Notes under the pieces: generated by a model | Databases searched by the model: none | The model's input: only the letters and a program-made list of their open reading frames with translations | What the model was told of the DNA's origin: nothing | Part shown: piece by piece, positions 1 to 64,000 of the stretch | Layout of the letters: every line of letters begins with the position of its first letter | Position numbering within the stretch: position 1 is the first letter of the stretch | Position numbers and translations under genes: made by a program | NCBI GenBank assembly: GCA_017536965.1 | Contig: JAFWCK010000126.1 | Span: forward strand, 709-64,708 | Length of the DNA stretch: 64,000 nucleotides | From: Lachnospiraceae bacterium | Lineage (GTDB): Bacteria > Bacillota > Clostridia > Lachnospirales > Lachnospiraceae | Direction of reading: 5' to 3'

Positions 1-531
1 ATGGAAAATAGCCTCCGGATGCAGATGTGAGCAGATATCTTCTGCTTTTTCAAGTTCGAAGTCCCTGATAACTTTGATAATGTCATGGACCTCATCCGGA
101 TACTCATACAGCGCGATCAGGAAACGCTGGATCTCCATAAAGTGATGGCAGTTTTCAAAGATGCCAGGCGCCATCATAACGGTAAGGAACTGGTTCTCTT
201 TATCAATTTTGTCAGCGATCATTTTAGGGAACTCCCATGCTTCATCCGGGAATCCGGATGCCTGTGGGGCATGCAGATAATCCTGCCAATGCTCGATATC
301 CTTGATCAGGATCTTATCCGGTGTGTGTACCGGGAATGCACCAGGCGTTCCTTCCGGCCAGGACATTGTAACACCCCAGGAATTGACGATTGGCTCTCCG
401 CCATACTTTGGCATTGCAACACCAACGCTAGGAGTAAATGTCATACCCAGATACTCATACTGGTTGACAAAACGATCCGGATGGCCGTCTTTTTTTAATG
501 TTTCTCTGACATTTTCTTTAACTGTTAACAT
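1..531 (-). CDS. Uroporphyrinogen-decarboxylase (URO-D / MtaA-CmuA-like) family protein, N-terminal 177 codons; gene continues past the left edge
   Basis: Absent from the ORF track because it is open at the window edge. My reverse-strand translation from ATG 531-529 reads MLTVKENVRETLKKDGHPDRFVNQYEYLGMTFTPSVGVAMPKYGGEPIVNSWGVTMSWPEGTPGAFPVH...HLHPEAIFH with no stop down to nt 1. GGAGAG RBS at 537-542. The family call is from memory, not a search. Confidence 0.55.
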   Translation of the reverse strand, partial: MLTVKENVRETLKKDGHPDRFVNQYEYLGMTFTPSVGVAMPKYGGEPIVNSWGVTMSWPEGTPGAFPVHTPDKILIKDIEHWQDYLHAPQASGFPDEAWEFPKMIADKIDKENQFLTVMMAPGIFENCHHFMEIQRFLIALYEYPDEVHDIIKVIRDFELEKAEDICSHLHPEAIFH

Positions 532-576
532 TTTTTCTCTCCTTCCAACGCTTATCCTATCCATTTGAACTGCGTA

Positions 577-861
577 TTATTTTTTTCTTTTATACTGCCT
601 AGCTCTTCTGGCAGCACGGTTTTCATATTCGGACTGCTGTTCCAGCCATTCTTTATGTTTCTTTTCCTGTGCACGACGAAGTGGGATACCAACGCCCAGA
701 GAGACACCCAGGATCACGGCAACGATAACAGCAATCATAATAATAAACATTTTATCTTCTGAAACTGTTTCAGCAGCCTTTTCTGCTAAAGAACAAGCTG
801 TTAGGAAAAATGTCATTAATACGCCAAAGCCTGCCAGCAGTATCAAATACCTTTTTTTCAT
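577..861 (-). CDS. Small membrane protein (signal/lipobox-like N-terminus, second TM helix, basic tail)
   Basis: ORF 577..933. The internal ATG at 861 is preceded by GGGAGG. Sequence MKKRYLILLAGFGVLMTFFLTAC..., then a hydrophobic helix and a KR-rich C-terminus. Confidence 0.5.
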   Translation of the reverse strand: MKKRYLILLAGFGVLMTFFLTACSLAEKAAETVSEDKMFIIMIAVIVAVILGVSLGVGIPLRRAQEKKHKEWLEQQSEYENRAARRARQYKRKK

Positions 862-984
862 TACAAACCTCCCTACTACTTTATGCTGAATTATTATACA
901 CCAATAATGAAAAGGGAAAAACAGTTTTTTCACGAACCTGTGAATATGTTATAATTTCATAGAATTTAAAAACAGAGGTGTCTT

Positions 985-1683
985 ATGACAAAAACAGATC
1001 AATTTCTCGATTTATATAAAAAGCTGGAGAACGCGGCAAATACTCACTATCATATCCGCGGCAGCGGAAGTGCGATCGCGAAACTGCAGCGCCGGCAGGA
1101 GTTTTCCAACATTCATCAGGAACTGGATTATATCCGTGATGTCCGCAACCTCCTTACTCATCGTCCAAGAATTGGTGAGTTCTATGCAGTGGAGCCAACG
1201 GATGCCATGCTTTCTCTGCTGGAAAAGCTGATCGACCGGCTGGAACATCCGCTCAGCGCCATACGCATTGCCGTTCCGCTTGAAGAGGTTCTGTCTGCAT
1301 CCCTGGATTCTCCTGTGCTTGATTCCCTGGAAAAGATGTATAAACGCGCTTTTTCCCATATGCCGATCTTAGAAGATGGCAAGGTGGTCGGTGTGTTCAG
1401 CGGAAGTTCTCTGATGAACTGTGTTTTGTATAAACATATTATGTTTTCAGGTGATCTGAAATTCAGGGATATCAAGGATACTTTCACATTTGACCAGCAT
1501 CCTTCGGAGACTTTCCGTTTCGTTTCCCGGGACACTTTGGTTTCTGACATCAGCGATATGTTCGATGAAACGCTTCAGCAGGAAGAACGTATTGGCATGA
1601 TTTTTGTTACAGAAAACGGGAAATCCGACGAAGAACTGCTTGGCATCATCACCGCCTGGGATGTGGCTGCCGCCATTAATTAA
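985..1683 (+). CDS. HEPN-like (RNLLTH = R-x4-H) N-terminal domain fused to a CBS pair
   Basis: ORF track. N-terminal about 90 aa helical region with IRDVRNLLTH; the C-terminal half has two CBS-like repeats (HMPILEDGKVVGVFS, LLGIITAWDV). Confidence 0.6.
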   Translation: MTKTDQFLDLYKKLENAANTHYHIRGSGSAIAKLQRRQEFSNIHQELDYIRDVRNLLTHRPRIGEFYAVEPTDAMLSLLEKLIDRLEHPLSAIRIAVPLEEVLSASLDSPVLDSLEKMYKRAFSHMPILEDGKVVGVFSGSSLMNCVLYKHIMFSGDLKFRDIKDTFTFDQHPSETFRFVSRDTLVSDISDMFDETLQQEERIGMIFVTENGKSDEELLGIITAWDVAAAIN

Positions 1684-2442
1684 ATGAGTCCGGACAAAGA
1701 ACGTGAATTCTTTCAGAAACGGATGCTTGACCTTTCCGACCGCGCGGAAAGACAGCAGATCTATACTTGCAGCAATTTCCTGACTCCTCTGGAACAGGCA
1801 TATCTGCTTTCATCCAAAGAACAATTCTTTCCTTTTTATCTGACTGGAGGAAGTGATCTTGCAACCCGGAAAATAGCTGTCTTTGGCAGCGAGGCTCTTT
1901 TGGGATACCCTTTTGACGATCCGATCCGCGTAATGCAAATATCTCCCAAATCCGAGAAATTTGCAGAAGATCTTACCCACCGGGATTATCTCGGCTCCAT
2001 GATGGCACTAGGAATCGACCGTTCCCTGACGGGCGATATCCTGGTCCGCGGGAAGGAAGCCTTTGTCTATGTATTGGAATCAATCATCCCGTTTCTTTCC
2101 GAAAACTTAACGACCATCAAACATTCTCAGGTGATCTGCAGGGAAACCAATACTGACATTCCGCAGCTGGAAATACAGTTTGAAACACTGACCGGAAACA
2201 TTGCTTCAGAAAGACTGGATCTTCTGGTTGCCTTTCTTTCCGGAAACAAACGGGATGCGGCAAAAGATCTTCTTTCTTCCCAAAAGGTTTTCCTGAACGG
2301 ATATCTAAAAGAATCTCCCGGTCAAAAAGTTGACCCGGGAGATGAGATCACGATCCGTGGATACGGAAAATTTATCTATGACGGCATCCGCGGAGAAAGC
2401 CGCAAAGGACGCCTCTTTATTTCTGTCAGAAAATATGTCTGA
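1684..2442 (+). CDS. ylmH: YlmH-like S4-domain RNA-binding protein
   Basis: ORF starts immediately after the stop of the previous gene. N-terminus ...QIYTCSNFLTPLEQAYL and a C-terminal S4-like segment match the YlmH pattern as I recall it. Confidence 0.6.
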   Translation: MSPDKEREFFQKRMLDLSDRAERQQIYTCSNFLTPLEQAYLLSSKEQFFPFYLTGGSDLATRKIAVFGSEALLGYPFDDPIRVMQISPKSEKFAEDLTHRDYLGSMMALGIDRSLTGDILVRGKEAFVYVLESIIPFLSENLTTIKHSQVICRETNTDIPQLEIQFETLTGNIASERLDLLVAFLSGNKRDAAKDLLSSQKVFLNGYLKESPGQKVDPGDEITIRGYGKFIYDGIRGESRKGRLFISVRKYV

Positions 2443-2447
2443 TCCCC

Positions 2448-3827
2448 TTACAGGCGGATCTTGCTTGTCTTCCATTTTCCCGAAAGAACAAAGATCAGCG
2501 CAGCCAGGCCGGACGCTACCGGTGCGCACACATATGCCCAGGCGATTCCGTTGAATCCCAATGTCGTAAAATGATCGAATACCCAGACCAGCGCAAACCG
2601 CACTACAATCGCGGAAAGGACCGCACACAGGAAGTTGTATAACGTGTTCCCTGATCCTGCTATCACACCAAAGAGACAGAACATAAGGCTCTCAAAAATA
2701 CCACTGGCTAAAAGGATCTGCAGATATCGGGTTCCGATAGCCAGTACTTCCGGCTCACTGGTAAAGATGCCAAGCATTGCTTTTGGAAAGAGCTGGGAAG
2801 CGCCCCAGAAAAGTCCGGCACAAACAAAACCAATCGCAAGGGCCACCAGCAGCCCTTTCTTGATCCGGTCGATCTTGCCACACGCGATATTCTGTGCTGT
2901 TAGTGTCATCATCGCCATCTGCACAGCCTGCGCCGGAAGGACTTCAAAAGACCAGATCTTGGAAGTTGCCCCGGAAGCAGCGCTTGCAAATACGCCATAT
3001 TGATTCACAAACCCGCTGATCAGAACGTAAGACATAACGGTCAGGCCAAACTGGCATGCCTGCGGGAGTCCGATCTTAACGACCGTTTTCAGTAATTTCC
3101 AGTTAATGCCAAAGGATTTGATCTTGAAATCAAAAAGTCCCGTTTTCTTAACATAAATTCCAATGATGATCATGCTGATGCACTGGGAGATGATCGTTGC
3201 CAGCGCAGCTCCTGCCACACCCATTTTCAACGGGCCAACGAACAAAAGGTCCAGGATCACATTCAGAGCCGCTGTCACGACTACGGCAACCATGCTCGGT
3301 GTCGTCTTTCCCACAGCCCTAAGGGATGCAGCGAGAACATTATACAGATAAACGAAAATAGTACCCGCGATATAGATTCCCAGATAGGTCACAGCCATTT
3401 CATAGGATTCCTTCGGTGCTTTCATTGCCTGAAAGATCAAACGTTCAAATCCAAGGATCAGACCAGTGACGATCAAGGCAAGGATCGCATAGCCGGTCAG
3501 CATAGTGCCGATTACAGGCTTAATCTGATCCTGCTTCCGTGCACCAAACAACTGGCCCATGAAGATAGCCCCGCCGTTGGCAAGCCCATTGACAATAGCA
3601 AAGACAACATTAATTATCAGGCCTCCCATGGTAACTGCGGACATACCGGCAGATCCGACAAAATGTCCCACTATTGACATGTCCGCCAGATTGTAAAGGG
3701 CCTGAACCAGGCTGGCGATCGCCACCGGAATGGCAAACGCGATAAGCTTCTTTGCCACATTTCCTTCCGTCATATCGCCTTTGGCAGCCTTTTTCTTTAT
3801 TATTTCTTCTTTTTGTGCCTCGTCCAT
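2448..3827 (-). CDS. MATE family efflux transporter
   Basis: 459 aa with a 12-TM-like hydrophobic profile and a typical MATE N-terminal region (LIAFAIPVAIASLVQALYNLADMSIVG). Confidence 0.8.
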   Translation of the reverse strand: MDEAQKEEIIKKKAAKGDMTEGNVAKKLIAFAIPVAIASLVQALYNLADMSIVGHFVGSAGMSAVTMGGLIINVVFAIVNGLANGGAIFMGQLFGARKQDQIKPVIGTMLTGYAILALIVTGLILGFERLIFQAMKAPKESYEMAVTYLGIYIAGTIFVYLYNVLAASLRAVGKTTPSMVAVVVTAALNVILDLLFVGPLKMGVAGAALATIISQCISMIIIGIYVKKTGLFDFKIKSFGINWKLLKTVVKIGLPQACQFGLTVMSYVLISGFVNQYGVFASAASGATSKIWSFEVLPAQAVQMAMMTLTAQNIACGKIDRIKKGLLVALAIGFVCAGLFWGASQLFPKAMLGIFTSEPEVLAIGTRYLQILLASGIFESLMFCLFGVIAGSGNTLYNFLCAVLSAIVVRFALVWVFDHFTTLGFNGIAWAYVCAPVASGLAALIFVLSGKWKTSKIRL

Positions 3828-3862
3828 TTTCTATTCAAATCCTTTTTTTTAGAAACAGCTTT

Positions 3863-5140
3863 TCAGATTTTCTCCAGTGCCTGCGTCAGATCTGCAATAA
3901 TATCCTCTGCGCTTTCCAATCCTACTGAGAAACGGATCAGATCTGGTGCAACGCCTGCTTCTTTCAGCTGCTCATCTGCCATCTGCCGATGTGTATGGCT
4001 GGCTGGATGCAGCAGACAGGTATGTGAATCCGATACATGCGTCTCGATGTTTGCCAGCTTCAGTGCATCCATAAATTTAATAGCATCTTCTCTGCTGCCC
4101 TTCACGCCAAAACACAAAACACCACAGGTCCCATTTGGCATATATTTTTCAGCCAGAGCATGTTCCGGATCATCTTCCAGTCCCGGATATTTCACCCAGG
4201 CCACCTTCTCATGCTGTTTTAAGAAGTTTGCAACCTTATAGGCGCTTTCACAGTGCTGTTTCATTCGAACGTAGAGAGATTCCAGACCAAGATTCAGATA
4301 AAACGCATTCTGTGGAGACTGTACCGCTCCGAAATCCCGCATCAAATGTGCAACTGCTTTTGAAATATAAGCATTTTTACCGAATTTTTCAGCGTAGACG
4401 ATCCCATGGTAGGATTCATCCGGTGTACACAGTCCCGGATATTTCTCTGCATGCGCCATCCAGTCAAAATTGCCGCTGTCAACGATCACTCCGCCAACCG
4501 TAGCAGCATGTCCATCCATGTATTTGGTCGTAGAATGTACAACAATATCCGCACCGAATTCAAACGGACGGCAGTTGACCGGTGTCGCAAACGTATTATC
4601 AATGATCAGCGGAACCCCATGGTTATGAGCAAGCTGCGCAAACTTATCAAAATCAAGAACATTGACGGTCGGGTTTGTCAGGGTCTCACCAAACAGGCAC
4701 TTGGTATTCGGACGGAAATATTTTTCTAATTCCTCATACGGCAGCGTCTGATCAACAAACGTACACTCGATGCCCATTTTTTTCATCGTCGTACCAAACA
4801 GGTTAAACGTGCCTCCATAGATACTCTGGCTGGCGATAAAGTGATCCCCTGCTTCGCAGATATTAAATACTGCAAAGAAGTTAGCTGCCTGTCCGCTGGA
4901 TGTCAGCACAGCAGCAACTCCACCTTCCAGTTCACAGATCTTCTTTGCCACATAATCGCATGTTGGATTAGCCAGACGGGTATAAAAATAGCCTTCTTCC
5001 TCCAGATCAAACAGTCTTCCCATAAAATCACTATCGTCGTACTTAAAGGTCGTACTCTGAATGATCGGCATCTGTCTAGGGTCACCGTTCCCGGCATAAT
5101 AACCGGACTGCACGCAAGTTGTCTCAATATGTTTTTCCAT
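3863..5140 (-). CDS. metY: O-acetylhomoserine/O-acetylserine sulfhydrylase (PLP-dependent Cys/Met metabolism family)
   Basis: 425 aa. N-terminal TTCVQSGY...IQSTTF and PLP-lysine motif HSTTKYMDGH. Confidence 0.8.
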   Translation of the reverse strand: MEKHIETTCVQSGYYAGNGDPRQMPIIQSTTFKYDDSDFMGRLFDLEEEGYFYTRLANPTCDYVAKKICELEGGVAAVLTSSGQAANFFAVFNICEAGDHFIASQSIYGGTFNLFGTTMKKMGIECTFVDQTLPYEELEKYFRPNTKCLFGETLTNPTVNVLDFDKFAQLAHNHGVPLIIDNTFATPVNCRPFEFGADIVVHSTTKYMDGHAATVGGVIVDSGNFDWMAHAEKYPGLCTPDESYHGIVYAEKFGKNAYISKAVAHLMRDFGAVQSPQNAFYLNLGLESLYVRMKQHCESAYKVANFLKQHEKVAWVKYPGLEDDPEHALAEKYMPNGTCGVLCFGVKGSREDAIKFMDALKLANIETHVSDSHTCLLHPASHTHRQMADEQLKEAGVAPDLIRFSVGLESAEDIIADLTQALEKI

Positions 5141-5316
5141 TATTATTACCTCTGAATGTTCTTACTTTTCCTTAATAATGTATTAAAGCATGTATGTTAA
5201 GACTATTCAATATTTATTTTCTGACGCTTTCGGTTGACAAAGGAATGCGCAGGTGCTATGTTGATTTTGTCGAAAATATCTATTACTTGTTTTGCTTTTT
5301 AATCAAAGGAGGCATC

Positions 5317-6189
5317 ATGGATACAGAGAAATATAAGATCCTGATCAAAACGATTCAAACCGGCAGTTTAAGTGTTGCGGCAGAAGAACTCGGCTATACG
5401 CCATCCGGTGTCAGCAGAGCGATTTCTTCACTGGAAGAAGAAGCAGATATCATTCTTCTTAACCGGACACACTCAGGTGTTACCCCAACCAAAGAATGCG
5501 AGGAGCTGCTTCCAGCCATCATCAAGATCGTCCGTCAGGAAGAAGAGTTTAACCAGATGGCATCCCAGTTAAAAGGACTGGAAAAAGGAGAGATCGTAAT
5601 CGGTACAGCCTATAACAACTTCTATCCGCAGCTCTCCAAAACCATCTATAATTTCACCCGTAAATATCCGGACATCACAGTAAGTATCGTGGAAGGAACA
5701 TCCAGCAGTCTGGTAAAAATGCTGGAAAACAATGCAGCAGATTTCTGTATCATCAGCAAACGAAAAGGCACCTATCACTGGGTCCATCTGCTGGAAGATG
5801 AATTAGTTGCCTGGGTTTCCAAGAACAGCCTATATGCAGGGAGAGAATACTTTGATATCCGTGATTTTGAGAAAGAACCTTTTATCGATGTCTACACCGG
5901 AATGGAAACAGATAATTCTATGCTCTTTGAAGAAAAGAAGATCCGTCCGAATACCAAATACCGTACAAGAGAACCATATTCTGCTTATGCAATGGTGGAA
6001 GCAGGCCTTGGTGTCACATTGATGAACAAGATCTGGCTGCAGTCCATGGGAGACGGTGTTGTCGCTCTCCCCCTGAATCCGCCGCAAATGATCAACATTG
6101 GCATTGCCATGCAGTCGGAAGAGAACGCTTCTCCGGCTGCAAAACGGTTCATTCAGTTCACTTCTGAACATCCGTTTCTGGCGGACTAA
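5317..6189 (+). CDS. LysR family transcriptional regulator, divergent from metY
   Basis: ORF 5194..6189. I prefer ATG 5317 because it is preceded by AAGGAGG. HTH segment SLSVAAEELGYTPSGVSRAISSLEE. Confidence 0.8.
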   Translation: MDTEKYKILIKTIQTGSLSVAAEELGYTPSGVSRAISSLEEEADIILLNRTHSGVTPTKECEELLPAIIKIVRQEEEFNQMASQLKGLEKGEIVIGTAYNNFYPQLSKTIYNFTRKYPDITVSIVEGTSSSLVKMLENNAADFCIISKRKGTYHWVHLLEDELVAWVSKNSLYAGREYFDIRDFEKEPFIDVYTGMETDNSMLFEEKKIRPNTKYRTREPYSAYAMVEAGLGVTLMNKIWLQSMGDGVVALPLNPPQMINIGIAMQSEENASPAAKRFIQFTSEHPFLAD

Positions 6190-6232
6190 CAAAATTGTTT
6201 TGGTAATTTGTCAGTCTTTATTCAAATATAAA

Positions 6233-6269
6233 ATCTGCCGGATCATAAGATCCGGCAGATTTCTTTTTT
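6233..6269. terminator. Bidirectional intrinsic terminator between the LysR gene and the folT-like gene
   Basis: ATCTGCCGGATC-ATAA-GATCCGGCAGAT hairpin (12-bp stem) flanked by an A-run and a T-run. Confidence 0.8.
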
Positions 6270-6299
6270 ATAGGATAGTTTAATTGCTAATAGGATATT

Positions 6300-6884
6300 T
6301 TAAGCAGCAGCCTCCTGCTTCTCCATCTTCTTCTGCTGACGGAATCCGCCCGGGCAGGACTTCAGCAATGCCTTGGTGATCGGGAATCCTACAATCGTGT
6401 AAACAATGGAAAGGCCAACCCAGACTAACAGTCTGAGTGGAATCAGCCCGATCAGGACTTCGATCGTCCAGTACTTGAAGAAGACAACACCGTCAAAGTA
6501 ACTTGCGATCCAGTTAAATATTACAAGTACCAGACCTGCTCCGAAAACTGTAACTGCAATCGGAACAAGTTTTGTTTTCCTCTTAAACGCCAGGAAGATC
6601 AGACCTGCTGCCAGCCCCTGCAGTGCTCCCGGAATGATCCAGAACGGGGTGGTGATGGTAATGCCGTAAGTGATGAGCTGCGAAAGGAATGTTCCGATCA
6701 GGCCGGTAACAAATCCTTCCAGTGGACCGCATAACAATGCCACAATGACAAACGGAAGAGTCGCAAAGGAAATCTTCAGGTCATTACCAATGCGGATCGA
6801 TGCAAACACTTCCAGAATAATGTGAAGCGCAATACATACAGCGCAAAGGCAAAGGCTAAGGACGGTCATTTTTTTCTTTCCCAT
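6300..6884 (-). CDS. folT: ECF transporter S component, probably folate family
   Basis: ORF 6300..6956. ATG 6884 has an AAAGGAG RBS. Multi-TM protein located directly downstream of a THF riboswitch. Confidence 0.65.
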   Translation of the reverse strand: MGKKKMTVLSLCLCAVCIALHIILEVFASIRIGNDLKISFATLPFVIVALLCGPLEGFVTGLIGTFLSQLITYGITITTPFWIIPGALQGLAAGLIFLAFKRKTKLVPIAVTVFGAGLVLVIFNWIASYFDGVVFFKYWTIEVLIGLIPLRLLVWVGLSIVYTIVGFPITKALLKSCPGGFRQQKKMEKQEAAA

Positions 6885-6942
6885 AAGAAAAACTCCTTTC
6901 TTTGCCCGCCGCAATAAAAAGGAGTGGATATCCATTCTATGG

Positions 6943-7062
6943 ACAGCGGGATGCAATCTACGAGACGCAAATAATGTAATACTTTTTAGACTTCATCTTT
7001 TTCGTCCCCGGGACAGCTCCCCGTTCCCGGCGGCACTTAACGCTCGTAAATCTACTCTGTTT
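6943..7062 (-). promoter_or_regulatory. THF (tetrahydrofolate) riboswitch
   Basis: The minus strand reads CAGAGUAGAUUUACGAGCGUUAAGUGCCGCCGGGAACGGGG...GGGGACGAAAAAG...UUGCGUCUCGUAGAUUGCAUCCCGCUG. This matches blocks of the THF aptamer as I remember them (AGAGUAGAU, CGCGUUAAGUG, GGGA, ACGAA, UUGCAUCCGCU). Downstream, ACUCCUUU can pair with the RBS AAAGGAGU. Confidence 0.8.
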
Positions 7063-7103
7063 TGTTCTCAAAAAACAATAGCATATTTGTATCGGAAATA
7101 CAA

Positions 7104-7139
7104 TAAAAAAACTGACCCGCCTGGCAAGTCAGTTTTTTT
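7104..7139 (-). terminator. Intrinsic terminator after the surface-protein gene
   Basis: ACTGAC...GTCAGT hairpin flanked by A7 and T7 runs. Confidence 0.5.
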
Positions 7140-7164
7140 GTTATAGAATCATAATATTTTTGTA

Positions 7165-8550
7165 TTACTCTTTCGGAGGATTATTATTTCTCCCTCTGTT
7201 TTCTCCCTGCGTTCTTCGTGCCTCCAACGCCTTTGCTCTCCTCATTGCGCGCAGCTTTTCTCTCTTCTTTCTCTGCTGTGTACGGACGATCAAGAGAATC
7301 ACGAACGCAATGACCAGGACTGCAATGATCGCAAGAATGGTAATAAGGACTTTATTGATACCTTTTTTCGCCGGAGCCGGAGACGGTTCTGCCCGCGAAG
7401 CCTCTTCTTCCGGGGTCAACTGAGGCTCTGGCTGAGGATTCGTTGTAAGCGCTGTATAAGCTGTTCTGTATGAATAGTCACAGTTGGTACAAGTGTATTC
7501 TGTGTAGCCATATTCAGTCTCAGTGCTGGCTACTACCCTGCTCTCCATATTTGGTTCATCGCAGGAATGAGGCTGCAAGACAAGATAGGTGTCTGTATCC
7601 CAGTCATAAAAATCATCGAAAAAGAGTTCATCGCGGTAAAAATTGTCTTCGTTAAAATCATCCTTTTCGAAATTCCAATTCATGATCTCTCCGATAAAGG
7701 CCTCGCAGTATGCCCTTCTGTCTTCATTATCCTCATAGAAAGTAATAAAGCCATCTACCGCATTGCCGGTCATCGTTCCATACTGACCATTATCTTCCGG
7801 ATAGAAGATATACATTCCAACCAGTCCGCCATCGTGGACATAACCATGGTCCGTGTCATATCCTTTGATACTGATATGATTATTTACCAGATCAATATAT
7901 CCTGCTGCGTAAGCACCGCCCATGAACTGTTCTTCTTTATAATCTACGTCTTCGTCAATACAAATTAAGGTCACGTTCGCATCAGAGTTCTCGATCCGTC
8001 CATATCCGTAACCGGCAAAGCCACCCGTGCCGAAACATTTAGCATTCGTGGAAACCTTTACTTGTCCTTCAACCATGCAGTTCGAAATAGTACTGTTTTC
8101 CATCATACCGGCAATACTGCCTGCAAAGCACGGATTTCCCGTATCCACATTCACATCCACACCCAGGAATTTCAGGTTCGATACATTCGCATTTTTCAGA
8201 ATATTAAAGAATCCGGAAAAATAAGTGTCATACTGAACCATATTTCCATCATAGGTAGAAGTACGTGTCGCACCGCATCCGTTCACTTTCAGATTCAGGA
8301 TCGCGTGATTATTACCATCCAAAGTCCCCCGAAAGTCAATTGGCGTCCAAATCTGTGAGGAACAGTCAATATCTGCCATCAGTTTAAACGACCCTTCCGG
8401 ATTTCTCCCCAACTGAAGCAGGTCTTCATACGTATAAATCTCCACTGCTTCGTCCGCTTTCACGTTCATGGTCCGGAATGTACCTGCAAACAGGAGCGAA
8501 AGCATCAGCAGCGCCGCAATATACAGATACCTCTTTTTTGTTCTTCCCAT
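7165..8550 (-). CDS. Secreted, C-terminally membrane-anchored protein with GLUG-like repeats
   Basis: Signal peptide (MGRTKKRYLYIAALLMLSLLFAG), repeated GGFAGY / GGLVG segments, Pro/Glu linker, TM helix and a basic tail. Confidence 0.5.
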   Translation of the reverse strand: MGRTKKRYLYIAALLMLSLLFAGTFRTMNVKADEAVEIYTYEDLLQLGRNPEGSFKLMADIDCSSQIWTPIDFRGTLDGNNHAILNLKVNGCGATRTSTYDGNMVQYDTYFSGFFNILKNANVSNLKFLGVDVNVDTGNPCFAGSIAGMMENSTISNCMVEGQVKVSTNAKCFGTGGFAGYGYGRIENSDANVTLICIDEDVDYKEEQFMGGAYAAGYIDLVNNHISIKGYDTDHGYVHDGGLVGMYIFYPEDNGQYGTMTGNAVDGFITFYEDNEDRRAYCEAFIGEIMNWNFEKDDFNEDNFYRDELFFDDFYDWDTDTYLVLQPHSCDEPNMESRVVASTETEYGYTEYTCTNCDYSYRTAYTALTTNPQPEPQLTPEEEASRAEPSPAPAKKGINKVLITILAIIAVLVIAFVILLIVRTQQRKKREKLRAMRRAKALEARRTQGENRGRNNNPPKE

Positions 8551-8577
8551 TTTGTTCCCTTCCTTAGCATTCTTTGC

Positions 8578-9525
8578 TCAATTAACAACATGAACTGCCG
8601 CACCATTTTTCCATGCAGCTATATTATCTGCAACCTCCAGCATCAGCCTTTTTCTGGCTTCCAGAGAGGCCCACCCGATATGTGGTGTGATCAGACAGTT
8701 CTTAGCCGTAAACAGCGGGTCATCTTTTTCCATCGGTTCCTTAACCAGAACATCAATTCCCGCTCCGCGTATTTTATCACAATTCAGGGCATTCGCCAAC
8801 GCCATAGAATCTATAACGCCTCCGCGTGAAGTGTTGATAATACAAGCTGTTTGTTTCATAAGGGAAAGCGTTTCTTCACAAACCAAATTTTGTGTACCTT
8901 CATTCAGAGGACAGTTTAAGGAAAGATAATCCGCCTCACTGAACAAGGTCTTTTTATCCACCTGTTCGTAAGGACAGTCTTCATACTTTCTTCGGGAATA
9001 GATCAGTATCTTCATCCCGACTGCATTTCCAATCTGCGCGACTTTCTTTCCAATATTTCCAAATCCTACAATGCCCAGCGTCTTTCCAGCCAGTTCCGAA
9101 AGGTGGTATGGAAAAAAGGCGAACGTCGGAGAATGAATCCACTCTCCTCTGTGTACTGCAGCATCATATTTTGCAATACTGGTCGCAAAAGAAAAAATGA
9201 AAGCAAAAACAAGTTGCGCAACGGAATCGGTACTGTATCCCGGCACATTGCAGACATCAATCCCTTTTTGTCTGGCAAATGAGATATCCACGTTATTATA
9301 TCCGGTCGCAAAAACGCCAATATATTTCAGGTTTGGAAGTGCCTCTATGACTTCTTTCGTCATCTCAGCCTTATTGATCAGCACCACATCCGCATCCTGA
9401 CAAGCGGCAACAACTTGCTCAGGAGGGAGTGCATCATAATAGGATACATCTCCCAATGCCTCGACCGGAGAAAAATCCAGATCGCCGATCGTCAATGTAT
9501 TGCGGTCTAAAATCGTTATTTTCAT
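8578..9525 (-). CDS. D-isomer-specific 2-hydroxyacid dehydrogenase (glycerate dehydrogenase-like)
   Basis: ORF 8578..9600. The start MKITILD at 9525 lies just after the stop of the upstream gene. NAD motif GIVGFGNIGKKVA. Confidence 0.8.
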   Translation of the reverse strand: MKITILDRNTLTIGDLDFSPVEALGDVSYYDALPPEQVVAACQDADVVLINKAEMTKEVIEALPNLKYIGVFATGYNNVDISFARQKGIDVCNVPGYSTDSVAQLVFAFIFSFATSIAKYDAAVHRGEWIHSPTFAFFPYHLSELAGKTLGIVGFGNIGKKVAQIGNAVGMKILIYSRRKYEDCPYEQVDKKTLFSEADYLSLNCPLNEGTQNLVCEETLSLMKQTACIINTSRGGVIDSMALANALNCDKIRGAGIDVLVKEPMEKDDPLFTAKNCLITPHIGWASLEARKRLMLEVADNIAAWKNGAAVHVVN

Positions 9526-9526
9526 C

Positions 9527-10894
9527 TTAATCAATCCCCAGGATCCTATCTGCAACAAAGACGCCGCTGGCAGAAGCATGCGATAAGGAATGCGTAACAC
9601 CGCTGCCGTCTCCGATCACATACAAACCTTTATACTTTGTTTCCAGATTGTGATCCACATCTACACCCATGTTATAAAACTTGACTTCCACTCCGTATAG
9701 AAGCGTATCGTCGTTGGCCGTTCCCGGTGCGATCTTATCGATTGCATAGATCATTTCTATGATGCCGTCCAGGATCCGCTTCGGCAGTACCAGAGAAAGA
9801 TCACCTGGTGTTGCCTGCAGTGTCGGACGTACCGTTCCTTCATCAATCCTCTTCTGGGTACTTCTGCGTCCGCGTTCCAGATCCCCGAAACGTTGGATGA
9901 TCACTCCTCCTCCAAGCATGTTGGATAGCCTTGCGATACTTTCTGCATAGCCGTTGCTGTCCTTAAAAGGTTCTGAGAAATGTTTGGAGACAAGAAGTGC
10001 AAAATTAGTATTTTCAGTCTTTTTAGCCTCGTCTTCAAAGCTGTGTCCGTTAACTGTAATAATACCTTTGGTGTTTTCATTAACAACGATACCTCGCGGA
10101 TTCATACAGAACGTCCGTACGTTGTCTTCATATTTCTGCGTCCGGTATACGATCTTGCTTTCATACAGCTCATCTGTGATATGCGCGAAGATAGGTGCCG
10201 GCAGTTCAATTCTTGCGCCAATATCCACACGGTTGGAACTGGTTGGAATATCCAGATCTGCACAGACATCCTCCAGCCAGTGGCTTCCGCTGCGGCCTAC
10301 AGACACAATACAGTTCTTGCAGTCAAAATTGCCATCATCTGTAACTGCGCGATATCCGCTTTTCAGAACACGGATCTTACGGACCGGTGTATGGAAGTAA
10401 AAATCGACCCTGTCTTTCAATTCATTATAAAGATTCTCCAGAACAACATAATTGATGTCTGTTCCCAGATGGCGGACAGATGCATCCAGCAGTGTCAGTT
10501 TGTTCTGCATACAGATTTTTTTCAGTTCCGTCCCGGCAGTGGAATACATGGATGTATTATCTCCGCCGTGAGTAACATTGATGTCATCTACATAATGCAT
10601 CAGTTCCAGAGCCTTTTCCCGGCCAATGTATTCATGCAGCGTCCCGCCAAAATCATTTGTAATATTGTATTTGCCGTCGGAAAAAGCACCAGCGCCGCCA
10701 AAGCCGTTCATAATGGAACAAGTCTTGCAGTTGATGCAGGATTTGATCTTTTTTCCATCAATCGGACAATGTCTCTGTTCCAGCGGAGCGCCTTCCTCCA
10801 GGACTGCTACTTTCAATTTGGATTTTTTTGCCAGCTCATATGCAGAGAATATTCCGCCCGGGCCAGCGCCTATGATCACAATGTCATATTTCAT
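9527..10894 (-). CDS. FAD-dependent oxidoreductase (COG2509-like)
   Basis: N-terminal dinucleotide motif DIVIIGAGPGGIFSA; 455 aa. Confidence 0.7.
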   Translation of the reverse strand: MKYDIVIIGAGPGGIFSAYELAKKSKLKVAVLEEGAPLEQRHCPIDGKKIKSCINCKTCSIMNGFGGAGAFSDGKYNITNDFGGTLHEYIGREKALELMHYVDDINVTHGGDNTSMYSTAGTELKKICMQNKLTLLDASVRHLGTDINYVVLENLYNELKDRVDFYFHTPVRKIRVLKSGYRAVTDDGNFDCKNCIVSVGRSGSHWLEDVCADLDIPTSSNRVDIGARIELPAPIFAHITDELYESKIVYRTQKYEDNVRTFCMNPRGIVVNENTKGIITVNGHSFEDEAKKTENTNFALLVSKHFSEPFKDSNGYAESIARLSNMLGGGVIIQRFGDLERGRRSTQKRIDEGTVRPTLQATPGDLSLVLPKRILDGIIEMIYAIDKIAPGTANDDTLLYGVEVKFYNMGVDVDHNLETKYKGLYVIGDGSGVTHSLSHASASGVFVADRILGID

Positions 10895-10935
10895 TTTTAC
10901 TACTCCTTAAAACCTGACATATTTTTCTTTCTCAA

Positions 10936-10969
10936 ACAAAAAAGCACCTAGTGCAAAAGACCAGGTGCT
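10936..10969 (-). terminator. Intrinsic terminator
   Basis: AGCACCT...AGGTGCT hairpin followed by a T-run on the minus strand. Confidence 0.6.
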
Positions 10970-10986
10970 CTTGCTAAAAGATTATA

Positions 10987-11781
10987 CTATCTGTTTCTCA
11001 ATTCTTCAACCTTTTGCGCAATTTCTGCCTGTGCAGCTTCCATGTCTTCTTTCCACCCATCTTCATAATCAAAGCAGATATCATATTCATCCTGTGCTGC
11101 TTCGATCCGTTTTACGTAGCCGTTTAACATTTCAAAATCTTTTTCATAACAATGAAAGCTGTTTGCACGATGGCTGTAAGTACCCATTTCCACACCCAGT
11201 TCATCTGCAAAGCGTTTTTGCAGCATGATCAATGCGAAAGCATTCATAAAGGCTGCCTTGCAGGCGTCGTTCGAACGGAACAAAACTTTACAGTGCAGTT
11301 TTCCGTCACGGATAAAGTACTGAATATGCTGCAGGCAGGCAGGATCATCCGATGCGGCATCTTTCTCCCAATCCCTCACCAGAATGACCGCTCTGCGGCT
11401 GGATGGATTGCGTTTCAGCTCATTCACAATAAATGAGAACTGTGTTTCCATTCTCTGATGGTAAGTATAAGCCCAGTTTCCTCGCTCCACCTCAAAATCC
11501 AGGATCCCGTCCAGCATTTCCTGACGGTACTGTTCCAGTTCTGTTGGTCCGCCGATAAACAATTTGCTGATCATCGGTTCTGCCAGCGGCTCCTGAACAT
11601 ACATGGTCATAGAGACTTCCTTCTGTCTGGTATTCCAATCATCACAAGGATAGATATTCGGATTATTGCCAAGCGCTGAGAGCGCCTTGTGATAGGCCTC
11701 CGGAAGGCTCTTGCCTTCTACCAGATATTCCTTTGTTGCGCATTCAAAATCTGACATTTCTGCCTTCCTTTCTTCCTTCAC
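10987..11781 (-). CDS. Thymidylate synthase family protein (divergent ThyA-like)
   Basis: Segments SSRRAVI, DPACLQHIQYFIRDGKLHCKVLFRSND and ANSFHCYEKD align with ThyA catalytic blocks (SRR, PC, DGKL.C...RS.D, H.Y). Confidence 0.7.
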   Translation of the reverse strand: MKEERKAEMSDFECATKEYLVEGKSLPEAYHKALSALGNNPNIYPCDDWNTRQKEVSMTMYVQEPLAEPMISKLFIGGPTELEQYRQEMLDGILDFEVERGNWAYTYHQRMETQFSFIVNELKRNPSSRRAVILVRDWEKDAASDDPACLQHIQYFIRDGKLHCKVLFRSNDACKAAFMNAFALIMLQKRFADELGVEMGTYSHRANSFHCYEKDFEMLNGYVKRIEAAQDEYDICFDYEDGWKEDMEAAQAEIAQKVEELRNR

Positions 11782-11828
11782 TTTTTATTTATCCTATCAT
11801 ACCGGGCTGAATGCATTCTATAAAAATA

Positions 11829-12854
11829 TTATAGAATCCTTATCAGTTCTTCCACGTCTTCCATTTTGGTTGCCCAGCTGGTCACAAAACGGATTGCGGT
11901 ATGATCTTCATCAATATTCCCCCAGAAGCTGAAGACTACTTTGTCTTCCAGTTCTTTCTTTTTCTCATTGGTTACTGTCACAAAAATCTGGTTTGTAGGG
12001 GAATCAATAAAGAACGTATAACCTTTCTCCTTCAATCCCTCTTTCAGCCGTGCCGCGGTACGGATCGCATTTTCGCCAAGTTTGAAATACAGACCATCCG
12101 TGAACAATGTATCAAACTGCAGTCCTAAGATCCTTCCTTTAGCGACCATGGCGCCGTGCTGTTTTACCATCGTATTGAAGCGGTACGGCATCGGCCATCC
12201 CGTAAACACCAGTGCCTCGCCAAACAGGGCTCCAACTTTTGTACCGCCGATGTAAAAAACATCTGTCAGTTTAGCAACATCTTCCAGCGTGACATCCGTT
12301 CCTTCTGCCATGAGGCCATACCCCAGTCTTGCGCCATCCAGATATAGCGGGATCTTGTACTCTGCACATACGGCATGCAGGTCCTGCAGTTCTGCTTTTG
12401 AGTAAAGCGTTCCCAATTCCGTCGGATGAGAAATATAAACAATGCCCGGTGCTACCATATGCTCATAGTTATCATCAGCATAATATCCAGCGAGCAGTTC
12501 TTTCAGTTCTTTTGCATCCATTTTGCCTTCGTGAGAAGGAAGGGTTAAGACTTTATGTCCGGAGTATTCGATCGCTCCTGCCTCATGCGTATTCACATGT
12601 CCTTCCACCGTCGCAACAACGCCTTCATATGGCTTTGTCAGCGTATCGATGACCAGCATGTTGGTCTGTGTGCCGCCGGTCAAAAAATAAACGCCCGCAT
12701 CCTCATTGCCGCAGGCAGTTCTTATTTTTTCTGCTGCGCTTTCACAATATTCATCCATCCCATATCCGACTGTTTTGATCAGATTGGTCTCTTCTAATCT
12801 TTTTAAGATCTCTGGTGCAACACCTTCACAGTAATCATTAATAAAACTCAGCAT
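11829..12854 (-). CDS. Threonine aldolase / beta-eliminating lyase family PLP enzyme
   Basis: 341 aa; FYIGGTKVGALFGEA PLP-lysine region; N-terminal FINDYCEG. Confidence 0.7.
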   Translation of the reverse strand: MLSFINDYCEGVAPEILKRLEETNLIKTVGYGMDEYCESAAEKIRTACGNEDAGVYFLTGGTQTNMLVIDTLTKPYEGVVATVEGHVNTHEAGAIEYSGHKVLTLPSHEGKMDAKELKELLAGYYADDNYEHMVAPGIVYISHPTELGTLYSKAELQDLHAVCAEYKIPLYLDGARLGYGLMAEGTDVTLEDVAKLTDVFYIGGTKVGALFGEALVFTGWPMPYRFNTMVKQHGAMVAKGRILGLQFDTLFTDGLYFKLGENAIRTAARLKEGLKEKGYTFFIDSPTNQIFVTVTNEKKKELEDKVVFSFWGNIDEDHTAIRFVTSWATKMEDVEELIRIL

Positions 12855-12865
12855 GATAACTCCTA

Positions 12866-13345
12866 TTATTCGTATTTGACCAGATGGTCTCCTTTATATA
12901 CACAGGTCATTTCTATGTTCTGTTTTCCTTCCACCAAAGGTCTTAAGAAATACTGGTCTCCCTCCCAGAGGTTCAGGGAGAATATGTCCTTTTTCGGGAC
13001 CCACTGCAGCATGCCTTCATTGCAGTCGAATCCTTCTATTCCTTTGCCGTCTTCCATTCCTTCCCAGGCAGTCGCTGTATAAAGATACATATCCTCATCT
13101 GGCAGCACATCCGACTGGAAATGGATCACTCCGCGAAACTGATAATCGGTCAGGGTAAGACCGGTTTCTTCAAACACTTCCCGCAGGCAGCATGCATCCG
13201 CATTCTCACCAGGTTCAAACTTTCCTCCGATACCAACCCATTTTCCCTCACAGGGATCCTTTTCCTTTTTGTTTCGGAAAAGCATCAGGTAGCAGTCGTC
13301 TTTTTCGATATAGCATAAAGTGGAATTGAAGAACCCTTCTTTCAT
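12866..13345 (-). CDS. NUDIX hydrolase (MutT-like)
   Basis: Nudix box GIGGKFEPGENADACCLREVFEETGL. Confidence 0.85.
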   Translation of the reverse strand: MKEGFFNSTLCYIEKDDCYLMLFRNKKEKDPCEGKWVGIGGKFEPGENADACCLREVFEETGLTLTDYQFRGVIHFQSDVLPDEDMYLYTATAWEGMEDGKGIEGFDCNEGMLQWVPKKDIFSLNLWEGDQYFLRPLVEGKQNIEMTCVYKGDHLVKYE

Positions 13346-14559
13346 ACTCTTTGTGCCGCCATTTCACAGATCGTTACGATCACATCAACCATCGTATCCA
13401 TCTGCTGGATCGAGACCAGCTCATGAATACCATGCGCATTCATTCCTCCGGTTGAAAGATTCGGACATGGAAGGCCCATAAAGGACAAAGTAGCTCCATC
13501 TGTTCCTCCACGGACAGGGAGTGATTTTGCCTCAATTCCTTTCTTTTGATATGCCGCCTTCGCCTGATCAACAATATACATGTGCGGAAGCACTTTCTCT
13601 TTCATATTGAAGTAGGTGTCTTTAATTTCAATCTCAGCAGTGCCTGCGCCGTATTCTTCGTTCAGATCATCGGTGATCTTCTGTGCAAGTTTTTTCTTCT
13701 CTTCGAATTTCTGCATATCATGATCACGGATGATCATGCCCATTTCTGCATTGATCACATCGCCTTTCATTTCGCCGACGTGGAAAAAGCCTTCTCTTGC
13801 AGTCGTTCTCTCCGGAATCTCATCCTGTGGAAGACGGGATACAAATTCTGCTGCGATACGGATCGCATTGATCATTTTTCCTTTCGCATCTCCGGTATGA
13901 CTGCTTACTCCATGTACCGTCAGTTTTGCAGAGGCTGCATTAAAGTTCTCATACTCCACTCCACCTACCGGGCCGCCGTCAACAGTGTATGCATATTCTG
14001 CTCCAAATCCGGCAATATCAAATTTCAACGGGCCTCTGCCTATTTCTTCATCCGGCGTGAATCCGACACAGATCTTTCCATGGCGGATCTCCGGGTGATG
14101 GATCAGATAATCCATCGCTTCAATGATTTCTGCAATACCAGCCTTGTCGTCTCCACCAAGCAGAGTCGTGCCGTCTGTAATGATCAGATCATCTCCGATC
14201 AATTTCTCCAGTCCTTTGAAATTAGCTGCTTTCGTAACGACATTCGGATTCAGTTGAATATCTCCACCTTCATAATGAATGATTCTAGGCTTCACATTTG
14301 TGCCCGATTCAGCTGGCGCCGTATCCATATGAGCAATAAACCCAATCGGTTTTGCATCTACTCCTTCGCTGGCTGGAAGATATGCATATACATAACCATA
14401 TTCGTCCATCCTGACATCAGACAGACCCATTTCTTTCATCTCACCAACCAGGTATTCTCCCAGCACTTTCTGTTTTGCGGTGGACGGAATGCTTTGGCTT
14501 TCTTCATCTGACTGCGTATCAAAACTGACGTATTTCAAAAATCTTTCAGCTGTTTTCAT
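13342..14559 (-). CDS. pepT: Peptidase T (tripeptide aminopeptidase, M20B)
   Basis: 405 aa; MKTAERFLKYVSFDTQSDE... and HMDTAP / GGDDKAG motifs typical of PepT. Confidence 0.85.
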   Translation of the reverse strand: MKTAERFLKYVSFDTQSDEESQSIPSTAKQKVLGEYLVGEMKEMGLSDVRMDEYGYVYAYLPASEGVDAKPIGFIAHMDTAPAESGTNVKPRIIHYEGGDIQLNPNVVTKAANFKGLEKLIGDDLIITDGTTLLGGDDKAGIAEIIEAMDYLIHHPEIRHGKICVGFTPDEEIGRGPLKFDIAGFGAEYAYTVDGGPVGGVEYENFNAASAKLTVHGVSSHTGDAKGKMINAIRIAAEFVSRLPQDEIPERTTAREGFFHVGEMKGDVINAEMGMIIRDHDMQKFEEKKKLAQKITDDLNEEYGAGTAEIEIKDTYFNMKEKVLPHMYIVDQAKAAYQKKGIEAKSLPVRGGTDGATLSFMGLPCPNLSTGGMNAHGIHELVSIQQMDTMVDVIVTICEMAAQRV

Positions 14560-14571
14560 TTTTGTCTCCTT

Positions 14572-15420
14572 CTAATCTAACAGATCCGGACGAATCTTCT
14601 TGGTCCGCTCCAGTGATTGTTTCCTTCTCCATTGCTCTATCTTGGCATGATCACCGGACAAAAGCACTTCCGGCACCTTTCTGCCCATAAAAACTTCCGG
14701 ACGGGTATACTGCGGATATTCCAACAATGTTATTTCTTCCTTCGCATCCGGATTGATCAAATCTCCATATACTTCTTTTCTTGCCTTACGGGTAAATTCC
14801 TCTTTCGGACGCACACTGGAAAAACTTTCTTCCTCTTTTGAATCTGCGTTTGTCAGTACATCCGGGATCATGCGGCTGATGGCATCCACCATGACCATAG
14901 CAGGAAGTTCTCCTCCTGTCAGAACATAATCTCCGATAGACACCGGCTCTGCCTCCATGATTTCCAGCACCCTTTCATCCACACCTTCATAATGGCCGCA
15001 TAAAATGATCAGATCTTCTTCTTTTGCCAGATCTTTTGCCATCTGCTGATGAAAGACTTTTCCGGCAGGAGAGGTATAGATCACCTTAGGCTTTTGAAAA
15101 CTCATCGCCTGAAAAGCAGGATCCAAAAGCGCTTCTTCAAAGGTCAATCCATTTGCTTTTGCAAAAGCGTTGACTTTTCCTGCTGCCAAAGTCCCCATGA
15201 CATCAATATAAGCATCATAAATTGGCTGGCACTGCATGACCATGCCCGCGCCTCCTCCGTAAGGGGCATCGTCTACATGACCGTGTTTTTCCAATGTATA
15301 ATCACGAATATTAATGATATTAACAGAAATCAGACCGGCTTCCTGTGCCCGTCCTATAATACTGGTATTCAAACCGGAAGAAATCATTTCCGGAAATAAG
15401 GTCAGAATATGAAAATGCAT
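14572..15420 (-). CDS. trmD: tRNA (guanine37-N1)-methyltransferase TrmD
   Basis: ORF 14572..15552. The start MHFHILTLFPEMI at 15420 overlaps the rimM stop by 1 nt. Motifs PYGGGAGMVM, CGHYEGVDERV, VLTGGELPA. Confidence 0.9.
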   Translation of the reverse strand: MHFHILTLFPEMISSGLNTSIIGRAQEAGLISVNIINIRDYTLEKHGHVDDAPYGGGAGMVMQCQPIYDAYIDVMGTLAAGKVNAFAKANGLTFEEALLDPAFQAMSFQKPKVIYTSPAGKVFHQQMAKDLAKEEDLIILCGHYEGVDERVLEIMEAEPVSIGDYVLTGGELPAMVMVDAISRMIPDVLTNADSKEEESFSSVRPKEEFTRKARKEVYGDLINPDAKEEITLLEYPQYTRPEVFMGRKVPEVLLSGDHAKIEQWRRKQSLERTKKIRPDLLD

Positions 15421-15950
15421 TAATCCAATAACCCTGGCAGAATGTGGACCAGAATTTCTCCTTTTTCTATGTCCACCTGTTTGATGCAGTCCTTGATCAC
15501 CGGAAGCAGGATCTCTTTCTCCCGCATTCCTTTTGCATCCGGTACACCGCATCCTACCACATATACATCATTCGCCCCCGTCTGCAGCACATCCCGGACA
15601 GTCCCCAGTTGGTTTCCATCCTCATCTTTCACAATGCACCCGATCAGGTCCGCGATATAGTATTCTCCTTCTTCTAATGGCTGGCCATCCTTGCGGTCGA
15701 TATAGATCTCTGCTCCCGTATATTTGGCAGCCTCCTCCGGACTGGAAAAACAGGTAAATTGAACAATAGCCAGATTTTTGAAAAACCTGGCCCCTGCTAC
15801 TTCTGTCCGGATTTCTTTTGTTTCGGTCTTGATCACGACATCTTTGACTTCACGGAACCGCTTGGGCGAGTCAGTCGTCGGAAAGACTTTGACTTCGCCC
15901 TTTATTCCATGTGTAGAGGTGATAACACCGATCCGTAAAAATTGTTCCAT
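15420..15950 (-). CDS. rimM: 16S rRNA processing protein RimM
   Basis: 176 aa; LRIGVITSTHGIKGEVKV start and conserved synteny. Confidence 0.9.
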   Translation of the reverse strand: MEQFLRIGVITSTHGIKGEVKVFPTTDSPKRFREVKDVVIKTETKEIRTEVAGARFFKNLAIVQFTCFSSPEEAAKYTGAEIYIDRKDGQPLEEGEYYIADLIGCIVKDEDGNQLGTVRDVLQTGANDVYVVGCGVPDAKGMREKEILLPVIKDCIKQVDIEKGEILVHILPGLLD

Positions 15951-15956
15951 AAATGG

Positions 15957-16190
15957 TTATTCCACAATATCCACTACCGTCTTGAGATTCTGCTTCATGG
16001 CAGCGGTCTTCACAACGGCCCGTATGGATTTTGCTATACGGCCCTTTTTGCCAATTACTTTTCCCATATCGTCTTTTGCAACACGCAGTTCAATAACGAT
16101 CGTTCCGTCGTCTTCTTTTCTTTCGGTAACGACAACTTCATCCGGTGAATCGACAAGAGCTTTAGCAATGACTTCTACTAACTCTTTCAT
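15957..16190 (-). CDS. KH-domain RNA-binding protein (YlqC-like)
   Basis: 77 aa; VIGKKGRIAKSIR KH motif; sits between rpsP and rimM. Confidence 0.85.
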   Translation of the reverse strand: MKELVEVIAKALVDSPDEVVVTERKEDDGTIVIELRVAKDDMGKVIGKKGRIAKSIRAVVKTAAMKQNLKTVVDIVE

Positions 16191-16203
16191 TCCGTCACCT
16201 CAC

Positions 16204-16449
16204 TTATTTGATAATGCCCTCTGCCTTCAGTAATTTGGCGACGACTTCTGTCGGCTGTGCGCCATTTTTCAGCCATTTTTCTGCTGCTTCTTTGTCGATT
16301 TTTACAGCACTTGGCTCCTGGTTCGGATCATATGTTCCGATCGTCTCAATAAATCTTCCGTCACGTGGAGCTCTTCCATCAGCAACGATGATTCTGTAGA
16401 AAGGTGCTTTCTTCTTTCCCATTCTGGTTAATCTGATTTTTACTGCCAT
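16204..16449 (-). CDS. rpsP: 30S ribosomal protein S16
   Basis: [24 protein letters not shown]... Confidence 0.95.
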
Positions 16450-16507
16450 TTTTGTGTCCTCTTTCCGCGGTGTTCCGCTGTTATTTTATTTATGTGAAAG
16501 TTGTTTA

Positions 16508-17872
16508 TTAAAATAACCCTTTCATTCCTCGTTTACCGAGCATGCCCCTCATGCCCTTTCCTCGTTTGCCGCCCATCAGGCCGCCTATGCCTCCCATCTG
16601 CTTGATGGCTTTCTTGGACTGTTCAAACTGTTTCACCATCCGGTTCACTTCCATAATGTCAACGCCGGCACCTTTTGCAATACGATTCTTGCGGGAGACA
16701 TTCAGGATCTTCGGATTACGTCTTTCTTTGATCGTCATAGAAGAAATAATTGCTTCCATCCGGGCAAGTTTTGTATCGTCGATCATCAATGAGCTGCTGC
16801 TGAATCCTGGCATCATTTTCAATACTTCCGCCAGGCCGCCCATCTGTTTCATCTGTTTCATTGAGACCAGATAATCTTCAAAATTGATCTCATTCTTTTT
16901 CAGACGCTCGGCCATATCACGGGCTTCTTCTTCATCCACTGCTGCTTCTGCCTTTTCGATCAGAGACAGCACATCGCCCATTCCAAGAATACGGCTGGCC
17001 ATACGGTCCGGATAAAACTGTTCCAGATCGGTGAGTTTTTCGCCCATACCGGCATAGATGATCGGAACGCCGGTCACTGCTCTTACTGAGAGAGCTGCAC
17101 CGCCTCTGGCATCACCATCCAGTTTTGTCAGGATCACTCCATCGATCCCGATCCGGTCTGCGAACCCCTGTGCGATGTTGACTGCATCCTGGCCGGTCAT
17201 AGCATCAACGACCAGCAGTGTTTTGGTCACATCGACCGTCTTCTTAATATCTTCCAGTTCCTGCATCATATCTTCATCGATCTGCAGACGGCCTGCGGTA
17301 TCGATAATGATCACATTCTTATTATTATCTGTCGCAAACTGAATTGCAGACTGCGCGATCGCAGAAGCTTTATTGCCGGTTCCCATCTCAAACAGAGGGA
17401 CGCCAACTTTTTCCGCATTGATCCGAAGCTGTTCGATTGCTGCCGGACGGTAAATATCGCAGGCAACCAGAAGAGGGCGTTTCCCCTGTTCTTTTAATTT
17501 TCCTGCTAGCTTGGCGGCTGTGGTGGTTTTACCGGAACCCTGCAGACCTACCATCATGATGATCGTTTTAGCCATGCCCGGAAGAAGTTCCAGCTCGACT
17601 GCTTCACCGCCCATCAGGCTGACCAGTTCTTCGTTGACGATCTTGATCACCATCTGTCCCGGCGTCAGGCTTTTCATGACGTCTTCGCCGATCGCACGCT
17701 CTTTCACAGCAGCATTAAACTGCTTCACGATCTTAAAGTTCACGTCTGCTTCCAGAAGAGCCATCCGGACTTCTTTTAATGCCACATCAACATCGGCTTC
17801 GGTCAGGATTCCTTTTCCGCGCAGTTTCTTAAAAACGTTCTGTAATTTATCCGATAAGTTTTCAAATGCCAT
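16508..17872 (-). CDS. ffh: Signal recognition particle protein Ffh
   Basis: 454 aa; GLQGSGKTTTAAKLA, DTAGR, Met-rich M domain. Confidence 0.95.
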   Translation of the reverse strand: MAFENLSDKLQNVFKKLRGKGILTEADVDVALKEVRMALLEADVNFKIVKQFNAAVKERAIGEDVMKSLTPGQMVIKIVNEELVSLMGGEAVELELLPGMAKTIIMMVGLQGSGKTTTAAKLAGKLKEQGKRPLLVACDIYRPAAIEQLRINAEKVGVPLFEMGTGNKASAIAQSAIQFATDNNKNVIIIDTAGRLQIDEDMMQELEDIKKTVDVTKTLLVVDAMTGQDAVNIAQGFADRIGIDGVILTKLDGDARGGAALSVRAVTGVPIIYAGMGEKLTDLEQFYPDRMASRILGMGDVLSLIEKAEAAVDEEEARDMAERLKKNEINFEDYLVSMKQMKQMGGLAEVLKMMPGFSSSSLMIDDTKLARMEAIISSMTIKERRNPKILNVSRKNRIAKGAGVDIMEVNRMVKQFEQSKKAIKQMGGIGGLMGGKRGKGMRGMLGKRGMKGLF

Positions 17873-17873
17873 A

Positions 17874-18188
17874 TTATAATAGTTCTAAAATATTCTCTGC
17901 TGCCTGTTTTGCCTCCTGCAGACTTCTGCAGTCTTCAATCTCTTTTACCTTTTGTTTCACTTCCTGAAACTTTTCCACCAGCTGCAGCTTTTTTTCATAT
18001 TCCTCCAGGATCCCCTCTACTCTGCGGACCAGGTCATGCACACCCTGCCGGCTGATATCATACTCCTGCGCGATCTCCGCATAAGAGAGATTATCCATAA
18101 CATATGCGCCGTAGATCTCCTTCTGATGTTCCGTCAGCAGATCTCCGTAAAAATCAAATAATAATGATCTTTTTACAAATTCTTCCAT
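17874..18188 (-). CDS. ylxM: YlxM/UPF0122 putative DNA-binding protein
   Basis: ORF 17874..18239; ATG 18188 has a GAGGAG RBS; LFDFYGDLLTEHQKEI signature; upstream of ffh. Confidence 0.8.
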   Translation of the reverse strand: MEEFVKRSLLFDFYGDLLTEHQKEIYGAYVMDNLSYAEIAQEYDISRQGVHDLVRRVEGILEEYEKKLQLVEKFQEVKQKVKEIEDCRSLQEAKQAAENILELL

Positions 18189-18324
18189 AGGCTCCTCTGC
18201 ACGCCCGGTTATCTTACTATTATTAGCACGATGTGTCAAGTATTTTTACTTGACAGTCTTTTCTCGTTGACGTTCAAAATAATAAATGCTTAAATAGGGT
18301 TATCACTTTAGGGGGATTATCATA

Positions 18325-19986
18325 ATGAAAAAAATACTATCTGTGTTAATCAGTCTGATGCTTGTTTCAGGGCTAATTCTGGCAGGCTGCAGCAAGGAAG
18401 AAGAACCAGAAAAAGAAATGTATCTGGCATCTGATTCTGCGACGGTCGTTACCTATACAAAGGATGATGATGGCAATCTTGTTCCTTCCGGCGAGGAAGT
18501 CCGCGGGACAAAAGTCGTCCTGAAAGGAAAAACGGTAACGCAGGATGAGATCAACTACGAACCGCTCAAGAAAGCAGAGGATGCGGAGAAAGATGACCCA
18601 ACGATCTACTTTGCCCAAAGCGATCTGGTGGAGACTCCGGAAGAGTGTGTCCGTGAAAAAGACAAATATGTCCGTACATCGGTCACGCCTGTTGCTGGTG
18701 TGGATGACTGTACGATCAAGGGCTTCATCTGGAAGGGTTCTCACGTATCCATTACTGGTTTTGATTCTCTTTCTTCCGATGGACTGGTCAACATGTATCA
18801 GGTAACTGCGGATGATGGTACCGAAGGCTGGGTCTATGCTAAATACCTGGTAGATACACAAGAAGATGCGAACGCAGTTAACCAGGAATACTATGAATTA
18901 AATAAAGACAAGATCTACGACGGTCTGGATCTGTATGGCGGCGATCCTGGAAACCTTGATTACTTCTATTATGATAAAGTCGTCAACTCATCCAGTGTGA
19001 TGCCGTCTGAATGCCGTGCTTATTACCTGAATGCCGGATGCATCGATGCGATGGATGATTATATTGACTGCTGCAGAGAAGCAAACGCGAATGCTGTAGT
19101 TATCGATATCAAGGACGGGGCTCTGGCATACCATGCAGAAATTGCAAACAGCTATACTCCTTCTTCTTATGAAACTGCTTATCATAATAACGCTGACTAC
19201 AAAGCAGGCGTCCAAAAAGCAAAAGATGCCGGCCTTTGGACGATTGGCCGTATCGTAGTCTTTAACGACAGTTTCTTTGCAGATGACAATCCGGGTGAAT
19301 GTATTCTGGAATATGGCGAGAATGCCGGCTGGCCTTCCGCTTATTCCCGGAAAGCATGGGAATATAATGTTAAACTGGCAATCTCTGCAGTACAGGAGAT
19401 GGGCTTTGACGAGATCCAGTTTGACTATGTCCGGTTCCCGGAAAACGCTTATGGTCTCTCTGATTCCGGAGCAGCGGACTTCAGGAATACCTATGGAGAA
19501 GAAAAAGCACAGGCTGTCCAAAATTTCTGCCGCTACGCTGCAGATTCAATCCATCAGGCAGGTGCGTATTTCTCGGTTGACGTTTTTGGTGAATGTTCGG
19601 ACGGTTATGTGACTACTTATGGACAATACTGGCCGGCAATCTCTAATGTAGTTGATGCCGTCAGCTCCATGCCATATATCGATCACTTTGGACGGGAAGC
19701 CTATACCTGGACAGATGGCTATTCCACCATGTACAACTGGGCAAGAGGCGCTTATGATTCACAGCAGTGGACACCGAATCCGGCACGGCCGCGGACCTGG
19801 CTCACCTGCTATTCGGTTCCTTACTGGGAGCCGGAGATTCCGGTGACCTCTCCATTCCTGGAAGACCAGATTCAGGCTCTCTGGGATGCAGGGATCGGCG
19901 ATGGAGGCTTTATCACCTGGAACGTAGCTTCCAATCTGGGAATCTACTATACAGTAGCTCCTGCCTTTGCACGAAGCTACCAATAA
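18325..19986 (+). CDS. Lipoprotein with SH3-like segment and putative glycoside-hydrolase-like TIM barrel (GHL/DUF4015-like)
   Basis: Lipobox LILAGCS; segments AVVIDIKD, GRIVVFND, EIQFDYVRFPE. Confidence 0.55.
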   Translation: MKKILSVLISLMLVSGLILAGCSKEEEPEKEMYLASDSATVVTYTKDDDGNLVPSGEEVRGTKVVLKGKTVTQDEINYEPLKKAEDAEKDDPTIYFAQSDLVETPEECVREKDKYVRTSVTPVAGVDDCTIKGFIWKGSHVSITGFDSLSSDGLVNMYQVTADDGTEGWVYAKYLVDTQEDANAVNQEYYELNKDKIYDGLDLYGGDPGNLDYFYYDKVVNSSSVMPSECRAYYLNAGCIDAMDDYIDCCREANANAVVIDIKDGALAYHAEIANSYTPSSYETAYHNNADYKAGVQKAKDAGLWTIGRIVVFNDSFFADDNPGECILEYGENAGWPSAYSRKAWEYNVKLAISAVQEMGFDEIQFDYVRFPENAYGLSDSGAADFRNTYGEEKAQAVQNFCRYAADSIHQAGAYFSVDVFGECSDGYVTTYGQYWPAISNVVDAVSSMPYIDHFGREAYTWTDGYSTMYNWARGAYDSQQWTPNPARPRTWLTCYSVPYWEPEIPVTSPFLEDQIQALWDAGIGDGGFITWNVASNLGIYYTVAPAFARSYQ

Positions 19987-20000
19987 AAGTAATAATTGAA

Positions 20001-20027
20001 AGCTGCCCTTAGGGGCAGCTTTTTTTA
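20001..20027 (+). terminator. Intrinsic terminator
   Basis: AGCTGCCC-TTA-GGGGCAGCT followed by T7. Confidence 0.8.
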
Positions 20028-20792
20028 TTGTCCGTAACAGCGGGTCAGATCATACAGCAGCCCCTCTGCCCCATTATAACGCTCTTCCGGATCTGTTTTT
20101 GTACATCGGATCAGAATTTGATAAAGAGGAGCGGATATATCCGGTCTAAGAAAACGTATATGCTGAAATGTTTTTTCTTTGCCATCCGGATCACGCCCTG
20201 TCAGCATGAAATACAAAATTGACCCAAACCCGTAAATGTCTGTCCGGGTATCACTTTGGCTGTGGCTGTCCTCATATTGTTCCGGTGCTGCATAACCAAT
20301 CGTGCCCAGACAGACCGCATCCTGATCCTCCCGGAGAACATAACGTTTTGCTGCGCTGAAATCGATCAGCTTTACAGCTCTGTCCTTCCCGATCAGAATA
20401 TTATCCGGTTTCAGGTCCCGGTAAATGATTGGCGGCTTCTGCTCATGCAGATAACATAAAGCGCCTCCAATCTGCAAAGCAATCTGCAGTGTCTCCTCTG
20501 CCAACAGGCGGCTTTGTTTTCTTACATGCTGCCGCAGACTAACGCCTGGGAAGAATTCCTCGACCAGCAAGATCCCTTCCGGGACCATTAACCTGCAAAG
20601 CGGGTGGATGATCCCTTCATGATGCAGTTCCTGCAAAAGTAATGCTTCCTGACTGTTTTTATCCTTCAGGACCTTCACGATGACCAGCTGATTCCTTTTT
20701 CGGTCTCTGGCCAGAAACACCTCTGTAGCTGCGCTGCTTTCAAACGGTCTGCCTAATTCAAACCGTCCTGCAATGACTTGTCCCATATACAT
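20025..20792 (-). CDS. Serine/threonine protein kinase, catalytic domain only
   Basis: 255 aa; VIVKVLK, YRDLKPDNIL, IDFS, GTIGYAAPE. Confidence 0.8.
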   Translation of the reverse strand: MYMGQVIAGRFELGRPFESSAATEVFLARDRKRNQLVIVKVLKDKNSQEALLLQELHHEGIIHPLCRLMVPEGILLVEEFFPGVSLRQHVRKQSRLLAEETLQIALQIGGALCYLHEQKPPIIYRDLKPDNILIGKDRAVKLIDFSAAKRYVLREDQDAVCLGTIGYAAPEQYEDSHSQSDTRTDIYGFGSILYFMLTGRDPDGKEKTFQHIRFLRPDISAPLYQILIRCTKTDPEERYNGAEGLLYDLTRCYGQ

Positions 20793-20912
20793 ATTATTAT
20801 GATTCTATAAAAGGTATCCGAATGGACATCCGAGAATAATAACCCTGCCAAAAATTAACACAGCCAAAATGGCTGTGTCAATTAAGAGAATATTACATTC
20901 CTGTTAATATTA

Positions 20913-21473
20913 TTATTCGATTGGGTTTCCCTCTCCGTCAAAAAGCGGAAGTTTTTCCAGGAACAGGATATCATCCCGGTCAGCTGCATCTCCTTCTGCC
21001 AGGATGGCCATTCTGCCCACAACAATACCTCCTGCCTGATTTACTAATGTTTCGACTGCAGCAATAGATTCTCCGGTAGAAATAACATCATCCAGAAGCA
21101 GGATCCGTTTTCCTTTCATCTTCTCTGCATCCGCGCCATCCATATAAAGCTTCTGTTCTGCTTTTGTGGTAATGGACTGCACCGTTGTCTCAAAGACGCC
21201 GTTCATATAAAGTTTCGGTGCTTTCCGGACCAGAAAGTATTCATTCTGTCCGCTCTGTCTTGCCATTTCATGGATCAACGGGATGGCTTTTGCCTCCGGT
21301 GCTACCATATAGTCATACTCCGGAGCAATCTTAAGAAGTGCCGCTGCTGCTGCCACCGTCAGTTCCACATCTCCAAAAATAACAAACGCACCAATCGACA
21401 GCGTATCAGAAGCTTTGCAAATAGGGAGCGCACGCTCACATCCTGCAATTGTCATTTTATACGTTTTGTTCAT
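20913..21473 (-). CDS. Phosphoribosyltransferase family protein (type I PRTase)
   Basis: PRPP-binding loop RILLLDDVISTGES. Confidence 0.75.
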   Translation of the reverse strand: MNKTYKMTIAGCERALPICKASDTLSIGAFVIFGDVELTVAAAAALLKIAPEYDYMVAPEAKAIPLIHEMARQSGQNEYFLVRKAPKLYMNGVFETTVQSITTKAEQKLYMDGADAEKMKGKRILLLDDVISTGESIAAVETLVNQAGGIVVGRMAILAEGDAADRDDILFLEKLPLFDGEGNPIE

Positions 21474-21484
21474 GTCATTCTCCT

Positions 21485-22690
21485 TTAATTATCTGTATCT
21501 TCTATTACCAGTATTTGACTCCATTTGCTTTTATCGACGGAATGCGGTTCATAAATCCATTGTGACGCTACGCAGGAGACTGCAGCAAAATGATCCTGAT
21601 CAAAGTGGACGGTTCCCAGGACCGTATCCAGATTCAGTTCTTCTGCCGCCTTGACAATGGAATCTGCATCCACCGCCATAGCCCTTTTCAAGGTCTCTAC
21701 CGTTACTTCCACGATACCATGTTTGTATCCCAAAGACTCCGGACAAGGTGTAATATATTCGCTATTCCACCAGTCTGCCAGATCTTTTCCATCCTGCTTT
21801 GTCAGAGAAGAGGTAAAAGAAAAGGAAGGTGCCCAGGCTTCTGCAGTATAAGTCTGATCGAATGCACTGCTGAGAGGATCTTTTTCCAGTGCATCATAGT
21901 AAAGATGTTCGTTCACCAGCATACTGGATTTCATTTCCAATCCGGCATCATGGATCATCCGCTTTGCATTCAGATAGTCATCTGTATCCAGAACACATAA
22001 AAGTGCATCCGCTTTTGCATCCCGCAATGCTTTTACATAATCATCTGAGAGCTGGACCTCTTTTGCCGTGATCCGGTTTTCAGCACAATATTTGAGCGTT
22101 TTCCCCGCAAAGGAATTTTCCGAAGAATCCTGGTCTGTAAGGATCACTAAAGATGTGATCCCTTTTTCCTGCCAGATCGGAAGGAAAGCATCCATCTGCT
22201 CCTGGGTTCCTGCCGAAACGAGAAAAGAATATGTATGTTTTCCCTGTGCTTCCCAAAGGGTTTCATCTGCATCTACGCAGAAACAAGGGACCTGTTTCTC
22301 TTCACAGATTTCTGCAACTGGAAGAACCGTACTGTCTGAATGAGAAACAATGATCACGTCTACGTTCTCTTCTTCAACCAGCTGCAGCGCTGCTTCCTTG
22401 GCGCCTCTTTCTGTCGACCCCGAATCACGCAGGAGATAACGAACCATCAGTTTTTTCTCTAGGGCATCGATAAAAATGCCCCCGCTCTGGTTCAGCTCCT
22501 CAACTGCAGCCTTTTCTGTCTCCAGCGTTCCCTCTGCATATTCTGCAAATTCTCCCGTCATCGGACAGATACGGCCGATCGTCACATAGTTCTTTTTTGA
22601 CGTTTTCGGAGCAGTCTCACAGCTGCACAGGCACAAAGCAGTGCATATGGATAAAAAGATGACTAGTACGGCTTTTTTCATATACCTCAT
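21485..22690 (-). CDS. Lipoprotein, periplasmic-binding-protein type I fold (ABC substrate-binding-like); no permease or ATPase adjacent
   Basis: Lipobox LCLCSCE; 401 aa; alternating beta-alpha pattern. The family call is tentative. Confidence 0.5.
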   Translation of the reverse strand: MRYMKKAVLVIFLSICTALCLCSCETAPKTSKKNYVTIGRICPMTGEFAEYAEGTLETEKAAVEELNQSGGIFIDALEKKLMVRYLLRDSGSTERGAKEAALQLVEEENVDVIIVSHSDSTVLPVAEICEEKQVPCFCVDADETLWEAQGKHTYSFLVSAGTQEQMDAFLPIWQEKGITSLVILTDQDSSENSFAGKTLKYCAENRITAKEVQLSDDYVKALRDAKADALLCVLDTDDYLNAKRMIHDAGLEMKSSMLVNEHLYYDALEKDPLSSAFDQTYTAEAWAPSFSFTSSLTKQDGKDLADWWNSEYITPCPESLGYKHGIVEVTVETLKRAMAVDADSIVKAAEELNLDTVLGTVHFDQDHFAAVSCVASQWIYEPHSVDKSKWSQILVIEDTDN

Positions 22691-22693
22691 ATA

Positions 22694-23560
22694 TTATTCT
22701 GCAAGCTCCGAGATCACGCGTACAGCTTCTCCGATTGCCTGGTTATCCACCTCTTCAAAGCGGCCTGCATCGGATAAAGCAGCCTGCTCCGGAATGATCG
22801 GCATCTTTCCAAGCACCGGAAGTCCAAGCGCAGAAGCAATGTCTTCAATATGGCTCTCGCCAAAGACATGGATCTTCTTTCCACAGTCCGGACACTCTAT
22901 ATAGCTATAATTCTCAACGATTCCAAGCACCGGAATGTTCATAGCAGTTGCCATGTTGTATGCCTTTTTCACGATCATCGTGACCAGGCTCTGCGGACTG
23001 GTGACGATCACAATTCCGTCCAGAGGAATGGACTGGAATACGGTCAGCGGCACATCACCGGTTCCCGGAGGAAGATCGACCAGGAGGTAATCCAATTCTC
23101 CCCAAATGACATCTGTCCAGAACTGCTTTACAACTCCTGCCAGCACGGGACCTCTCCAAATAACCGGAGTTTCCTCATCTTCCAGAAGCATATTGACGCT
23201 GATGATGCGGATCCCGCTAGCTGTCTCGCGCGGGAAGATCCCATCTTCGCTGCCTTCTGCATGCCCTTTAATACCAAACATCTTCTGAATGGAAGGGCCG
23301 GTAATATCTGCATCCAGGATGCCGACTTTATATCCTTTTTTGGCCAGTTCTACTGCAAGACTGCCGGTCACAAAGGATTTTCCGACACCGCCTTTTCCGC
23401 TGACCACACCGATCACCTTTTTAATATTGCTGAAGCGATTTTGCTCCTCTAAGAAGCTCTCCGGTCCATTCTTGCTTGGACAAGAGTCTGCGTGTTCACA
23501 TCCGGCGCAAGACTCTTCGCTGCAGCCTTCCTGTTCTCTGATATCTTTCTCGTCTGCCAT
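22694..23560 (-). CDS. Mrp/NBP35 (ApbC-like) Fe-S cluster carrier ATPase
   Basis: VSGKGGVGKS deviant Walker A; CxxC (CPDCGKK); Cys-rich N-terminus. Confidence 0.85.
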   Translation of the reverse strand: MADEKDIREQEGCSEESCAGCEHADSCPSKNGPESFLEEQNRFSNIKKVIGVVSGKGGVGKSFVTGSLAVELAKKGYKVGILDADITGPSIQKMFGIKGHAEGSEDGIFPRETASGIRIISVNMLLEDEETPVIWRGPVLAGVVKQFWTDVIWGELDYLLVDLPPGTGDVPLTVFQSIPLDGIVIVTSPQSLVTMIVKKAYNMATAMNIPVLGIVENYSYIECPDCGKKIHVFGESHIEDIASALGLPVLGKMPIIPEQAALSDAGRFEEVDNQAIGEAVRVISELAE

Positions 23561-23580
23561 AGTGATTCTCCTATCTTTTT

Positions 23581-25461
23581 TTACTTCGTCAATAATACCA
23601 TTATACGATTACTGCGCGCAATGAATTTCGACATCTCCTCCGGCGTCAGTGGTTCATTACCCAGTTTGGCCAGATCATAAAGTTGCTCCAGTACCATATC
23701 TGCGTTCTCCTCATCGTCCTCTGAATGAGAAAGGACATACTGAACCAGTTCGTTATTGTTATTCAAAACCAGGGTTCCCGGGGTACGCATTTGTTCAAAT
23801 TCTGTATTATCCATACCCATCATGCCCATCTGTATCATCATGTCTTCCATTCGCTTGCTTTCCTCAGAAACAGTAAGCATGGAGGATACGTCTGCGTTTT
23901 TCAGATTCTGCAGGGATACTTCCAATTTCTCCTTGCCCGTCAATTTTCTTAAGCGTTCCTGGAGTTTTCCAGCTTTTTCATCCAGTTCTGCCTGATCTTT
24001 TTTCGAGGTACGTTTACGGAACACACGATCCAGATCTGTATCAATCCGCAAGAACTGTACGCCCTCATTCTTCATTTCCAGCTGAGAAATGTAACTGGTA
24101 TCGATCACATGCTCCAGGTAGACTGCATCCAGTTTTGCTTTTTTGAACATGTCAATATACTGCCCCTGCTGGCGTCTGTCGGAAACGTAAAAGATGGTAT
24201 TTTCATGTTTCTCCTTATTCTCCTCCAGACACTCCTTAAATGTCAGATATTTTCCGCTGAGGTTTTGGAACAGTACATAATCATTCATTTTCTCTGCAAA
24301 TTTTTCGTCCCGCAAGCAGCCAAACTTAATAAACGGAGAAATATCATTCCAGTACTTTTCATATTCTTCCTTATCAGTCTTATACATACCAGAAAGCTTA
24401 TCCGCTACTTTTTTGGTAATATAATCAGAGATCTTGCTGACAAACCCGTCATTCTGCAGCGCACTTCTGGAAACGTTCAACGGAAGATCCGGACAGTCGA
24501 TCACACCTTTTAAAAGCAGCAGGAATTCCGGGATCACCTCTTTGATGTTATCTGCGATAAATACCTGATTGTTATATAGTTTGATCGTTCCTTCTATGCT
24601 GTCATATTGATTTGTAATCTTCGGAAAATAAAGGATGCCCTTCAGATTAAACGGATAATCCATGTTCAGATGGATCCAGAACAATGGCTCTTTATAGTCG
24701 TTAAATACTTTCCGGTAAAAATCAATATAATCGTCTTTTTTGCATGAATTCGGATGCTTGGTCCAAAGCGGATGGGTCTCGTTAACCGGTTTCGGCTCCT
24801 CTTCTCCTTCGGTTTCTTTTCCGACAGCATCTGTATTGACAAAGTAGATTTCCTCCGGCATAAAAGAACAATACTTATTCAGTACTTCTTTTACACGGTA
24901 CTCATTACTGAACTCATAGCAGTCCTCGTTCAGGTACAATGTCACTTCTGTACCAACTGTCGTTTTGTCAGAATCGCTCATTTCAAATTCGGTGCCGCCA
25001 TCGCATTCCCAATAAACGGCTTTTGCGCCTTCCTGATAGGAAAGTGTCTCAATGGTCACCTTATCCGCTACCATGAAAGCAGAATAAAAGCCCAGTCCGA
25101 AATGCCCGATGATCTGGTCTTCATTTGCCTTATCTTTATATTTTTCCAAAAAGTCTGTAGCTCCGCTGAATGCGATCTGGTTGATATATTCCCGGACCTC
25201 GTCTGCTGTCATACCAATACCGTTATCAATCACCTTTAAGGTCTTTTTGGTCGGATTGGCAATGACCTGAATAGAAAAATGATTTCCTTCCGGGAACTGA
25301 TATTCTCCCATGATCTCCAGCTTCCTAAGCTTGGTAATGGCATCACAGCCGTTGGAGACCAGCTCCCGCAGAAAGATATCATGATCCGAATACAGCCACT
25401 TTTTAATAATAGGGAATATGTTTTCACTGTTTATCGATAAGCTTCCCTTTTCTTTGCTCAT
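23581..25461 (-). CDS. htpG: Molecular chaperone HtpG (Hsp90)
   Basis: ORF 23581..25470; ATG 25461 lies 8 nt after AAGGAG; FLRELVSNGCDA, GHFGLGFYSAFMVA. Confidence 0.9.
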   Translation of the reverse strand: MSKEKGSLSINSENIFPIIKKWLYSDHDIFLRELVSNGCDAITKLRKLEIMGEYQFPEGNHFSIQVIANPTKKTLKVIDNGIGMTADEVREYINQIAFSGATDFLEKYKDKANEDQIIGHFGLGFYSAFMVADKVTIETLSYQEGAKAVYWECDGGTEFEMSDSDKTTVGTEVTLYLNEDCYEFSNEYRVKEVLNKYCSFMPEEIYFVNTDAVGKETEGEEEPKPVNETHPLWTKHPNSCKKDDYIDFYRKVFNDYKEPLFWIHLNMDYPFNLKGILYFPKITNQYDSIEGTIKLYNNQVFIADNIKEVIPEFLLLLKGVIDCPDLPLNVSRSALQNDGFVSKISDYITKKVADKLSGMYKTDKEEYEKYWNDISPFIKFGCLRDEKFAEKMNDYVLFQNLSGKYLTFKECLEENKEKHENTIFYVSDRRQQGQYIDMFKKAKLDAVYLEHVIDTSYISQLEMKNEGVQFLRIDTDLDRVFRKRTSKKDQAELDEKAGKLQERLRKLTGKEKLEVSLQNLKNADVSSMLTVSEESKRMEDMMIQMGMMGMDNTEFEQMRTPGTLVLNNNNELVQYVLSHSEDDEENADMVLEQLYDLAKLGNEPLTPEEMSKFIARSNRIMVLLTK

Positions 25462-25528
25462 GTCGATCACTCCTTTTTGTCGTCATTTACGTTTTCGCTC
25501 TTTTAAACGAAAACTCTCTGTTATTATA

Positions 25529-25555
25529 TTAGCACTCTTTTGATGAGAGTGCTAA
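25529..25555. promoter_or_regulatory. CIRCE operator (HrcA binding site) upstream of htpG
   Basis: Exact TTAGCACTC-N9-GAGTGCTAA. Confidence 0.9.
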
Positions 25556-25648
25556 TACTTTTTTGTGTTTTTTGTATGAAGTTTTTTTATCATTGAAAAA
25601 TCATGTATGATGTGCTATTTTATCTTAGTCCGCGGAAACGCGTGATAT

Positions 25649-25721
25649 GCCTCAATAGCTCAGTCGGTAGAGCACTTCACTCGTAATGAAGGGGTCGCAG
25701 GTTCAAGTCCCGTTTGAGGCT
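25649..25721 (+). tRNA. tRNA-Thr (anticodon CGT)
   Basis: GCCTCAA...TTGAGGC acceptor stem, AGCTCAGTCGGTAGAGC D-arm, anticodon loop CTCGTAA, GGTTCAAGTCC T-arm (one A-C mismatch in the T stem). Confidence 0.85.
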
Positions 25722-25731
25722 TCTCTTTAAA

Positions 25732-25765
25732 AAAGGAAAGTCTGCTGAAAGACTTTCCTTTTATT
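25732..25765. terminator. Intrinsic terminator after tRNA-Thr
   Basis: AAAGGAAAGTC...GACTTTCCTTT hairpin with a T-rich tail. Confidence 0.75.
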
Positions 25766-25766
25766 A

Positions 25767-26750
25767 TTACTGCTTGACCTCTATCTGTGAGCACATCTGT
25801 ATGATCAACTCTAAAAATTCCTTTCGGAACTCTTCATAGTGTTCCGGGTGTTTCGTTCCCATAGCATTTAGAGTCTTCCCATCATCAAATCCAAAACTCA
25901 TCTGGAACCACTCTTTATTTGCATAATCTTCATCCGTCTCATCATAATTGTACCAGGTGATCAGATCATATTTCTCAATTAATTCCTGGATCCCGGCAAA
26001 ATCGATCTTATCTGCTTCTACAGCCTCATAATACTGGTAGGTGCCTTCCGGAAGCAGTTCCCCGCTTACTGAAGATATCTGCACGTCAAAGTTTTTCTCT
26101 CTGACTCCAGGCATAGTAATAAAGATCTCATATTTATCGCTTCCAGATGCCCCTCTTTGCATATAATTGACCATCATAAACGTTAGTTTTCCCGATATGC
26201 CTTCTGCAATCTTCTCCTGTCTTTTCTCTTCCAGCATTTCCTGCTTCAGAGGGGAAAACAATGCTTCCATTTTTTCGCAAAAGTCCTTATAGCCCTCCGG
26301 GGTGCTGTTGCTTCCATATGCAGAAAGTGATCGTCCATCTCGAAACGTGATGGAAAGGGAAAAGCCGTCCCCATCCAATACATGGTCGTTGGTCTTGTCA
26401 AAACCGTCCCATGCTGCCAGATGGCAGTCCTGATAGAGCTGCGTCAGCTGGTCCAGAAACGCGCCATCCACTTCCCGGGTCAGTTCTCCGTAATCCGGAT
26501 ATAACATGCTCTCATAAACGAAGAAATGTTTCCCATCCTCTTCATTGATAGAATAAGAATAGGAGTCACCCCCTATCGACCCGTGATAAGCATAATAAAA
26601 CGTATCTACACCGCTTTGATCACCTTCCGCATTCATTCCTGCTCCGTCAGATCCGCTCATGCCGTTTTCCGGGTCCGGATTTCGCTTGCAACCGGCAAAT
26701 GCTCCGATGATTCCCATCGCTAACAAGATCGTGATAATACTTTTTTTCAT
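25767..26750 (-). CDS. Lipoprotein of unknown function with two internally similar domains
   Basis: ORF 25767..26792; start MKKSIITILLAMGIIGAFAGC at 26750. Two repeats share a W.G/Y.D...DG..F..S..F.DG..L.A.G...PE.Y..F pattern. Confidence 0.6.
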   Translation of the reverse strand: MKKSIITILLAMGIIGAFAGCKRNPDPENGMSGSDGAGMNAEGDQSGVDTFYYAYHGSIGGDSYSYSINEEDGKHFFVYESMLYPDYGELTREVDGAFLDQLTQLYQDCHLAAWDGFDKTNDHVLDGDGFSLSITFRDGRSLSAYGSNSTPEGYKDFCEKMEALFSPLKQEMLEEKRQEKIAEGISGKLTFMMVNYMQRGASGSDKYEIFITMPGVREKNFDVQISSVSGELLPEGTYQYYEAVEADKIDFAGIQELIEKYDLITWYNYDETDEDYANKEWFQMSFGFDDGKTLNAMGTKHPEHYEEFRKEFLELIIQMCSQIEVKQ

Positions 26751-26770
26751 TGTCCTTTCCTCAACAAACC

Positions 26771-27229
26771 CTACCGATTCCTTTGTTTCCAAACTTTTTC
26801 CAGGGTTTCATATACAACAGGATTCGGATGCCCTGTTTCAAAGTACCGTGAGTTATCTGCTCCAAGCATTTTGGCAGCAAACGCAGCTACCGCTCTGGAA
26901 CGTGACTCTCCTCCGTAACAGTGCACCAACAGAGTCTCTGCGGCTTTATTTTTCTGCAGGAAATCGATGATCTTCTCTGCATGTTCCTGATTGAATAAAA
27001 CCGCACCGTCCACTTCTTTCACAGTATCATCAAAATAAAGAGTCAGGACATCTTTGCAGTATTTATTTGTTCGAAATTCAAAACCGAATCCCTCTGTATG
27101 TGTATCCTGAATAGAGATCACCACATAGGTATCTTGTTTTTGAGCCATTTCCTCCATCCCTGCAGGCGCATAATGTGCCATTACATAGTCAAATGCGTCA
27201 TAGACGGAGCGCAGCATAATCCGTTTCAT
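26771..27229 (-). CDS. Cys-based phosphatase-like protein (HCx5R motif)
   Basis: LLVHCYGGESRSRAV fits the HC-X5-R(S/T) signature. Confidence 0.6.
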   Translation of the reverse strand: MKRIMLRSVYDAFDYVMAHYAPAGMEEMAQKQDTYVVISIQDTHTEGFGFEFRTNKYCKDVLTLYFDDTVKEVDGAVLFNQEHAEKIIDFLQKNKAAETLLVHCYGGESRSRAVAAFAAKMLGADNSRYFETGHPNPVVYETLEKVWKQRNR

Positions 27230-27243
27230 ATTTATACCACTCT

Positions 27244-27933
27244 TTAATATGTATTTTCCGTTCCGTAATAATCCGCTGCATTCTGCACTGGTTCACTCTT
27301 GTACCAGATCGGGCTGTCATTTCTGCGGACTGCAAACAGAAAGATCGGATAAAGGAATGAAAATACCAATGACAAAACAAACAGCACGATGTATTTCCCG
27401 GAGCAGCTTTTATATATGTGAAATAAACTGACATTGAGAAAAACCGTGGCAATTGCCAATAATATATAACTGATCGCAGCAATCGCCAGCCCAACATAAA
27501 AGACAGGATCAGAGACGGCCTCTTGTGCATGTCGCTGCAATATATCAAAGTCTCCCCGGTATATAGAATCGATCAGTTCCGGTGAGAAACGGATCGCAAC
27601 CAGATTCAAAAAAGTACTAACACCGGAAAGAACACCGCCGGCTATTAGAAAGATTGGATAAAGCGCAACGTAATGGCTCCTCCTGCCACGTTTTTTGAGC
27701 ACTGCATCATCTGCAATCTGCCCAAGTTTAAACATAGAAATGAATGGAATCCAGGCAAGCGCACTGGCACTAAGATGGCGCCTCCGGCTGATGGTATACA
27801 TCCCGATTCCCTTAAAGATATAAAAAACCAATGCAAAAACCAGCCAAAGCAGAACAAAAGCTGCGCATATAATGATAAGAATAGGTCCTACTGCCATTTT
27901 TACTTCCTCTTTTCTATTATTTAGCGAATCCAT
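27244..27933 (-). CDS. Multi-pass membrane protein, unknown function
   Basis: 229 aa with about 5 hydrophobic helices; preferred over the overlapping ORF 27198..27548. Confidence 0.55.
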   Translation of the reverse strand: MDSLNNRKEEVKMAVGPILIIICAAFVLLWLVFALVFYIFKGIGMYTISRRRHLSASALAWIPFISMFKLGQIADDAVLKKRGRRSHYVALYPIFLIAGGVLSGVSTFLNLVAIRFSPELIDSIYRGDFDILQRHAQEAVSDPVFYVGLAIAAISYILLAIATVFLNVSLFHIYKSCSGKYIVLFVLSLVFSFLYPIFLFAVRRNDSPIWYKSEPVQNAADYYGTENTY

Positions 27934-28295
27934 TTATTAGACAGAGTCGGATGGTCATATCCCCAACAGCTCTCCACCAATCGGATTCCGATACAGACTG
28001 CATGGATCGCATCTTTAAAGCCATAATACTCTGCAAGTCCGCAAAAACTCCCATCATCTTTCCTGCAGACAGCCAAAATCAGGGATTCTTTTGCAGCGAA
28101 ACATTCATCGTAGAGTTTACGGATCATTTCATGGATATCTTCATATTGCTGCTCAAATAAAAAAGTCGGCAGATACCGATATACTTTTTTACTCTGAATC
28201 ATCTTTTGTAATTCTTCAGCATCTGCGTCTGTAATTTTCCGGATTATGATATGCTCCCCTTCGATAAAAGGGATTTCATCAAATACTTTTTTCAT
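27921..28295 (-). CDS. GNAT (RimJ/RimL-like) N-acetyltransferase, apparently C-terminally truncated
   Basis: N-terminal GEHIIIRKITDADAEEL and CGLAEY...IGIRLVESCWG fit a GNAT fold, but the ORF ends about 50-60 aa early. Confidence 0.4.
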   Translation of the reverse strand: MKKVFDEIPFIEGEHIIIRKITDADAEELQKMIQSKKVYRYLPTFLFEQQYEDIHEMIRKLYDECFAAKESLILAVCRKDDGSFCGLAEYYGFKDAIHAVCIGIRLVESCWGYDHPTLSNKWIR

Positions 28296-28951
28296 GCTTT
28301 CTTTTTAAAGGAAAATTTGTTTTCTTTCCCTTGTGCAAGACGTTTCAGATTTTCCCTGTGAGTCCAGAAAACAAGAAGTGTCATCAACACCATAATAATG
28401 ATACAGTCAGGGTACCATCCCCGACTCACTTTTATCAGACCTGTCAGCAGAAAAACGATAAATAGAATGCATTCCGCTGTCATCATAGACAGAGATGCTA
28501 AAGAGACATATCGGGTCAGGACACAGATCCCAAAGAAAATGACGACGCCGATCACGATCATTTTCCAATCGCCCAACATAATAAGGAGCGCTGCAGAAGG
28601 CGCAACACCTTTTCCGCCTTTAAAATGCAGATAGAATGGAAAATCATGACCCAGGATCGCTCCAAAGCCTGTATACAGGTATAACGGGATCCGGTCGATA
28701 TCAACTTTAACCCCTTTTACGACAACAAAATAAACCAACAGTACAACAATAACGACCTTCAGCATATCTCCCACGCCAGTCGCAATGCCGCCGCCAATTC
28801 CAACGGTACGAAATGCATTTGTCGTACCCAGATTTCCGCTTCCCTTTTTTCGGATATCAACTTTCTTCGCCGTCCCAACAAAGAACGCCGCAACCATGCA
28901 ACCGAAAAAATAGCCGATGATCAAACCTGCAAAACAGATCAGTCGTTCCAT
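28292..28951 (-). CDS. plsY: Glycerol-3-phosphate acyltransferase PlsY
   Basis: GSGNLGTTNAFRTVG and HDFPFYLHFKGGKGVA motifs. Confidence 0.9.
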   Translation of the reverse strand: MERLICFAGLIIGYFFGCMVAAFFVGTAKKVDIRKKGSGNLGTTNAFRTVGIGGGIATGVGDMLKVVIVVLLVYFVVVKGVKVDIDRIPLYLYTGFGAILGHDFPFYLHFKGGKGVAPSAALLIMLGDWKMIVIGVVIFFGICVLTRYVSLASLSMMTAECILFIVFLLTGLIKVSRGWYPDCIIIMVLMTLLVFWTHRENLKRLAQGKENKFSFKKKA

Positions 28952-29105
28952 AAAAATCCTCTCCCAGTTTAACCGGTATCTCCTATTTCGGCAATTAAAT
29001 TATAATTTTATACGCTGCAAAGTTCAAGCAAATGTCCTGCATTAGACGTGTTTTTATTGCCGTACAAAGAAAACTTGAATGTTCCAGAAAAAGGAAGAGC
29101 TCTGC

Positions 29106-30320
29106 CTACCGATATAAAAACAGGGTCAGCAGCAGATAGATCACCAGCAGACTGCTAAGGATAATGATCTGTTTTCCTTTATGTCCTTTTAGCAGACCAA
29201 TAAATTCGCGCACTGCTGCATTTGGCCAGAAGTACCATTTTGTAGGGGCGCCCATGCCTACTGCCGGGAGTTTTACCCTTCTAGCATAAAGTCCGCTGCG
29301 GAAAACATGATAATTCGTAGTGGAAAATGCGGTCTTTCCATTCGGGTTGGTCTTCTGAATGATCTCCTTTGAAAAAGTCATATTCTCAAAGGTATTCGTG
29401 GATCGGTCTTCTTCTATGATCTGTTTTTCCGGGATGCCCTGTGACATCAGATACTGTTTCATGCATGCACTTTCTGATATTCTTTCATCAGATCCCTGTC
29501 CGCCAGACGTAATAAAGATCAGTTCTTTGCCCGTCTCCTTTTTTTGCTTCCGGTAAAAAGCAATTGCACGGTCGCACCGTCCTTTCAGGAGCGGCGTCGG
29601 CGTTCCATCCTTCCGAATACTGCAGCCTAAAATGATCAGAAAATCTTTGTCCTTTGCAGGATCGTGAAGCGCCGCGATCAGATCTGCTATGATCGTCCCG
29701 ATCATCATGCATTCCAGGTACAAATAGATTCCCGCAAACAGGTTGAAAATAATCTCATGAGCACGGATCTGAGCAATGCTCCCGGACAGGTTTGCAAAGC
29801 GGTCAAAAAGAACTATAACCGCCTCACCCGCTAGAAGAATAACTGACAGCAGAATTCCAAGGACATTGACAAACCGCCGTCCTTCATGCCGGATCAACGA
29901 GATATTGGATATACATAATGCGATAGAAAAAAACAGAATAAACGGAGAAGAAATCAGCATATAATTTTTAGCTGAATCAAGCAGGCCATGCAGCATCCCC
30001 TCGACAGAATAAACTGATGGAAACAACGCCATTCGGACGGTCAAAATAATAAGGGTTGTACAGATAGAAATAATAAACAGCGCAAATCCCATATAGTAAA
30101 TCGTATTATAAGAATACGGATTATACTTGAGCTGCTTAAAAAAAGTAATGATCAATTCTGCCAGAACCGCCAGAAAGAAAAGGGATAGACTTCCGCAGAT
30201 ATAAACTGCGTTTTGCTCAGTCCCAAATATTACAAAAACGACCACGAGCCCAACCAGAACAGCCAACCAGATCAGAATATTATAAAGAGTTGGTTTCTTT
30301 TTCGGAGTATCTACATTCAT
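29106..30320 (-). CDS. Membrane protein with C-terminal YdcF/DUF218 (ElyC/SanA-like) domain
   Basis: N-terminal TM helices; LIILGCSIRKDGTPTPLLKGRCDRA, ITSGGQG, STNTFENM. Confidence 0.7.
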   Translation of the reverse strand: MNVDTPKKKPTLYNILIWLAVLVGLVVVFVIFGTEQNAVYICGSLSLFFLAVLAELIITFFKQLKYNPYSYNTIYYMGFALFIISICTTLIILTVRMALFPSVYSVEGMLHGLLDSAKNYMLISSPFILFFSIALCISNISLIRHEGRRFVNVLGILLSVILLAGEAVIVLFDRFANLSGSIAQIRAHEIIFNLFAGIYLYLECMMIGTIIADLIAALHDPAKDKDFLIILGCSIRKDGTPTPLLKGRCDRAIAFYRKQKKETGKELIFITSGGQGSDERISESACMKQYLMSQGIPEKQIIEEDRSTNTFENMTFSKEIIQKTNPNGKTAFSTTNYHVFRSGLYARRVKLPAVGMGAPTKWYFWPNAAVREFIGLLKGHKGKQIIILSSLLVIYLLLTLFLYR

Positions 30321-31927
30321 TAAGCAAGGATCTTCTTCATCGTCAAAATATTTTGTCCATCCGTCCGCTCGTAATCGATCTCATCCATTACCTGTTTAGC
30401 AAGGAAAACACCCAAACCGCCAATATCTCTTTTATCGGCAGATAACGTCACATCAGGATCTTCCTTTGCAAGCGGATCATAAGGAATGCCCCAGTCAAGG
30501 ATACTGATCGTAATGGAAGAAGGCCTGTCAGAAAGCATGACACGAATAATGGCCTTCCCTTTTTCCTCTGTATAAGCATAGGATGCCACATTGGTGAAAA
30601 TCTCTTCAACTGCCAGAAGTATCTCCATTTCTGTCTTTACAGAGCACTCTGCAGCCTCCAGGTAACGACTGATAAAAGCATTGACTTCCGCCAGCTTTTC
30701 CGTATCTGCGTCTACGACAAGCTCATTTGCTGCTTCTGTTTTTTCCTCTTTCCGTTCAAAGAGAAGCGAATCCGTCTCATCAAGCAGCTTGAAAAGCTGT
30801 TCTTTTCGGAATTCAAATGCTTCTTTTCCCTGCTCTGTGCTGATCTCATCACGGCGGATCGCTCGGCGAATCAGACGAGTATAGCCCAGAATCCGGGCTT
30901 TATTTTCAACTGATTGGATATACGCTTCATCTTCGGTTCCCAGATAGGCAACTAAGACTTTATGCCAGAATGTTTCTGCGGTCGGATAATCAAACCCCTG
31001 GAATTCTTTAATAATGTTGTGGTCCAGTTCTGAAAAACCAATAAACGCATTAAACATGGACGCCAACTCAAAGATCGGATGACCGACTGCGAGTGTATCC
31101 ATATCGATCAGCAGAACCTCATCACCTTGCAGTTCCAGATTCTTGGTATGGTAATCACCATGAATCATATGATCATCATGAGGGACAGCTTCAATTAATG
31201 CCCGCAGTTTCTGTACTGGTTCATCAGGCAGATACCCTTTCAGGAAATCCGCATAGTCCAAAAATGTTTCCTTGAGATCCGGGAGTTTCCCTTCCGGTAC
31301 TAATGTGTTGTGGATGCGCTTCAGCATTTCCACATATTCATCCACACACCAGTCCATCTTTTCCGGCTGTGTAGAAAGTATCTTAGAAAAAGAGCTGGCA
31401 TTTAAAAGTTCGAAAACAGAGCCATAGCTGTCTCCTACTCTGACAACATCGTAAGAGATAGCTGTAGGGATTCCTAAAATAAGTGCAAGCTTTGCTACCT
31501 CCCGCTCATGCTGAATATCATCTAAAGCATCCGGATAATTGTACACCTTTACTACATTATCCTGATCGATACGGTAGATTGTTCCATTTGCACCCCGTCC
31601 AATTTCTTCACAGCCTTCTATAGAAACGACACGGTATGCTTTTCCGACTTTCATCATCTCTGTAAAGCCTGTCATTTCCAGGATCTCGTAGACTGCAGAG
31701 TTGGCATTCGTAATACAAAGATCAGGATTGATCTTTCTCATATGCAGGATCACACGAAGGCCGGCACTGGAAATATATTCCAGCTTTTCTGCGTCGATCA
31801 CAATTGGCAGGTGTTCTTTTCCTTCCAGCTGCGCAAAAATCTCTTTTTCTACTTCTGCCGCATTATTTGAATCGACACGTCCTTCCAGGCCGATCACAAA
31901 TCCCTGATTTGTCTGTTCAAAAGTCAT
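30320..31927 (-). CDS. Three-domain fusion: STAS (anti-sigma antagonist-like) + protein-kinase-like (APH/choline-kinase type) + RsbW/SpoIIAB-like HATPase
   Basis: ORF 30320..31972. ATG 31927 forms an ATGA overlap with the upstream stop. STAS: LEYISSAGLRVIL. Kinase-like: GRGANGTIYR, MIHGDYHTKNL, LIDMDT. HATPase: EEIFTNVASYAY, GGLGVFL. Confidence 0.7.
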   Translation of the reverse strand: MTFEQTNQGFVIGLEGRVDSNNAAEVEKEIFAQLEGKEHLPIVIDAEKLEYISSAGLRVILHMRKINPDLCITNANSAVYEILEMTGFTEMMKVGKAYRVVSIEGCEEIGRGANGTIYRIDQDNVVKVYNYPDALDDIQHEREVAKLALILGIPTAISYDVVRVGDSYGSVFELLNASSFSKILSTQPEKMDWCVDEYVEMLKRIHNTLVPEGKLPDLKETFLDYADFLKGYLPDEPVQKLRALIEAVPHDDHMIHGDYHTKNLELQGDEVLLIDMDTLAVGHPIFELASMFNAFIGFSELDHNIIKEFQGFDYPTAETFWHKVLVAYLGTEDEAYIQSVENKARILGYTRLIRRAIRRDEISTEQGKEAFEFRKEQLFKLLDETDSLLFERKEEKTEAANELVVDADTEKLAEVNAFISRYLEAAECSVKTEMEILLAVEEIFTNVASYAYTEEKGKAIIRVMLSDRPSSITISILDWGIPYDPLAKEDPDVTLSADKRDIGGLGVFLAKQVMDEIDYERTDGQNILTMKKILA

Positions 31928-33720
31928 AGGTCTTCCCTTCCTGCTGTGTTTGTTCCTTTGTATTCTACACAAAGCATTGTCACATCATCAAACTGCTCTG
32001 CCTCTCCTACGAAAGCATCAATTGCTTCCGTCATATTCTTAAGAGTCTGCTCCGGAGAAGCTGAAATGTCCTGATTCAATACAGAAAGCATACGTTCCGT
32101 ACCAAACAGCTGCTCATTTGTATCTGTTGCTTCCGGGACACCGTCCGTATACAGGAATAGTTTAGATCCCGGTTCCAGCTGTAACTCATATTCTTTGTAA
32201 TGAATACCTTCCATACCACCGACAACAAAACTATGCGGATCTTTGAATAATTCATATTGTCCATTGCCATGTTTGATGACCGGATACTCATGACCTGCAT
32301 TAGCTGCGATCAGTTTTCCTGTCGACAGCTCCAGAATTCCCAGCCAGATCGTTACAAACAGTTCTCCTCTGCTCCGCTGTATGAAAGCATCATTACTGCT
32401 TTCTAATGCCCTTCCCGGAGATAGTCCCATACGCACTCTATTAGCGATTGAAATCTGTGAAGCCATCATAAATAGCGCGGCCGGTATTCCTTTTCCGGCA
32501 ACATCGGCAATGACCATACATAAGTGATCATCATCGATCAGATAGAAATCGTAAAAATCGCCTCCTACCTCACGAGCAGGGTTCATACTTCCATATAGAT
32601 CAAAATCTGTCCGGTCCGGAAATGCAGGGAACTTGCTTGGGATCATGCCGGCCTGAATACGGCTTGCTACGGAAAGCTCGGTGTTCATTTTCTCCCTTTC
32701 CGCTGAAATAGTTTCAATGTCCTGCAGATACTGGTCAATTTCTTCTGTCAGAGTACCAATATCCTCTGCCAGCTGTCCGAGTTCATTATTTGAGTGAATC
32801 TCAGAGAGAGTTTTTTTGACCTTTTGACTATCTTTAGAAACTGTATATAAACGGATACTTTCCTGAAGTTTTTTTAATGGCTGAATGAAGAAAAATGCAA
32901 GAAGCGCAAGAGCGATCATCGAAAGAAGGACCTGGTATGCAACCGCCACCCCAGTTCCCTGCTTGGTTGACGTTGTTATATTGGTTCTTAATCCCGTCAT
33001 ATTAAAAGTCAGGCCGATTATTACATCCTGTTCTCCTTCCATCCCCATATATGCATAATAATCAGCATATAATCCGGCGTCCGCCAGGTGGCCTCTTTGT
33101 TCCCGCGCATTCCGCATAGCTTGCTGCTGACTTCCGCCTACAGTTGTCTTTGTCCCTAAAATATAAGCATTCTCATATTCTGTTCCGCGTACAGAATCCT
33201 CATCAGCAGCGCTGAAAAGAAAGAACTGATCTGTGTATGGTTCCTGTGAAAGGACACAAAAAACAAAGTCTATATTATAAGTTTTCTTTATTTGATTAAT
33301 ACGGGTAATAAGCCAGGAGTAGGTGATCTCCGCATATAGTTTCTGATCCTCCTGCGGAAGGGAGGCTATGGTCTCAGCGCTCACATACTTTAACTGGATA
33401 TCCGGATGTCGCTCACTAAAAAGGCGGACCTTCTCCTCTGTTTCAGTTCCTGGTCCGTAATCTACATCATATTCAATATCCAGATCATCTGCGTGCGTAT
33501 ACCAATAGTGGATCAACCAGTCTGAGGCAGGATATTCCCAGACAGACTCCATCACATCCGCTGCTGTTTCAGATGCAAGGAACTCCACTTGTTTTCTGAT
33601 ACTACGATAAGAAAGAAGACGCTGTGCAAAAAATGTCAGCATACCTATAATAAGAACGCTTGCCCCAAAAAGAGCAGCGACCTGTACAATGAGGCTGCCT
33701 CTTCTTTTTCTTCTTTGCAT
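31924..33720 (-). CDS. Membrane sensor PP2C (SpoIIE/RsbU-type) serine phosphatase with HAMP linker
   Basis: Two TM helices flank an extracytoplasmic domain of about 230 aa. Then a HAMP-like segment and a PP2C block (GGDFYDF, VIADVAGKGIPAALFM, LYTDGVPEA, DDVTML). Confidence 0.8.
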   Translation of the reverse strand: MQRRKRRGSLIVQVAALFGASVLIIGMLTFFAQRLLSYRSIRKQVEFLASETAADVMESVWEYPASDWLIHYWYTHADDLDIEYDVDYGPGTETEEKVRLFSERHPDIQLKYVSAETIASLPQEDQKLYAEITYSWLITRINQIKKTYNIDFVFCVLSQEPYTDQFFLFSAADEDSVRGTEYENAYILGTKTTVGGSQQQAMRNAREQRGHLADAGLYADYYAYMGMEGEQDVIIGLTFNMTGLRTNITTSTKQGTGVAVAYQVLLSMIALALLAFFFIQPLKKLQESIRLYTVSKDSQKVKKTLSEIHSNNELGQLAEDIGTLTEEIDQYLQDIETISAEREKMNTELSVASRIQAGMIPSKFPAFPDRTDFDLYGSMNPAREVGGDFYDFYLIDDDHLCMVIADVAGKGIPAALFMMASQISIANRVRMGLSPGRALESSNDAFIQRSRGELFVTIWLGILELSTGKLIAANAGHEYPVIKHGNGQYELFKDPHSFVVGGMEGIHYKEYELQLEPGSKLFLYTDGVPEATDTNEQLFGTERMLSVLNQDISASPEQTLKNMTEAIDAFVGEAEQFDDVTMLCVEYKGTNTAGREDL

Positions 33721-33731
33721 GATACTCCGAT

Positions 33732-34031
33732 TTACTCGATCGTCAGGATCTCGTTAAAACCGGTCACCTCGAAGATCTCCATGATGGTATCATTGACATG
33801 GATCACTTTCATGGTTCCCTGATTGTTAATGATTTTCTGTGCAGAAAGCAATACTCTAAGGCCTGCAGAAGAGATATAATCCAGTTTTTCAAAATCCAGA
33901 ACCAGATTAGTTGTCTCTACTAATGCCTCCTGAAGGGATGCCTCCAACTCTGGCGCTGTAACGGTATCCAGTCTCCCCTCCAGCTGGTAAAGAATGGAAT
34001 CTTTTTCCTGTGTTTTCTGAATATTCAGCAT
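33732..34031 (-). CDS. STAS-domain anti-sigma-factor antagonist (SpoIIAA/RsbV-like)
   Basis: 99 aa; LDYISSAGLRVLL phosphorylatable-Ser motif. Confidence 0.85.
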   Translation of the reverse strand: MLNIQKTQEKDSILYQLEGRLDTVTAPELEASLQEALVETTNLVLDFEKLDYISSAGLRVLLSAQKIINNQGTMKVIHVNDTIMEIFEVTGFNEILTIE

Positions 34032-34109
34032 AGTTTTCTCACTTTCTTAAATGCATTCTTACGTGTTTTTATTATGAAGATACAAGTTTTATTTGTCCAG
34101 TATTTTTGA

Positions 34110-34147
34110 AGATAGCGGAAACCCTGTTCCATGGATTTCCGCTATCT
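34110..34147. terminator. 12-bp-stem hairpin just 3' of tRNA-Leu(UAG)
   Basis: AGATAGCGGAAA-N14-TTTCCGCTATCT; no clean U-tract on the minus strand. Confidence 0.45.
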
Positions 34148-34150
34148 TTG

Positions 34151-34231
34151 TGCGAGTGACAGGACTTGAACCTGCACGGAAAGTCCACCAGATCCTAAGT
34201 CTGGCGCGTCTGCCAGTTCCGCCACACTCGC
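34151..34231 (-). tRNA. tRNA-Leu (anticodon TAG)
   Basis: The reverse complement folds as GCGAGTG acceptor, GCGGAACTGGCAGACGC D-arm, CCAGA-CTTAGGA-TCTGG anticodon arm, long variable arm, GCAGGTTCAAGTCCTGT T-arm, and CACTCGC-A. Confidence 0.9.
34209..34231. repeat. attL core (equals tRNA-Leu nt 1-23)
   Basis: Identical 23-mer at 41569-41591. Confidence 0.85.
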
Positions 34232-34257
34232 TTTGTAAAGCATTGTCGCTGTTTGTG

Positions 34258-34285
34258 ATTATATCTGAAAACCTTGATATTTCAA
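34258..34285 (-). promoter_or_regulatory. Sigma-A-like promoter inside the element, reading into tRNA-Leu(UAG)
   Basis: Minus strand TTGAAA (34285-34280) - 16 nt - TATAAT (34263-34258), about 27 nt upstream of the tRNA 5' end. Confidence 0.6.
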
Positions 34286-34346
34286 GCAAAATCACGCAAG
34301 TTCTTTTTCGTTTCTCTCTGTCTTGATTTATTACACTTTACCTTTT

Positions 34347-34389
34347 TACCTCAAAAATTGAGGTAAATTTTGAGGTAAAAATTGAGGTA
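34347..34389. repeat. Cluster of four TTGAGGTA octamers (one inverted), candidate integrase arm-type sites
   Basis: TACCTCAA 34347-34354; TTGAGGTA at 34359, 34370 and 34382. The same ATTGAGGTAAAAATTGAGGTA occurs at 41486-41506. Confidence 0.7.
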
Positions 34390-35562
34390 CTAGACCGCAA
34401 AGCTGATCTTGGACAGCTCTTCGTGCTTTGTATTCGGCATAACGTGTGCATATAAATCCATTGTCATTTTTAATGTGCTATGTCCTAACAGAGCTTTTAA
34501 GGTGTTCGGCTGCATACCCTGTTCAATACACCGGGTAGCGAATGTGTCCCGGAATCCATGTACTGTGAACGGAGCGAAGAATCCTTTTTCCTTTTCATTG
34601 ATCTTTGAGATTATATGCTCCAAACAGGCATCAACGGAATTGTAATGAGCCAGCGTTCCTTTTGTACTCGGAAAGACAATAGCGTTACTCGATCCGAACA
34701 GCATTGAATTTTTCTCTTTCTGATCCAGCAGAATCTTTTTGAGATCATCCGTCAGAGGGATAGTCCTGTTGCTGCTGCCTGTTTTCGGGGAATCTGACAA
34801 ACTATATTCTTTGTTTGAAACCTTTGAAACGGTTTTCCCGATGCGGATTTCATTTCTGTTGAAATCCACATCAAACCAAGTGAGGGCTGCTGCCTCTCCG
34901 ATCCGACACCCGGTAATAAGCAGAAATCGAAACAGATTATAGTAATAACTGCCCTCTGCGTTTTTCATCAGCAGCTTTGTTTCTTCAACCGTCAATGCTC
35001 TGTGATTTGTGAGAGCTGCTTTCGGCTTTTCAGATTTCAAAGTCTTTATGCCGTTGCATGGATTATAGTTGATGATCCTGTCATTAATTGCACTATTAAG
35101 AATCTGCTTGAGCAATCTTGTCACCCGGTTGATTGTGTCAGCCGTGAGGGTGATCTTTTCTCCGTTCTTGTCCGTTGCAAGTTCACCTTTCTTGTTCTTG
35201 CGATACTCTTTCTTCATGGCTGTTTGCATTTGCAGCACATCCATTTTTGAAATAGTGACAATCTGCCGTTTTCCTAAATACTTTTCAAGGTGTTGCCAAG
35301 ATTTCTTATAGCTGTATATTGTAGAGGTCTTAACCTCTTTCGCCTGTTCCTCAATCCAAAAGGAATAGTATTTTTCCAGCGTGATCTTGTGATTGTCAAT
35401 GTGCATACGATTCTTTAAGCGTTCCAGCAACTCGTCTTTTTTCTCTTCACATTCTGTCTGTGTATGTCCGTATACGAAATGCCGGACACCCTCAAAAGTA
35501 AAGGCTAATCTGTATAGCTGCTTTCCTCGATCGTAATAGAATCCTTTAGGTAATCTTTTCAT
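34390..35562 (-). CDS. int: Tyrosine recombinase (phage-type integrase)
   Basis: 390 aa; C-terminal catalytic blocks GCRIGEAAAL (Arg), HGFRDTFATR (H-x-x-R), LGHSTLKMTMDLYAHV (His...Tyr). Confidence 0.9.
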   Translation of the reverse strand: MKRLPKGFYYDRGKQLYRLAFTFEGVRHFVYGHTQTECEEKKDELLERLKNRMHIDNHKITLEKYYSFWIEEQAKEVKTSTIYSYKKSWQHLEKYLGKRQIVTISKMDVLQMQTAMKKEYRKNKKGELATDKNGEKITLTADTINRVTRLLKQILNSAINDRIINYNPCNGIKTLKSEKPKAALTNHRALTVEETKLLMKNAEGSYYYNLFRFLLITGCRIGEAAALTWFDVDFNRNEIRIGKTVSKVSNKEYSLSDSPKTGSSNRTIPLTDDLKKILLDQKEKNSMLFGSSNAIVFPSTKGTLAHYNSVDACLEHIISKINEKEKGFFAPFTVHGFRDTFATRCIEQGMQPNTLKALLGHSTLKMTMDLYAHVMPNTKHEELSKISFAV

Positions 35563-35676
35563 ATCTGCTACCCCCTTTGCTATGCGGATAGCAGAAACGT
35601 AATAACCACGATTCGGATTATATACTTTTTTTCTGTTATCTGCAAGTATTATCTTTTATTTTTGTTTGTGTTGTGG

Positions 35677-35939
35677 TATAATATTTTATTTTTCTTTATT
35701 ATGAAATTTCCTTTTGAAAGCCCCTAATTCGCCATTACAGGGCTTTTAGGGTCTTTGTGAAGGTTTTATTGTTTTTGGATTAATTGTCTGAAATCGCTTG
35801 CAATACGGCTGTAATTTGATAAGATAAAGACGGAAACACCGTTTCCAGCTGGCAAGTCTCTGACCCCGGCAACATCGTTTGGTCGGTGGGCGGTGTTTCG
35901 CTGACGGTTTTAGGCTACCCCCTTTGACCGTCTTTTTTT
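35677..35939 (+). ncRNA. Candidate about 250-nt non-coding transcript (extended -10 promoter to intrinsic terminator) between int and the upstream ORF
   Basis: TGGTATAAT at 35674-35682. Hairpins AAAGCCC...GGGCTTT and GAAACACCG...CGGTGTTTC. Terminator GACGGT-N18-ACCGTC plus T7 (35903-35939). No ORF longer than 8 codons. Confidence 0.4.
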
Positions 35940-35954
35940 ATGATCCGGCAGCAG

Positions 35955-36251
35955 TTATTTGATCTGCTGCCGTTCGTTTGCCTCAATGCCATAATCCCTT
36001 TTCATGGCTACTTTCCAGAGTTCATACTCAAGGGCTGCTATTGCTCTTGCTGCTGCCTCGGGTGTTTTAGCTCTGATTGTGTATTTCTCGTCACCAATCT
36101 CTGAATATGTCTCAAGTTCCAGCGTGATAGACACGGCATTTTCTTTTTTGCTCTTTCCGCTTGCAATACCGCCTTTTCGTCCCATTTCTGAAAGCTGTTC
36201 TTTCGTCCGCTGGCTGTTCGGAATCAGATTTTTTAAACTGTTCGGATTCAT
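35955..36251 (-). CDS. Hypothetical protein with N-terminal basic KGG-type segment (NPNSLKNL...GRKGGIASGKSKKE)
   Basis: ORF track with an AGGGA RBS; the N-terminal motif is seen in many phage/plasmid small proteins (recollection only). Confidence 0.5.
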   Translation of the reverse strand: MNPNSLKNLIPNSQRTKEQLSEMGRKGGIASGKSKKENAVSITLELETYSEIGDEKYTIRAKTPEAAARAIAALEYELWKVAMKRDYGIEANERQQIK

Positions 36252-36352
36252 ATTTCCCTTTCTGCTTCTTTATTCTCTCGTGCGTGCGTGCGTGAAAGCA
36301 TCCTTTAACTCTTTGAATCGGGGTGAATCGGGCTTTGAATTGCTTGCCGTTT

Positions 36353-36748
36353 TTAGGGGTCGGAAATCTTGCATATTGCTTTTTCAATATTATTCTTGAT
36401 CAACTGCAATCTATGTAGCTCCGTCCCGGGTGGAATGTCCCCGGCAACAATCGACATATCCTTTTTTATTTGTGGCAGCAGCTCCCGATCCCCTGTCATA
36501 AGCCCGATACACTCTACAGCTTTCAACAAAAGTACCTTTGTCTCTTTCCCTTGCTGTATGCCTTTTACAAGCTCCGTTCTGCACTCCCCAGCTCTTTTGA
36601 TATTCTCTTGGTATTCTTTATAGGCTTTCCGTATCTGCTGCCGTTCTGCCTGTTCCGCAAACAAGGAATTATCCGGCAAGCTCTCCGGCAGCTTATTTGA
36701 TCTGCTGCCGGGAGCAATCTTTTCAAGGGCTGTGAAATCTATCTGCAT
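36353..36748 (-). CDS. Hypothetical protein
   Basis: ORF track; AAGAGG RBS; the start overlaps the stop of the helicase gene. Confidence 0.5.
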   Translation of the reverse strand: MQIDFTALEKIAPGSRSNKLPESLPDNSLFAEQAERQQIRKAYKEYQENIKRAGECRTELVKGIQQGKETKVLLLKAVECIGLMTGDRELLPQIKKDMSIVAGDIPPGTELHRLQLIKNNIEKAICKISDP

Positions 36749-37926
36749 CGGTCAGCCTCTTTAAAATAATTAAACCTCGGATAGTACTGATACTTGATCC
36801 GGTCTCCTGTTCTGCCGTTTCTGTTTTTCAAAATAACCGCCTCGATTTCCCTAGGGTCTTTGCTCTTTGCCTCGGTAGGATCAAAATCAGCTTCACCAAT
36901 TCCGGCAAGGTCAAGCCCGATTACTACATCCGATCCATACTCAAGGCTGCCGGATTCTTTGAAACCGCTGAAATCAGCTTTCGTTTTATATCCGGCTCTG
37001 TTGAAACTGCTGATTGCAATTACAGGGCTTTTAAAGTCTCTGCTGATCCGCTTCAGTTCCAATACCGCCTTATCAATATTCTGCTTGTCGCTTGCCTTAA
37101 TATCGTAAGGGGCTAAAATCTGCACATAGTCAACTACCACAACCGGGATATTACCTAGAATTCTTGTGTGCCTTTCAACCGCCTCTCTGATCTGATTAAC
37201 CCCTATATCTCCTATCCCCTCATAAATGAAAATGTGTTCTGCGTATGTGCCGTACTCCTTTATAGCCGATTTGATCAACTGCCGTTCCTGTTCGGAATAA
37301 TTCTTATATCGTGATCCGTCTGTGATCCCTCTTGCTGTTTTTGCGTTATCCATTCCGGCTTTGAGCATTGTTAATCTCGAAACAGATTTTGAGATTAAGT
37401 CCTCTTTCGGCATTTCCATGGCAAATATGATCACATCATTTCCCTGTGCTGCGATCTGATCTGCCATCTGCATGATTAGCGTTGTCTTTCCCAGCGAAGT
37501 AATTGCCCCCACAACATACAGACCGCTATACAATCCACCGTCCAGCACTTGATCAAGTGTCGGAAATCCCGATCTGATCACCGGGGAATTCATTGAAGCA
37601 GCTATACCGTCAACAAACTCTTGTAAATATCCGGCAGCAGATTCTTTTTGCAACTGCTGCCGTTCTTCCTCAATCGTTTTCGCCTCGGTCTTTTCAACGT
37701 ACTCTTTCAAACTATTCTTTGTTTCCTCAATGCTTTGCCCTTTGCGTTCCGCATCAGTCAATATTTCAATCACGCTTGCCCCGGTCAGCCCTGTTCGGCT
37801 GGCATAGTCTGTGATTTCTTCCAATGTCAGCCCGAAGTGATCAATACCATAGGCTATAATTGCCCCGGTACTCGTCAAATCGTTCTGTTCTTCCCTCAAT
37901 ACCTCTTGTACTTCTTTTAGTTCCAT
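36739..37926 (-). CDS. DnaB-like replicative helicase (RecA-fold C-terminal domain with a unique N-terminus)
   Basis: Walker A GAITSLGKTT, Walker B VVVDYVQIL, SRDFKSPVIAISSFNR. Confidence 0.8.
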   Translation of the reverse strand: MELKEVQEVLREEQNDLTSTGAIIAYGIDHFGLTLEEITDYASRTGLTGASVIEILTDAERKGQSIEETKNSLKEYVEKTEAKTIEEERQQLQKESAAGYLQEFVDGIAASMNSPVIRSGFPTLDQVLDGGLYSGLYVVGAITSLGKTTLIMQMADQIAAQGNDVIIFAMEMPKEDLISKSVSRLTMLKAGMDNAKTARGITDGSRYKNYSEQERQLIKSAIKEYGTYAEHIFIYEGIGDIGVNQIREAVERHTRILGNIPVVVVDYVQILAPYDIKASDKQNIDKAVLELKRISRDFKSPVIAISSFNRAGYKTKADFSGFKESGSLEYGSDVVIGLDLAGIGEADFDPTEAKSKDPREIEAVILKNRNGRTGDRIKYQYYPRFNYFKEADRCR

Positions 37927-38138
37927 TATTTCTCCTGTCTCATATTCCAGCGTTCAACAACTCTCCGGCTTACCACATCAAGAGTATTAATCGGATTGTT
38001 GCCAACAGCCAGCCAATCGTTATTAATGCACCGGGTACACTTCACTTTGACAATGTGTCGGGGTTTTCCCTCGCTGTATTCTTCGATCAGCTCTGCCGGG
38101 CTGCCACAATATTTACAATTCGATAATTTCATATTCAA
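37926..38138 (-). CDS. Lar-family-like zinc-ribbon protein (restriction alleviation-like)
   Basis: 70 aa; CKYCG...CTRC plus C-terminal VVERWNMR, resembling the Lar CxxC...CxxC...AWNRR pattern. Confidence 0.5.
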   Translation of the reverse strand: MNMKLSNCKYCGSPAELIEEYSEGKPRHIVKVKCTRCINNDWLAVGNNPINTLDVVSRRVVERWNMRQEK

Positions 38139-38210
38139 CGATATTTCCTCATTTGTCTTTCTGATCCATCAAAGGGGAATCGCCTCTCTCAAAAGAGCGA
38201 TTTCCCCCTT

Positions 38211-38262
38211 TCTAGAAATTTCTAAAAATTTCTAAAAATTAAGAAAAATTTCTAACCTCGGA
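38211..38262. repeat. AT-rich tract with four AAATTTCTA(A/G) repeats, candidate DNA-unwinding element
   Basis: TCTAGAAATTTCTAAAAATTTCTAAAAATTAAGAAAAATTTCTAACC. Confidence 0.55.
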
Positions 38263-38301
38263 AACCCTAGGGGGACAAGGCTTTGCAGAATCGCCACCCG
38301 A

Positions 38302-38383
38302 AGTAATACGGAGCTTTAGCGGTAGTAATACGGAGCTTTAGCGGTAGTAATACGGAGCTTTAGCGGTAGTAATACGGAGCTTT
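38302..38383. repeat. Iterons: 22-bp direct repeat AGTAATACGGAGCTTTAGCGGT x 3.7
   Basis: Perfect copies at 38302, 38324 and 38346, plus a 16-bp partial copy at 38368 that abuts the Rep-like stop codon. Confidence 0.9.
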
Positions 38384-39259
38384 TTACTCTCCCGGCATCT
38401 CAAAAATCACAAGTCTTTCAGCAAAGGAATGATAGTTTTCGCCCGGGTCAATCGGCTTGTCATATCTCCAGTCATTGATCACCCCGGCTCTTTTGATCAC
38501 ATCTAAATTTGCTTCAAAAGGTTTTCTGATCCTGTCTCGCCAACTGTCACGCTGTTTTAAAACGTTCTCGTAATCCGGCAAGCTGGACACATTGAGCAGC
38601 GTTCCCACCTTTAACCGATCCGATGATCCTTTACCTCTGTTGCCCTTGTTCCCGGAATGGGTGATGATCTTTGAGGCTATAGCATAGGCTGTTTGATTCT
38701 TTCCGCTGATCCGCATCAGCTCTTTTGGAATTTTCACTAAAGGCTTTTTATGAAGATACTCCGCAAAAGTCTGTCCGAATCTCATTGTGATCCTGTTCCG
38801 TTTAACCTCTCCTACACTATCCAGCAGATTGACACTCTGCCACCTTTTGCCGTCATCCCACGAAAGCTGGACAGCCTGTAAGGTTTTCAAGTCCTGTCTA
38901 ATCTGCTCGTGTGCGTGATCTCTCCGGCTCTTTGTGCTTATGTCATATCCCACAAGGCAGCAGTACTCATCAAAAGGAATCGTGACAGGGCGGTTGATCG
39001 TCTTGCTTTTTCCGAATCCGTTTTGAATCGTGAAAGCAGCAAGCCCGGCAATCAGCAGATTATTTGTCCCAACGCCGAGACCGCTTTTCAATCCGAATTT
39101 ATGCAACCCGAAATCCACTCCGAGCTTATTAATCCTAACTTCGCCTGTGACAGAATCGGCAGCAGCCCTTTTGCTAGTGACTGCTGCCATTGCATCAATA
39201 GGCTTTGCGTGATGAATGGTCAGCACTTCCGGCATTGTTCCGGGCTTTTCATTCTTCAT
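38384..39259 (-). CDS. Putative replication initiator (Rep-like, winged-helix type)
   Basis: ORF 38384..39355. I prefer ATG 39259 (MKNEKPG), which overlaps the Xis-like stop by 11 nt. Adjacent to the iterons. Similarity to Rep proteins is only pattern-level (NQTAYAIASKIITH). Confidence 0.45.
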   Translation of the reverse strand: MKNEKPGTMPEVLTIHHAKPIDAMAAVTSKRAAADSVTGEVRINKLGVDFGLHKFGLKSGLGVGTNNLLIAGLAAFTIQNGFGKSKTINRPVTIPFDEYCCLVGYDISTKSRRDHAHEQIRQDLKTLQAVQLSWDDGKRWQSVNLLDSVGEVKRNRITMRFGQTFAEYLHKKPLVKIPKELMRISGKNQTAYAIASKIITHSGNKGNRGKGSSDRLKVGTLLNVSSLPDYENVLKQRDSWRDRIRKPFEANLDVIKRAGVINDWRYDKPIDPGENYHSFAERLVIFEMPGE

Positions 39260-39470
39260 CTGCTGCCTCAAGCTGTACGGTATCGTTTTCGGAAAAGTAC
39301 TCGTCAATTTTCCGAAGATCATATACACATCTTTTCCCAATCCGTTTTTCCGCACCGATCTTTACGGCTGTTACTTTTGCTGTTTGAGTTCCTACTCCCA
39401 TATAATCGGCAGCAGCTCTCAAGTTCACAAAGCGTTTGTCATTGTTTGCGTCAACATTTCTAAATTTCAT
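39249..39470 (-). CDS. Excisionase/AlpA-like small HTH DNA-binding protein
   Basis: 73 aa; FVNLRAAADYMGVGTQTAKV HTH; first gene of the leftward operon. Confidence 0.55.
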   Translation of the reverse strand: MKFRNVDANNDKRFVNLRAAADYMGVGTQTAKVTAVKIGAEKRIGKRCVYDLRKIDEYFSENDTVQLEAADEE

Positions 39471-39497
39471 TATTCTTTACCTCGTTTTTTTATATTT

Positions 39498-39542
39498 TGA
39501 AGTACTTCATGTTGACAGAATACAGTCCATAAGGTGTATAAT
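39498..39542. promoter_or_regulatory. Divergent switch region: 12-bp palindrome TGAAGTACTTCA plus a rightward TTGACA / TGTATAAT promoter
   Basis: Palindrome 39498-39509; TTGACA 39512-39517; TGTATAAT 39535-39542. Confidence 0.55.
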
Positions 39543-39587
39543 CAATTTGTCAATAGATTAAATTTTAGTGAGGTATATAAAAGAAAT

Positions 39588-40268
39588 ATGTCTAATTCAT
39601 TTTACACATTCACGCAAGAAGAATTGAAAACGATCAGCAACAGATTACAAGCAAAAATGCAAGCTGCCGGAATATCGCAGCGACAGCTTGCGAATAAGAG
39701 CAAGGTCTCTCGTGCCAATATCAACGACATGATAAACGGACATTATTCTTCTGACGGTAGCAACGAGAAAGTGTTCCGCAATCACAAGCCGGAAACATAC
39801 AAAAAAATATGTGACGGTTTTGATATATTAGGCGAAGTATGCAGCATGGAATATCTACTCGGAGAGGTGAGGCAATCGACACACGATCTACAATTCATCT
39901 GTGATTACACCGGGCTATCAGAGGAAGCTGTGAGAAAACTGCACGAACAGAAATCAGACCCTCTAAATCTGCTTCAACTACAAGTTTTATCTACCGCTAT
40001 TGCAAAAACCGATCTGTCTGCTCGTATGGCTGATTATTGGCAGCTACAGCCAGCAAGCGAATCAGCTAATATAACATTGGAATACCGAGAAAAAAATATC
40101 ATCAATCACACCATTACTACCGGGGCAACAGAAAGCAAACATACTGATCCGAGTATCAGAATCAATGGGGTGGACATAGGCTTGCAGACCGTCAAAGAAG
40201 TTGTTCTAAAGGAAATCCAAAAAGAATTAGAGCTTATGATTAAAGAGGATCAGAAGAAACCTCGCTGA
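39588..40268 (+). CDS. XRE-family HTH regulator with an uncharacterised C-terminal domain of about 150 aa (candidate element repressor)
   Basis: ORF 39534..40268, but its first ATG overlaps the -10 box. ATG 39588 follows GTGAGGT. HTH ISQRQLANKSKVSRANINDMINGH. Confidence 0.65.
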   Translation: MSNSFYTFTQEELKTISNRLQAKMQAAGISQRQLANKSKVSRANINDMINGHYSSDGSNEKVFRNHKPETYKKICDGFDILGEVCSMEYLLGEVRQSTHDLQFICDYTGLSEEAVRKLHEQKSDPLNLLQLQVLSTAIAKTDLSARMADYWQLQPASESANITLEYREKNIINHTITTGATESKHTDPSIRINGVDIGLQTVKEVVLKEIQKELELMIKEDQKKPR

Positions 40269-40292
40269 TTATATTTGACATTTGTTCACCTT

Positions 40293-40380
40293 GATTTTCC
40301 TTGTAAAATTTTTTCGGGGTCGTGTTTTTTCTGAAAATATTTTTCGGGGGTAATTTTCCCTTGAAAAATTTTTTGAGGGT
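40293..40380. repeat. Three tandem direct repeats of about 29 bp (TTG-AAAAT-TTTTCGGGGT type)
   Basis: Units at 40293-40323, 40324-40351 and 40352-40380. Confidence 0.8.
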
Positions 40381-40634
40381 CAAGGTACCATGGCATGTTT
40401 TTTTGCCTGCCTCTCACGTGCAATATACTCTTCCCCTTTTCCTCGGGGGTTCCCTACCGTTTCTCTTTTTCCTTTTTGGAGCAGCTTCACAAGGTGTTAC
40501 CGGGGTTTCACATACTCCATTTAAGTAAAGCAAAGGTATATTTCAAATCATAAAAAGGAGACAACACAAAAAGACAAACAAGAACAACACCACAGACCAC
40601 CAACAATATAGATCTAGAATGATGTAAACAGTAT

Positions 40635-40675
40635 AAAAAAACAGTCTCTTTTTAAGAAAAAAGACTGCTTTTTCA
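40635..40675. terminator. Bidirectional intrinsic terminator inside the element
   Basis: CAGTCTCTTTTT-AAG-AAAAAAGACTG with an A-run before it and CTTTTT after it. Confidence 0.65.
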
Positions 40676-41049
40676 TATAAAACAGCTGCAAAAAAGGTCA
40701 AAAACGATGCAATTTAATGCTGATTTGTGTCTATTTTATTCTATTTTCATGGCTCCTACGAATCGGTTAATTGTGTTTGATACGGTTAAGTATGATAGAG
40801 AATCTTTCCCTGTTTCTGTAAATGTTGGACACGGTATAGTCGACAGCAAGTATCATATCTACGATATAACAGAAAGCATAAAAAATACCGCCGTCTTGGA
40901 GCGGGTCGGAGACTTGCGCTCTGATAGCGATATTTCTTTAAATATTTTTTATCACAAGCAGTAGAAAATAGCAAGCTTTCTCGTTCCTTCAATTCGACGG
41001 GCAAACAACTACAATGGTTAAATCATTTGCAAAAATCGTACGTTGCAAT

Positions 41050-41250
41050 TTACTGCTGATTTGTGTCTATTTTATTCTTGTTTTTTTCGTAGCTCCTGCC
41101 AGAATTGAAGCCGACTACAAAACCGTAATCGATCAGTCTGAACGGTGTCCCTTCTGCCAGAGAATAGATGGCGCTCATATCCTTCGCGGTCAGCATTCTC
41201 GATTCAGGTATTTTTGTTTCGTCAACGATCTTCTTCACGTTTCTATTCAT
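41050..41250 (-). CDS. Hypothetical small protein (66 aa)
   Basis: ORF track; the start overlaps the stop of the upstream 63-aa ORF by 8 nt. Confidence 0.45.
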   Translation of the reverse strand: MNRNVKKIVDETKIPESRMLTAKDMSAIYSLAEGTPFRLIDYGFVVGFNSGRSYEKNKNKIDTNQQ

Positions 41251-41434
41251 GGTCTACCTCTCCTGTGATCCATTGTCTCTGCTGCATTTCCTGTATTCCT
41301 GCTTTTATTCCGGCTTCGTCCTTTGCAATTATCAATATCTGCCCTGTAATCAGATCAACGTGAAACCGATTCTCTGCTCCGGCATCAATAACTGCTGTTA
41401 CATTCTCTCCCATGTTCTGAATCTTTTCAACCAT
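41243..41434 (-). CDS. Hypothetical small protein (63 aa)
   Basis: ORF track; strong AAAGGAG RBS 9 nt upstream of the ATG. Confidence 0.5.
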   Translation of the reverse strand: MVEKIQNMGENVTAVIDAGAENRFHVDLITGQILIIAKDEAGIKAGIQEMQQRQWITGEVDHE

Positions 41435-41568
41435 GTTCTTATTCTCCTTTCAGTATGCCTCGATCTGATAACTTTTTCAGACCCGATTGAGGTAAAAATT
41501 GAGGTAATTGTTTGAACAAGACATAAAAAATGCTGGAAACTCAAGGTCTCCAGCATTATTATTACGTT

Positions 41569-41591
41569 TCTGCCAGTTCCGCCACACTCGC
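41569..41591. repeat. attR core: orphan 5' fragment of tRNA-Leu(UAG)
   Basis: Identical to 34209-34231. Lies 4 nt downstream of the stop of the 41596..43041 gene. Sequence diverges from the tRNA after nt 23. Confidence 0.85.
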
Positions 41592-41595
41592 CTTT

Positions 41596-43041
41596 TTATT
41601 CCTGTCCGGAGCTGGAAACATCCGGTGTTGGCACTGTCTCTGATTCCGGTTCAGTTTCCGGCTGTGCATCCCGGGAAAGAGTATCTACAAATACTACATT
41701 TCCTTCCAGGGCTTCCATTGCCTTATCATATTTGAAATCCAGGTTTGTGAATAAATACAGCCATTCTTCCCCGGACTGCTCCTTGAACTCTTCTAATGTA
41801 TAAGTATCGTTATATCCGCTTCTTGCCATATACTCTACGATTGCCTGATCTACTTCCTCGTCTGTATAGGTCAATTCTTTATCCTTAAAGATCTGATCGA
41901 TCAGCATGATCAGGTTCAGATAATAATGTGCTTCATCCAATGCATAGTCCTCTGCAGAGGTATAGCCATACATTTGTGCATAGGTATCTGCATCATAACC
42001 ATACATTGCAGCATTGTATTCCAGAGACTTTTTCGTATAATTCACCAGATTTGCTTCCTGCTCAGGATCATAGGTCTTTACAACTTGTTTCGCCTGCAGG
42101 TCCTGCATCATAGCTTCATGCAGATAAAAATGATAGATGTAATCACGGATATATTCTTTCAGTTCATCTACTGTATTCAGCTGCTTCGGCAGGTAGTTGT
42201 AAGAATAGTCTTTTACAAAATCATCATTGCACTCCGGCGTTTCATTCTTGGTTCTGGATTTGATCGTTATCTCAAACACAGCAGGTTTTCCAGCCAGATC
42301 TTTATTATCATAATCTTCCGGGAAGACGACGTTAACATTAACGGTCGATCCGATTTTCTGTCCAACAAGGCCTTCTTCAAATCCGGCAATATATCTGCCA
42401 GCTCCGACTGTACAGGATTGATTTTCTGCTGTTCCGCCAGCAAATTCTTCTCCTGTTGCAGTCAGTTTACCTTTAAAATCTATTGTCAGAAGATCTCCTT
42501 CTGCAACCGTTCCTTCAGTTTCCTGGATCTGTTTGGTTTGAGACTGCACCAGGCTCTGCAGATAACTGTCAACTGTTTCATCTGTTACTTCCACAGCAGA
42601 ATTCAGAACCTCGATGCGGGAGTAATCTGCCATTTCCATCTCTGCTTCGACCGGTTTTTCCGGGAATTTGATCCAGTTCAATTTATAAGCAACAAAACCA
42701 AGGCAAGCCAGAACGATCACTGCGCAGACAACGATGACGATCACATTCGTCTTGTCCAGTTTCTTTTTCTTTTTGATAATTGGCTTTTCCGCTGTTTTAC
42801 CAGTTGCTTGTTCCAGTTTCTCGGATGCTTCTTCTACTTTCTCAGCTGCCTCTTCCACTTTTTCTTCTGCAGCTTCTACTGCCGCTTCCGCTTCCTGAAC
42901 AGCTTCCTCAGCATTTTCCACTGTTTCTTCCACAGTTTCTTTTGCCTCAGCAACCGTCTCTTCAGCAGTTTCTGCTGCCTCAGCGACCGTCTCTTCTGCG
43001 GCATCTGTCATGTTTTCCAAGTCTTTTTTCATTTCTTCCAT
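41596..43041 (-). CDS. Membrane-anchored trigger-factor-like protein (acidic N-terminal repeats, TM helix, FKBP-type PPIase and TF C-terminal-like region)
   Basis: 481 aa; AEETVAEA-type acidic repeats; TM VIVIVVCAVIVLACLGFVAY; PPIase block GDLLTIDFKGKL...FAGG...IAGFEEGLVG. Confidence 0.6.
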   Translation of the reverse strand: MEEMKKDLENMTDAAEETVAEAAETAEETVAEAKETVEETVENAEEAVQEAEAAVEAAEEKVEEAAEKVEEASEKLEQATGKTAEKPIIKKKKKLDKTNVIVIVVCAVIVLACLGFVAYKLNWIKFPEKPVEAEMEMADYSRIEVLNSAVEVTDETVDSYLQSLVQSQTKQIQETEGTVAEGDLLTIDFKGKLTATGEEFAGGTAENQSCTVGAGRYIAGFEEGLVGQKIGSTVNVNVVFPEDYDNKDLAGKPAVFEITIKSRTKNETPECNDDFVKDYSYNYLPKQLNTVDELKEYIRDYIYHFYLHEAMMQDLQAKQVVKTYDPEQEANLVNYTKKSLEYNAAMYGYDADTYAQMYGYTSAEDYALDEAHYYLNLIMLIDQIFKDKELTYTDEEVDQAIVEYMARSGYNDTYTLEEFKEQSGEEWLYLFTNLDFKYDKAMEALEGNVVFVDTLSRDAQPETEPESETVPTPDVSSSGQE

Positions 43042-43143
43042 GTAATGACCTCACAATTATTATTTATCGTTTCGCATTCCAAACGATTCTACCACAGCAT
43101 TTTATATTTATAAAGTTAAAAAACTGTGAATCTTCCCGTGTAT

Positions 43144-46100
43144 TTATTCAGTCCGCAGGGCGATCACCGGATCTTTTTTTGCAGCTTTTCTGGACGGGAT
43201 CAGACCTCCTATGATAGTGATCACTATACTGATCGTGATCAGGATCAGCGCACTTGTCCACGGCAGTTTTGCGTTCAACGACAGGTTATCCGTAAGCGCA
43301 TGTATGATCGAATTGATTGGAAGGATCAGCAGCAGAGACACTCCAACGCCTATGATTCCTGACAGACACCCGATAATAAACGTTTCCGCGTTAAACACCT
43401 GCGAGATATTTGCTTTGGATGCACCAAGTGCCCGCAAAACACCTATCTCTTTTGTCCTTTCCAGGACGGATATATTCGTAATGACGCCAATCATAATACA
43501 CGAGACGAAAAGGGAAACTGCCACAAAGCCGATCAGTACATAAGAAATTGCATTAATGATCGTTGTAATAGATGATGTAAGCAGCGCCACGTAGTCCGTA
43601 TAGATGATCTTGTCTTCCTCTTCTTTGCCTGCGTTATAATGTTCGATCGATGCAGATATTCCATCTTTCGCCTCAAAGCTATCTGCGTATATGCTGATAG
43701 ATGAAGGAGCGTCATAGCTGACCAGGCCAAACTGTTTCATGTTATCGTCATAAGTGGAACGGCCCATATATTCTTCGTAAATCCGCACCAGTGACTCTTC
43801 TTTAGCGAAATTATCAAGCCAATATTGTACGATCTGCGCCATATCTTCTTCATCCATCGAGAAGTCGATTCCGGAAGCAACCGACCCAAGATCCAGATTT
43901 ATATTCAGATTATCTCCAAAGTTAAAAGAATACGGAATCTGGTCTAATGGGAGCTTTTCAAGCTCCTCCCGCAGTTTTTCCCAGTCGATCCGCGGAAGCG
44001 TACTGGTTTCTTCCGTCGGTTCCTCTGAGGTAGGCTCTTCCGAGGTCGGTTCCTCCGAGGTCGGCTCCTCCGAGGTCGGCTCTTCTGAGGTCGGTTCCTC
44101 CGAGGTCGGCTCTTCTGAGGTCGGCTCTTCTGATGGAGCCTCTTTGGTGGTTTCATCCGGCGGAAGCGTCGGGATCTCAATCGGCACAATACCTTCTCCG
44201 GTTACTTCCTCTATTGCTCCGGCGACAGCACCTCTGGCGGACTCGATTGCGGAATAGACCGCCTGATTCAGAGCCTGACGAATGGCATATTCAATATTGG
44301 CGCCAAGAACAGTACCTAATTCCCCCATTTGCGTCGTCATCAAGGCTTCCATACCGCCTTCATAATCCAGCATCATAACAAGTGAGAAGAAAGAGGCCTT
44401 ATCCGTCATTCCCAGATCATTGACATACTGTCTTGCCTTTTTTGCTTTATCAGAATCCTTCAGATCACTTTCTTCAAATTTTTGACCAGTCAGTACATTT
44501 ATATCCGGTGTTTCTTCCTGAGCTTTGATCACTTCACTTTCCGAACCATGATTGATCAGATAGTCCGTCAGCAAAGTGGTATACCCGATCGTCGCATTGA
44601 TTCCTTGTATGTCAGAGCCCTCTTTTCTTTTCACGAGACCAACGATCTTCAATTGAACACCCTTATCAGCTGCTGTTTTCAGTTTTGCTTTATCATCGCC
44701 TATATAAGAAAAGGTTCCGTTTTCCCGTTTTTCATAATAATCAGAAGCAGAAATCAGATAGAAAGTGCGGCCCATCAGCTGCTCATAACTAAAACGAACC
44801 TCTTGTGCTTCTTCCTGCTTTTTAATTTTATCGATCGCATTTTTGTATTGTTTTTCTGTCAGATAGCCCAACTGATACAATGTGCCGGAAAATAAAGTGT
44901 TGCTCCGATTCAATACCAAAACTACCTCATCATAAGCATCCGGCCAGCCGCCATAGACCACATCATAATTATCCTTGATCATCGGGCTGACGACATCATG
45001 ATTGGTGCCCGCAGGCATCTCGGCAAAGTTTTCTGCATGATTCGTCCCGGATCCTCCTGTCAGTGTGGACATATTGCTCATCATCAGGGAACGGACTTCC
45101 TCCAGGTTTCCAAAGATACTGTTCTCGGAAGAAAACTCACTTCTGGTATCCGCATCCGTGTCGACCAGTTTCCCGTCTTTGTCATAGGTGTACACTTTAA
45201 AATCCACATTGTAAGAATAAACGACCCCGTGCTCACCAATATATTGATGGATCTCGCTCTCCGGATCATCCAGATATTTCTTAAAGTCTGTCAGATTGTT
45301 TTCTTTGATACTGGCATTAACAGATGTGTTCAGTTCCAGATCCTGATAGTTGGCATAAACCATATCTTTTTCTCGTTCCGGTTTCTCTGCCGTTGTATCT
45401 TCCCGAATGTTCTGCGGATTTGGTCCCATCAAAGCAGACATATCAAAACTGGTTGACGTAATGGATATAGGATAACTGGTCAAAGTATCCTTCTGAATCT
45501 GATCAATATAATTGTTCACACCGGTTGAAAGAGAAAGAATCAGAGCAATACCAATGATGCCGATCGCCCCGGCAAAAGCGGTCAGAATGGTCCTTCCTTT
45601 TTTTGTTCTCAAATTGTGGAAGCTTAATACAAGAGAGGTCAGGAATGACATGCCGGACAGGCGTTTCCGTTTTGTCCCCGTTTCCGTATGTTCTTCTGTT
45701 TTGGCCAAAAGATCCGCCTGCACCTGTTCATCCGTATATGGCATACTATCATCGGTGATCTTGCCATCCTTCAGCTTCACGATCCGGGAAGCATATTCAT
45801 CAGCCAGGTCCGGATTATGTGTCACCATCACGACCAACCGGTCATCTGCCACTTTTTTCAAAAGGTCCATAACCTGAATACTGGTTTCCGTATCCAATGC
45901 GCCAGTCGGTTCATCAGCAAGCAGAATGTCCGGATCGTTTACAAGCGCCCTGGCCAGTGCAACACGCTGCATCTGCCCTCCGGAAAGCTGATTCGGTTTT
46001 TTATGGATCTGATCCGCCAGTCCAACATCTTCCAACGCTTTCATGGCACGCTCTTTCCGCTCTTTCGGAGAAATGCCTCCAATCGTCAGTGCCAGCTCTA

Positions 46101-46410
46101 CATTAGACAAAATGTTCTGATGAGGAATGAGATTATAACTCTGGAAAACGAATCCTACGGAATGGTTCCGATAAGTATCCCAGTTTCGGTCTTTATACTC
46201 TTTGGTCGAGGTTCCGTTGATGATAAGGTCACCTTCATCATAACGATCCAAACCTCCGATAATATTCAACAGGGTCGTTTTCCCGGAACCGGAAGGTCCC
46301 AAAATAGCGACAAACTCATTGTCGCGAAGATTCAGGCTGACGTCATCCAGTGCTTTTTGCAGGAGGTCACCTGTTTTATATTCTTTTCTGATATTTCGAA
46401 TCTGAAGCAT
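43144..46410 (-). CDS. MacB-type ABC transporter fusion (ATPase + FtsX-like permease with an extracytoplasmic domain of about 700 aa)
   Basis: GPSGSGKTTLLN, LSGGQMQRVALARAL, LADEPTGALD; C-terminal FtsX-like TM bundle; internal (EEPTS)x8 tract. Confidence 0.8.
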   Translation of the reverse strand: MLQIRNIRKEYKTGDLLQKALDDVSLNLRDNEFVAILGPSGSGKTTLLNIIGGLDRYDEGDLIINGTSTKEYKDRNWDTYRNHSVGFVFQSYNLIPHQNILSNVELALTIGGISPKERKERAMKALEDVGLADQIHKKPNQLSGGQMQRVALARALVNDPDILLADEPTGALDTETSIQVMDLLKKVADDRLVVMVTHNPDLADEYASRIVKLKDGKITDDSMPYTDEQVQADLLAKTEEHTETGTKRKRLSGMSFLTSLVLSFHNLRTKKGRTILTAFAGAIGIIGIALILSLSTGVNNYIDQIQKDTLTSYPISITSTSFDMSALMGPNPQNIREDTTAEKPEREKDMVYANYQDLELNTSVNASIKENNLTDFKKYLDDPESEIHQYIGEHGVVYSYNVDFKVYTYDKDGKLVDTDADTRSEFSSENSIFGNLEEVRSLMMSNMSTLTGGSGTNHAENFAEMPAGTNHDVVSPMIKDNYDVVYGGWPDAYDEVVLVLNRSNTLFSGTLYQLGYLTEKQYKNAIDKIKKQEEAQEVRFSYEQLMGRTFYLISASDYYEKRENGTFSYIGDDKAKLKTAADKGVQLKIVGLVKRKEGSDIQGINATIGYTTLLTDYLINHGSESEVIKAQEETPDINVLTGQKFEESDLKDSDKAKKARQYVNDLGMTDKASFFSLVMMLDYEGGMEALMTTQMGELGTVLGANIEYAIRQALNQAVYSAIESARGAVAGAIEEVTGEGIVPIEIPTLPPDETTKEAPSEEPTSEEPTSEEPTSEEPTSEEPTSEEPTSEEPTSEEPTEETSTLPRIDWEKLREELEKLPLDQIPYSFNFGDNLNINLDLGSVASGIDFSMDEEDMAQIVQYWLDNFAKEESLVRIYEEYMGRSTYDDNMKQFGLVSYDAPSSISIYADSFEAKDGISASIEHYNAGKEEEDKIIYTDYVALLTSSITTIINAISYVLIGFVAVSLFVSCIMIGVITNISVLERTKEIGVLRALGASKANISQVFNAETFIIGCLSGIIGVGVSLLLILPINSIIHALTDNLSLNAKLPWTSALILITISIVITIIGGLIPSRKAAKKDPVIALRTE
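44014..44133. repeat. 15-bp in-frame tandem repeat x8 encoding EEPTS
   Basis: CGAGGTCGGYTCYTC units with third-position variation. Confidence 0.9.
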
Positions 46411-47406
46411 TTATTTCATAGTACCTTTAAATGTTTCCAGATTATTCTGCATCAATTCCAGGTAAGTGATCTGGTTTTCAAAGTCCTCTTTGGACACATT
46501 ATGGCAGGAATGAATCATCGCCGTGGAAACGCCCGTCGATTCAGCGATCACATCAGCTATTTGATGATTCGACATCTCAATATAGTAAACTGTATCGACG
46601 GATGATGCTTTTGCCTCATCGATCAGTTTCGTAATGTCCGCTACAGATGGCTCGCTCCCTTCATAGCAGCCAGGGAAGGCAGCGTAATAAGTTAAGCCAT
46701 ACTCTTTTACAAAATACAGAAACGGAAAGCGGTCTCCAAAAAAGATGGTCCTGTTGGATACTGAATCAAAGAATTCCATAAAATCCTTATCCAGAGTTTG
46801 GACTGCCGCAATATATTGGTTTGCATTCTCTGCAAACATATCCGCAATCGGCACATAAGAATCGATGCCCATTTTCGTCTGTCTGGCATTAACGATCTCG
46901 CAGATCGCATCGCGGATCGATTCCAGCATTTTGATGGCATTAGCCGGTGATGTCCAGATATGTTCATCATACTCCGCCTCTTCTTCCTCTTCTCCTTCCT
47001 CTTCCAGAAGATTGACTGTTTCCATCAGGCGAAGAGCTTTTACCGGCTGATCCATTGAGGAGAGGATCTCCTCCACCCAGGCATCACTTTCCCCTCCGAT
47101 ATAGAGGAAGAGATCGCAGTCCTGGATTTTTATCATATCCTGCGGGGTCGGTTCATAAGAATGCGTTTCCATCCCAGGCGCTAAAAGCATGGTGATGTCT
47201 GCTGCAATAAACTGACTCCCATCTCCGCAGACCGCCCGTGCGAAATCGTACAGCGGGAAAATGGTCGTCACGATATGGATCGTACTATCCGTCTGTGTTT
47301 CTTCTGTGACCGGTTCCATTCCTCTTTTCTGGCATCCGCTCAATACCCAAATCAAGCATACCAAAAGAAAGAGGTATATTACCGGCAAAGTTTTTGCTTT
47401 TTTCAT
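46411..47406 (-). CDS. Metal (Zn/Mn) ABC substrate-binding lipoprotein, ZnuA/TroA family
   Basis: Lipobox VLSGCQ; acidic loop EEEGEEEEEAEYDEH; DEHIWTSP motif. The stop abuts the ATG of the MacB-like gene. Confidence 0.75.
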   Translation of the reverse strand: MKKAKTLPVIYLFLLVCLIWVLSGCQKRGMEPVTEETQTDSTIHIVTTIFPLYDFARAVCGDGSQFIAADITMLLAPGMETHSYEPTPQDMIKIQDCDLFLYIGGESDAWVEEILSSMDQPVKALRLMETVNLLEEEGEEEEEAEYDEHIWTSPANAIKMLESIRDAICEIVNARQTKMGIDSYVPIADMFAENANQYIAAVQTLDKDFMEFFDSVSNRTIFFGDRFPFLYFVKEYGLTYYAAFPGCYEGSEPSVADITKLIDEAKASSVDTVYYIEMSNHQIADVIAESTGVSTAMIHSCHNVSKEDFENQITYLELMQNNLETFKGTMK

Positions 47407-47539
47407 CCGTCCCCCCCTTAAAAATCTTTTTTATTATATCTTAAAAGAAGAAGAAAAAAAATATCTTTCTTGATGACATTTCGGGATGTCTGTGCTATTC
47501 TTGGGGGTAGTATTTTTATCAATAATCGAGGAGAAAACA

Positions 47540-49309
47540 ATGAAAGTTATTTTACAGGATGGCACCGTACAAGAATGTTCTTTTGATGATGAAGTAGGCA
47601 GAGAAGCGTTCCGCCATACAACATCCCATATCATGGCTCAGGCTGTGAAAAGATTATACCCGACGACAAAGTGTGCCATTGGCCCGGCTATCAAAGATGG
47701 ATTTTACTATGACTTCGAATTTGATTTCGATTTCACAGATGAAAACCTCTCTGCAATCGAAGCAGAGATGAAAAAAATCGTAAAAGAAAACCTGAAACTC
47801 ACGCACTTCACCATGGAGCGGGAAGAGGCGCTGAAGATCATGAAGGAAAAAGGTGAAGATTACAAAGTCGAACTGATCAATGATCTTCCAGAAGACGAAG
47901 TTCTTTCCTTCTATCAGCAGGGAGAGTACCTGGAACTCTGCGCAGGACCGCACGTCACATACACCAGTGCGATCAAGGCATTTAAGCTGACATCCGTTGC
48001 CGGTGCTTACTGGCGCGGCAATGAAAACAATAAAATGCTTACCCGTATTTACGGTACTTCTTTCCCGAATAAAGAAGCTCTGGAAGAAGAACTGAACCGT
48101 ATTGAGGAAGCAAAGAAACGTGACCACAGAAAACTCGGTAAAGAACTGGGTATCTTTACATTAATGGAAGAAGGACCGGGATTCCCGTTCTTCCTGCCAA
48201 AAGGCATGATTTTGAAAAATCTGCTTTTGGATTACTGGCGTCACATCCATACCCGTGATGGCTATGTTGAAATCTCCACCCCGATCATGCTTGATCGTGA
48301 ACTCTGGGAGACTTCCGGTCACTGGGATCATTATCGTGAAAATATGTACACGACCGTGATTGACGACGAAGACTTTGCCATCAAGCCGATGAACTGCCCT
48401 GGCGGCATGCTGGTTTATAAGATGGAACCGCACTCTTATCGTGACCTTCCGATCCGTATGGGCGAGATTGGTTTAGTCCACAGACATGAAAAATCAGGAC
48501 AGCTGCACGGTCTGATGCGTGTGCGCTGCTTCAATCAGGATGATGCACATATCTATATGACTCCGGAACAGATTCCTTATGAAATCAAAGGTGTTGTCAA
48601 ACTGATCGACGAAGTTTATTCCAAGTTTGGGTTCAAATACCATGTAGAGCTCTCTACCCGTCCGGAAAACTCCATGGGATCAGACGAAGACTGGGAAATG
48701 GCAACCAACGGCCTGAAGAACGCCCTGGATGACTTAGGCCTTCCATATGTGATCAACGAAGGGGACGGTGCTTTTTATGGTCCGAAGATTGACTTCCATC
48801 TGGAGGATTCCCTCGGACGTACCTGGCAGTGCGGCACCATTCAGCTTGACTTCCAGCTTCCGCAGCGTTTTGAAGCAGAATACATCGGACAGGACGGTCT
48901 GGCTCATCGCCCGATCATGATCCACCGCGTCTGTTTCGGATCCATCGAACGTTTCATCGGAATCCTGATCGAGCATTTCGCAGGCAAGTTCCCGTTCTGG
49001 CTGAGCCCGGTTCAGATTAAGATTCTTCCGATTTCCGAGAAATTTACGGGATATGCGGAAGTGGTCGAGGCAAAGCTGAAAAAACTCGGTTACCGCACAG
49101 AAGTAGATGAGCGTTCCGAAAAGATCGGTTATAAGATCCGTGCTGCAAGAAACGAGCGTGTTCCTTACATTCTTGTTGTCGGTGAAAAAGAAGAGGAAGC
49201 AGAAACGGTTTCTGTACGCCGTCGTGATGACGGAGAAAATCAGGATCTCGGAACTATTTCTTTCGATGAACTGGTTGCTTATTTAGAGAAAGAAGAAAAG
49301 GCTTACTAA
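47540..49309 (+). CDS. thrS: Threonine--tRNA ligase
   Basis: ORF 47486..49309; ATG 47540 follows GAGGAG; HTTSHIMAQAV, class II motifs (FRHEKSG..HGLMRVR), anticodon-binding domain. Confidence 0.9.
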   Translation: MKVILQDGTVQECSFDDEVGREAFRHTTSHIMAQAVKRLYPTTKCAIGPAIKDGFYYDFEFDFDFTDENLSAIEAEMKKIVKENLKLTHFTMEREEALKIMKEKGEDYKVELINDLPEDEVLSFYQQGEYLELCAGPHVTYTSAIKAFKLTSVAGAYWRGNENNKMLTRIYGTSFPNKEALEEELNRIEEAKKRDHRKLGKELGIFTLMEEGPGFPFFLPKGMILKNLLLDYWRHIHTRDGYVEISTPIMLDRELWETSGHWDHYRENMYTTVIDDEDFAIKPMNCPGGMLVYKMEPHSYRDLPIRMGEIGLVHRHEKSGQLHGLMRVRCFNQDDAHIYMTPEQIPYEIKGVVKLIDEVYSKFGFKYHVELSTRPENSMGSDEDWEMATNGLKNALDDLGLPYVINEGDGAFYGPKIDFHLEDSLGRTWQCGTIQLDFQLPQRFEAEYIGQDGLAHRPIMIHRVCFGSIERFIGILIEHFAGKFPFWLSPVQIKILPISEKFTGYAEVVEAKLKKLGYRTEVDERSEKIGYKIRAARNERVPYILVVGEKEEEAETVSVRRRDDGENQDLGTISFDELVAYLEKEEKAY

Positions 49310-49321
49310 GGAGCTTATCAG

Positions 49322-51556
49322 ATGACGCTGAAGGAAAGTTTTTTAGAATTCCTGCACCACGGCAAAACCTACAGTAAAAAACAAATAATAAGCGCGGCTA
49401 TCTTTCCCGCTGCGCTTATTTATTTTGAAGTTCTGTTTCGTATTATATCTGTAAAAGAATGGCCGGGCTTCTGGTGGTGGCTGGCTATGATCTGTGCTTC
49501 GATCGTAGGCGGGCTTCTTCTCACTATGCTCTGTACGATCACCAAAAATGAAAAGATCAATAATATTATTGGCTTGATCGTTCTGCAGGCAGCCAGCGTC
49601 ATATTTATGATCTTTCATTTCGTCGGATTTGAGTTCAATATCTATATTGGACCACAGGGGATTTTCGGCGGAGCCGGTGGCGTGGCCGGGGAAGCAAGTG
49701 ATTATATCTTTCAGATCATCCTTGGGAACTGGACCACGATCCTCATTTTTGAGATCCCGATCCTTCTCTATATTCTTTTCCTGGTCCTGAAAAAAATCAG
49801 TTTTCAACGTTTTCGGGGAACTGGTTATATTCAGATCCTGATGATCGCAACTCTGGTAGAAGTGATCGCTACCCTTCCAATCTGCAATCTGAATCCTTCC
49901 TGGAAAATTGCAACGCGGGAATTTACTTTTGATACATCCGTAAAGTTTTTTGGTGTTCAGACATCTACAAAGCTGGATACCTTATACGCGATTTTCAAAA
50001 ACCCTTTCAAAATGCATTTTATCATTGAGAATGATCCTCCGGTGATCACTAACAAGGATTCTTATCATATGACAGACATCGACTTTGATTATATTGCAGA
50101 TCACACAACAGAATTCTCCGTCCTGGAGATCAATAAATACGTCAAAAGCGAGATGCCTGCTAAAAAGAACGAATACACAGGAATGTTCAAAGGAAAAAAC
50201 CTGATTCAAATTACAGCAGAATCCTTTACACCGTATGTCGTCGATGAAGAGTTGACGCCCGTCCTGTATCGGCTTATTAATAATGGAATCCGTTTTGACA
50301 ACTATTATCAGCCTCTTTGGAACGGTTCCACAACCACAGGTGAATTTCTGATCATGACCGGGCTCCTTCCTGCAAACGGGTACTATTCCATGTTGGAAAC
50401 GGTTGGTGATAACATGCATCTGACGATCGGCAATCAGCTGATGAAAGAAGGATACACAAGTATCGCATATCATAACGGAACCTATGATTACTTCGACCGT
50501 AATCTGACGCACTGTAATCTGGGCTATTCCCGCTTTGTAGCAAACGGAAGCGGTATGTATGGTCTGTCAGGCAGAACCGCCTGGCCGCAAAGTGATGTGG
50601 AGATGATGCAGTTTTCTATCCCGCGGTATATAGATAAAACACCTTTTAATATTTATTACATGACATTAAGCGGGCACTCGAAATATGATTCCAAGAACTT
50701 TATCGTCAACAAAAATATCGCTGAAGTCCGCGCATGGGCAGAACGTAAAGGATATGACTATACAAATGCGGTTCTAAGCTATATCGCCGCAAACCTGGAG
50801 TTTGAAAAATCCATGGAATATCTGCTGCAGCAGCTGAAGGACGCCGGTCTTTTAGAGGATACAGTTATTGTTATGTCTGCCGACCATTATCCATACAGCC
50901 TCTCAGATGATTACGTCATCGATGAAAAAGGTCATGTGGATTACTTCAATGTTGAAGCAAACCTGATCAATATGTTTGGTTTTACCCCTGAATTCAACCC
51001 GGATTATCATCACAACGCACTTGTTATCTGGACACCATCTTTAGAGGGTGAAAACAGCATCGTAGTGACCGATCCGGTGCAGCCGGTTGATATTCTGCCA
51101 ACCGTTTCAAATCTTTTCGGTTTTGACTATGATTCCAGACTGCTTGCAGGAAGAGACGTACTGGATATGGAAACTGAGCCGCTGGTCATTTTCTCTGACT
51201 ACAGCTGGCTGTCCACTTACGGGTACTATGACTACAGAACAGAAACCTTCATCCCAATGGATGAACTGAAGACCTCCAAAGAAACCATTCCGAGATGTTT
51301 TGCAGATCACGGCCCGCTGAAAACCCTGACCTATGAAAATCCGATAGACAAGGCAAATGCTGCAAAAGGTATCACAACGTACGGCGGTTATGAAAAACTG
51401 GATGATTACATCAAGCATATCAGTAACGTTGTACAGAACAAGATGGTCTTATCGCAGAACGTTCCTTTGCAGGATTATTACGGTCTGATCTGGGGCAAGA
51501 TCCAAACGCAGGATGATGCTCTCGGGCAGGGTGCACATGGTCAGATAGACCAATAA
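49322..51556 (+). CDS. LTA synthase/sulfatase-family membrane protein (LtaS-like)
   Basis: N-terminal 5 TM helices plus an extracellular alkaline-phosphatase-superfamily domain (ITAESFTP, MSADHYPY). Confidence 0.7.
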   Translation: MTLKESFLEFLHHGKTYSKKQIISAAIFPAALIYFEVLFRIISVKEWPGFWWWLAMICASIVGGLLLTMLCTITKNEKINNIIGLIVLQAASVIFMIFHFVGFEFNIYIGPQGIFGGAGGVAGEASDYIFQIILGNWTTILIFEIPILLYILFLVLKKISFQRFRGTGYIQILMIATLVEVIATLPICNLNPSWKIATREFTFDTSVKFFGVQTSTKLDTLYAIFKNPFKMHFIIENDPPVITNKDSYHMTDIDFDYIADHTTEFSVLEINKYVKSEMPAKKNEYTGMFKGKNLIQITAESFTPYVVDEELTPVLYRLINNGIRFDNYYQPLWNGSTTTGEFLIMTGLLPANGYYSMLETVGDNMHLTIGNQLMKEGYTSIAYHNGTYDYFDRNLTHCNLGYSRFVANGSGMYGLSGRTAWPQSDVEMMQFSIPRYIDKTPFNIYYMTLSGHSKYDSKNFIVNKNIAEVRAWAERKGYDYTNAVLSYIAANLEFEKSMEYLLQQLKDAGLLEDTVIVMSADHYPYSLSDDYVIDEKGHVDYFNVEANLINMFGFTPEFNPDYHHNALVIWTPSLEGENSIVVTDPVQPVDILPTVSNLFGFDYDSRLLAGRDVLDMETEPLVIFSDYSWLSTYGYYDYRTETFIPMDELKTSKETIPRCFADHGPLKTLTYENPIDKANAAKGITTYGGYEKLDDYIKHISNVVQNKMVLSQNVPLQDYYGLIWGKIQTQDDALGQGAHGQIDQ

Positions 51557-51579
51557 CATCTAATTAAAAAAAATCCTTG

Positions 51580-51617
51580 CCGGTATGACATAGAAATGAT
51601 GTCATACCGGCTTTTTT
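51580..51617 (+). terminator. Intrinsic terminator
   Basis: CCGGTATGACAT-N7-ATGTCATACCGG followed by CTTTTTT. Confidence 0.85.
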
Positions 51618-51658
51618 ACAAGCAAAAATGCTTTTTTTCTATCTTTTTCACGTCCTGG

Positions 51659-52123
51659 TGTCATTAAATATATGTCGTTATGACATTATTTTTATGACGT
51701 TAATGAAAATTTTCCATTATTTTTGATTACTTTTTTGTCTTTTTTATGACAGATTGACACAAATTAATTGTCGTTCTGTCAAATTTTTATTCAAAAGATC
51801 TGTTTTTCTTTTTTATTTTTCTTCAATGTCAATCTAAAAATGACATTTTGTCATAATATCAATGTCGCAAATGTTATTATTACTTCTAATTATTCAATTT
51901 CTATTTACTTTTTTGTCGTTCTGACATTATTTTCATGTCACTTCGTCAATTTCCTTTTAAAATAAGCTCATTTTCCCTTTTGTTTTCAAAGAGCGTGAGT
52001 GGATTTATGCCATTTTGTCATTATTTTTTTGTCATTTTGTCACTTTTTAAATATTTTTTTAATTTACCTATTGACATTTATGTCGTTATGTCATATAAAT
52101 AATGACGTACTGACAAACAGTCA
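51659..52123. repeat. Phased array of about 24 TGWCR pentamers in six clusters (nine 13-bp TGWCR-N3-TGWCA units)
   Basis: Pentamer starts: 51659, 51673, 51681, 51695, 51736, 51747, 51755, 51769, 51777, 51827, 51841, 51849, 51863, 51914, 51922, 51936, 51944, 52016, 52030, 52038, 52072, 52081, 52089, 52103, 52111, 52119. Confidence 0.8.
52071..52099 (+). promoter_or_regulatory. Candidate glnA promoter
   Basis: TTGACA (52071-52076) - 17 nt - TATAAA (52094-52099). Confidence 0.55.
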
Positions 52124-52289
52124 GTCTCCAAAACTCATTTTCAGAGCCCTATCTGAAAAAATATCGAGATTGAGGCCTGTGGTGTCTGGCACCGTGAACT
52201 TTTTCTTTAATGATCTAATCTAAAGTCCAATCATTAATTCGCCCTAACCCTTTTTCAAGTTCACGGGGTCAGACACCTTCGAAGGTACC

Positions 52290-53618
52290 ATGAAGTACAC
52301 AAAAAACGAGATCAACAAAATAGTGCACGACGAGGACGTCAGATTTATCCGTTTACAGTTTACGGATATTTTTGGTTCTATGAAAAATGTTTCTATTACC
52401 CCTAGCCAGCTGGAAAAGGCTCTGGATAATAAGATACGTTTTGACGGCTCCTCTATTGATGGATTTGTTCGGATTGAAGAATCTGATATGGCTCTTTACC
52501 CGGATCTGGATTCTTTTGCAATCCATCCTTGGGGCCAGGAGCGCGGGAAAGTTGCACGGTTGATCTGCGATGTATATAAAATCGACGGAAAACCATTTGA
52601 AGGCGACCCGCGCTATGTGCTCCGCAAAGCACTCGCTCATGCTTCGGATATGGGCTATGAATTTAATGTCGGCCCGGAGTGTGAATTCTATCTGCTGAAA
52701 AATGATGAAAAAGGCAACCCTACTCTGGATGCATATGATAAAGGCGGCTATTTCGACCTGGGACCAAATGATCTGGGGGAAGAAGCCAGAAAAGATATTG
52801 TTCAGGCATTAGAAGCCCTCGGATTTGTCATTGAGGCTTCTCATCATGAATGCGGTCCTGCACAGCATGAGATCGATTTCATGTACGCTGAGGCTTTGCA
52901 GGCGGCTGACAGTATCATGACGTTTAAATACGCCGTTAAAACAGTTTCTGAGCAGCACGATCTGTATGCCACTTTCATGCCAAAGCCAATCTCAAATGAA
53001 GCTGGAAATGGAATGCATTTAAATATGTCCCTATCGAAAAATGGAAAAAATGCTTTCATTGACGATAAAGATAAAAATGGTCTGAGCAAGGAGGCCTACT
53101 CTTTTATGGCCGGAATCATGCGTCATATCGAAGGCATCTCCATCGTGACAAATCCGCTGGTTAATTCTTATAAACGTTTAGTTCCGGATTTTGAAGCCCC
53201 GGTCTATATCGCGTGGTCTGCCCAGAACCGCTCTCCTCTGATCCGTGTTCCAAGCAGCCGTGGACAAAGTACGCGAATCGAACTCCGTAGTCCGGATCCT
53301 TCGGCTAATCCGTATCTTTCTCTTGCACTCTGTCTGGAGGCAGGTTTGGAAGGTATCCAAAAAGAAATGGTTCCTCCTGCTTCCATTGATAAAAACATTT
53401 TTGAAATGAGCCGCAGGGAATTAACACGAAGCGGTGTCAAAAAGCTTCCTGCGAACCTGTTTGAGGCAATCAGTAAAGTAGAAAAAGACCCATTCATCGC
53501 CCACGTTTTAGGTTCTCATATTTATGATCGTTATGTGGAAGCTAAAAAAAGAGAATGGAACGAATATAGTATGTGTGTCTCCGATTGGGAGATTGATAAT
53601 TATCTGTTCAAATACTAA
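52290..53618 (+). CDS. glnA: Glutamine synthetase, type I
   Basis: 442 aa; FDGSSI, GPECEFYL, HHECGPAQHEIDF, NGMHLNMSL, RSPDPSANPYL. Confidence 0.95.
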   Translation: MKYTKNEINKIVHDEDVRFIRLQFTDIFGSMKNVSITPSQLEKALDNKIRFDGSSIDGFVRIEESDMALYPDLDSFAIHPWGQERGKVARLICDVYKIDGKPFEGDPRYVLRKALAHASDMGYEFNVGPECEFYLLKNDEKGNPTLDAYDKGGYFDLGPNDLGEEARKDIVQALEALGFVIEASHHECGPAQHEIDFMYAEALQAADSIMTFKYAVKTVSEQHDLYATFMPKPISNEAGNGMHLNMSLSKNGKNAFIDDKDKNGLSKEAYSFMAGIMRHIEGISIVTNPLVNSYKRLVPDFEAPVYIAWSAQNRSPLIRVPSSRGQSTRIELRSPDPSANPYLSLALCLEAGLEGIQKEMVPPASIDKNIFEMSRRELTRSGVKKLPANLFEAISKVEKDPFIAHVLGSHIYDRYVEAKKREWNEYSMCVSDWEIDNYLFKY

Positions 53619-53627
53619 AGAATCCAA

Positions 53628-54062
53628 ATGCCACATGCTTATGTAGATGGAAGTTATAATGTCTCAACAAAACGATTCGGATACGGAATCGTTTTGTTTA
53701 CAGATGCATATAATGCGGACGGGACGCCACAGGAGATCCGCATGTCAAAAGCTTTTTCCCATGATGAGCTAGCTGAAATGCGCAATGTCGCCGGGGAGAT
53801 CATGGGGGCCGCCCAGGCAATGAAGACCGCAAAAGCTTTGGGTTTAAAAGAACTGACGATTTATCATGATTACGAAGGTATCGCAAAATGGTGTACCGGA
53901 GAGTGGAAGACAAAAAAAGAATGGACCAAAAAATACAAAGCCTTCTACGATGAGATCAGTCAGGATATCACTGTAACCTTTCAAAAAGTTGAAGCACATT
54001 CCGGAAATCAGTATAATGACATTGCTGATAAACTGGCAAAGGAGGCTGTGGGGAACAAATGA
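53628..54062 (+). CDS. RNase H type 1-like protein
   Basis: YVDGSY...E...YHDY...HSGNQYNDIADKLAK fits the DEDD RNase HI pattern. Confidence 0.7.
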   Translation: MPHAYVDGSYNVSTKRFGYGIVLFTDAYNADGTPQEIRMSKAFSHDELAEMRNVAGEIMGAAQAMKTAKALGLKELTIYHDYEGIAKWCTGEWKTKKEWTKKYKAFYDEISQDITVTFQKVEAHSGNQYNDIADKLAKEAVGNK

Positions 54063-55075
54063 AGCGTAAAAGAATCATACCTATCTGCATTACTCTGCTC
54101 TTGATCTTTGTTATGGTCCTTACGGGGTGTAGAAAGAAAAATGAAGAGCCGGTAACATCGCAGACCGAAACAACTACAGAAAAGAAACAGCAGGAAACCA
54201 CAACCAAAAAATCACAGGAAACAACCGCAGAGGCTACGACGGCAGACTCTGCGACGGCAGAGCCTGCTACAGAAGAAGCTATAGATTGGACGCAGGAAAA
54301 GGACCCTGGATATTATGCAGGTGATACTTATTTTACAGGCTATTCGATCTGGGTCAATCTGGCATATTGCACCGTAACAGTTTATGAATGCTATTCTGAC
54401 GGAGGGCAATACCCAATCCGGTCGATGGCATGCTCTTGCGGTCGTGCCGGTCAGGAAACTCCAGAGGGAGTTTTCTATACCAGCGACAAATACGATTGGG
54501 GTTATATGGCAGACGGGTCATGGGCATCTTATGTCACAAGATTCAATGGGGATATCCTCTTCCACTCAGTTCCAAGCTGGGAACCGGACTCTGGAAATAT
54601 CGAGATTGGAGAATACAATAAGCTCGGAGGACCGGCTTCATTAGGCTGTATTCGTCTCTGTGTAGCAGATGCTGCCTGGATCTACTATAACATGCCTTGG
54701 GGAACGCAGGTTGTTGTTTACACAGATTACAGCAGCGCCGGACCATGGGGAATACCGGGAGCCTACAAAGTACCAGATGATATCCCACAAGTACGCCAAT
54801 GGGATCCAACTGATCCGGACCCACGCAATCCATGGCCTTATTATACGATATCCATCGGCCCGGATAATGTGTCCCTGCCAGCAGGCAGTTCTTTCGAATC
54901 TTTGTATAACGCTCTTTCCATCACAGATAACTACGGAAACAGCGTAAAGCATTATGCATACATAAATACCGATGCAGTTGATTTCAGCACGCCTGGCAGT
55001 TATGATGTGTACATCAACATTTATCTGGGATCTTCCTATGCAGAAAAATACATTTCAGTAACTATTACCGAATAA
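54059..55075 (+). CDS. L,D-transpeptidase (YkuD domain) lipoprotein
   Basis: Lipobox VLTGCR; FHSVP...ASLGCIRL catalytic motif. Confidence 0.8.
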   Translation: MKRKRIIPICITLLLIFVMVLTGCRKKNEEPVTSQTETTTEKKQQETTTKKSQETTAEATTADSATAEPATEEAIDWTQEKDPGYYAGDTYFTGYSIWVNLAYCTVTVYECYSDGGQYPIRSMACSCGRAGQETPEGVFYTSDKYDWGYMADGSWASYVTRFNGDILFHSVPSWEPDSGNIEIGEYNKLGGPASLGCIRLCVADAAWIYYNMPWGTQVVVYTDYSSAGPWGIPGAYKVPDDIPQVRQWDPTDPDPRNPWPYYTISIGPDNVSLPAGSSFESLYNALSITDNYGNSVKHYAYINTDAVDFSTPGSYDVYINIYLGSSYAEKYISVTITE

Positions 55076-55090
55076 AAAGGAGTCATCTAT

Positions 55091-56203
55091 ATGGCAAACA
55101 GACCAAACAGGCCAACCAGCCAGCCAGTCAGGCGACAGCCGGGGCGAACCAGCAGTCAGGCTGCTGCCGCAAGAAAAAGACAAAAACAAAGACAGTATAC
55201 TCGGATCCGCATCTTTACGGTCCTGGCTCTTATCCTTTTGATTGCGATCATCGTGGTGATCATAGTAGCCTGCCGGAACAAAAAGGCCAATCCAAACATA
55301 CCGGAAAAACAATCTGAAACCATGACAGAGCAATCCGGTAATAGCGGCATCCCGACCGAATATGTGGAGCCTACCTACCGGAGAGATAATATTGAGATCA
55401 ACGATGACTGGCCGACAGTCGGAGACAGTACTGACTACTCTCTTCACGTGAATACCGCATTAAACGCTACCATTGTTTATTCCAAAGATGGCGATGGCAA
55501 TCTGACGCCGCTGCGCGTCCTCGCCTGCTCCACCGGACGCAGAGACGGACATGAAACACCAGAAGGTGAATTCTACCTGGGCGAGTGGATCATTGGCCCT
55601 GCCAACGAATGGTGCTATATGGCCGATGGTACAGAAGGGCTTTATGCTTATCGTATCATCGACGGTGTTTATAACGATATCATGTTCCACTCTGTTCCGT
55701 ATTATGAAACAGACCATGGGACTCTGGAATATGAAGAATATAATAAACTCGGTAATTATGCTTCTATGGGATGCATCCGGATGTGCTGCGCTGATGTCAG
55801 ATGGCTTGGTCAGCTTTGCGCAGGCGGTACAGAAGTAATCGTTTATTACGATGAAAATGAAGTTCTGCCGATGGAAAAACCGACACCACTCTTTATTCCG
55901 GAAACAGTGGAAGAAGTCCGCGGATGGGACCCGACTGATCCGGAAAGCGCAAACCCATGGCATTCCTACACATTTACCATGGAAGTGCCAAATTCAATCG
56001 AGTTAAGCGTTGGCGCAAATTACGAGGAAGATCCGATAACCAGCAAATTCCATGCAGTTGACTGCTACGGCAACGATGTGACCCAATATATGAAGTATTC
56101 CGGAACCTATGATCCAGCAACAGCAGGAAATTATCCAATCACTGTAACATTGGATCTCGGTCAGTATCACGCAACGAAGGATGTCGTCGTTGTTGTCAAA
56201 TAA
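55091..56203 (+). CDS. L,D-transpeptidase (YkuD domain), N-terminally membrane anchored
   Basis: Basic N-terminus plus TM helix; FHSVP...ASMGCIRM. Confidence 0.8.
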   Translation: MANRPNRPTSQPVRRQPGRTSSQAAAARKRQKQRQYTRIRIFTVLALILLIAIIVVIIVACRNKKANPNIPEKQSETMTEQSGNSGIPTEYVEPTYRRDNIEINDDWPTVGDSTDYSLHVNTALNATIVYSKDGDGNLTPLRVLACSTGRRDGHETPEGEFYLGEWIIGPANEWCYMADGTEGLYAYRIIDGVYNDIMFHSVPYYETDHGTLEYEEYNKLGNYASMGCIRMCCADVRWLGQLCAGGTEVIVYYDENEVLPMEKPTPLFIPETVEEVRGWDPTDPESANPWHSYTFTMEVPNSIELSVGANYEEDPITSKFHAVDCYGNDVTQYMKYSGTYDPATAGNYPITVTLDLGQYHATKDVVVVVK

Positions 56204-56237
56204 TCATCTTAACTGAAACAATTCTGAAGTCAGAAAA

Positions 56238-56265
56238 AGATCCGCCTTCTTCAAAGGCGGATCTT
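56238..56265. terminator. Bidirectional intrinsic terminator
   Basis: AGATCCGCC-N10-GGCGGATCT flanked by A and T runs. Confidence 0.8.
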
Positions 56266-56302
56266 TTGTTATTGTCATTATTGTCTTATTTCTTTCAGGA
56301 CG

Positions 56303-57298
56303 CTATCGGTCTTCCCTGAAGTAGGATAAGCCCAGACTTCCAGGCGGCTGATTTTCTCTCTTATTCCGCAGAGAGGTAATGATCAGCACGATGATCGTTA
56401 CGACGTATGGAATACCCTTATATAATTCCTTAACTGCCAGTTCTGTACCGGTCGGAAGGAAGATATGCAGAATATACAACCCGCCAAACAGGATCGAAGC
56501 CCAGATGGAATGACCTGGACGCCAGATCGTAAAGATAACCAGTGCGATAGCCAGCCATCCTCTGTCTCCGAATGCATCGTTTGCCCAGATACCGCTGGAA
56601 TAATCCATAACAAAGTACAGACCGCCCAGACCAGAAACCATTGCACCAAGACAGGTGGCAAAGTATTTATACCTGGTCACGTTGATACCAGCTGCATCAG
56701 CCGTACCCGGATTCTCTCCTACTGCACGCAGACTTAAACCAGTCCTTGTGCGCGATAAGATAATAGCTGCAATAATTGCCAGAATGATGGCGACATAAGC
56801 CAGGAATCCATAGGAGCAGAAAATGGTGCCAAACCAGCCCAGTCCTTTTGCAAACGGCAATTGTGTTTTAAAGAATTTACCAGTCTGATTTAAAACGATG
56901 GATGGAACTTCACTGTTCGTGATCTTAATCAAAGAACCGCCGAAGAAGTTACCGATGCCAATACCAAATGTCGTCATGGCAAGACCGGTCACGTTCTGGT
57001 TTGCTCTGAGCGTAACTGTCAGGAAACAGTAGATCAGACCCATCAAAAGACTGCCAACCAGACAGCACACCAATGGGATCGTAATTCCCAGAAAGGCTGT
57101 CATATTCTGGGCCCCAACTTTTGTTTCATAGAAGAAGGAGCCGATAACTCCGCAGATACCACCGACATACATAATACCTGCTGTACCAAGGTTCAGGTTA
57201 CCGCTCTTCTCTGTGATCGTTTCACCGACACAGCCAAACATCAGCGGGATACCCTGTGTCACTGCACGAGGAATGAAGGCAAGAAGAAACTTAAGCAT
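56303..57298 (-). CDS. ABC transporter permease (BMP/nucleoside system)
   Basis: 331 aa polytopic protein; last gene of the BMP operon. Confidence 0.75.
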   Translation of the reverse strand: MLKFLLAFIPRAVTQGIPLMFGCVGETITEKSGNLNLGTAGIMYVGGICGVIGSFFYETKVGAQNMTAFLGITIPLVCCLVGSLLMGLIYCFLTVTLRANQNVTGLAMTTFGIGIGNFFGGSLIKITNSEVPSIVLNQTGKFFKTQLPFAKGLGWFGTIFCSYGFLAYVAIILAIIAAIILSRTRTGLSLRAVGENPGTADAAGINVTRYKYFATCLGAMVSGLGGLYFVMDYSSGIWANDAFGDRGWLAIALVIFTIWRPGHSIWASILFGGLYILHIFLPTGTELAVKELYKGIPYVVTIIVLIITSLRNKRENQPPGSLGLSYFREDR

Positions 57299-58421
57299 CG
57301 ATCTTTACCTCCTTCCTTGTTTTTTTCAGTGCAATTTGATAGTTCAGGAAGAACTCGCACCCGATAATAAAGAACAGCAGGATCCCGGCAAGGATCGAAC
57401 CGAAGGAATCATTCAGTCCGTAAATCGTGGAGATTTCAGAAGCACCACGGCTTAAGAACACAAGCAAAAGGCTGGTCAGGATCATAAAGATTGGATTGAA
57501 TTTGGCCAGCCACGCAACCATGACGCCGGTAAAACCTCTTCCGTTGACAATTGTTGTGGTCATTGTATGGCTTGTTCCAGATACTAACAGGAATCCAACC
57601 AGACCACAAATAGCTCCAGACAGAAGCATCGTCCGAAGGATAACGCGCTTCACCTTGATCCCGACATATCTTGCTGTCGGCTCGCTCTCACCAACGACAG
57701 ATATCTCATATCCATGCTTGGTGTATCGCATATAAATATAGATCGCAACTGTCAAAACAAGGACAATGAGAATATTCAAAAGATATTGATTATTGCCGAT
57801 TTGCGGAAGCCATCCAGCCATTGTATCTTGATTGATGATACCAATCTTGCTGGCACCTTTCGGGTTTTCCCAAACAACAACGAAAAATGAAACGAGCTGT
57901 ATGGCAACATAGTTCATCATCAAAGTAAACAGTGTCTCATTTGTATTCCACCGTGCCTTAAATGCAGCCGGAATAAGTGCCCAAATGGCACCCGCAACAA
58001 CTGCACAAACAAGCATAATAAGAATAAGAATAATGTTAGGAACTTTTCCGCCAAGAAGGATCATCGGTGTCGTTGCTCCGAGAACACCCATCAATGTCTG
58101 TCCGTCACCGCCAAGGTTCCAAAAGCGCATCTTAAAAGCAGGCGCCAAGGCAAGAGAAATTCCTAAGAGGATTGCCATATTCTGTGCAGTGACCCAGATC
58201 CGCCGGCTTGTACCGAAAGCACCCGACAGCATCGTCTTATAGACATCCAGCGGATTGATCTTCACCAAAAACATCGTAATGATACCACAGAGGATCAGTC
58301 CCATGATCACGGCGATAACCCGGATCAGCCATGCACGATACCACGGCAGTTCCTTGCGTCTGGTAATATGAAACAGAGGTACTTTGCTCAGAGAGTTATT
58401 CATCTGCTTCACCACCTCCAA
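57291..58421 (-). CDS. ABC transporter permease (BMP/nucleoside system)
   Basis: 376 aa polytopic protein; the start may instead be the ATG at 58403. Confidence 0.75.
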   Translation of the reverse strand: MEVVKQMNNSLSKVPLFHITRRKELPWYRAWLIRVIAVIMGLILCGIITMFLVKINPLDVYKTMLSGAFGTSRRIWVTAQNMAILLGISLALAPAFKMRFWNLGGDGQTLMGVLGATTPMILLGGKVPNIILILIMLVCAVVAGAIWALIPAAFKARWNTNETLFTLMMNYVAIQLVSFFVVVWENPKGASKIGIINQDTMAGWLPQIGNNQYLLNILIVLVLTVAIYIYMRYTKHGYEISVVGESEPTARYVGIKVKRVILRTMLLSGAICGLVGFLLVSGTSHTMTTTIVNGRGFTGVMVAWLAKFNPIFMILTSLLLVFLSRGASEISTIYGLNDSFGSILAGILLFFIIGCEFFLNYQIALKKTRKEVKIDA

Positions 58422-59937
58422 TCTTAGTCATCATCAGGCCAACTTCGTTCTTTGTAGCCGTTCTTCCATCTATAATGCCGCTCACTTCTCCGCCGCAAAG
58501 AACCAGGATCTTATCAGAAAGTTCCAACAAAACATCCAGATCTTCACCCACGTAAATCACAGCAACTCCGGCTTTCTTCTGCCGGTTGATCAGATCATAA
58601 ATGGTATAAGAAGAGTTAATATCCAACCCTCTGACTGCATACGCGGTCAAGAGAACAGTAGGTGCTGAAGATATTTCTCTGCCGACCAGAACTTTCTGCA
58701 CATTACCTCCAGAAAGTTTTCGCACCGGCGTTTCCACACTAGGCGTATTAACTTCCAGCTCTTCCACAACGCGCTCTGCCAGCTTATGAGGCGACTTTCG
58801 GTCGGTGAAGATCCCTTTTCCCTGCCTAAAAGATCGCAGCATCATATTTTCAGAAAGATCCATACTGCCGACCAGGCCCATACCAAGTCGATCTTCCGGG
58901 ACAAACGAAAGTGAAACACCCATTTCGGCTATCTCCAAAGGATCTTTTCCGATCAGTTCTTCTTCGCTTCCGTCATCATTCACGTACGCAATACTGCCTG
59001 TTTCCACTGGCTGCAGACCGGCAATCGCCTCCAACAGCTCTTTCTGGCCGTTTCCGGCAATTCCTGCAATTCCAAGGATTTCACCACTGCATGCAGTAAA
59101 GCTGACATGATTCAGACGAACAACGCCATCTATACTGCGGATCGTCAGGTCTTTGATCCGGATCCTTTCCTTTGGATCTACTGGTTCCGGTCGGTCAATG
59201 TTCAGTGTAACAGCATGTCCAACCATAGCATCCGTCAGTTCCTGAGCGGTCACGTTCTTGGTTTCATAATCGCAGATATATTTTCCTTTGCGCAAAATTG
59301 CTACACGGTCAGAAATATCCAGAACCTCATGAAGCTTATGGGTAATGATGATGATCGACTTTCCATCTGCTTTCATGTTACGGAGAACTGCAAATAATTT
59401 ATCCGTCTCCTGTGGTGTCAGAACAGCGGTTGGTTCATCCAGGATCAGAAGGTCTGCACCTCTGTACAGGACTTTTACGATCTCGACCGTCTGTTTCTGA
59501 GAAACGCTCATCTCATAAATCTTCTGATACGGATCTACTTCAAATCCGTATTTCTGGCAGATTTCGGTAATTCTTTCTGCTGCAGCTTTTACATTCAAGC
59601 CGCCTTTTTCCTTCAACCCCAGGATGATATTTTCTGCTGCTGTCAGTACATCAACCAGTTTAAAATGCTGGTGGATCATGCCGATTCCAAGATTGAAGGC
59701 ATCTTTCGGATCACGAATGCTGACCAGGTTTCCATTTACATATATTTCACCTTCATCCGGGAAATAAATGCCGCTCAGCATATTCATAAGTGTTGTTTTT
59801 CCGCTTCCATTCTCACCCAGCAGAGCCAGGATCTCTCCCTTATAAACATTCAGGGAAACATCATCATTTGCGACGACTTTATCACCAAAGCGTTTTGTTA
59901 TATGTTGTAGTTCTAATATCGGAGACTTATGATCCAA
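58396..59937 (-). CDS. ABC transporter ATP-binding protein with duplicated ATPase domains
   Basis: GENGSGKTTLMN, LDEPTAVL, second LSGGNVQK signature. Confidence 0.85.
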   Translation of the reverse strand: MDHKSPILELQHITKRFGDKVVANDDVSLNVYKGEILALLGENGSGKTTLMNMLSGIYFPDEGEIYVNGNLVSIRDPKDAFNLGIGMIHQHFKLVDVLTAAENIILGLKEKGGLNVKAAAERITEICQKYGFEVDPYQKIYEMSVSQKQTVEIVKVLYRGADLLILDEPTAVLTPQETDKLFAVLRNMKADGKSIIIITHKLHEVLDISDRVAILRKGKYICDYETKNVTAQELTDAMVGHAVTLNIDRPEPVDPKERIRIKDLTIRSIDGVVRLNHVSFTACSGEILGIAGIAGNGQKELLEAIAGLQPVETGSIAYVNDDGSEEELIGKDPLEIAEMGVSLSFVPEDRLGMGLVGSMDLSENMMLRSFRQGKGIFTDRKSPHKLAERVVEELEVNTPSVETPVRKLSGGNVQKVLVGREISSAPTVLLTAYAVRGLDINSSYTIYDLINRQKKAGVAVIYVGEDLDVLLELSDKILVLCGGEVSGIIDGRTATKNEVGLMMTKIGGGEADE

Positions 59938-60037
59938 GATAATTCTCCCTCCTCTTAATCTCTATCCATACGATACAGGCAAAACGAAAAAACCGTTTTC
60001 GGTTTGCCTGTGCCGTTCGGTTTGTTAAAAACAAGAT

Positions 60038-60066
60038 AGGGAGGCTTTACAAGAAAGCCTCCCTAC
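60038..60066 (-). terminator. Hairpin/attenuator between the binding-protein and ATPase genes
   Basis: TAGGGAGGCTTT-N5-AAAGCCTCCCTA with a T-rich tail on the minus strand. Confidence 0.6.
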
Positions 60067-60082
60067 GTTGTTTTCTGTGAAA

Positions 60083-61318
60083 TTAGAATGCGGTATCAAG
60101 CAGTGTGATGCCATCGATCTGAATATCAAAGTACGGAGCGGAACGGAATTTGGATTCTGCAAATGCGCCGTCAATGATAACTTCAGTATCTGGTTCATAA
60201 GCCGGATCGCTGTCAACGTCAGCCTTGTAAGAGGTAACCGGTGCACCATCTTTTGTAAATGCAGCGGTATCAAATACTTTAAGTTCGCCGGAAGCAAGTT
60301 TTGCTTTTACTTCTTCGATAGCTGCTGCGGTGCCTTCTGCTGCAACTGCTTCATTTACTTCGGTCAGCTGAACGCTGTCTGTCTCCAGAGTTCCTGTCCA
60401 ATCTTTGTCAACCGGTTTGCCAGCTTTCACACACTGGATAGCGTATTTGTAATATGGAGCCCAGTTGATTCTGGAAGAAACGATGAATGTGTTCGGGCCA
60501 GCTGCCTGCGTAGAGCCATTGTAGGAAACGTTCGGGACACCTGCATTCTCGCAAGCGGTCGGAGCGCCAAGGGAGTCAGCATGCTGAGAAATCAGAGCAC
60601 ATCCTCTCTTGATAAGGTTTTCAGCACCTTCCTGCTCAGCTGCCGGATCATACCAGGAACCGGTAAAGGTTACATCCATGGTAACGGTCGGGCATACGCT
60701 CTTTGCGCCAAGATAGAAGGAAGTATATCCGGAGATAACTTCTGCGTAAGTGAAGGCGCCAACATAACCCATCTTAGCCTGATCTGCAGTGATCTTGCCA
60801 GCTGCGATCATCTCGTTCAGTTTCATTCCTGCTGCAACGCCTGCAAGGAAACGTCCTTCATAAATAGATGCAAATGCGTTTGCATAGTTTGGTAAATTCT
60901 CGGTATGCGCTTTTGTTCCTGTTGCGTGGCAGAACTGCACATTCGGGAATTCCTTAGCAGCCTGGATCATATAATCCTCATGTCCAAAGCTGTCTGCACA
61001 GATCAGTGTGCATCCTTTGTCAGCCAGGTCGACTGCGGTATCGTAGCAGTCCTGTGTTTCGCCGATATTGGTTCTGATCAGATACTCAACGCCCTCTGCT
61101 TCGCAAGCCTCTGTGAAGCCATTGATAAAGTTAAGGTCGTAGGTGGAGTTCTCATCATGTAAGCAGATGAGGCCAACCTTCATCGTTGATGCTGCAGGAG
61201 CTGCAGAAGATCCTGAGCCAGCCGGTGCCGGTTCTTCTTTCTTTCCGCATGCTGCCAGCATTCCAACTGCAAAGATCGCAACCAGTACCAGTGCGAATAC
61301 TTTTTTCATGCCTTTCAT
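60083..61318 (-). CDS. BMP-family (PnrA-like) ABC substrate-binding lipoprotein, probably purine nucleoside
   Basis: Lipobox MLAACG; BMP-like blocks (KVGLICLHDENSTYD, GYVGAFTYAEVISG). Confidence 0.75.
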   Translation of the reverse strand: MKGMKKVFALVLVAIFAVGMLAACGKKEEPAPAGSGSSAAPAASTMKVGLICLHDENSTYDLNFINGFTEACEAEGVEYLIRTNIGETQDCYDTAVDLADKGCTLICADSFGHEDYMIQAAKEFPNVQFCHATGTKAHTENLPNYANAFASIYEGRFLAGVAAGMKLNEMIAAGKITADQAKMGYVGAFTYAEVISGYTSFYLGAKSVCPTVTMDVTFTGSWYDPAAEQEGAENLIKRGCALISQHADSLGAPTACENAGVPNVSYNGSTQAAGPNTFIVSSRINWAPYYKYAIQCVKAGKPVDKDWTGTLETDSVQLTEVNEAVAAEGTAAAIEEVKAKLASGELKVFDTAAFTKDGAPVTSYKADVDSDPAYEPDTEVIIDGAFAESKFRSAPYFDIQIDGITLLDTAF

Positions 61319-61393
61319 TTTCCCTAATCCTCCATGTTTTTAAAATTATTTTTAACTAATATTTCAAAGGGAATATCCCTTTATTGCACAATA

Positions 61394-61969
61394 TCAATCA
61401 ATAAATTCAATTCCTGTTTCCGGATCCATACGAATGATCCGCGCTAAGCTTTCTACTCTTACGCCCATTTCGCGCAGCTTCTGACCTCCGTCCTGGAAAG
61501 CCTTTTCGATGACGATCCCACAGCCCACGCACTTTGCTCCAGCCTGTTCGATCAGATCCATAAGCCCCACCAATGCGCACCCGTTTGCCAGAAAATCATC
61601 AATGATCAGAACGGTATCATCTTTGGAAAGATACTGCTTTTCAATCCTTGCCTGGTAAGAATTACCATGTGTATATGACATGATCTCCGTACAGTAACAA
61701 TCATCGGAAAGATTTTTAGTCTGATGCTTTTTTGCAAACAAAACAGGCACGTTAAAACAGACTGCCGTCATACAGGCAATCGGAATCCCGCTTGTTTCTA
61801 TCGTTAATACCTTTGTGATTTTTTCGTCCTGAAAAAGACGGTGAAATTCTTCCCCGATCTGCTGCATAAACGGAACGTCGATCTGATGGTTCAAAAAAGA
61901 ACCCACCTTCAGGACATTTCCCGGGTATACCTTCCCTTCACGACAGATTTTTTCTTCCAGTGCCTTCAT
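61394..61969 (-). CDS. xpt: Xanthine phosphoribosyltransferase
   Basis: MKALEEKICREGKVYPGNVLKVGSFLNHQID and VLIIDDFLANG are typical Xpt blocks. Confidence 0.85.
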   Translation of the reverse strand: MKALEEKICREGKVYPGNVLKVGSFLNHQIDVPFMQQIGEEFHRLFQDEKITKVLTIETSGIPIACMTAVCFNVPVLFAKKHQTKNLSDDCYCTEIMSYTHGNSYQARIEKQYLSKDDTVLIIDDFLANGCALVGLMDLIEQAGAKCVGCGIVIEKAFQDGGQKLREMGVRVESLARIIRMDPETGIEFID

Positions 61970-62009
61970 TATGTTAATCCCCGAATCTTTGCAAAGGCCT
62001 CAAAGAATG

Positions 62010-62181
62010 AAAAAAAGATTTCAAATGCGTTTTAAGCAGCAACTACGATTAAGCCTTACACATTCTGAAATCTCAGAACTTTGAGCCGGTAGTCGTAACT
62101 TCCAGGCGTTACGGTAGAAACATTTGGGCCTGTGAGTTGAACTCCTCGAATCCAAAACACACTATCCAAACCTATACTGGC
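62010..62181 (-). promoter_or_regulatory. Guanine/xanthine-class purine riboswitch (aptamer 62085-62181, apparently with an insertion in L2) plus terminator (62010-62073)
   Basis: Minus strand reads GCCAGUA-UAG-GUUUGG-AUA[about 30 nt]AGG-CCCAAAU-GUUUCUAC-CGUAAC-GCCUGGAA-GUUACG-ACU-ACCGGC. Downstream is AGAUUUCAGAAUG...CAUUUGAAAUCU plus U7. Confidence 0.6.
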
Positions 62182-62246
62182 AAGTATAAAATTGTCAAAA
62201 TTCTCACCCTAACTGATAAAGATTTCCTTAAAAATCTTACGGAATG

Positions 62247-62275
62247 ATAATATCAGCCGATGTGGAAAAAGTCAA
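62247..62275 (-). promoter_or_regulatory. Candidate promoter for the xpt leader
   Basis: Minus strand TTGACT (62275-62270) - 17 nt - TATTAT (62252-62247). Confidence 0.5.
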
Positions 62276-62327
62276 TTGAACTTTCTGGTTTTTTCCACAT
62301 TTTGTGTATTATTTTGGTACACCATGA

Positions 62328-62771
62328 CTAAATATGGTGGTTTTCCTCTGATTCAAGCTTTAGCTTTTTCATCTGTCTGGTTCCCAGCTCCGTTGCCTGC
62401 TTCTCAAACCAAATGTCATCATATGGTTTGGATGGTTTTTTACCCAATTTCTCACTGATCCGCCTAAACCAGTACCTAAGGGATGACGGCAATGAGACCA
62501 ATGGGATCATAAGCGGCCCATAACAGCAATTCTGGATCGCATGTCCGAATTCATGGTTTTTCAGGTTGTCTCCGGAATATTTATCCTTTAAAAAGATCAA
62601 TCCCCATTCTGCTCCGCCCCACGGCTTTTTTCCGGTCTCAAAATACCAGCTCCATCCCCATTTTTTGGGCTTATGACCGGTCAGGAGCATGATCAGTGCT
62701 ATAAACAGGCCTGCTGTAGTATACAAAAGGCCCCATGTAAATGATAAGAAATAAAATGTCTTTTTTGTCAT
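62328..62771 (-). CDS. Small membrane protein with an HExxH motif (putative Zn-metallopeptidase-like)
   Basis: 147 aa; two N-terminal TM helices; NHEFGHAIQN. Confidence 0.5.
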   Translation of the reverse strand: MTKKTFYFLSFTWGLLYTTAGLFIALIMLLTGHKPKKWGWSWYFETGKKPWGGAEWGLIFLKDKYSGDNLKNHEFGHAIQNCCYGPLMIPLVSLPSSLRYWFRRISEKLGKKPSKPYDDIWFEKQATELGTRQMKKLKLESEENHHI

Positions 62772-63286
62772 TCGGATTCTGTATGTTTTCCTGGCAGTAT
62801 TTTTTTAGGAAGGGATTTATTTACAGCAGCGATCCTGTTATCTGAAACTGTAATGATCCCATATTCTCCATTCGCAACACTTCCCGGATTAAACAGCAGC
62901 AGACCATTCTTTTTTTCTTTTAAAGGTCTATGTGTATGTCCAAATAGAACGACCCGGCAGTTTTCTAAAGCGGCGCGCTCCGCTATTTTATCCGTTCCAT
63001 ATTTTACCCCCTGTTCATAGCCATGGGTAATGTAAAAACGGACCCCATTAATCGGACGAATCAGCGTAACTTCCTCAAAGCTGTCCCTATCGCAATTTCC
63101 CTTCACCTGCATCACCTTCGGATCATCCCCGCAAATATCAATGTGAAGGTCCGTCAGGACTGCTTCCAGGTCTTTTTCTCCGTCTCCAAGGTAAATGATC
63201 ACATCTGCAAGATTTGAGATTATGATGTTTTTCAGTTTTCCAACACGCCCATGCGAATCAGAAAGTATCAGTATTTTCGTATTCAT
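62768..63286 (-). CDS. YfcE/MJ0936-family metallophosphoesterase
   Basis: ORF 62768..63349; start MNTKILILSDSHG at 63286; GDGEKD, GNCD, ITHG, LFGHTH motifs. Confidence 0.8.
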   Translation of the reverse strand: MNTKILILSDSHGRVGKLKNIIISNLADVIIYLGDGEKDLEAVLTDLHIDICGDDPKVMQVKGNCDRDSFEEVTLIRPINGVRFYITHGYEQGVKYGTDKIAERAALENCRVVLFGHTHRPLKEKKNGLLLFNPGSVANGEYGIITVSDNRIAAVNKSLPKKILPGKHTESE

Positions 63287-63340
63287 GCGAGTATTGTACA
63301 CGCGAGCAGGCGCATTCGCAAGCATCGAAAAAGAATCATA

Positions 63341-63457
63341 GCAAAGCACGCATTCGCAGACTTCGTCTGCTCATGCATTTTGCTTCGCAAAAATTCATAA
63401 CCAAAGCAAAGCTCGCATTCGCAGACTTCGTCTGCTCATGCATTTTGCTTCGCAAAA
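63341..63457. repeat. Two 52-bp direct repeats (51/52 identical, 65-bp period), each with an internal GCAGAC-TTC-GTCTGC hairpin; REP-like
   Basis: GCAAAGC[A/T]CGCATTCGCAGACTTCGTCTGCTCATGCATTTTGCTTCGCAAAA at 63341-63392 and 63406-63457; a third degenerate copy lies around 63311-63335. Confidence 0.85.
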
Positions 63458-63472
63458 TGTAATCAAAAGAAA

Positions 63473-63510
63473 AAGAAAACAGTCTCATAAATGGACTGTT
63501 TTCTTTTTCT
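63473..63510. terminator. Bidirectional terminator downstream of tRNA-Leu(UAA)
   Basis: GAAAACAGTC-N10-GGACTGTTTTC flanked by A and T runs. Confidence 0.75.
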
Positions 63511-63534
63511 TCCGATTTCGCTTTGCTCAACAAG

Positions 63535-63618
63535 TGCCGCAGATCGGAATCGAACCGATACGATGTTGCCACCACGGGATTTTAAGTCCCGCGCGTCTGC
63601 CAGTTCCGCCACTGCGGC
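63535..63618 (-). tRNA. tRNA-Leu (anticodon TAA)
   Basis: Reverse complement: GCCGCAG acceptor, GCGGAACTGGCAGACGC D-arm, CGGGA-CTTAAAA-TCCCG, long variable arm, ATCGGTTCGATTCCGAT, CTGCGGC-A. Confidence 0.9.
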
Positions 63619-63769
63619 AGTCACGTTTTTTTAACGCGATTCGTATTATATCTGAAAAGTATTGATTTTTCAAGGAAAATCGCACAAATATTGTTGTTTC
63701 TTTTTTTATCCATCCGTGCATACTTTCAGCATTGTTTCTATTAATAATGTGTAATAGAATACAGGAGAA

Positions 63770-64000
63770 ATGGCAATTCAAATTGAAACAGTAAAAACCG
63801 ATAGCTTTGACATGAAGTTCTTTCGTTTTGGGAAGGGAAAGAAGCCTTATGTCATCATTCCCGGAATTAGTATTCAAAGCGTCATGAATTCAGCAGACAC
63901 AATTGCCGAAAACTACGCTGTCATGGCCGACGAATATGAAATATATGTATTTGATCGACGGGAAGATCTGCCGGCATCTTACTCCATCCAGGAAATGGCT
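63770..64000 (+). CDS. Alpha/beta hydrolase-like protein, N-terminal 77 codons; runs off the right edge
   Basis: ATG 63770 after AGGAGA. MAIQIETVKTDSFDMKFFRFGKGKKPYVIIPGISIQSV... is open to the window end. The family guess is weak. Confidence 0.45.
   Translation, partial: MAIQIETVKTDSFDMKFFRFGKGKKPYVIIPGISIQSVMNSADTIAENYAVMADEYEIYVFDRREDLPASYSIQEMA

Follow-up and report, generated by a model that had tools for sequence, protein, structure and literature searches.

Regulators of the Lrp/AsnC type respond to amino acids and act on genes of nitrogen assimilation, and arrays of their sites are known from ilvIH, pap and gltBDF of E. coli as well as from archaeal FL11, which has 13-bp sites. Among phage repressors, looping or wrapping over long distances between operator clusters is exemplified by lambda CI (OR1-3/OL1-3) and the CI wheel of coliphage 186, several phased NtrC sites lie upstream of glnA in enteric bacteria, and the operator of the TetR-family protein HrtR is ATGACACAGTGTCAT. 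For FhtR, which also belongs to the TetR family, two 14-nt palindromes have been described in the hrtBA promoter (PMC7858072), and AmtR of Corynebacterium demonstrates that a TetR-type protein can be a nitrogen master repressor (PMC8864220). In Bacillus subtilis, the MerR-family regulators GlnR and TnrA act at glnRA, where two adjacent palindromes lie over the promoter (PMC9249791). Literature searches for the motif described below, or for a regulator of glnA in Clostridia or Lachnospiraceae, found nothing.

The window analysed here, i.e. the whole 64-kb stretch of DNA, originates from a rumen/gut Lachnospiraceae bacterium and contains glnA, which encodes a type I glutamine synthetase (52290..53618, forward strand; identified by Pfam and by NCBIfam TIGR00653 with 535 bits at a cut-off of 429). 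Between glnA and the ltaS-like sulfatase gene that precedes it on the same strand, and that has its own terminator, the ORF list and Pfam define an intergenic region of 733 bp (51557..52289, forward strand) with a GC content of 0.30, in agreement with the AT-rich region of about 730 bp given in the initial annotation. This region accommodates the array and also the promoter and leader that are discussed below. Downstream of glnA follow rnhA (53628-54062) and two ykuD genes. The genes identified by Pfam on the flanks of the array are thrS, ltaS-like, glnA, rnhA and ykuD.

All 25 TG[T/A]C[A/G] pentamers reported for positions 51586-52123 could be recovered at their coordinates. Within 51620-52125, 23 TGWCR pentamers are found, compared to 2.7 +/- 1.5 expected from 2000 dinucleotide-preserving shuffles (maximum 9), and in an unbiased 5-mer count the most over-represented word is TGACA/TGTCA (16 vs 2.0 expected, z 9.9). 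The pentamers pair into 13-mers of the form TGWCR-N3-TGWCA, and eight of the nine such 13-mers of the entire 64 kb fall in the array region. Nine units of this form had been proposed for the array itself; eight of them hold, whereas in the ninth, TGTCACTTCGTCA (51936), the right half begins with C. The variant with G at position 5 always lies on the inner side of an 8-bp pair, and C at position 9 is its counterpart on the opposite arm; since the variant always faces inside, the unit is better described as a 13-bp palindrome, TGnCR-N3-YGnCA. Eleven perfect units of this kind occur in the array vs 0.02 expected, the controls for units and pentamers being either dinucleotide-preserving or first-order Markov. 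A consensus from 51 units extends the palindrome to 15 bp if its A/T flanks are counted, and it leaves the middle base of the pentamer unconstrained (T/T, T/A and A/A combinations, with G or C in relatives).

The start-to-start distances listed earlier for six clusters were reproduced except for the final +8 of the last cluster, which leads to AGTCA and thus not to a pentamer. Distances of 8, 14 and 22 bp dominate the pair-distance histogram. No further strong 22-bp unit pair exists in the 64 kb outside the array or in about 110 kb of flanks from seven relatives, and the check whether the pattern is common in AT-rich intergenic DNA came out in favour of the array, as motif pairs are missing from all remaining intergenic regions of the window. 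The array is hence a real feature, far beyond what chance would produce.

Seven clusters, none of which has an assigned strand, can be followed through the region. Cluster 0 (51578..51612) consists of TGCCGGTATGACA (51578) and TGTCATACCGGCT (51600), each of which forms one arm of the hairpin (51579-51611) that terminates ltaS. The two lie 22 bp apart in array phase, so that the terminator stem does carry a site pair as had been suggested; at the aligned place in L003, two plain units make up a cluster that lacks a G+C stem. In cluster 1 (51651..51707), the full unit TGTCGTTATGACA (51673) is accompanied by degenerate units at -22 and +22, each of which retains the half-site adjoining TGTCGTTATGACA, namely TGTCA (51659) and TGACG (51695). 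Cluster 2 (51747..51781) is composed of TGACAGATTGACA (51747) and TGTCGTTCTGTCA (51769), and cluster 3 (51819..51875) of the full unit TGACATTTTGTCA (51841) with the half-sites TGTCA (51827) and TGTCG (51863) on either side. Cluster 4 (51914..51948) combines TGTCGTTCTGACA (51914) with the unit at 51936 and aligns with positions 5627-5661 of L002, and cluster 5 (52008..52042) contains TGCCATTTTGTCA (52008) and TGTCATTTTGTCA (52030). Cluster 6 (52081..52123), finally, is made up of TGTCGTTATGTCA (52081), TGACGTACTGACA (52103) and a weak overlapping TGACAAACAGTCA (52111).

This last cluster coincides with the candidate sigma-A promoter of glnA (52071..52099, forward strand), which comprises a -35 element TTGACA (52071-52076), a 17-bp spacer and a -10 element TATAAA (52094-52099). 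It is missing from the output of the promoter scan because the scan demands T at position 6 of the -10 element; the promoter is nevertheless kept in L002, L003, L159 and L160, as TTGACT-17-TATATT / TATTAT. With TGTCGTTATGTCA in the promoter spacer and TGACGTACTGACA over the expected, so far unmapped start site, the two units straddle TATAAA, and the overlap of the final cluster with the best promoter is thereby upheld. Among L002, L003 and L159, the cluster 6 block hardly varies.

The units also share a helical phase. In six species, their positions fit best to a period of 10.4-10.7 bp (R 0.86-0.97), and none of 20000 random position sets was as periodic, even though it has to be considered that these statistics overstate independence, as the compared species are related. 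The nearest units are 22 bp apart and the next spacing classes are 51-52 and 72-74 bp, with gaps of 52, 73-74, 92-96 and 115-118 bp from cluster to cluster. The linkers (51612..52070, no strand assigned) carry A/T tracts in 10.5-bp phase and in register with the unit centres. In the window, the TTT/AAA power at 10.5 bp reaches z 12, and for the linkers alone the phasing of the tracts, which is also found in L002, L003 and L160, yields z 7.4 in the window, 13 in L160 and 6.2 in L003, values that 0 of 1000 shuffles match. Seven control intergenic regions give z -0.7 to 3.7. The phase of the tracts is that of the unit centres (z 6-13). As units and tracts are co-phased, all operators lie on a single helical face, and the whole 0.3-0.6 kb is predicted from the phased tracts to be intrinsically curved.

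Conservation 5' of glnA in relatives, the absence of which would have spoken against the array, was checked and the array is present. Its grammar precedes glnA, or an operon formed by a PF13303 gene and glnA, in relatives whose GlnA identity goes down to about 70%, whereas more distant glnA loci are without it. The layout is common to L002, L003, L159, L160 and L161, and L162, L165, L166, L167 and L170 have 2-4 units each. Perfect units number 8, 8, 4, 15 and 5 in five relatives vs <=0.05 expected, and identity is 91, 76 and 94% at informative positions vs 71, 55 and 65% at other positions. Species differ by gain and loss of clusters while the helical phase is maintained, and since entire clusters are inserted or deleted, the small ORFs within the array (65, 55 and 74 aa) were dismissed. 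The gene upstream of glnA in relatives is yhhN or a PF13303 gene; all close homologues of the PF13303 protein that were looked up belong to that glnA operon, and a second regulon member could consequently not be established by this route.

A structured, conserved leader RNA directly 5' of glnA (52163..52289, forward strand) was found in passing. Its long hairpin (arms 52181-52201 and 52257-52277) ends just 5' of the ribosome-binding site GAAGG. A search of Rfam with positions 51000-53000 at E <= 1 returned no relevant match, neither to the glutamine riboswitch (glnA RNA motif) nor to any other family, but only three weak matches to unrelated sRNAs.

From our point of view, it is probable, without being certain, that the array is a multi-operator for one unidentified protein, which would assemble on the glnA promoter into a cooperative repressor complex that is wrapped or looped. 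The units on one face and the co-phased A/T tracts support the initial proposal of a cooperative multi-site operator or nucleoprotein array on glnA, albeit without binding data. In such a complex, one dimer would bind each 13-bp palindrome, units 22 bp and hence about two helical turns apart would be occupied cooperatively, and the 0.3-0.6 kb could curve around, or loop between, the stacked dimers, since units and tracts share one face. The assembled complex would be expected to shut glnA off, because two units straddle the -10 element and cover the start of a near-consensus sigma-A promoter, and the numerous cooperative sites would produce a steep switch. Judged from the gene alone, the signal may be nitrogen sufficiency, for instance glutamine itself or a signal relayed by PII or glutamine synthetase, and the conserved leader might add a second, post-initiation layer of control. 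In the absence of expression or binding data and of a candidate protein, binding, repression, cooperativity, wrapping and the nitrogen signal are all inferred. It also has to be noted against this explanation that TATAAA lacks the conserved T at position 6 and that the start site is unmapped.

With its 13-15-bp palindrome, 5-bp arms and 3-bp centre, the array meets TetR-type geometry, which likewise occurs before Pfam-confirmed TetR genes. In a metagenome-wide pattern scan, the matches listed were mostly unrelated users of the unit grammar, namely TetR/efflux promoters, heat-shock gene promoters, phage or plasmid iterons and simple repeats, and only L082 among them was a further copy of an array-type glnA promoter. 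The TetR/efflux loci (L068, L074, L118, L130 and others) share with the array the 5-3-5 palindrome with TGACA/TGTCA arms and the two copies 22 bp apart that straddle the -10 element. In metagenome loci, two TGACA-N3-TGTCA palindromes at this distance straddle TATAAT before a TetR-family gene, which by analogy may be regarded as a precedent for the promoter-proximal layout. However, the TetR systems work with two operators, next to which the tetR gene lies, whereas the array comprises up to seven clusters and co-phased A/T tracts without a linked tetR, and the flanks are A...T in the array but G...C in the TetR systems. Lrp/AsnC arrays resemble the present one in that sites are distributed over hundreds of bp at integral helical turns, in that the DNA is bent or wrapped, and in their 13-15-bp palindromes with AT-rich centres. 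They differ in consensus and in spacing (about 30-32 bp, i.e. three turns, on an octameric disc, compared to 22 bp), and no Lrp/AsnC gene is linked to the array. Phage repressor clusters, in turn, resemble it in having 2-4 palindromic operators at a distance of about two turns, in their pairwise cooperativity and in the higher-order assembly between clusters, but they belong to immunity regions that include the repressor gene, whereas the array, with its up to seven clusters at distances of 73-95 bp, lies at a metabolic promoter of the chromosome.

The search for the binding protein comprised Pfam on 35 ORFs of the window and an inspection of the called genes at 13 relatives' loci (L159-L171), with only fragments of each genome being covered. 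Neither in the window nor in the relatives' loci examined could a regulator gene be found that is conserved next to or near the array; the binding protein therefore remains unknown, and the earlier remark that the cognate factor is not obvious is borne out for every locus examined. TetR_N had no match in the 35 ORFs or in the called genes of the relatives' loci, and the divergent 259-aa gene of L160 had no family match at the curated threshold. Several other candidates were rejected, as they are not conserved with the array and have no units before them: a LysR gene (5194-6189), which is also distant, an HTH_3 gene, which resides within an integrated element, two small and unrelated XRE genes of L161 and L169, and, in L162 and L170, a Crp-like gene that neighbours an ABC transporter.

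It could also be imagined that the region is an upstream activating region, in which glnA is stimulated under nitrogen limitation either by a bound protein or directly by the curved DNA, similar to TnrA or NtrC, and in which the promoter-proximal units position the activator or act as an anti-activator site. The majority of the units indeed lies upstream of the -35 element, as do the several phased NtrC sites of enteric glnA, and upstream curved DNA or phased A/T tracts can stimulate promoters of Firmicutes, so that part of the tract phasing might serve this purpose. We nevertheless regard activation as rather unlikely. The -35 and -10 elements are near consensus with a 17-bp spacer, for which reason no activator seems needed, and units cover the spacer and +1, positions at which a bound protein would normally obstruct RNA polymerase, or even lie downstream of the promoter in L162, L165 and L166. 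A sigma-54 promoter of the -24/-12 type (TGGCAC-N5-TTGCW) had no match with up to two mismatches in 51557-52289.

A further, quite doubtful option concerns not the repression, which it retains, but the class and stoichiometry of the protein. Here, the pentamer TGnCA would be the binding unit and take one ribbon-helix-helix dimer, 8-bp neighbours would associate into tetramers like those of MetJ or CopG, and the 22-bp repeats would generate a protein superhelix. The pentamer is itself palindromic with a free middle base, clusters of the 14-8-14 type retain single end pentamers, and comparable elements are known from met boxes, which are short symmetric sub-sites with 8-bp spacing, and from CopG, which has been described to bind a 13-bp pseudo-symmetric element. 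The preferences R5/Y9 and A0/T14, however, obey the symmetry of the 13/15-mer and not that of the pentamer, and there is no ribbon-helix-helix gene nearby. From sequence alone, this possibility cannot be told apart from a helix-turn-helix dimer on each palindrome.

One could also speculate that the array derives from a mobile element, as a relic or domesticated form of its iterons, centromere or origin, and that a winged-helix initiator or a partition protein binds it, any regulation of glnA being incidental. Iteron origins typically show a 22-bp period, clusters, AT-richness and curvature, and the likeness extends to the lambda O-some, with its sites on one face. Among the metagenome matches listed, perfect 22-bp tandem iterons with TGWCA-N3-TGWCA were found near HTH_36/DnaD_N-like genes, some of the 22-bp arrays by HTH_36 genes in L081, L127, L137 and L152 share this core, and four 22-bp tandem repeats abut the array of L160. 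Still, such an origin is very improbable. Iterons are near-identical direct repeats by a rep gene, as are the true iterons of the window (38280-38383, beside a Rep_3 gene), which have a different sequence. In the array, by contrast, only the palindromic core is conserved (8-10 of each 22 positions) and the spacers are free. Furthermore, no rep or par gene flanks glnA, and the array is chromosomal, syntenic in at least six species and always at the glnA-operon promoter. Tandem Repeats Finder reported no 22-bp array but only two trivial entries, and an origin from tandem repeats was rejected on this basis.

Equally improbable is a divergent GlnR/TnrA system of the Bacillus type. The half-site TGTCA is compatible with TGTNA, and function as well as position at the glnA promoter match the established O1/O2 of glnRA; both systems present palindromes with TGT.A-type half-sites about two turns apart that overlap the promoter, and for both repression under nitrogen excess is presumed. 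However, TGTNA-N7-TNACA is absent from the intergenic regions of the window, L002 and L003, in accordance with the initial failure to find a TnrA/GlnR box, while the Bacilli-type glnA loci L019, L022 and L025 do contain such boxes. Half-sites 8 instead of 12 bp apart imply a rotation of about 137 degrees, which a rigid dimer should not tolerate. The known system relies on two 17-bp sites, and no long phased curved array has been described for it, whereas the array has 12-17 sites of 13 bp with N3 and no linked glnR, the gene 5' of glnA being the ltaS-like sulfatase gene. That the array represents RNA-level repeats or a compositional artefact is barely credible, for although the palindromic units could fold 5-bp hairpins and T makes up 50% of the strand, hairpins are not conserved, given that the middle bases fail to pair in about half of the units, the array lies mostly upstream of the promoter, the enrichment persists against dinucleotide-preserving and first-order Markov controls, and other AT-rich intergenic regions show neither motif nor phasing.

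If the repressor complex that we favour is taken further, one arrives at a type of regulator new to nitrogen control that, in a clade of Lachnospiraceae, polymerises on the 12-17 phased operators and wraps the pre-curved promoter DNA over about 0.5 kb into a nucleosome-like repressosome. Its core might be the glutamine synthetase dodecamer, in analogy to the activation of GlnR and TnrA by feedback-inhibited glutamine synthetase, and the leader would then be a second, undescribed sensor. This extension is speculative and, in our opinion, unlikely.

Lachnospiraceae are a dominant family of gut and rumen for which we found no description of glnA control, and the Clostridia-type relatives examined lack the GlnR/TnrA boxes known from Bacilli. 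For this family, the locus supplies a testable cis-element with a consensus, exact sites and a predicted mode of repression, by means of which the regulator that is still missing can be isolated and the members of its regulon searched for. Provided that the inferred wrapping takes place, the array would be an unusually clean natural case of a metabolic promoter whose sequence encodes the wrapping of its DNA and could serve as a model of cooperative, switch-like repression.

The 733-bp intergenic region that holds the array (51557-52289; GC 0.30) is preceded by thrS and an ltaS-like sulfatase gene, the latter closed by a clean terminator hairpin, and followed by glnA (52290-53618), which Pfam and NCBIfam TIGR00653 identify as the gene of a type I glutamine synthetase. 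Its product is 100% identical to that of L001, which is the metagenome-assembled genome of a Lachnospiraceae bacterium from sheep jejunum (L-numbers denote loci fetched from relatives or metagenome contigs). All 25 TGWCR pentamers reported by the initial annotation were found in place, as were the 8- and 14-bp distances between them. Between 51620 and 52125 the pentamer occurs 23 times, compared with 2.7 +/- 1.5 expected and a maximum of 9 in 2000 dinucleotide-preserving shuffles. Without a preset motif, TGACA/TGTCA emerged as the top 5-mer (16 vs 2.0, z 9.9), followed by ATGTC/GACAT and ATGAC/GTCAT. Eight of the nine TGWCR-N3-TGWCA 13-mers of the entire 64 kb fall in the array region, and the pattern of two units offset by 22 bp occurs four times there and is absent from the rest of the window and from every shuffle.

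A pentamer with G at position 5 invariably points into the 8-bp pair, in which case the right arm tends to begin with C, and the middle base is unconstrained (T/T, T/A and A/A are seen, and G or C also in relatives). Because of this inward-facing G variant with its opposing C and the free middle base, the unit is best described as a 13-bp palindrome, TGnCR-N3-YGnCA, which extends across 51 units from six species to tTTT-A-TGtCR-TTw-YGnCA-T, i.e. to 15 bp including the A/T flanks. The 14-8-14 clusters consist of one full unit and degenerate units at +/-22 bp, each retaining just the half-site that adjoins the full unit. Perfect units, as judged by eight informative positions, number 11 in 571 bp, where 0.02 would be expected. 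The array is a real, conserved and statistically extreme feature.

Relatives share the array. In L002 (GlnA 97% identical) and L003 (92%), synteny and clusters are the same as in the window, which has two clusters more than L002, and the intergenic regions measure 563 and 467 bp, respectively. More distant relatives were reached via GlnA homologues and their contigs: L159 (86%) carries four units upstream of glnA, L160 (84%) has 15 perfect units (16 including one 7/8 unit) within ~600 bp and L161 (80%) has five, in the latter two upstream of a PF13303 (PTS_EIIC_2-like) membrane-protein gene that is followed by glnA. At 70-79% identity (L162, L165, L166, L167, L170) only 2-4 units are present, in most cases shortly after a TTGACA-17-AATAAT promoter, and none were found at Parasporobacterium-type loci (L163, L164) or at any glnA locus with <=63% GlnA identity. 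In all carriers perfect units are at least 100-fold above expectation. Informative positions of the window are 91, 76 and 94% identical to those of L002, L003 and L159, compared with 71, 55 and 65% for the remaining positions. In ~110 kb of flanks from seven relatives (L159-L165), 22-bp pairs are confined to the glnA-operon promoter, and the sole other pair in the window, at 6179, is weak. The initial annotation would have been refuted by a lack of conservation upstream of glnA in relatives or by the same pentamer density and phasing in random AT-rich intergenic regions of this genome; the array is conserved, and the motif pairs were not encountered in the other intergenic regions of the 64-kb window.

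The PF13303 gene, which the window, L002, L003 and L159 lack at this position, is highly conserved between array or promoter and glnA in L160 (2272-3333), L161 (8740-9816), L162 (8927-9988), L165, L166, L167 and L170. The gap to glnA is 12-16 bp in L162, L165, L166 and L167 and 213 bp in L170; several genomes have the minimum of 12 bp. This arrangement suggests a nitrogen-related transporter co-regulated with glutamine synthetase. The genes rnhA (RNase HI) and ykuD (L,D-transpeptidase) are constantly linked with glnA in the clade (window 53628-56203; L162 5462-8694; L166; L167; L170): they lie downstream of it in L159, L160 and the window, where rnhA is followed by two ykuD genes, and in L162, L166, L167 and L170 they are divergent, together with yhhN, and share the array-bearing intergenic region. 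In L160, four 22-bp tandem repeats GGGGCTTTCATAATGCACCAAC (1450-1545) abut the array, the final copy being 32 bp from its first unit, and their core TTTCATAATGCAC looks like a decayed unit. Elsewhere in the window, three minus-strand ORFs in a row (25767-27933; 341, 152 and 229 aa) lack any Pfam match.

The unusual part of the array is a helically phased superstructure that is encoded in the sequence. Inside clusters, the spacing of units is exactly 22 bp. The step from a cluster's last unit to the first unit of the following cluster measures 51-52 or 72-74 bp, with a single case of 93 bp, and first-to-first distances of clusters are 52, 73-74, 92-96 and 115-118 bp. Unit positions in six species, analysed one by one, are fitted best by a period of 10.4-10.7 bp (resultant length 0.86-0.97) and poorly by 10.0 or 11.0 bp, and none of 20000 random gap sets equalled the periodicity of the cluster gaps. 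TTT/AAA tracts show a sharp 10.5-bp spectral peak in the window (z 12), L002 (z 9), L003 (z 12) and L160 (z 18.5); no such peak exists in the short array of L161, and seven control intergenic regions of the window gave z -0.7 to 3.7. With the clusters masked, the peak persists in the linkers (z 7.4 in the window, 13 in L160, 6.2 in L003) at a level reached by 0 of 1000 shuffles. Since these tracts share the phase of the unit centres, the whole array is predicted to be intrinsically curved, and from established A-tract behaviour we infer that all operator dyads lie on the side of the narrowed minor groove, i.e. the concave side, which is the geometry of protein-wrapped DNA.

The best candidate for a sigma-A-type promoter of glnA (TTGACA at 52071, 17-bp spacer, TATAAA at 52094), which the promoter scan tool leaves out owing to its T6 rule, is retained in relatives as TTGACT-17-TATAAA, TATATT or TATTAT. 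Unit 52081 occupies its spacer and unit 52103 overlies the expected start site.

As to the binder, no regulator gene adjoins the array or is conserved close to it among the loci examined (window and relatives), and neither the TGnCR-N3-YGnCA motif nor any regulator of glnA in Lachnospiraceae turned up in our literature searches. We propose that dimers would occupy the 13/15-bp palindromes; it cannot be excluded, however, that a ribbon-helix-helix protein places one dimer on each symmetric pentamer. Long phased arrays are known from Lrp/AsnC nucleoprotein complexes and phage-repressor operator clusters, and the glnA array is more reminiscent of these than of TetR double operators, although the ~30-bp distance between Lrp sites does not fit the 22 bp found here. 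Scanning metagenomes for unit pairs at a 22-bp offset gave a mixed yield, and among the matches listed unrelated proteins use the 5-3-5 / 22-bp grammar too. Among the matches listed, TGACA-N3-TGTCA pairs straddle TATAAT upstream of TetR-family genes (confirmed by Pfam) that have HlyD and ABC genes for efflux downstream, in the form TTGACA-N3-TGACAGGGTGTCA-CTATAAT-N2-TGACGGGTTGTCA (L068, L074, L079, L083, L106, L118, L126, L130, L141, L157 and L041, from human-gut and other metagenome contigs). This is a clear double operator of the same grammar, probably autoregulated, and thus, of the matches listed, the closest precedent of the promoter-proximal layout. For FhtR, a pair of palindromes is likewise described in the -10/-35 region (PMC7858072), and a TetR-type protein, AmtR, is able to act as nitrogen master repressor (PMC8864220).

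Further matches among those listed include pairs upstream of hsp20-, clpB- and dnaK-like genes on low-GC aquatic metagenome contigs (L040, L042, L044, L067, L077, L107, L158), a candidate heat-shock operator unlike CIRCE, HAIR or CtsR, and perfect 22-bp tandem iterons with TGWCA-N3-TGWCA in or beside HTH_36/DnaD_N-like winged-helix genes (L081, L111, L127, L137, L152, L156, L053, L100), probably phage or plasmid replication origins. A Crp/Fnr-like regulator gene lies beside an NMT1-type ABC transporter in L162 (2212-5239) and L170 (130-3318), syntenic in both lineages and separated by a few kb from the PF13303-glnA operon; the regulators share 40% identity, and no array units precede their genes.

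Other explanations fared less well. The initial annotation had found no TnrA/GlnR match, and indeed TGTNA-N7-TNACA boxes are absent from the array region but present at Bacilli-type glnA loci scanned alongside, two of which (L019, L022) carry a MerR-type GlnR-like ORF directly upstream of glnA. An RNA structure is rejected given non-complementary middle bases in about half of the units, and a coding sequence given that clusters appear and disappear as blocks between species. An iteron origin is rejected as well: the true iterons of the window (AGTAATACGGAGCTTTAGCGGT, four copies at 22 bp, 38280-38383, with 10-bp A/T repeats nearby at 38209-38248) are near-identical direct repeats of unrelated sequence. 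They sit next to the Rep_3 initiator gene (38384-39355, minus strand) of an integrated plasmid-like element (34390-40268), whose other genes are those of an integrase (34390-35562), a DnaB-like helicase (36739-37926) and an HTH_3 protein (39534-40268). A recent tandem repeat was likewise rejected, and an NtrC enhancer is ruled out, as the glnA region contains no sigma-54 promoter.

Downstream of the promoter, the glnA leader (52163-52289; also in L002, L003, L082, L159 6382-6489, L160 3351-3444 and L161 9887-9986) is even better conserved than the array. It forms a predicted long hairpin (MFE -57 kcal/mol for 52106-52295, z -5.2) with a 21-bp stem (52181-52201 / 52257-52277) and the invariant stretches TGAGGCCTG and GCCCTAACCC. 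It stays with glnA and not with the promoter, being located between the PF13303 gene and glnA in L160 and L161. There is no Rfam match, and covariation is scant (2 of 20 pairs, six sequences). The leader is a candidate for a new cis-regulatory RNA and as such merits separate study.

Overall, we classify the feature as a multi-operator repressor array with an unidentified regulator, which supports and sharpens the multi-site operator or nucleoprotein array postulated by the initial annotation through its enrichment, conservation and phasing. That a specific protein binds the array and controls the glnA promoter is in our opinion highly probable; that it acts as a repressor is reasonably likely, whereas for a wrapped higher-order complex the chances appear about even, and the explanation as a whole is favored only by some margin over its being wrong. 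In the proposed mechanism, neighbours two turns apart would bind cooperatively, and clusters 73-95 bp apart may touch since all sites and built-in bends lie on one face, so that the promoter DNA would be wrapped or micro-looped. Units located in the spacer and over +1 would keep RNA polymerase out. That the signal is nitrogen sufficiency is merely a guess from the target gene. The growth from 2-4 units in the lineages with 70-79% GlnA identity to 12-17 in the window, L002, L003 and L160, with the phase kept, argues that a higher-order assembly is under selection, and its many weakly coupled sites would provide glnA with a steep, switch-like response.
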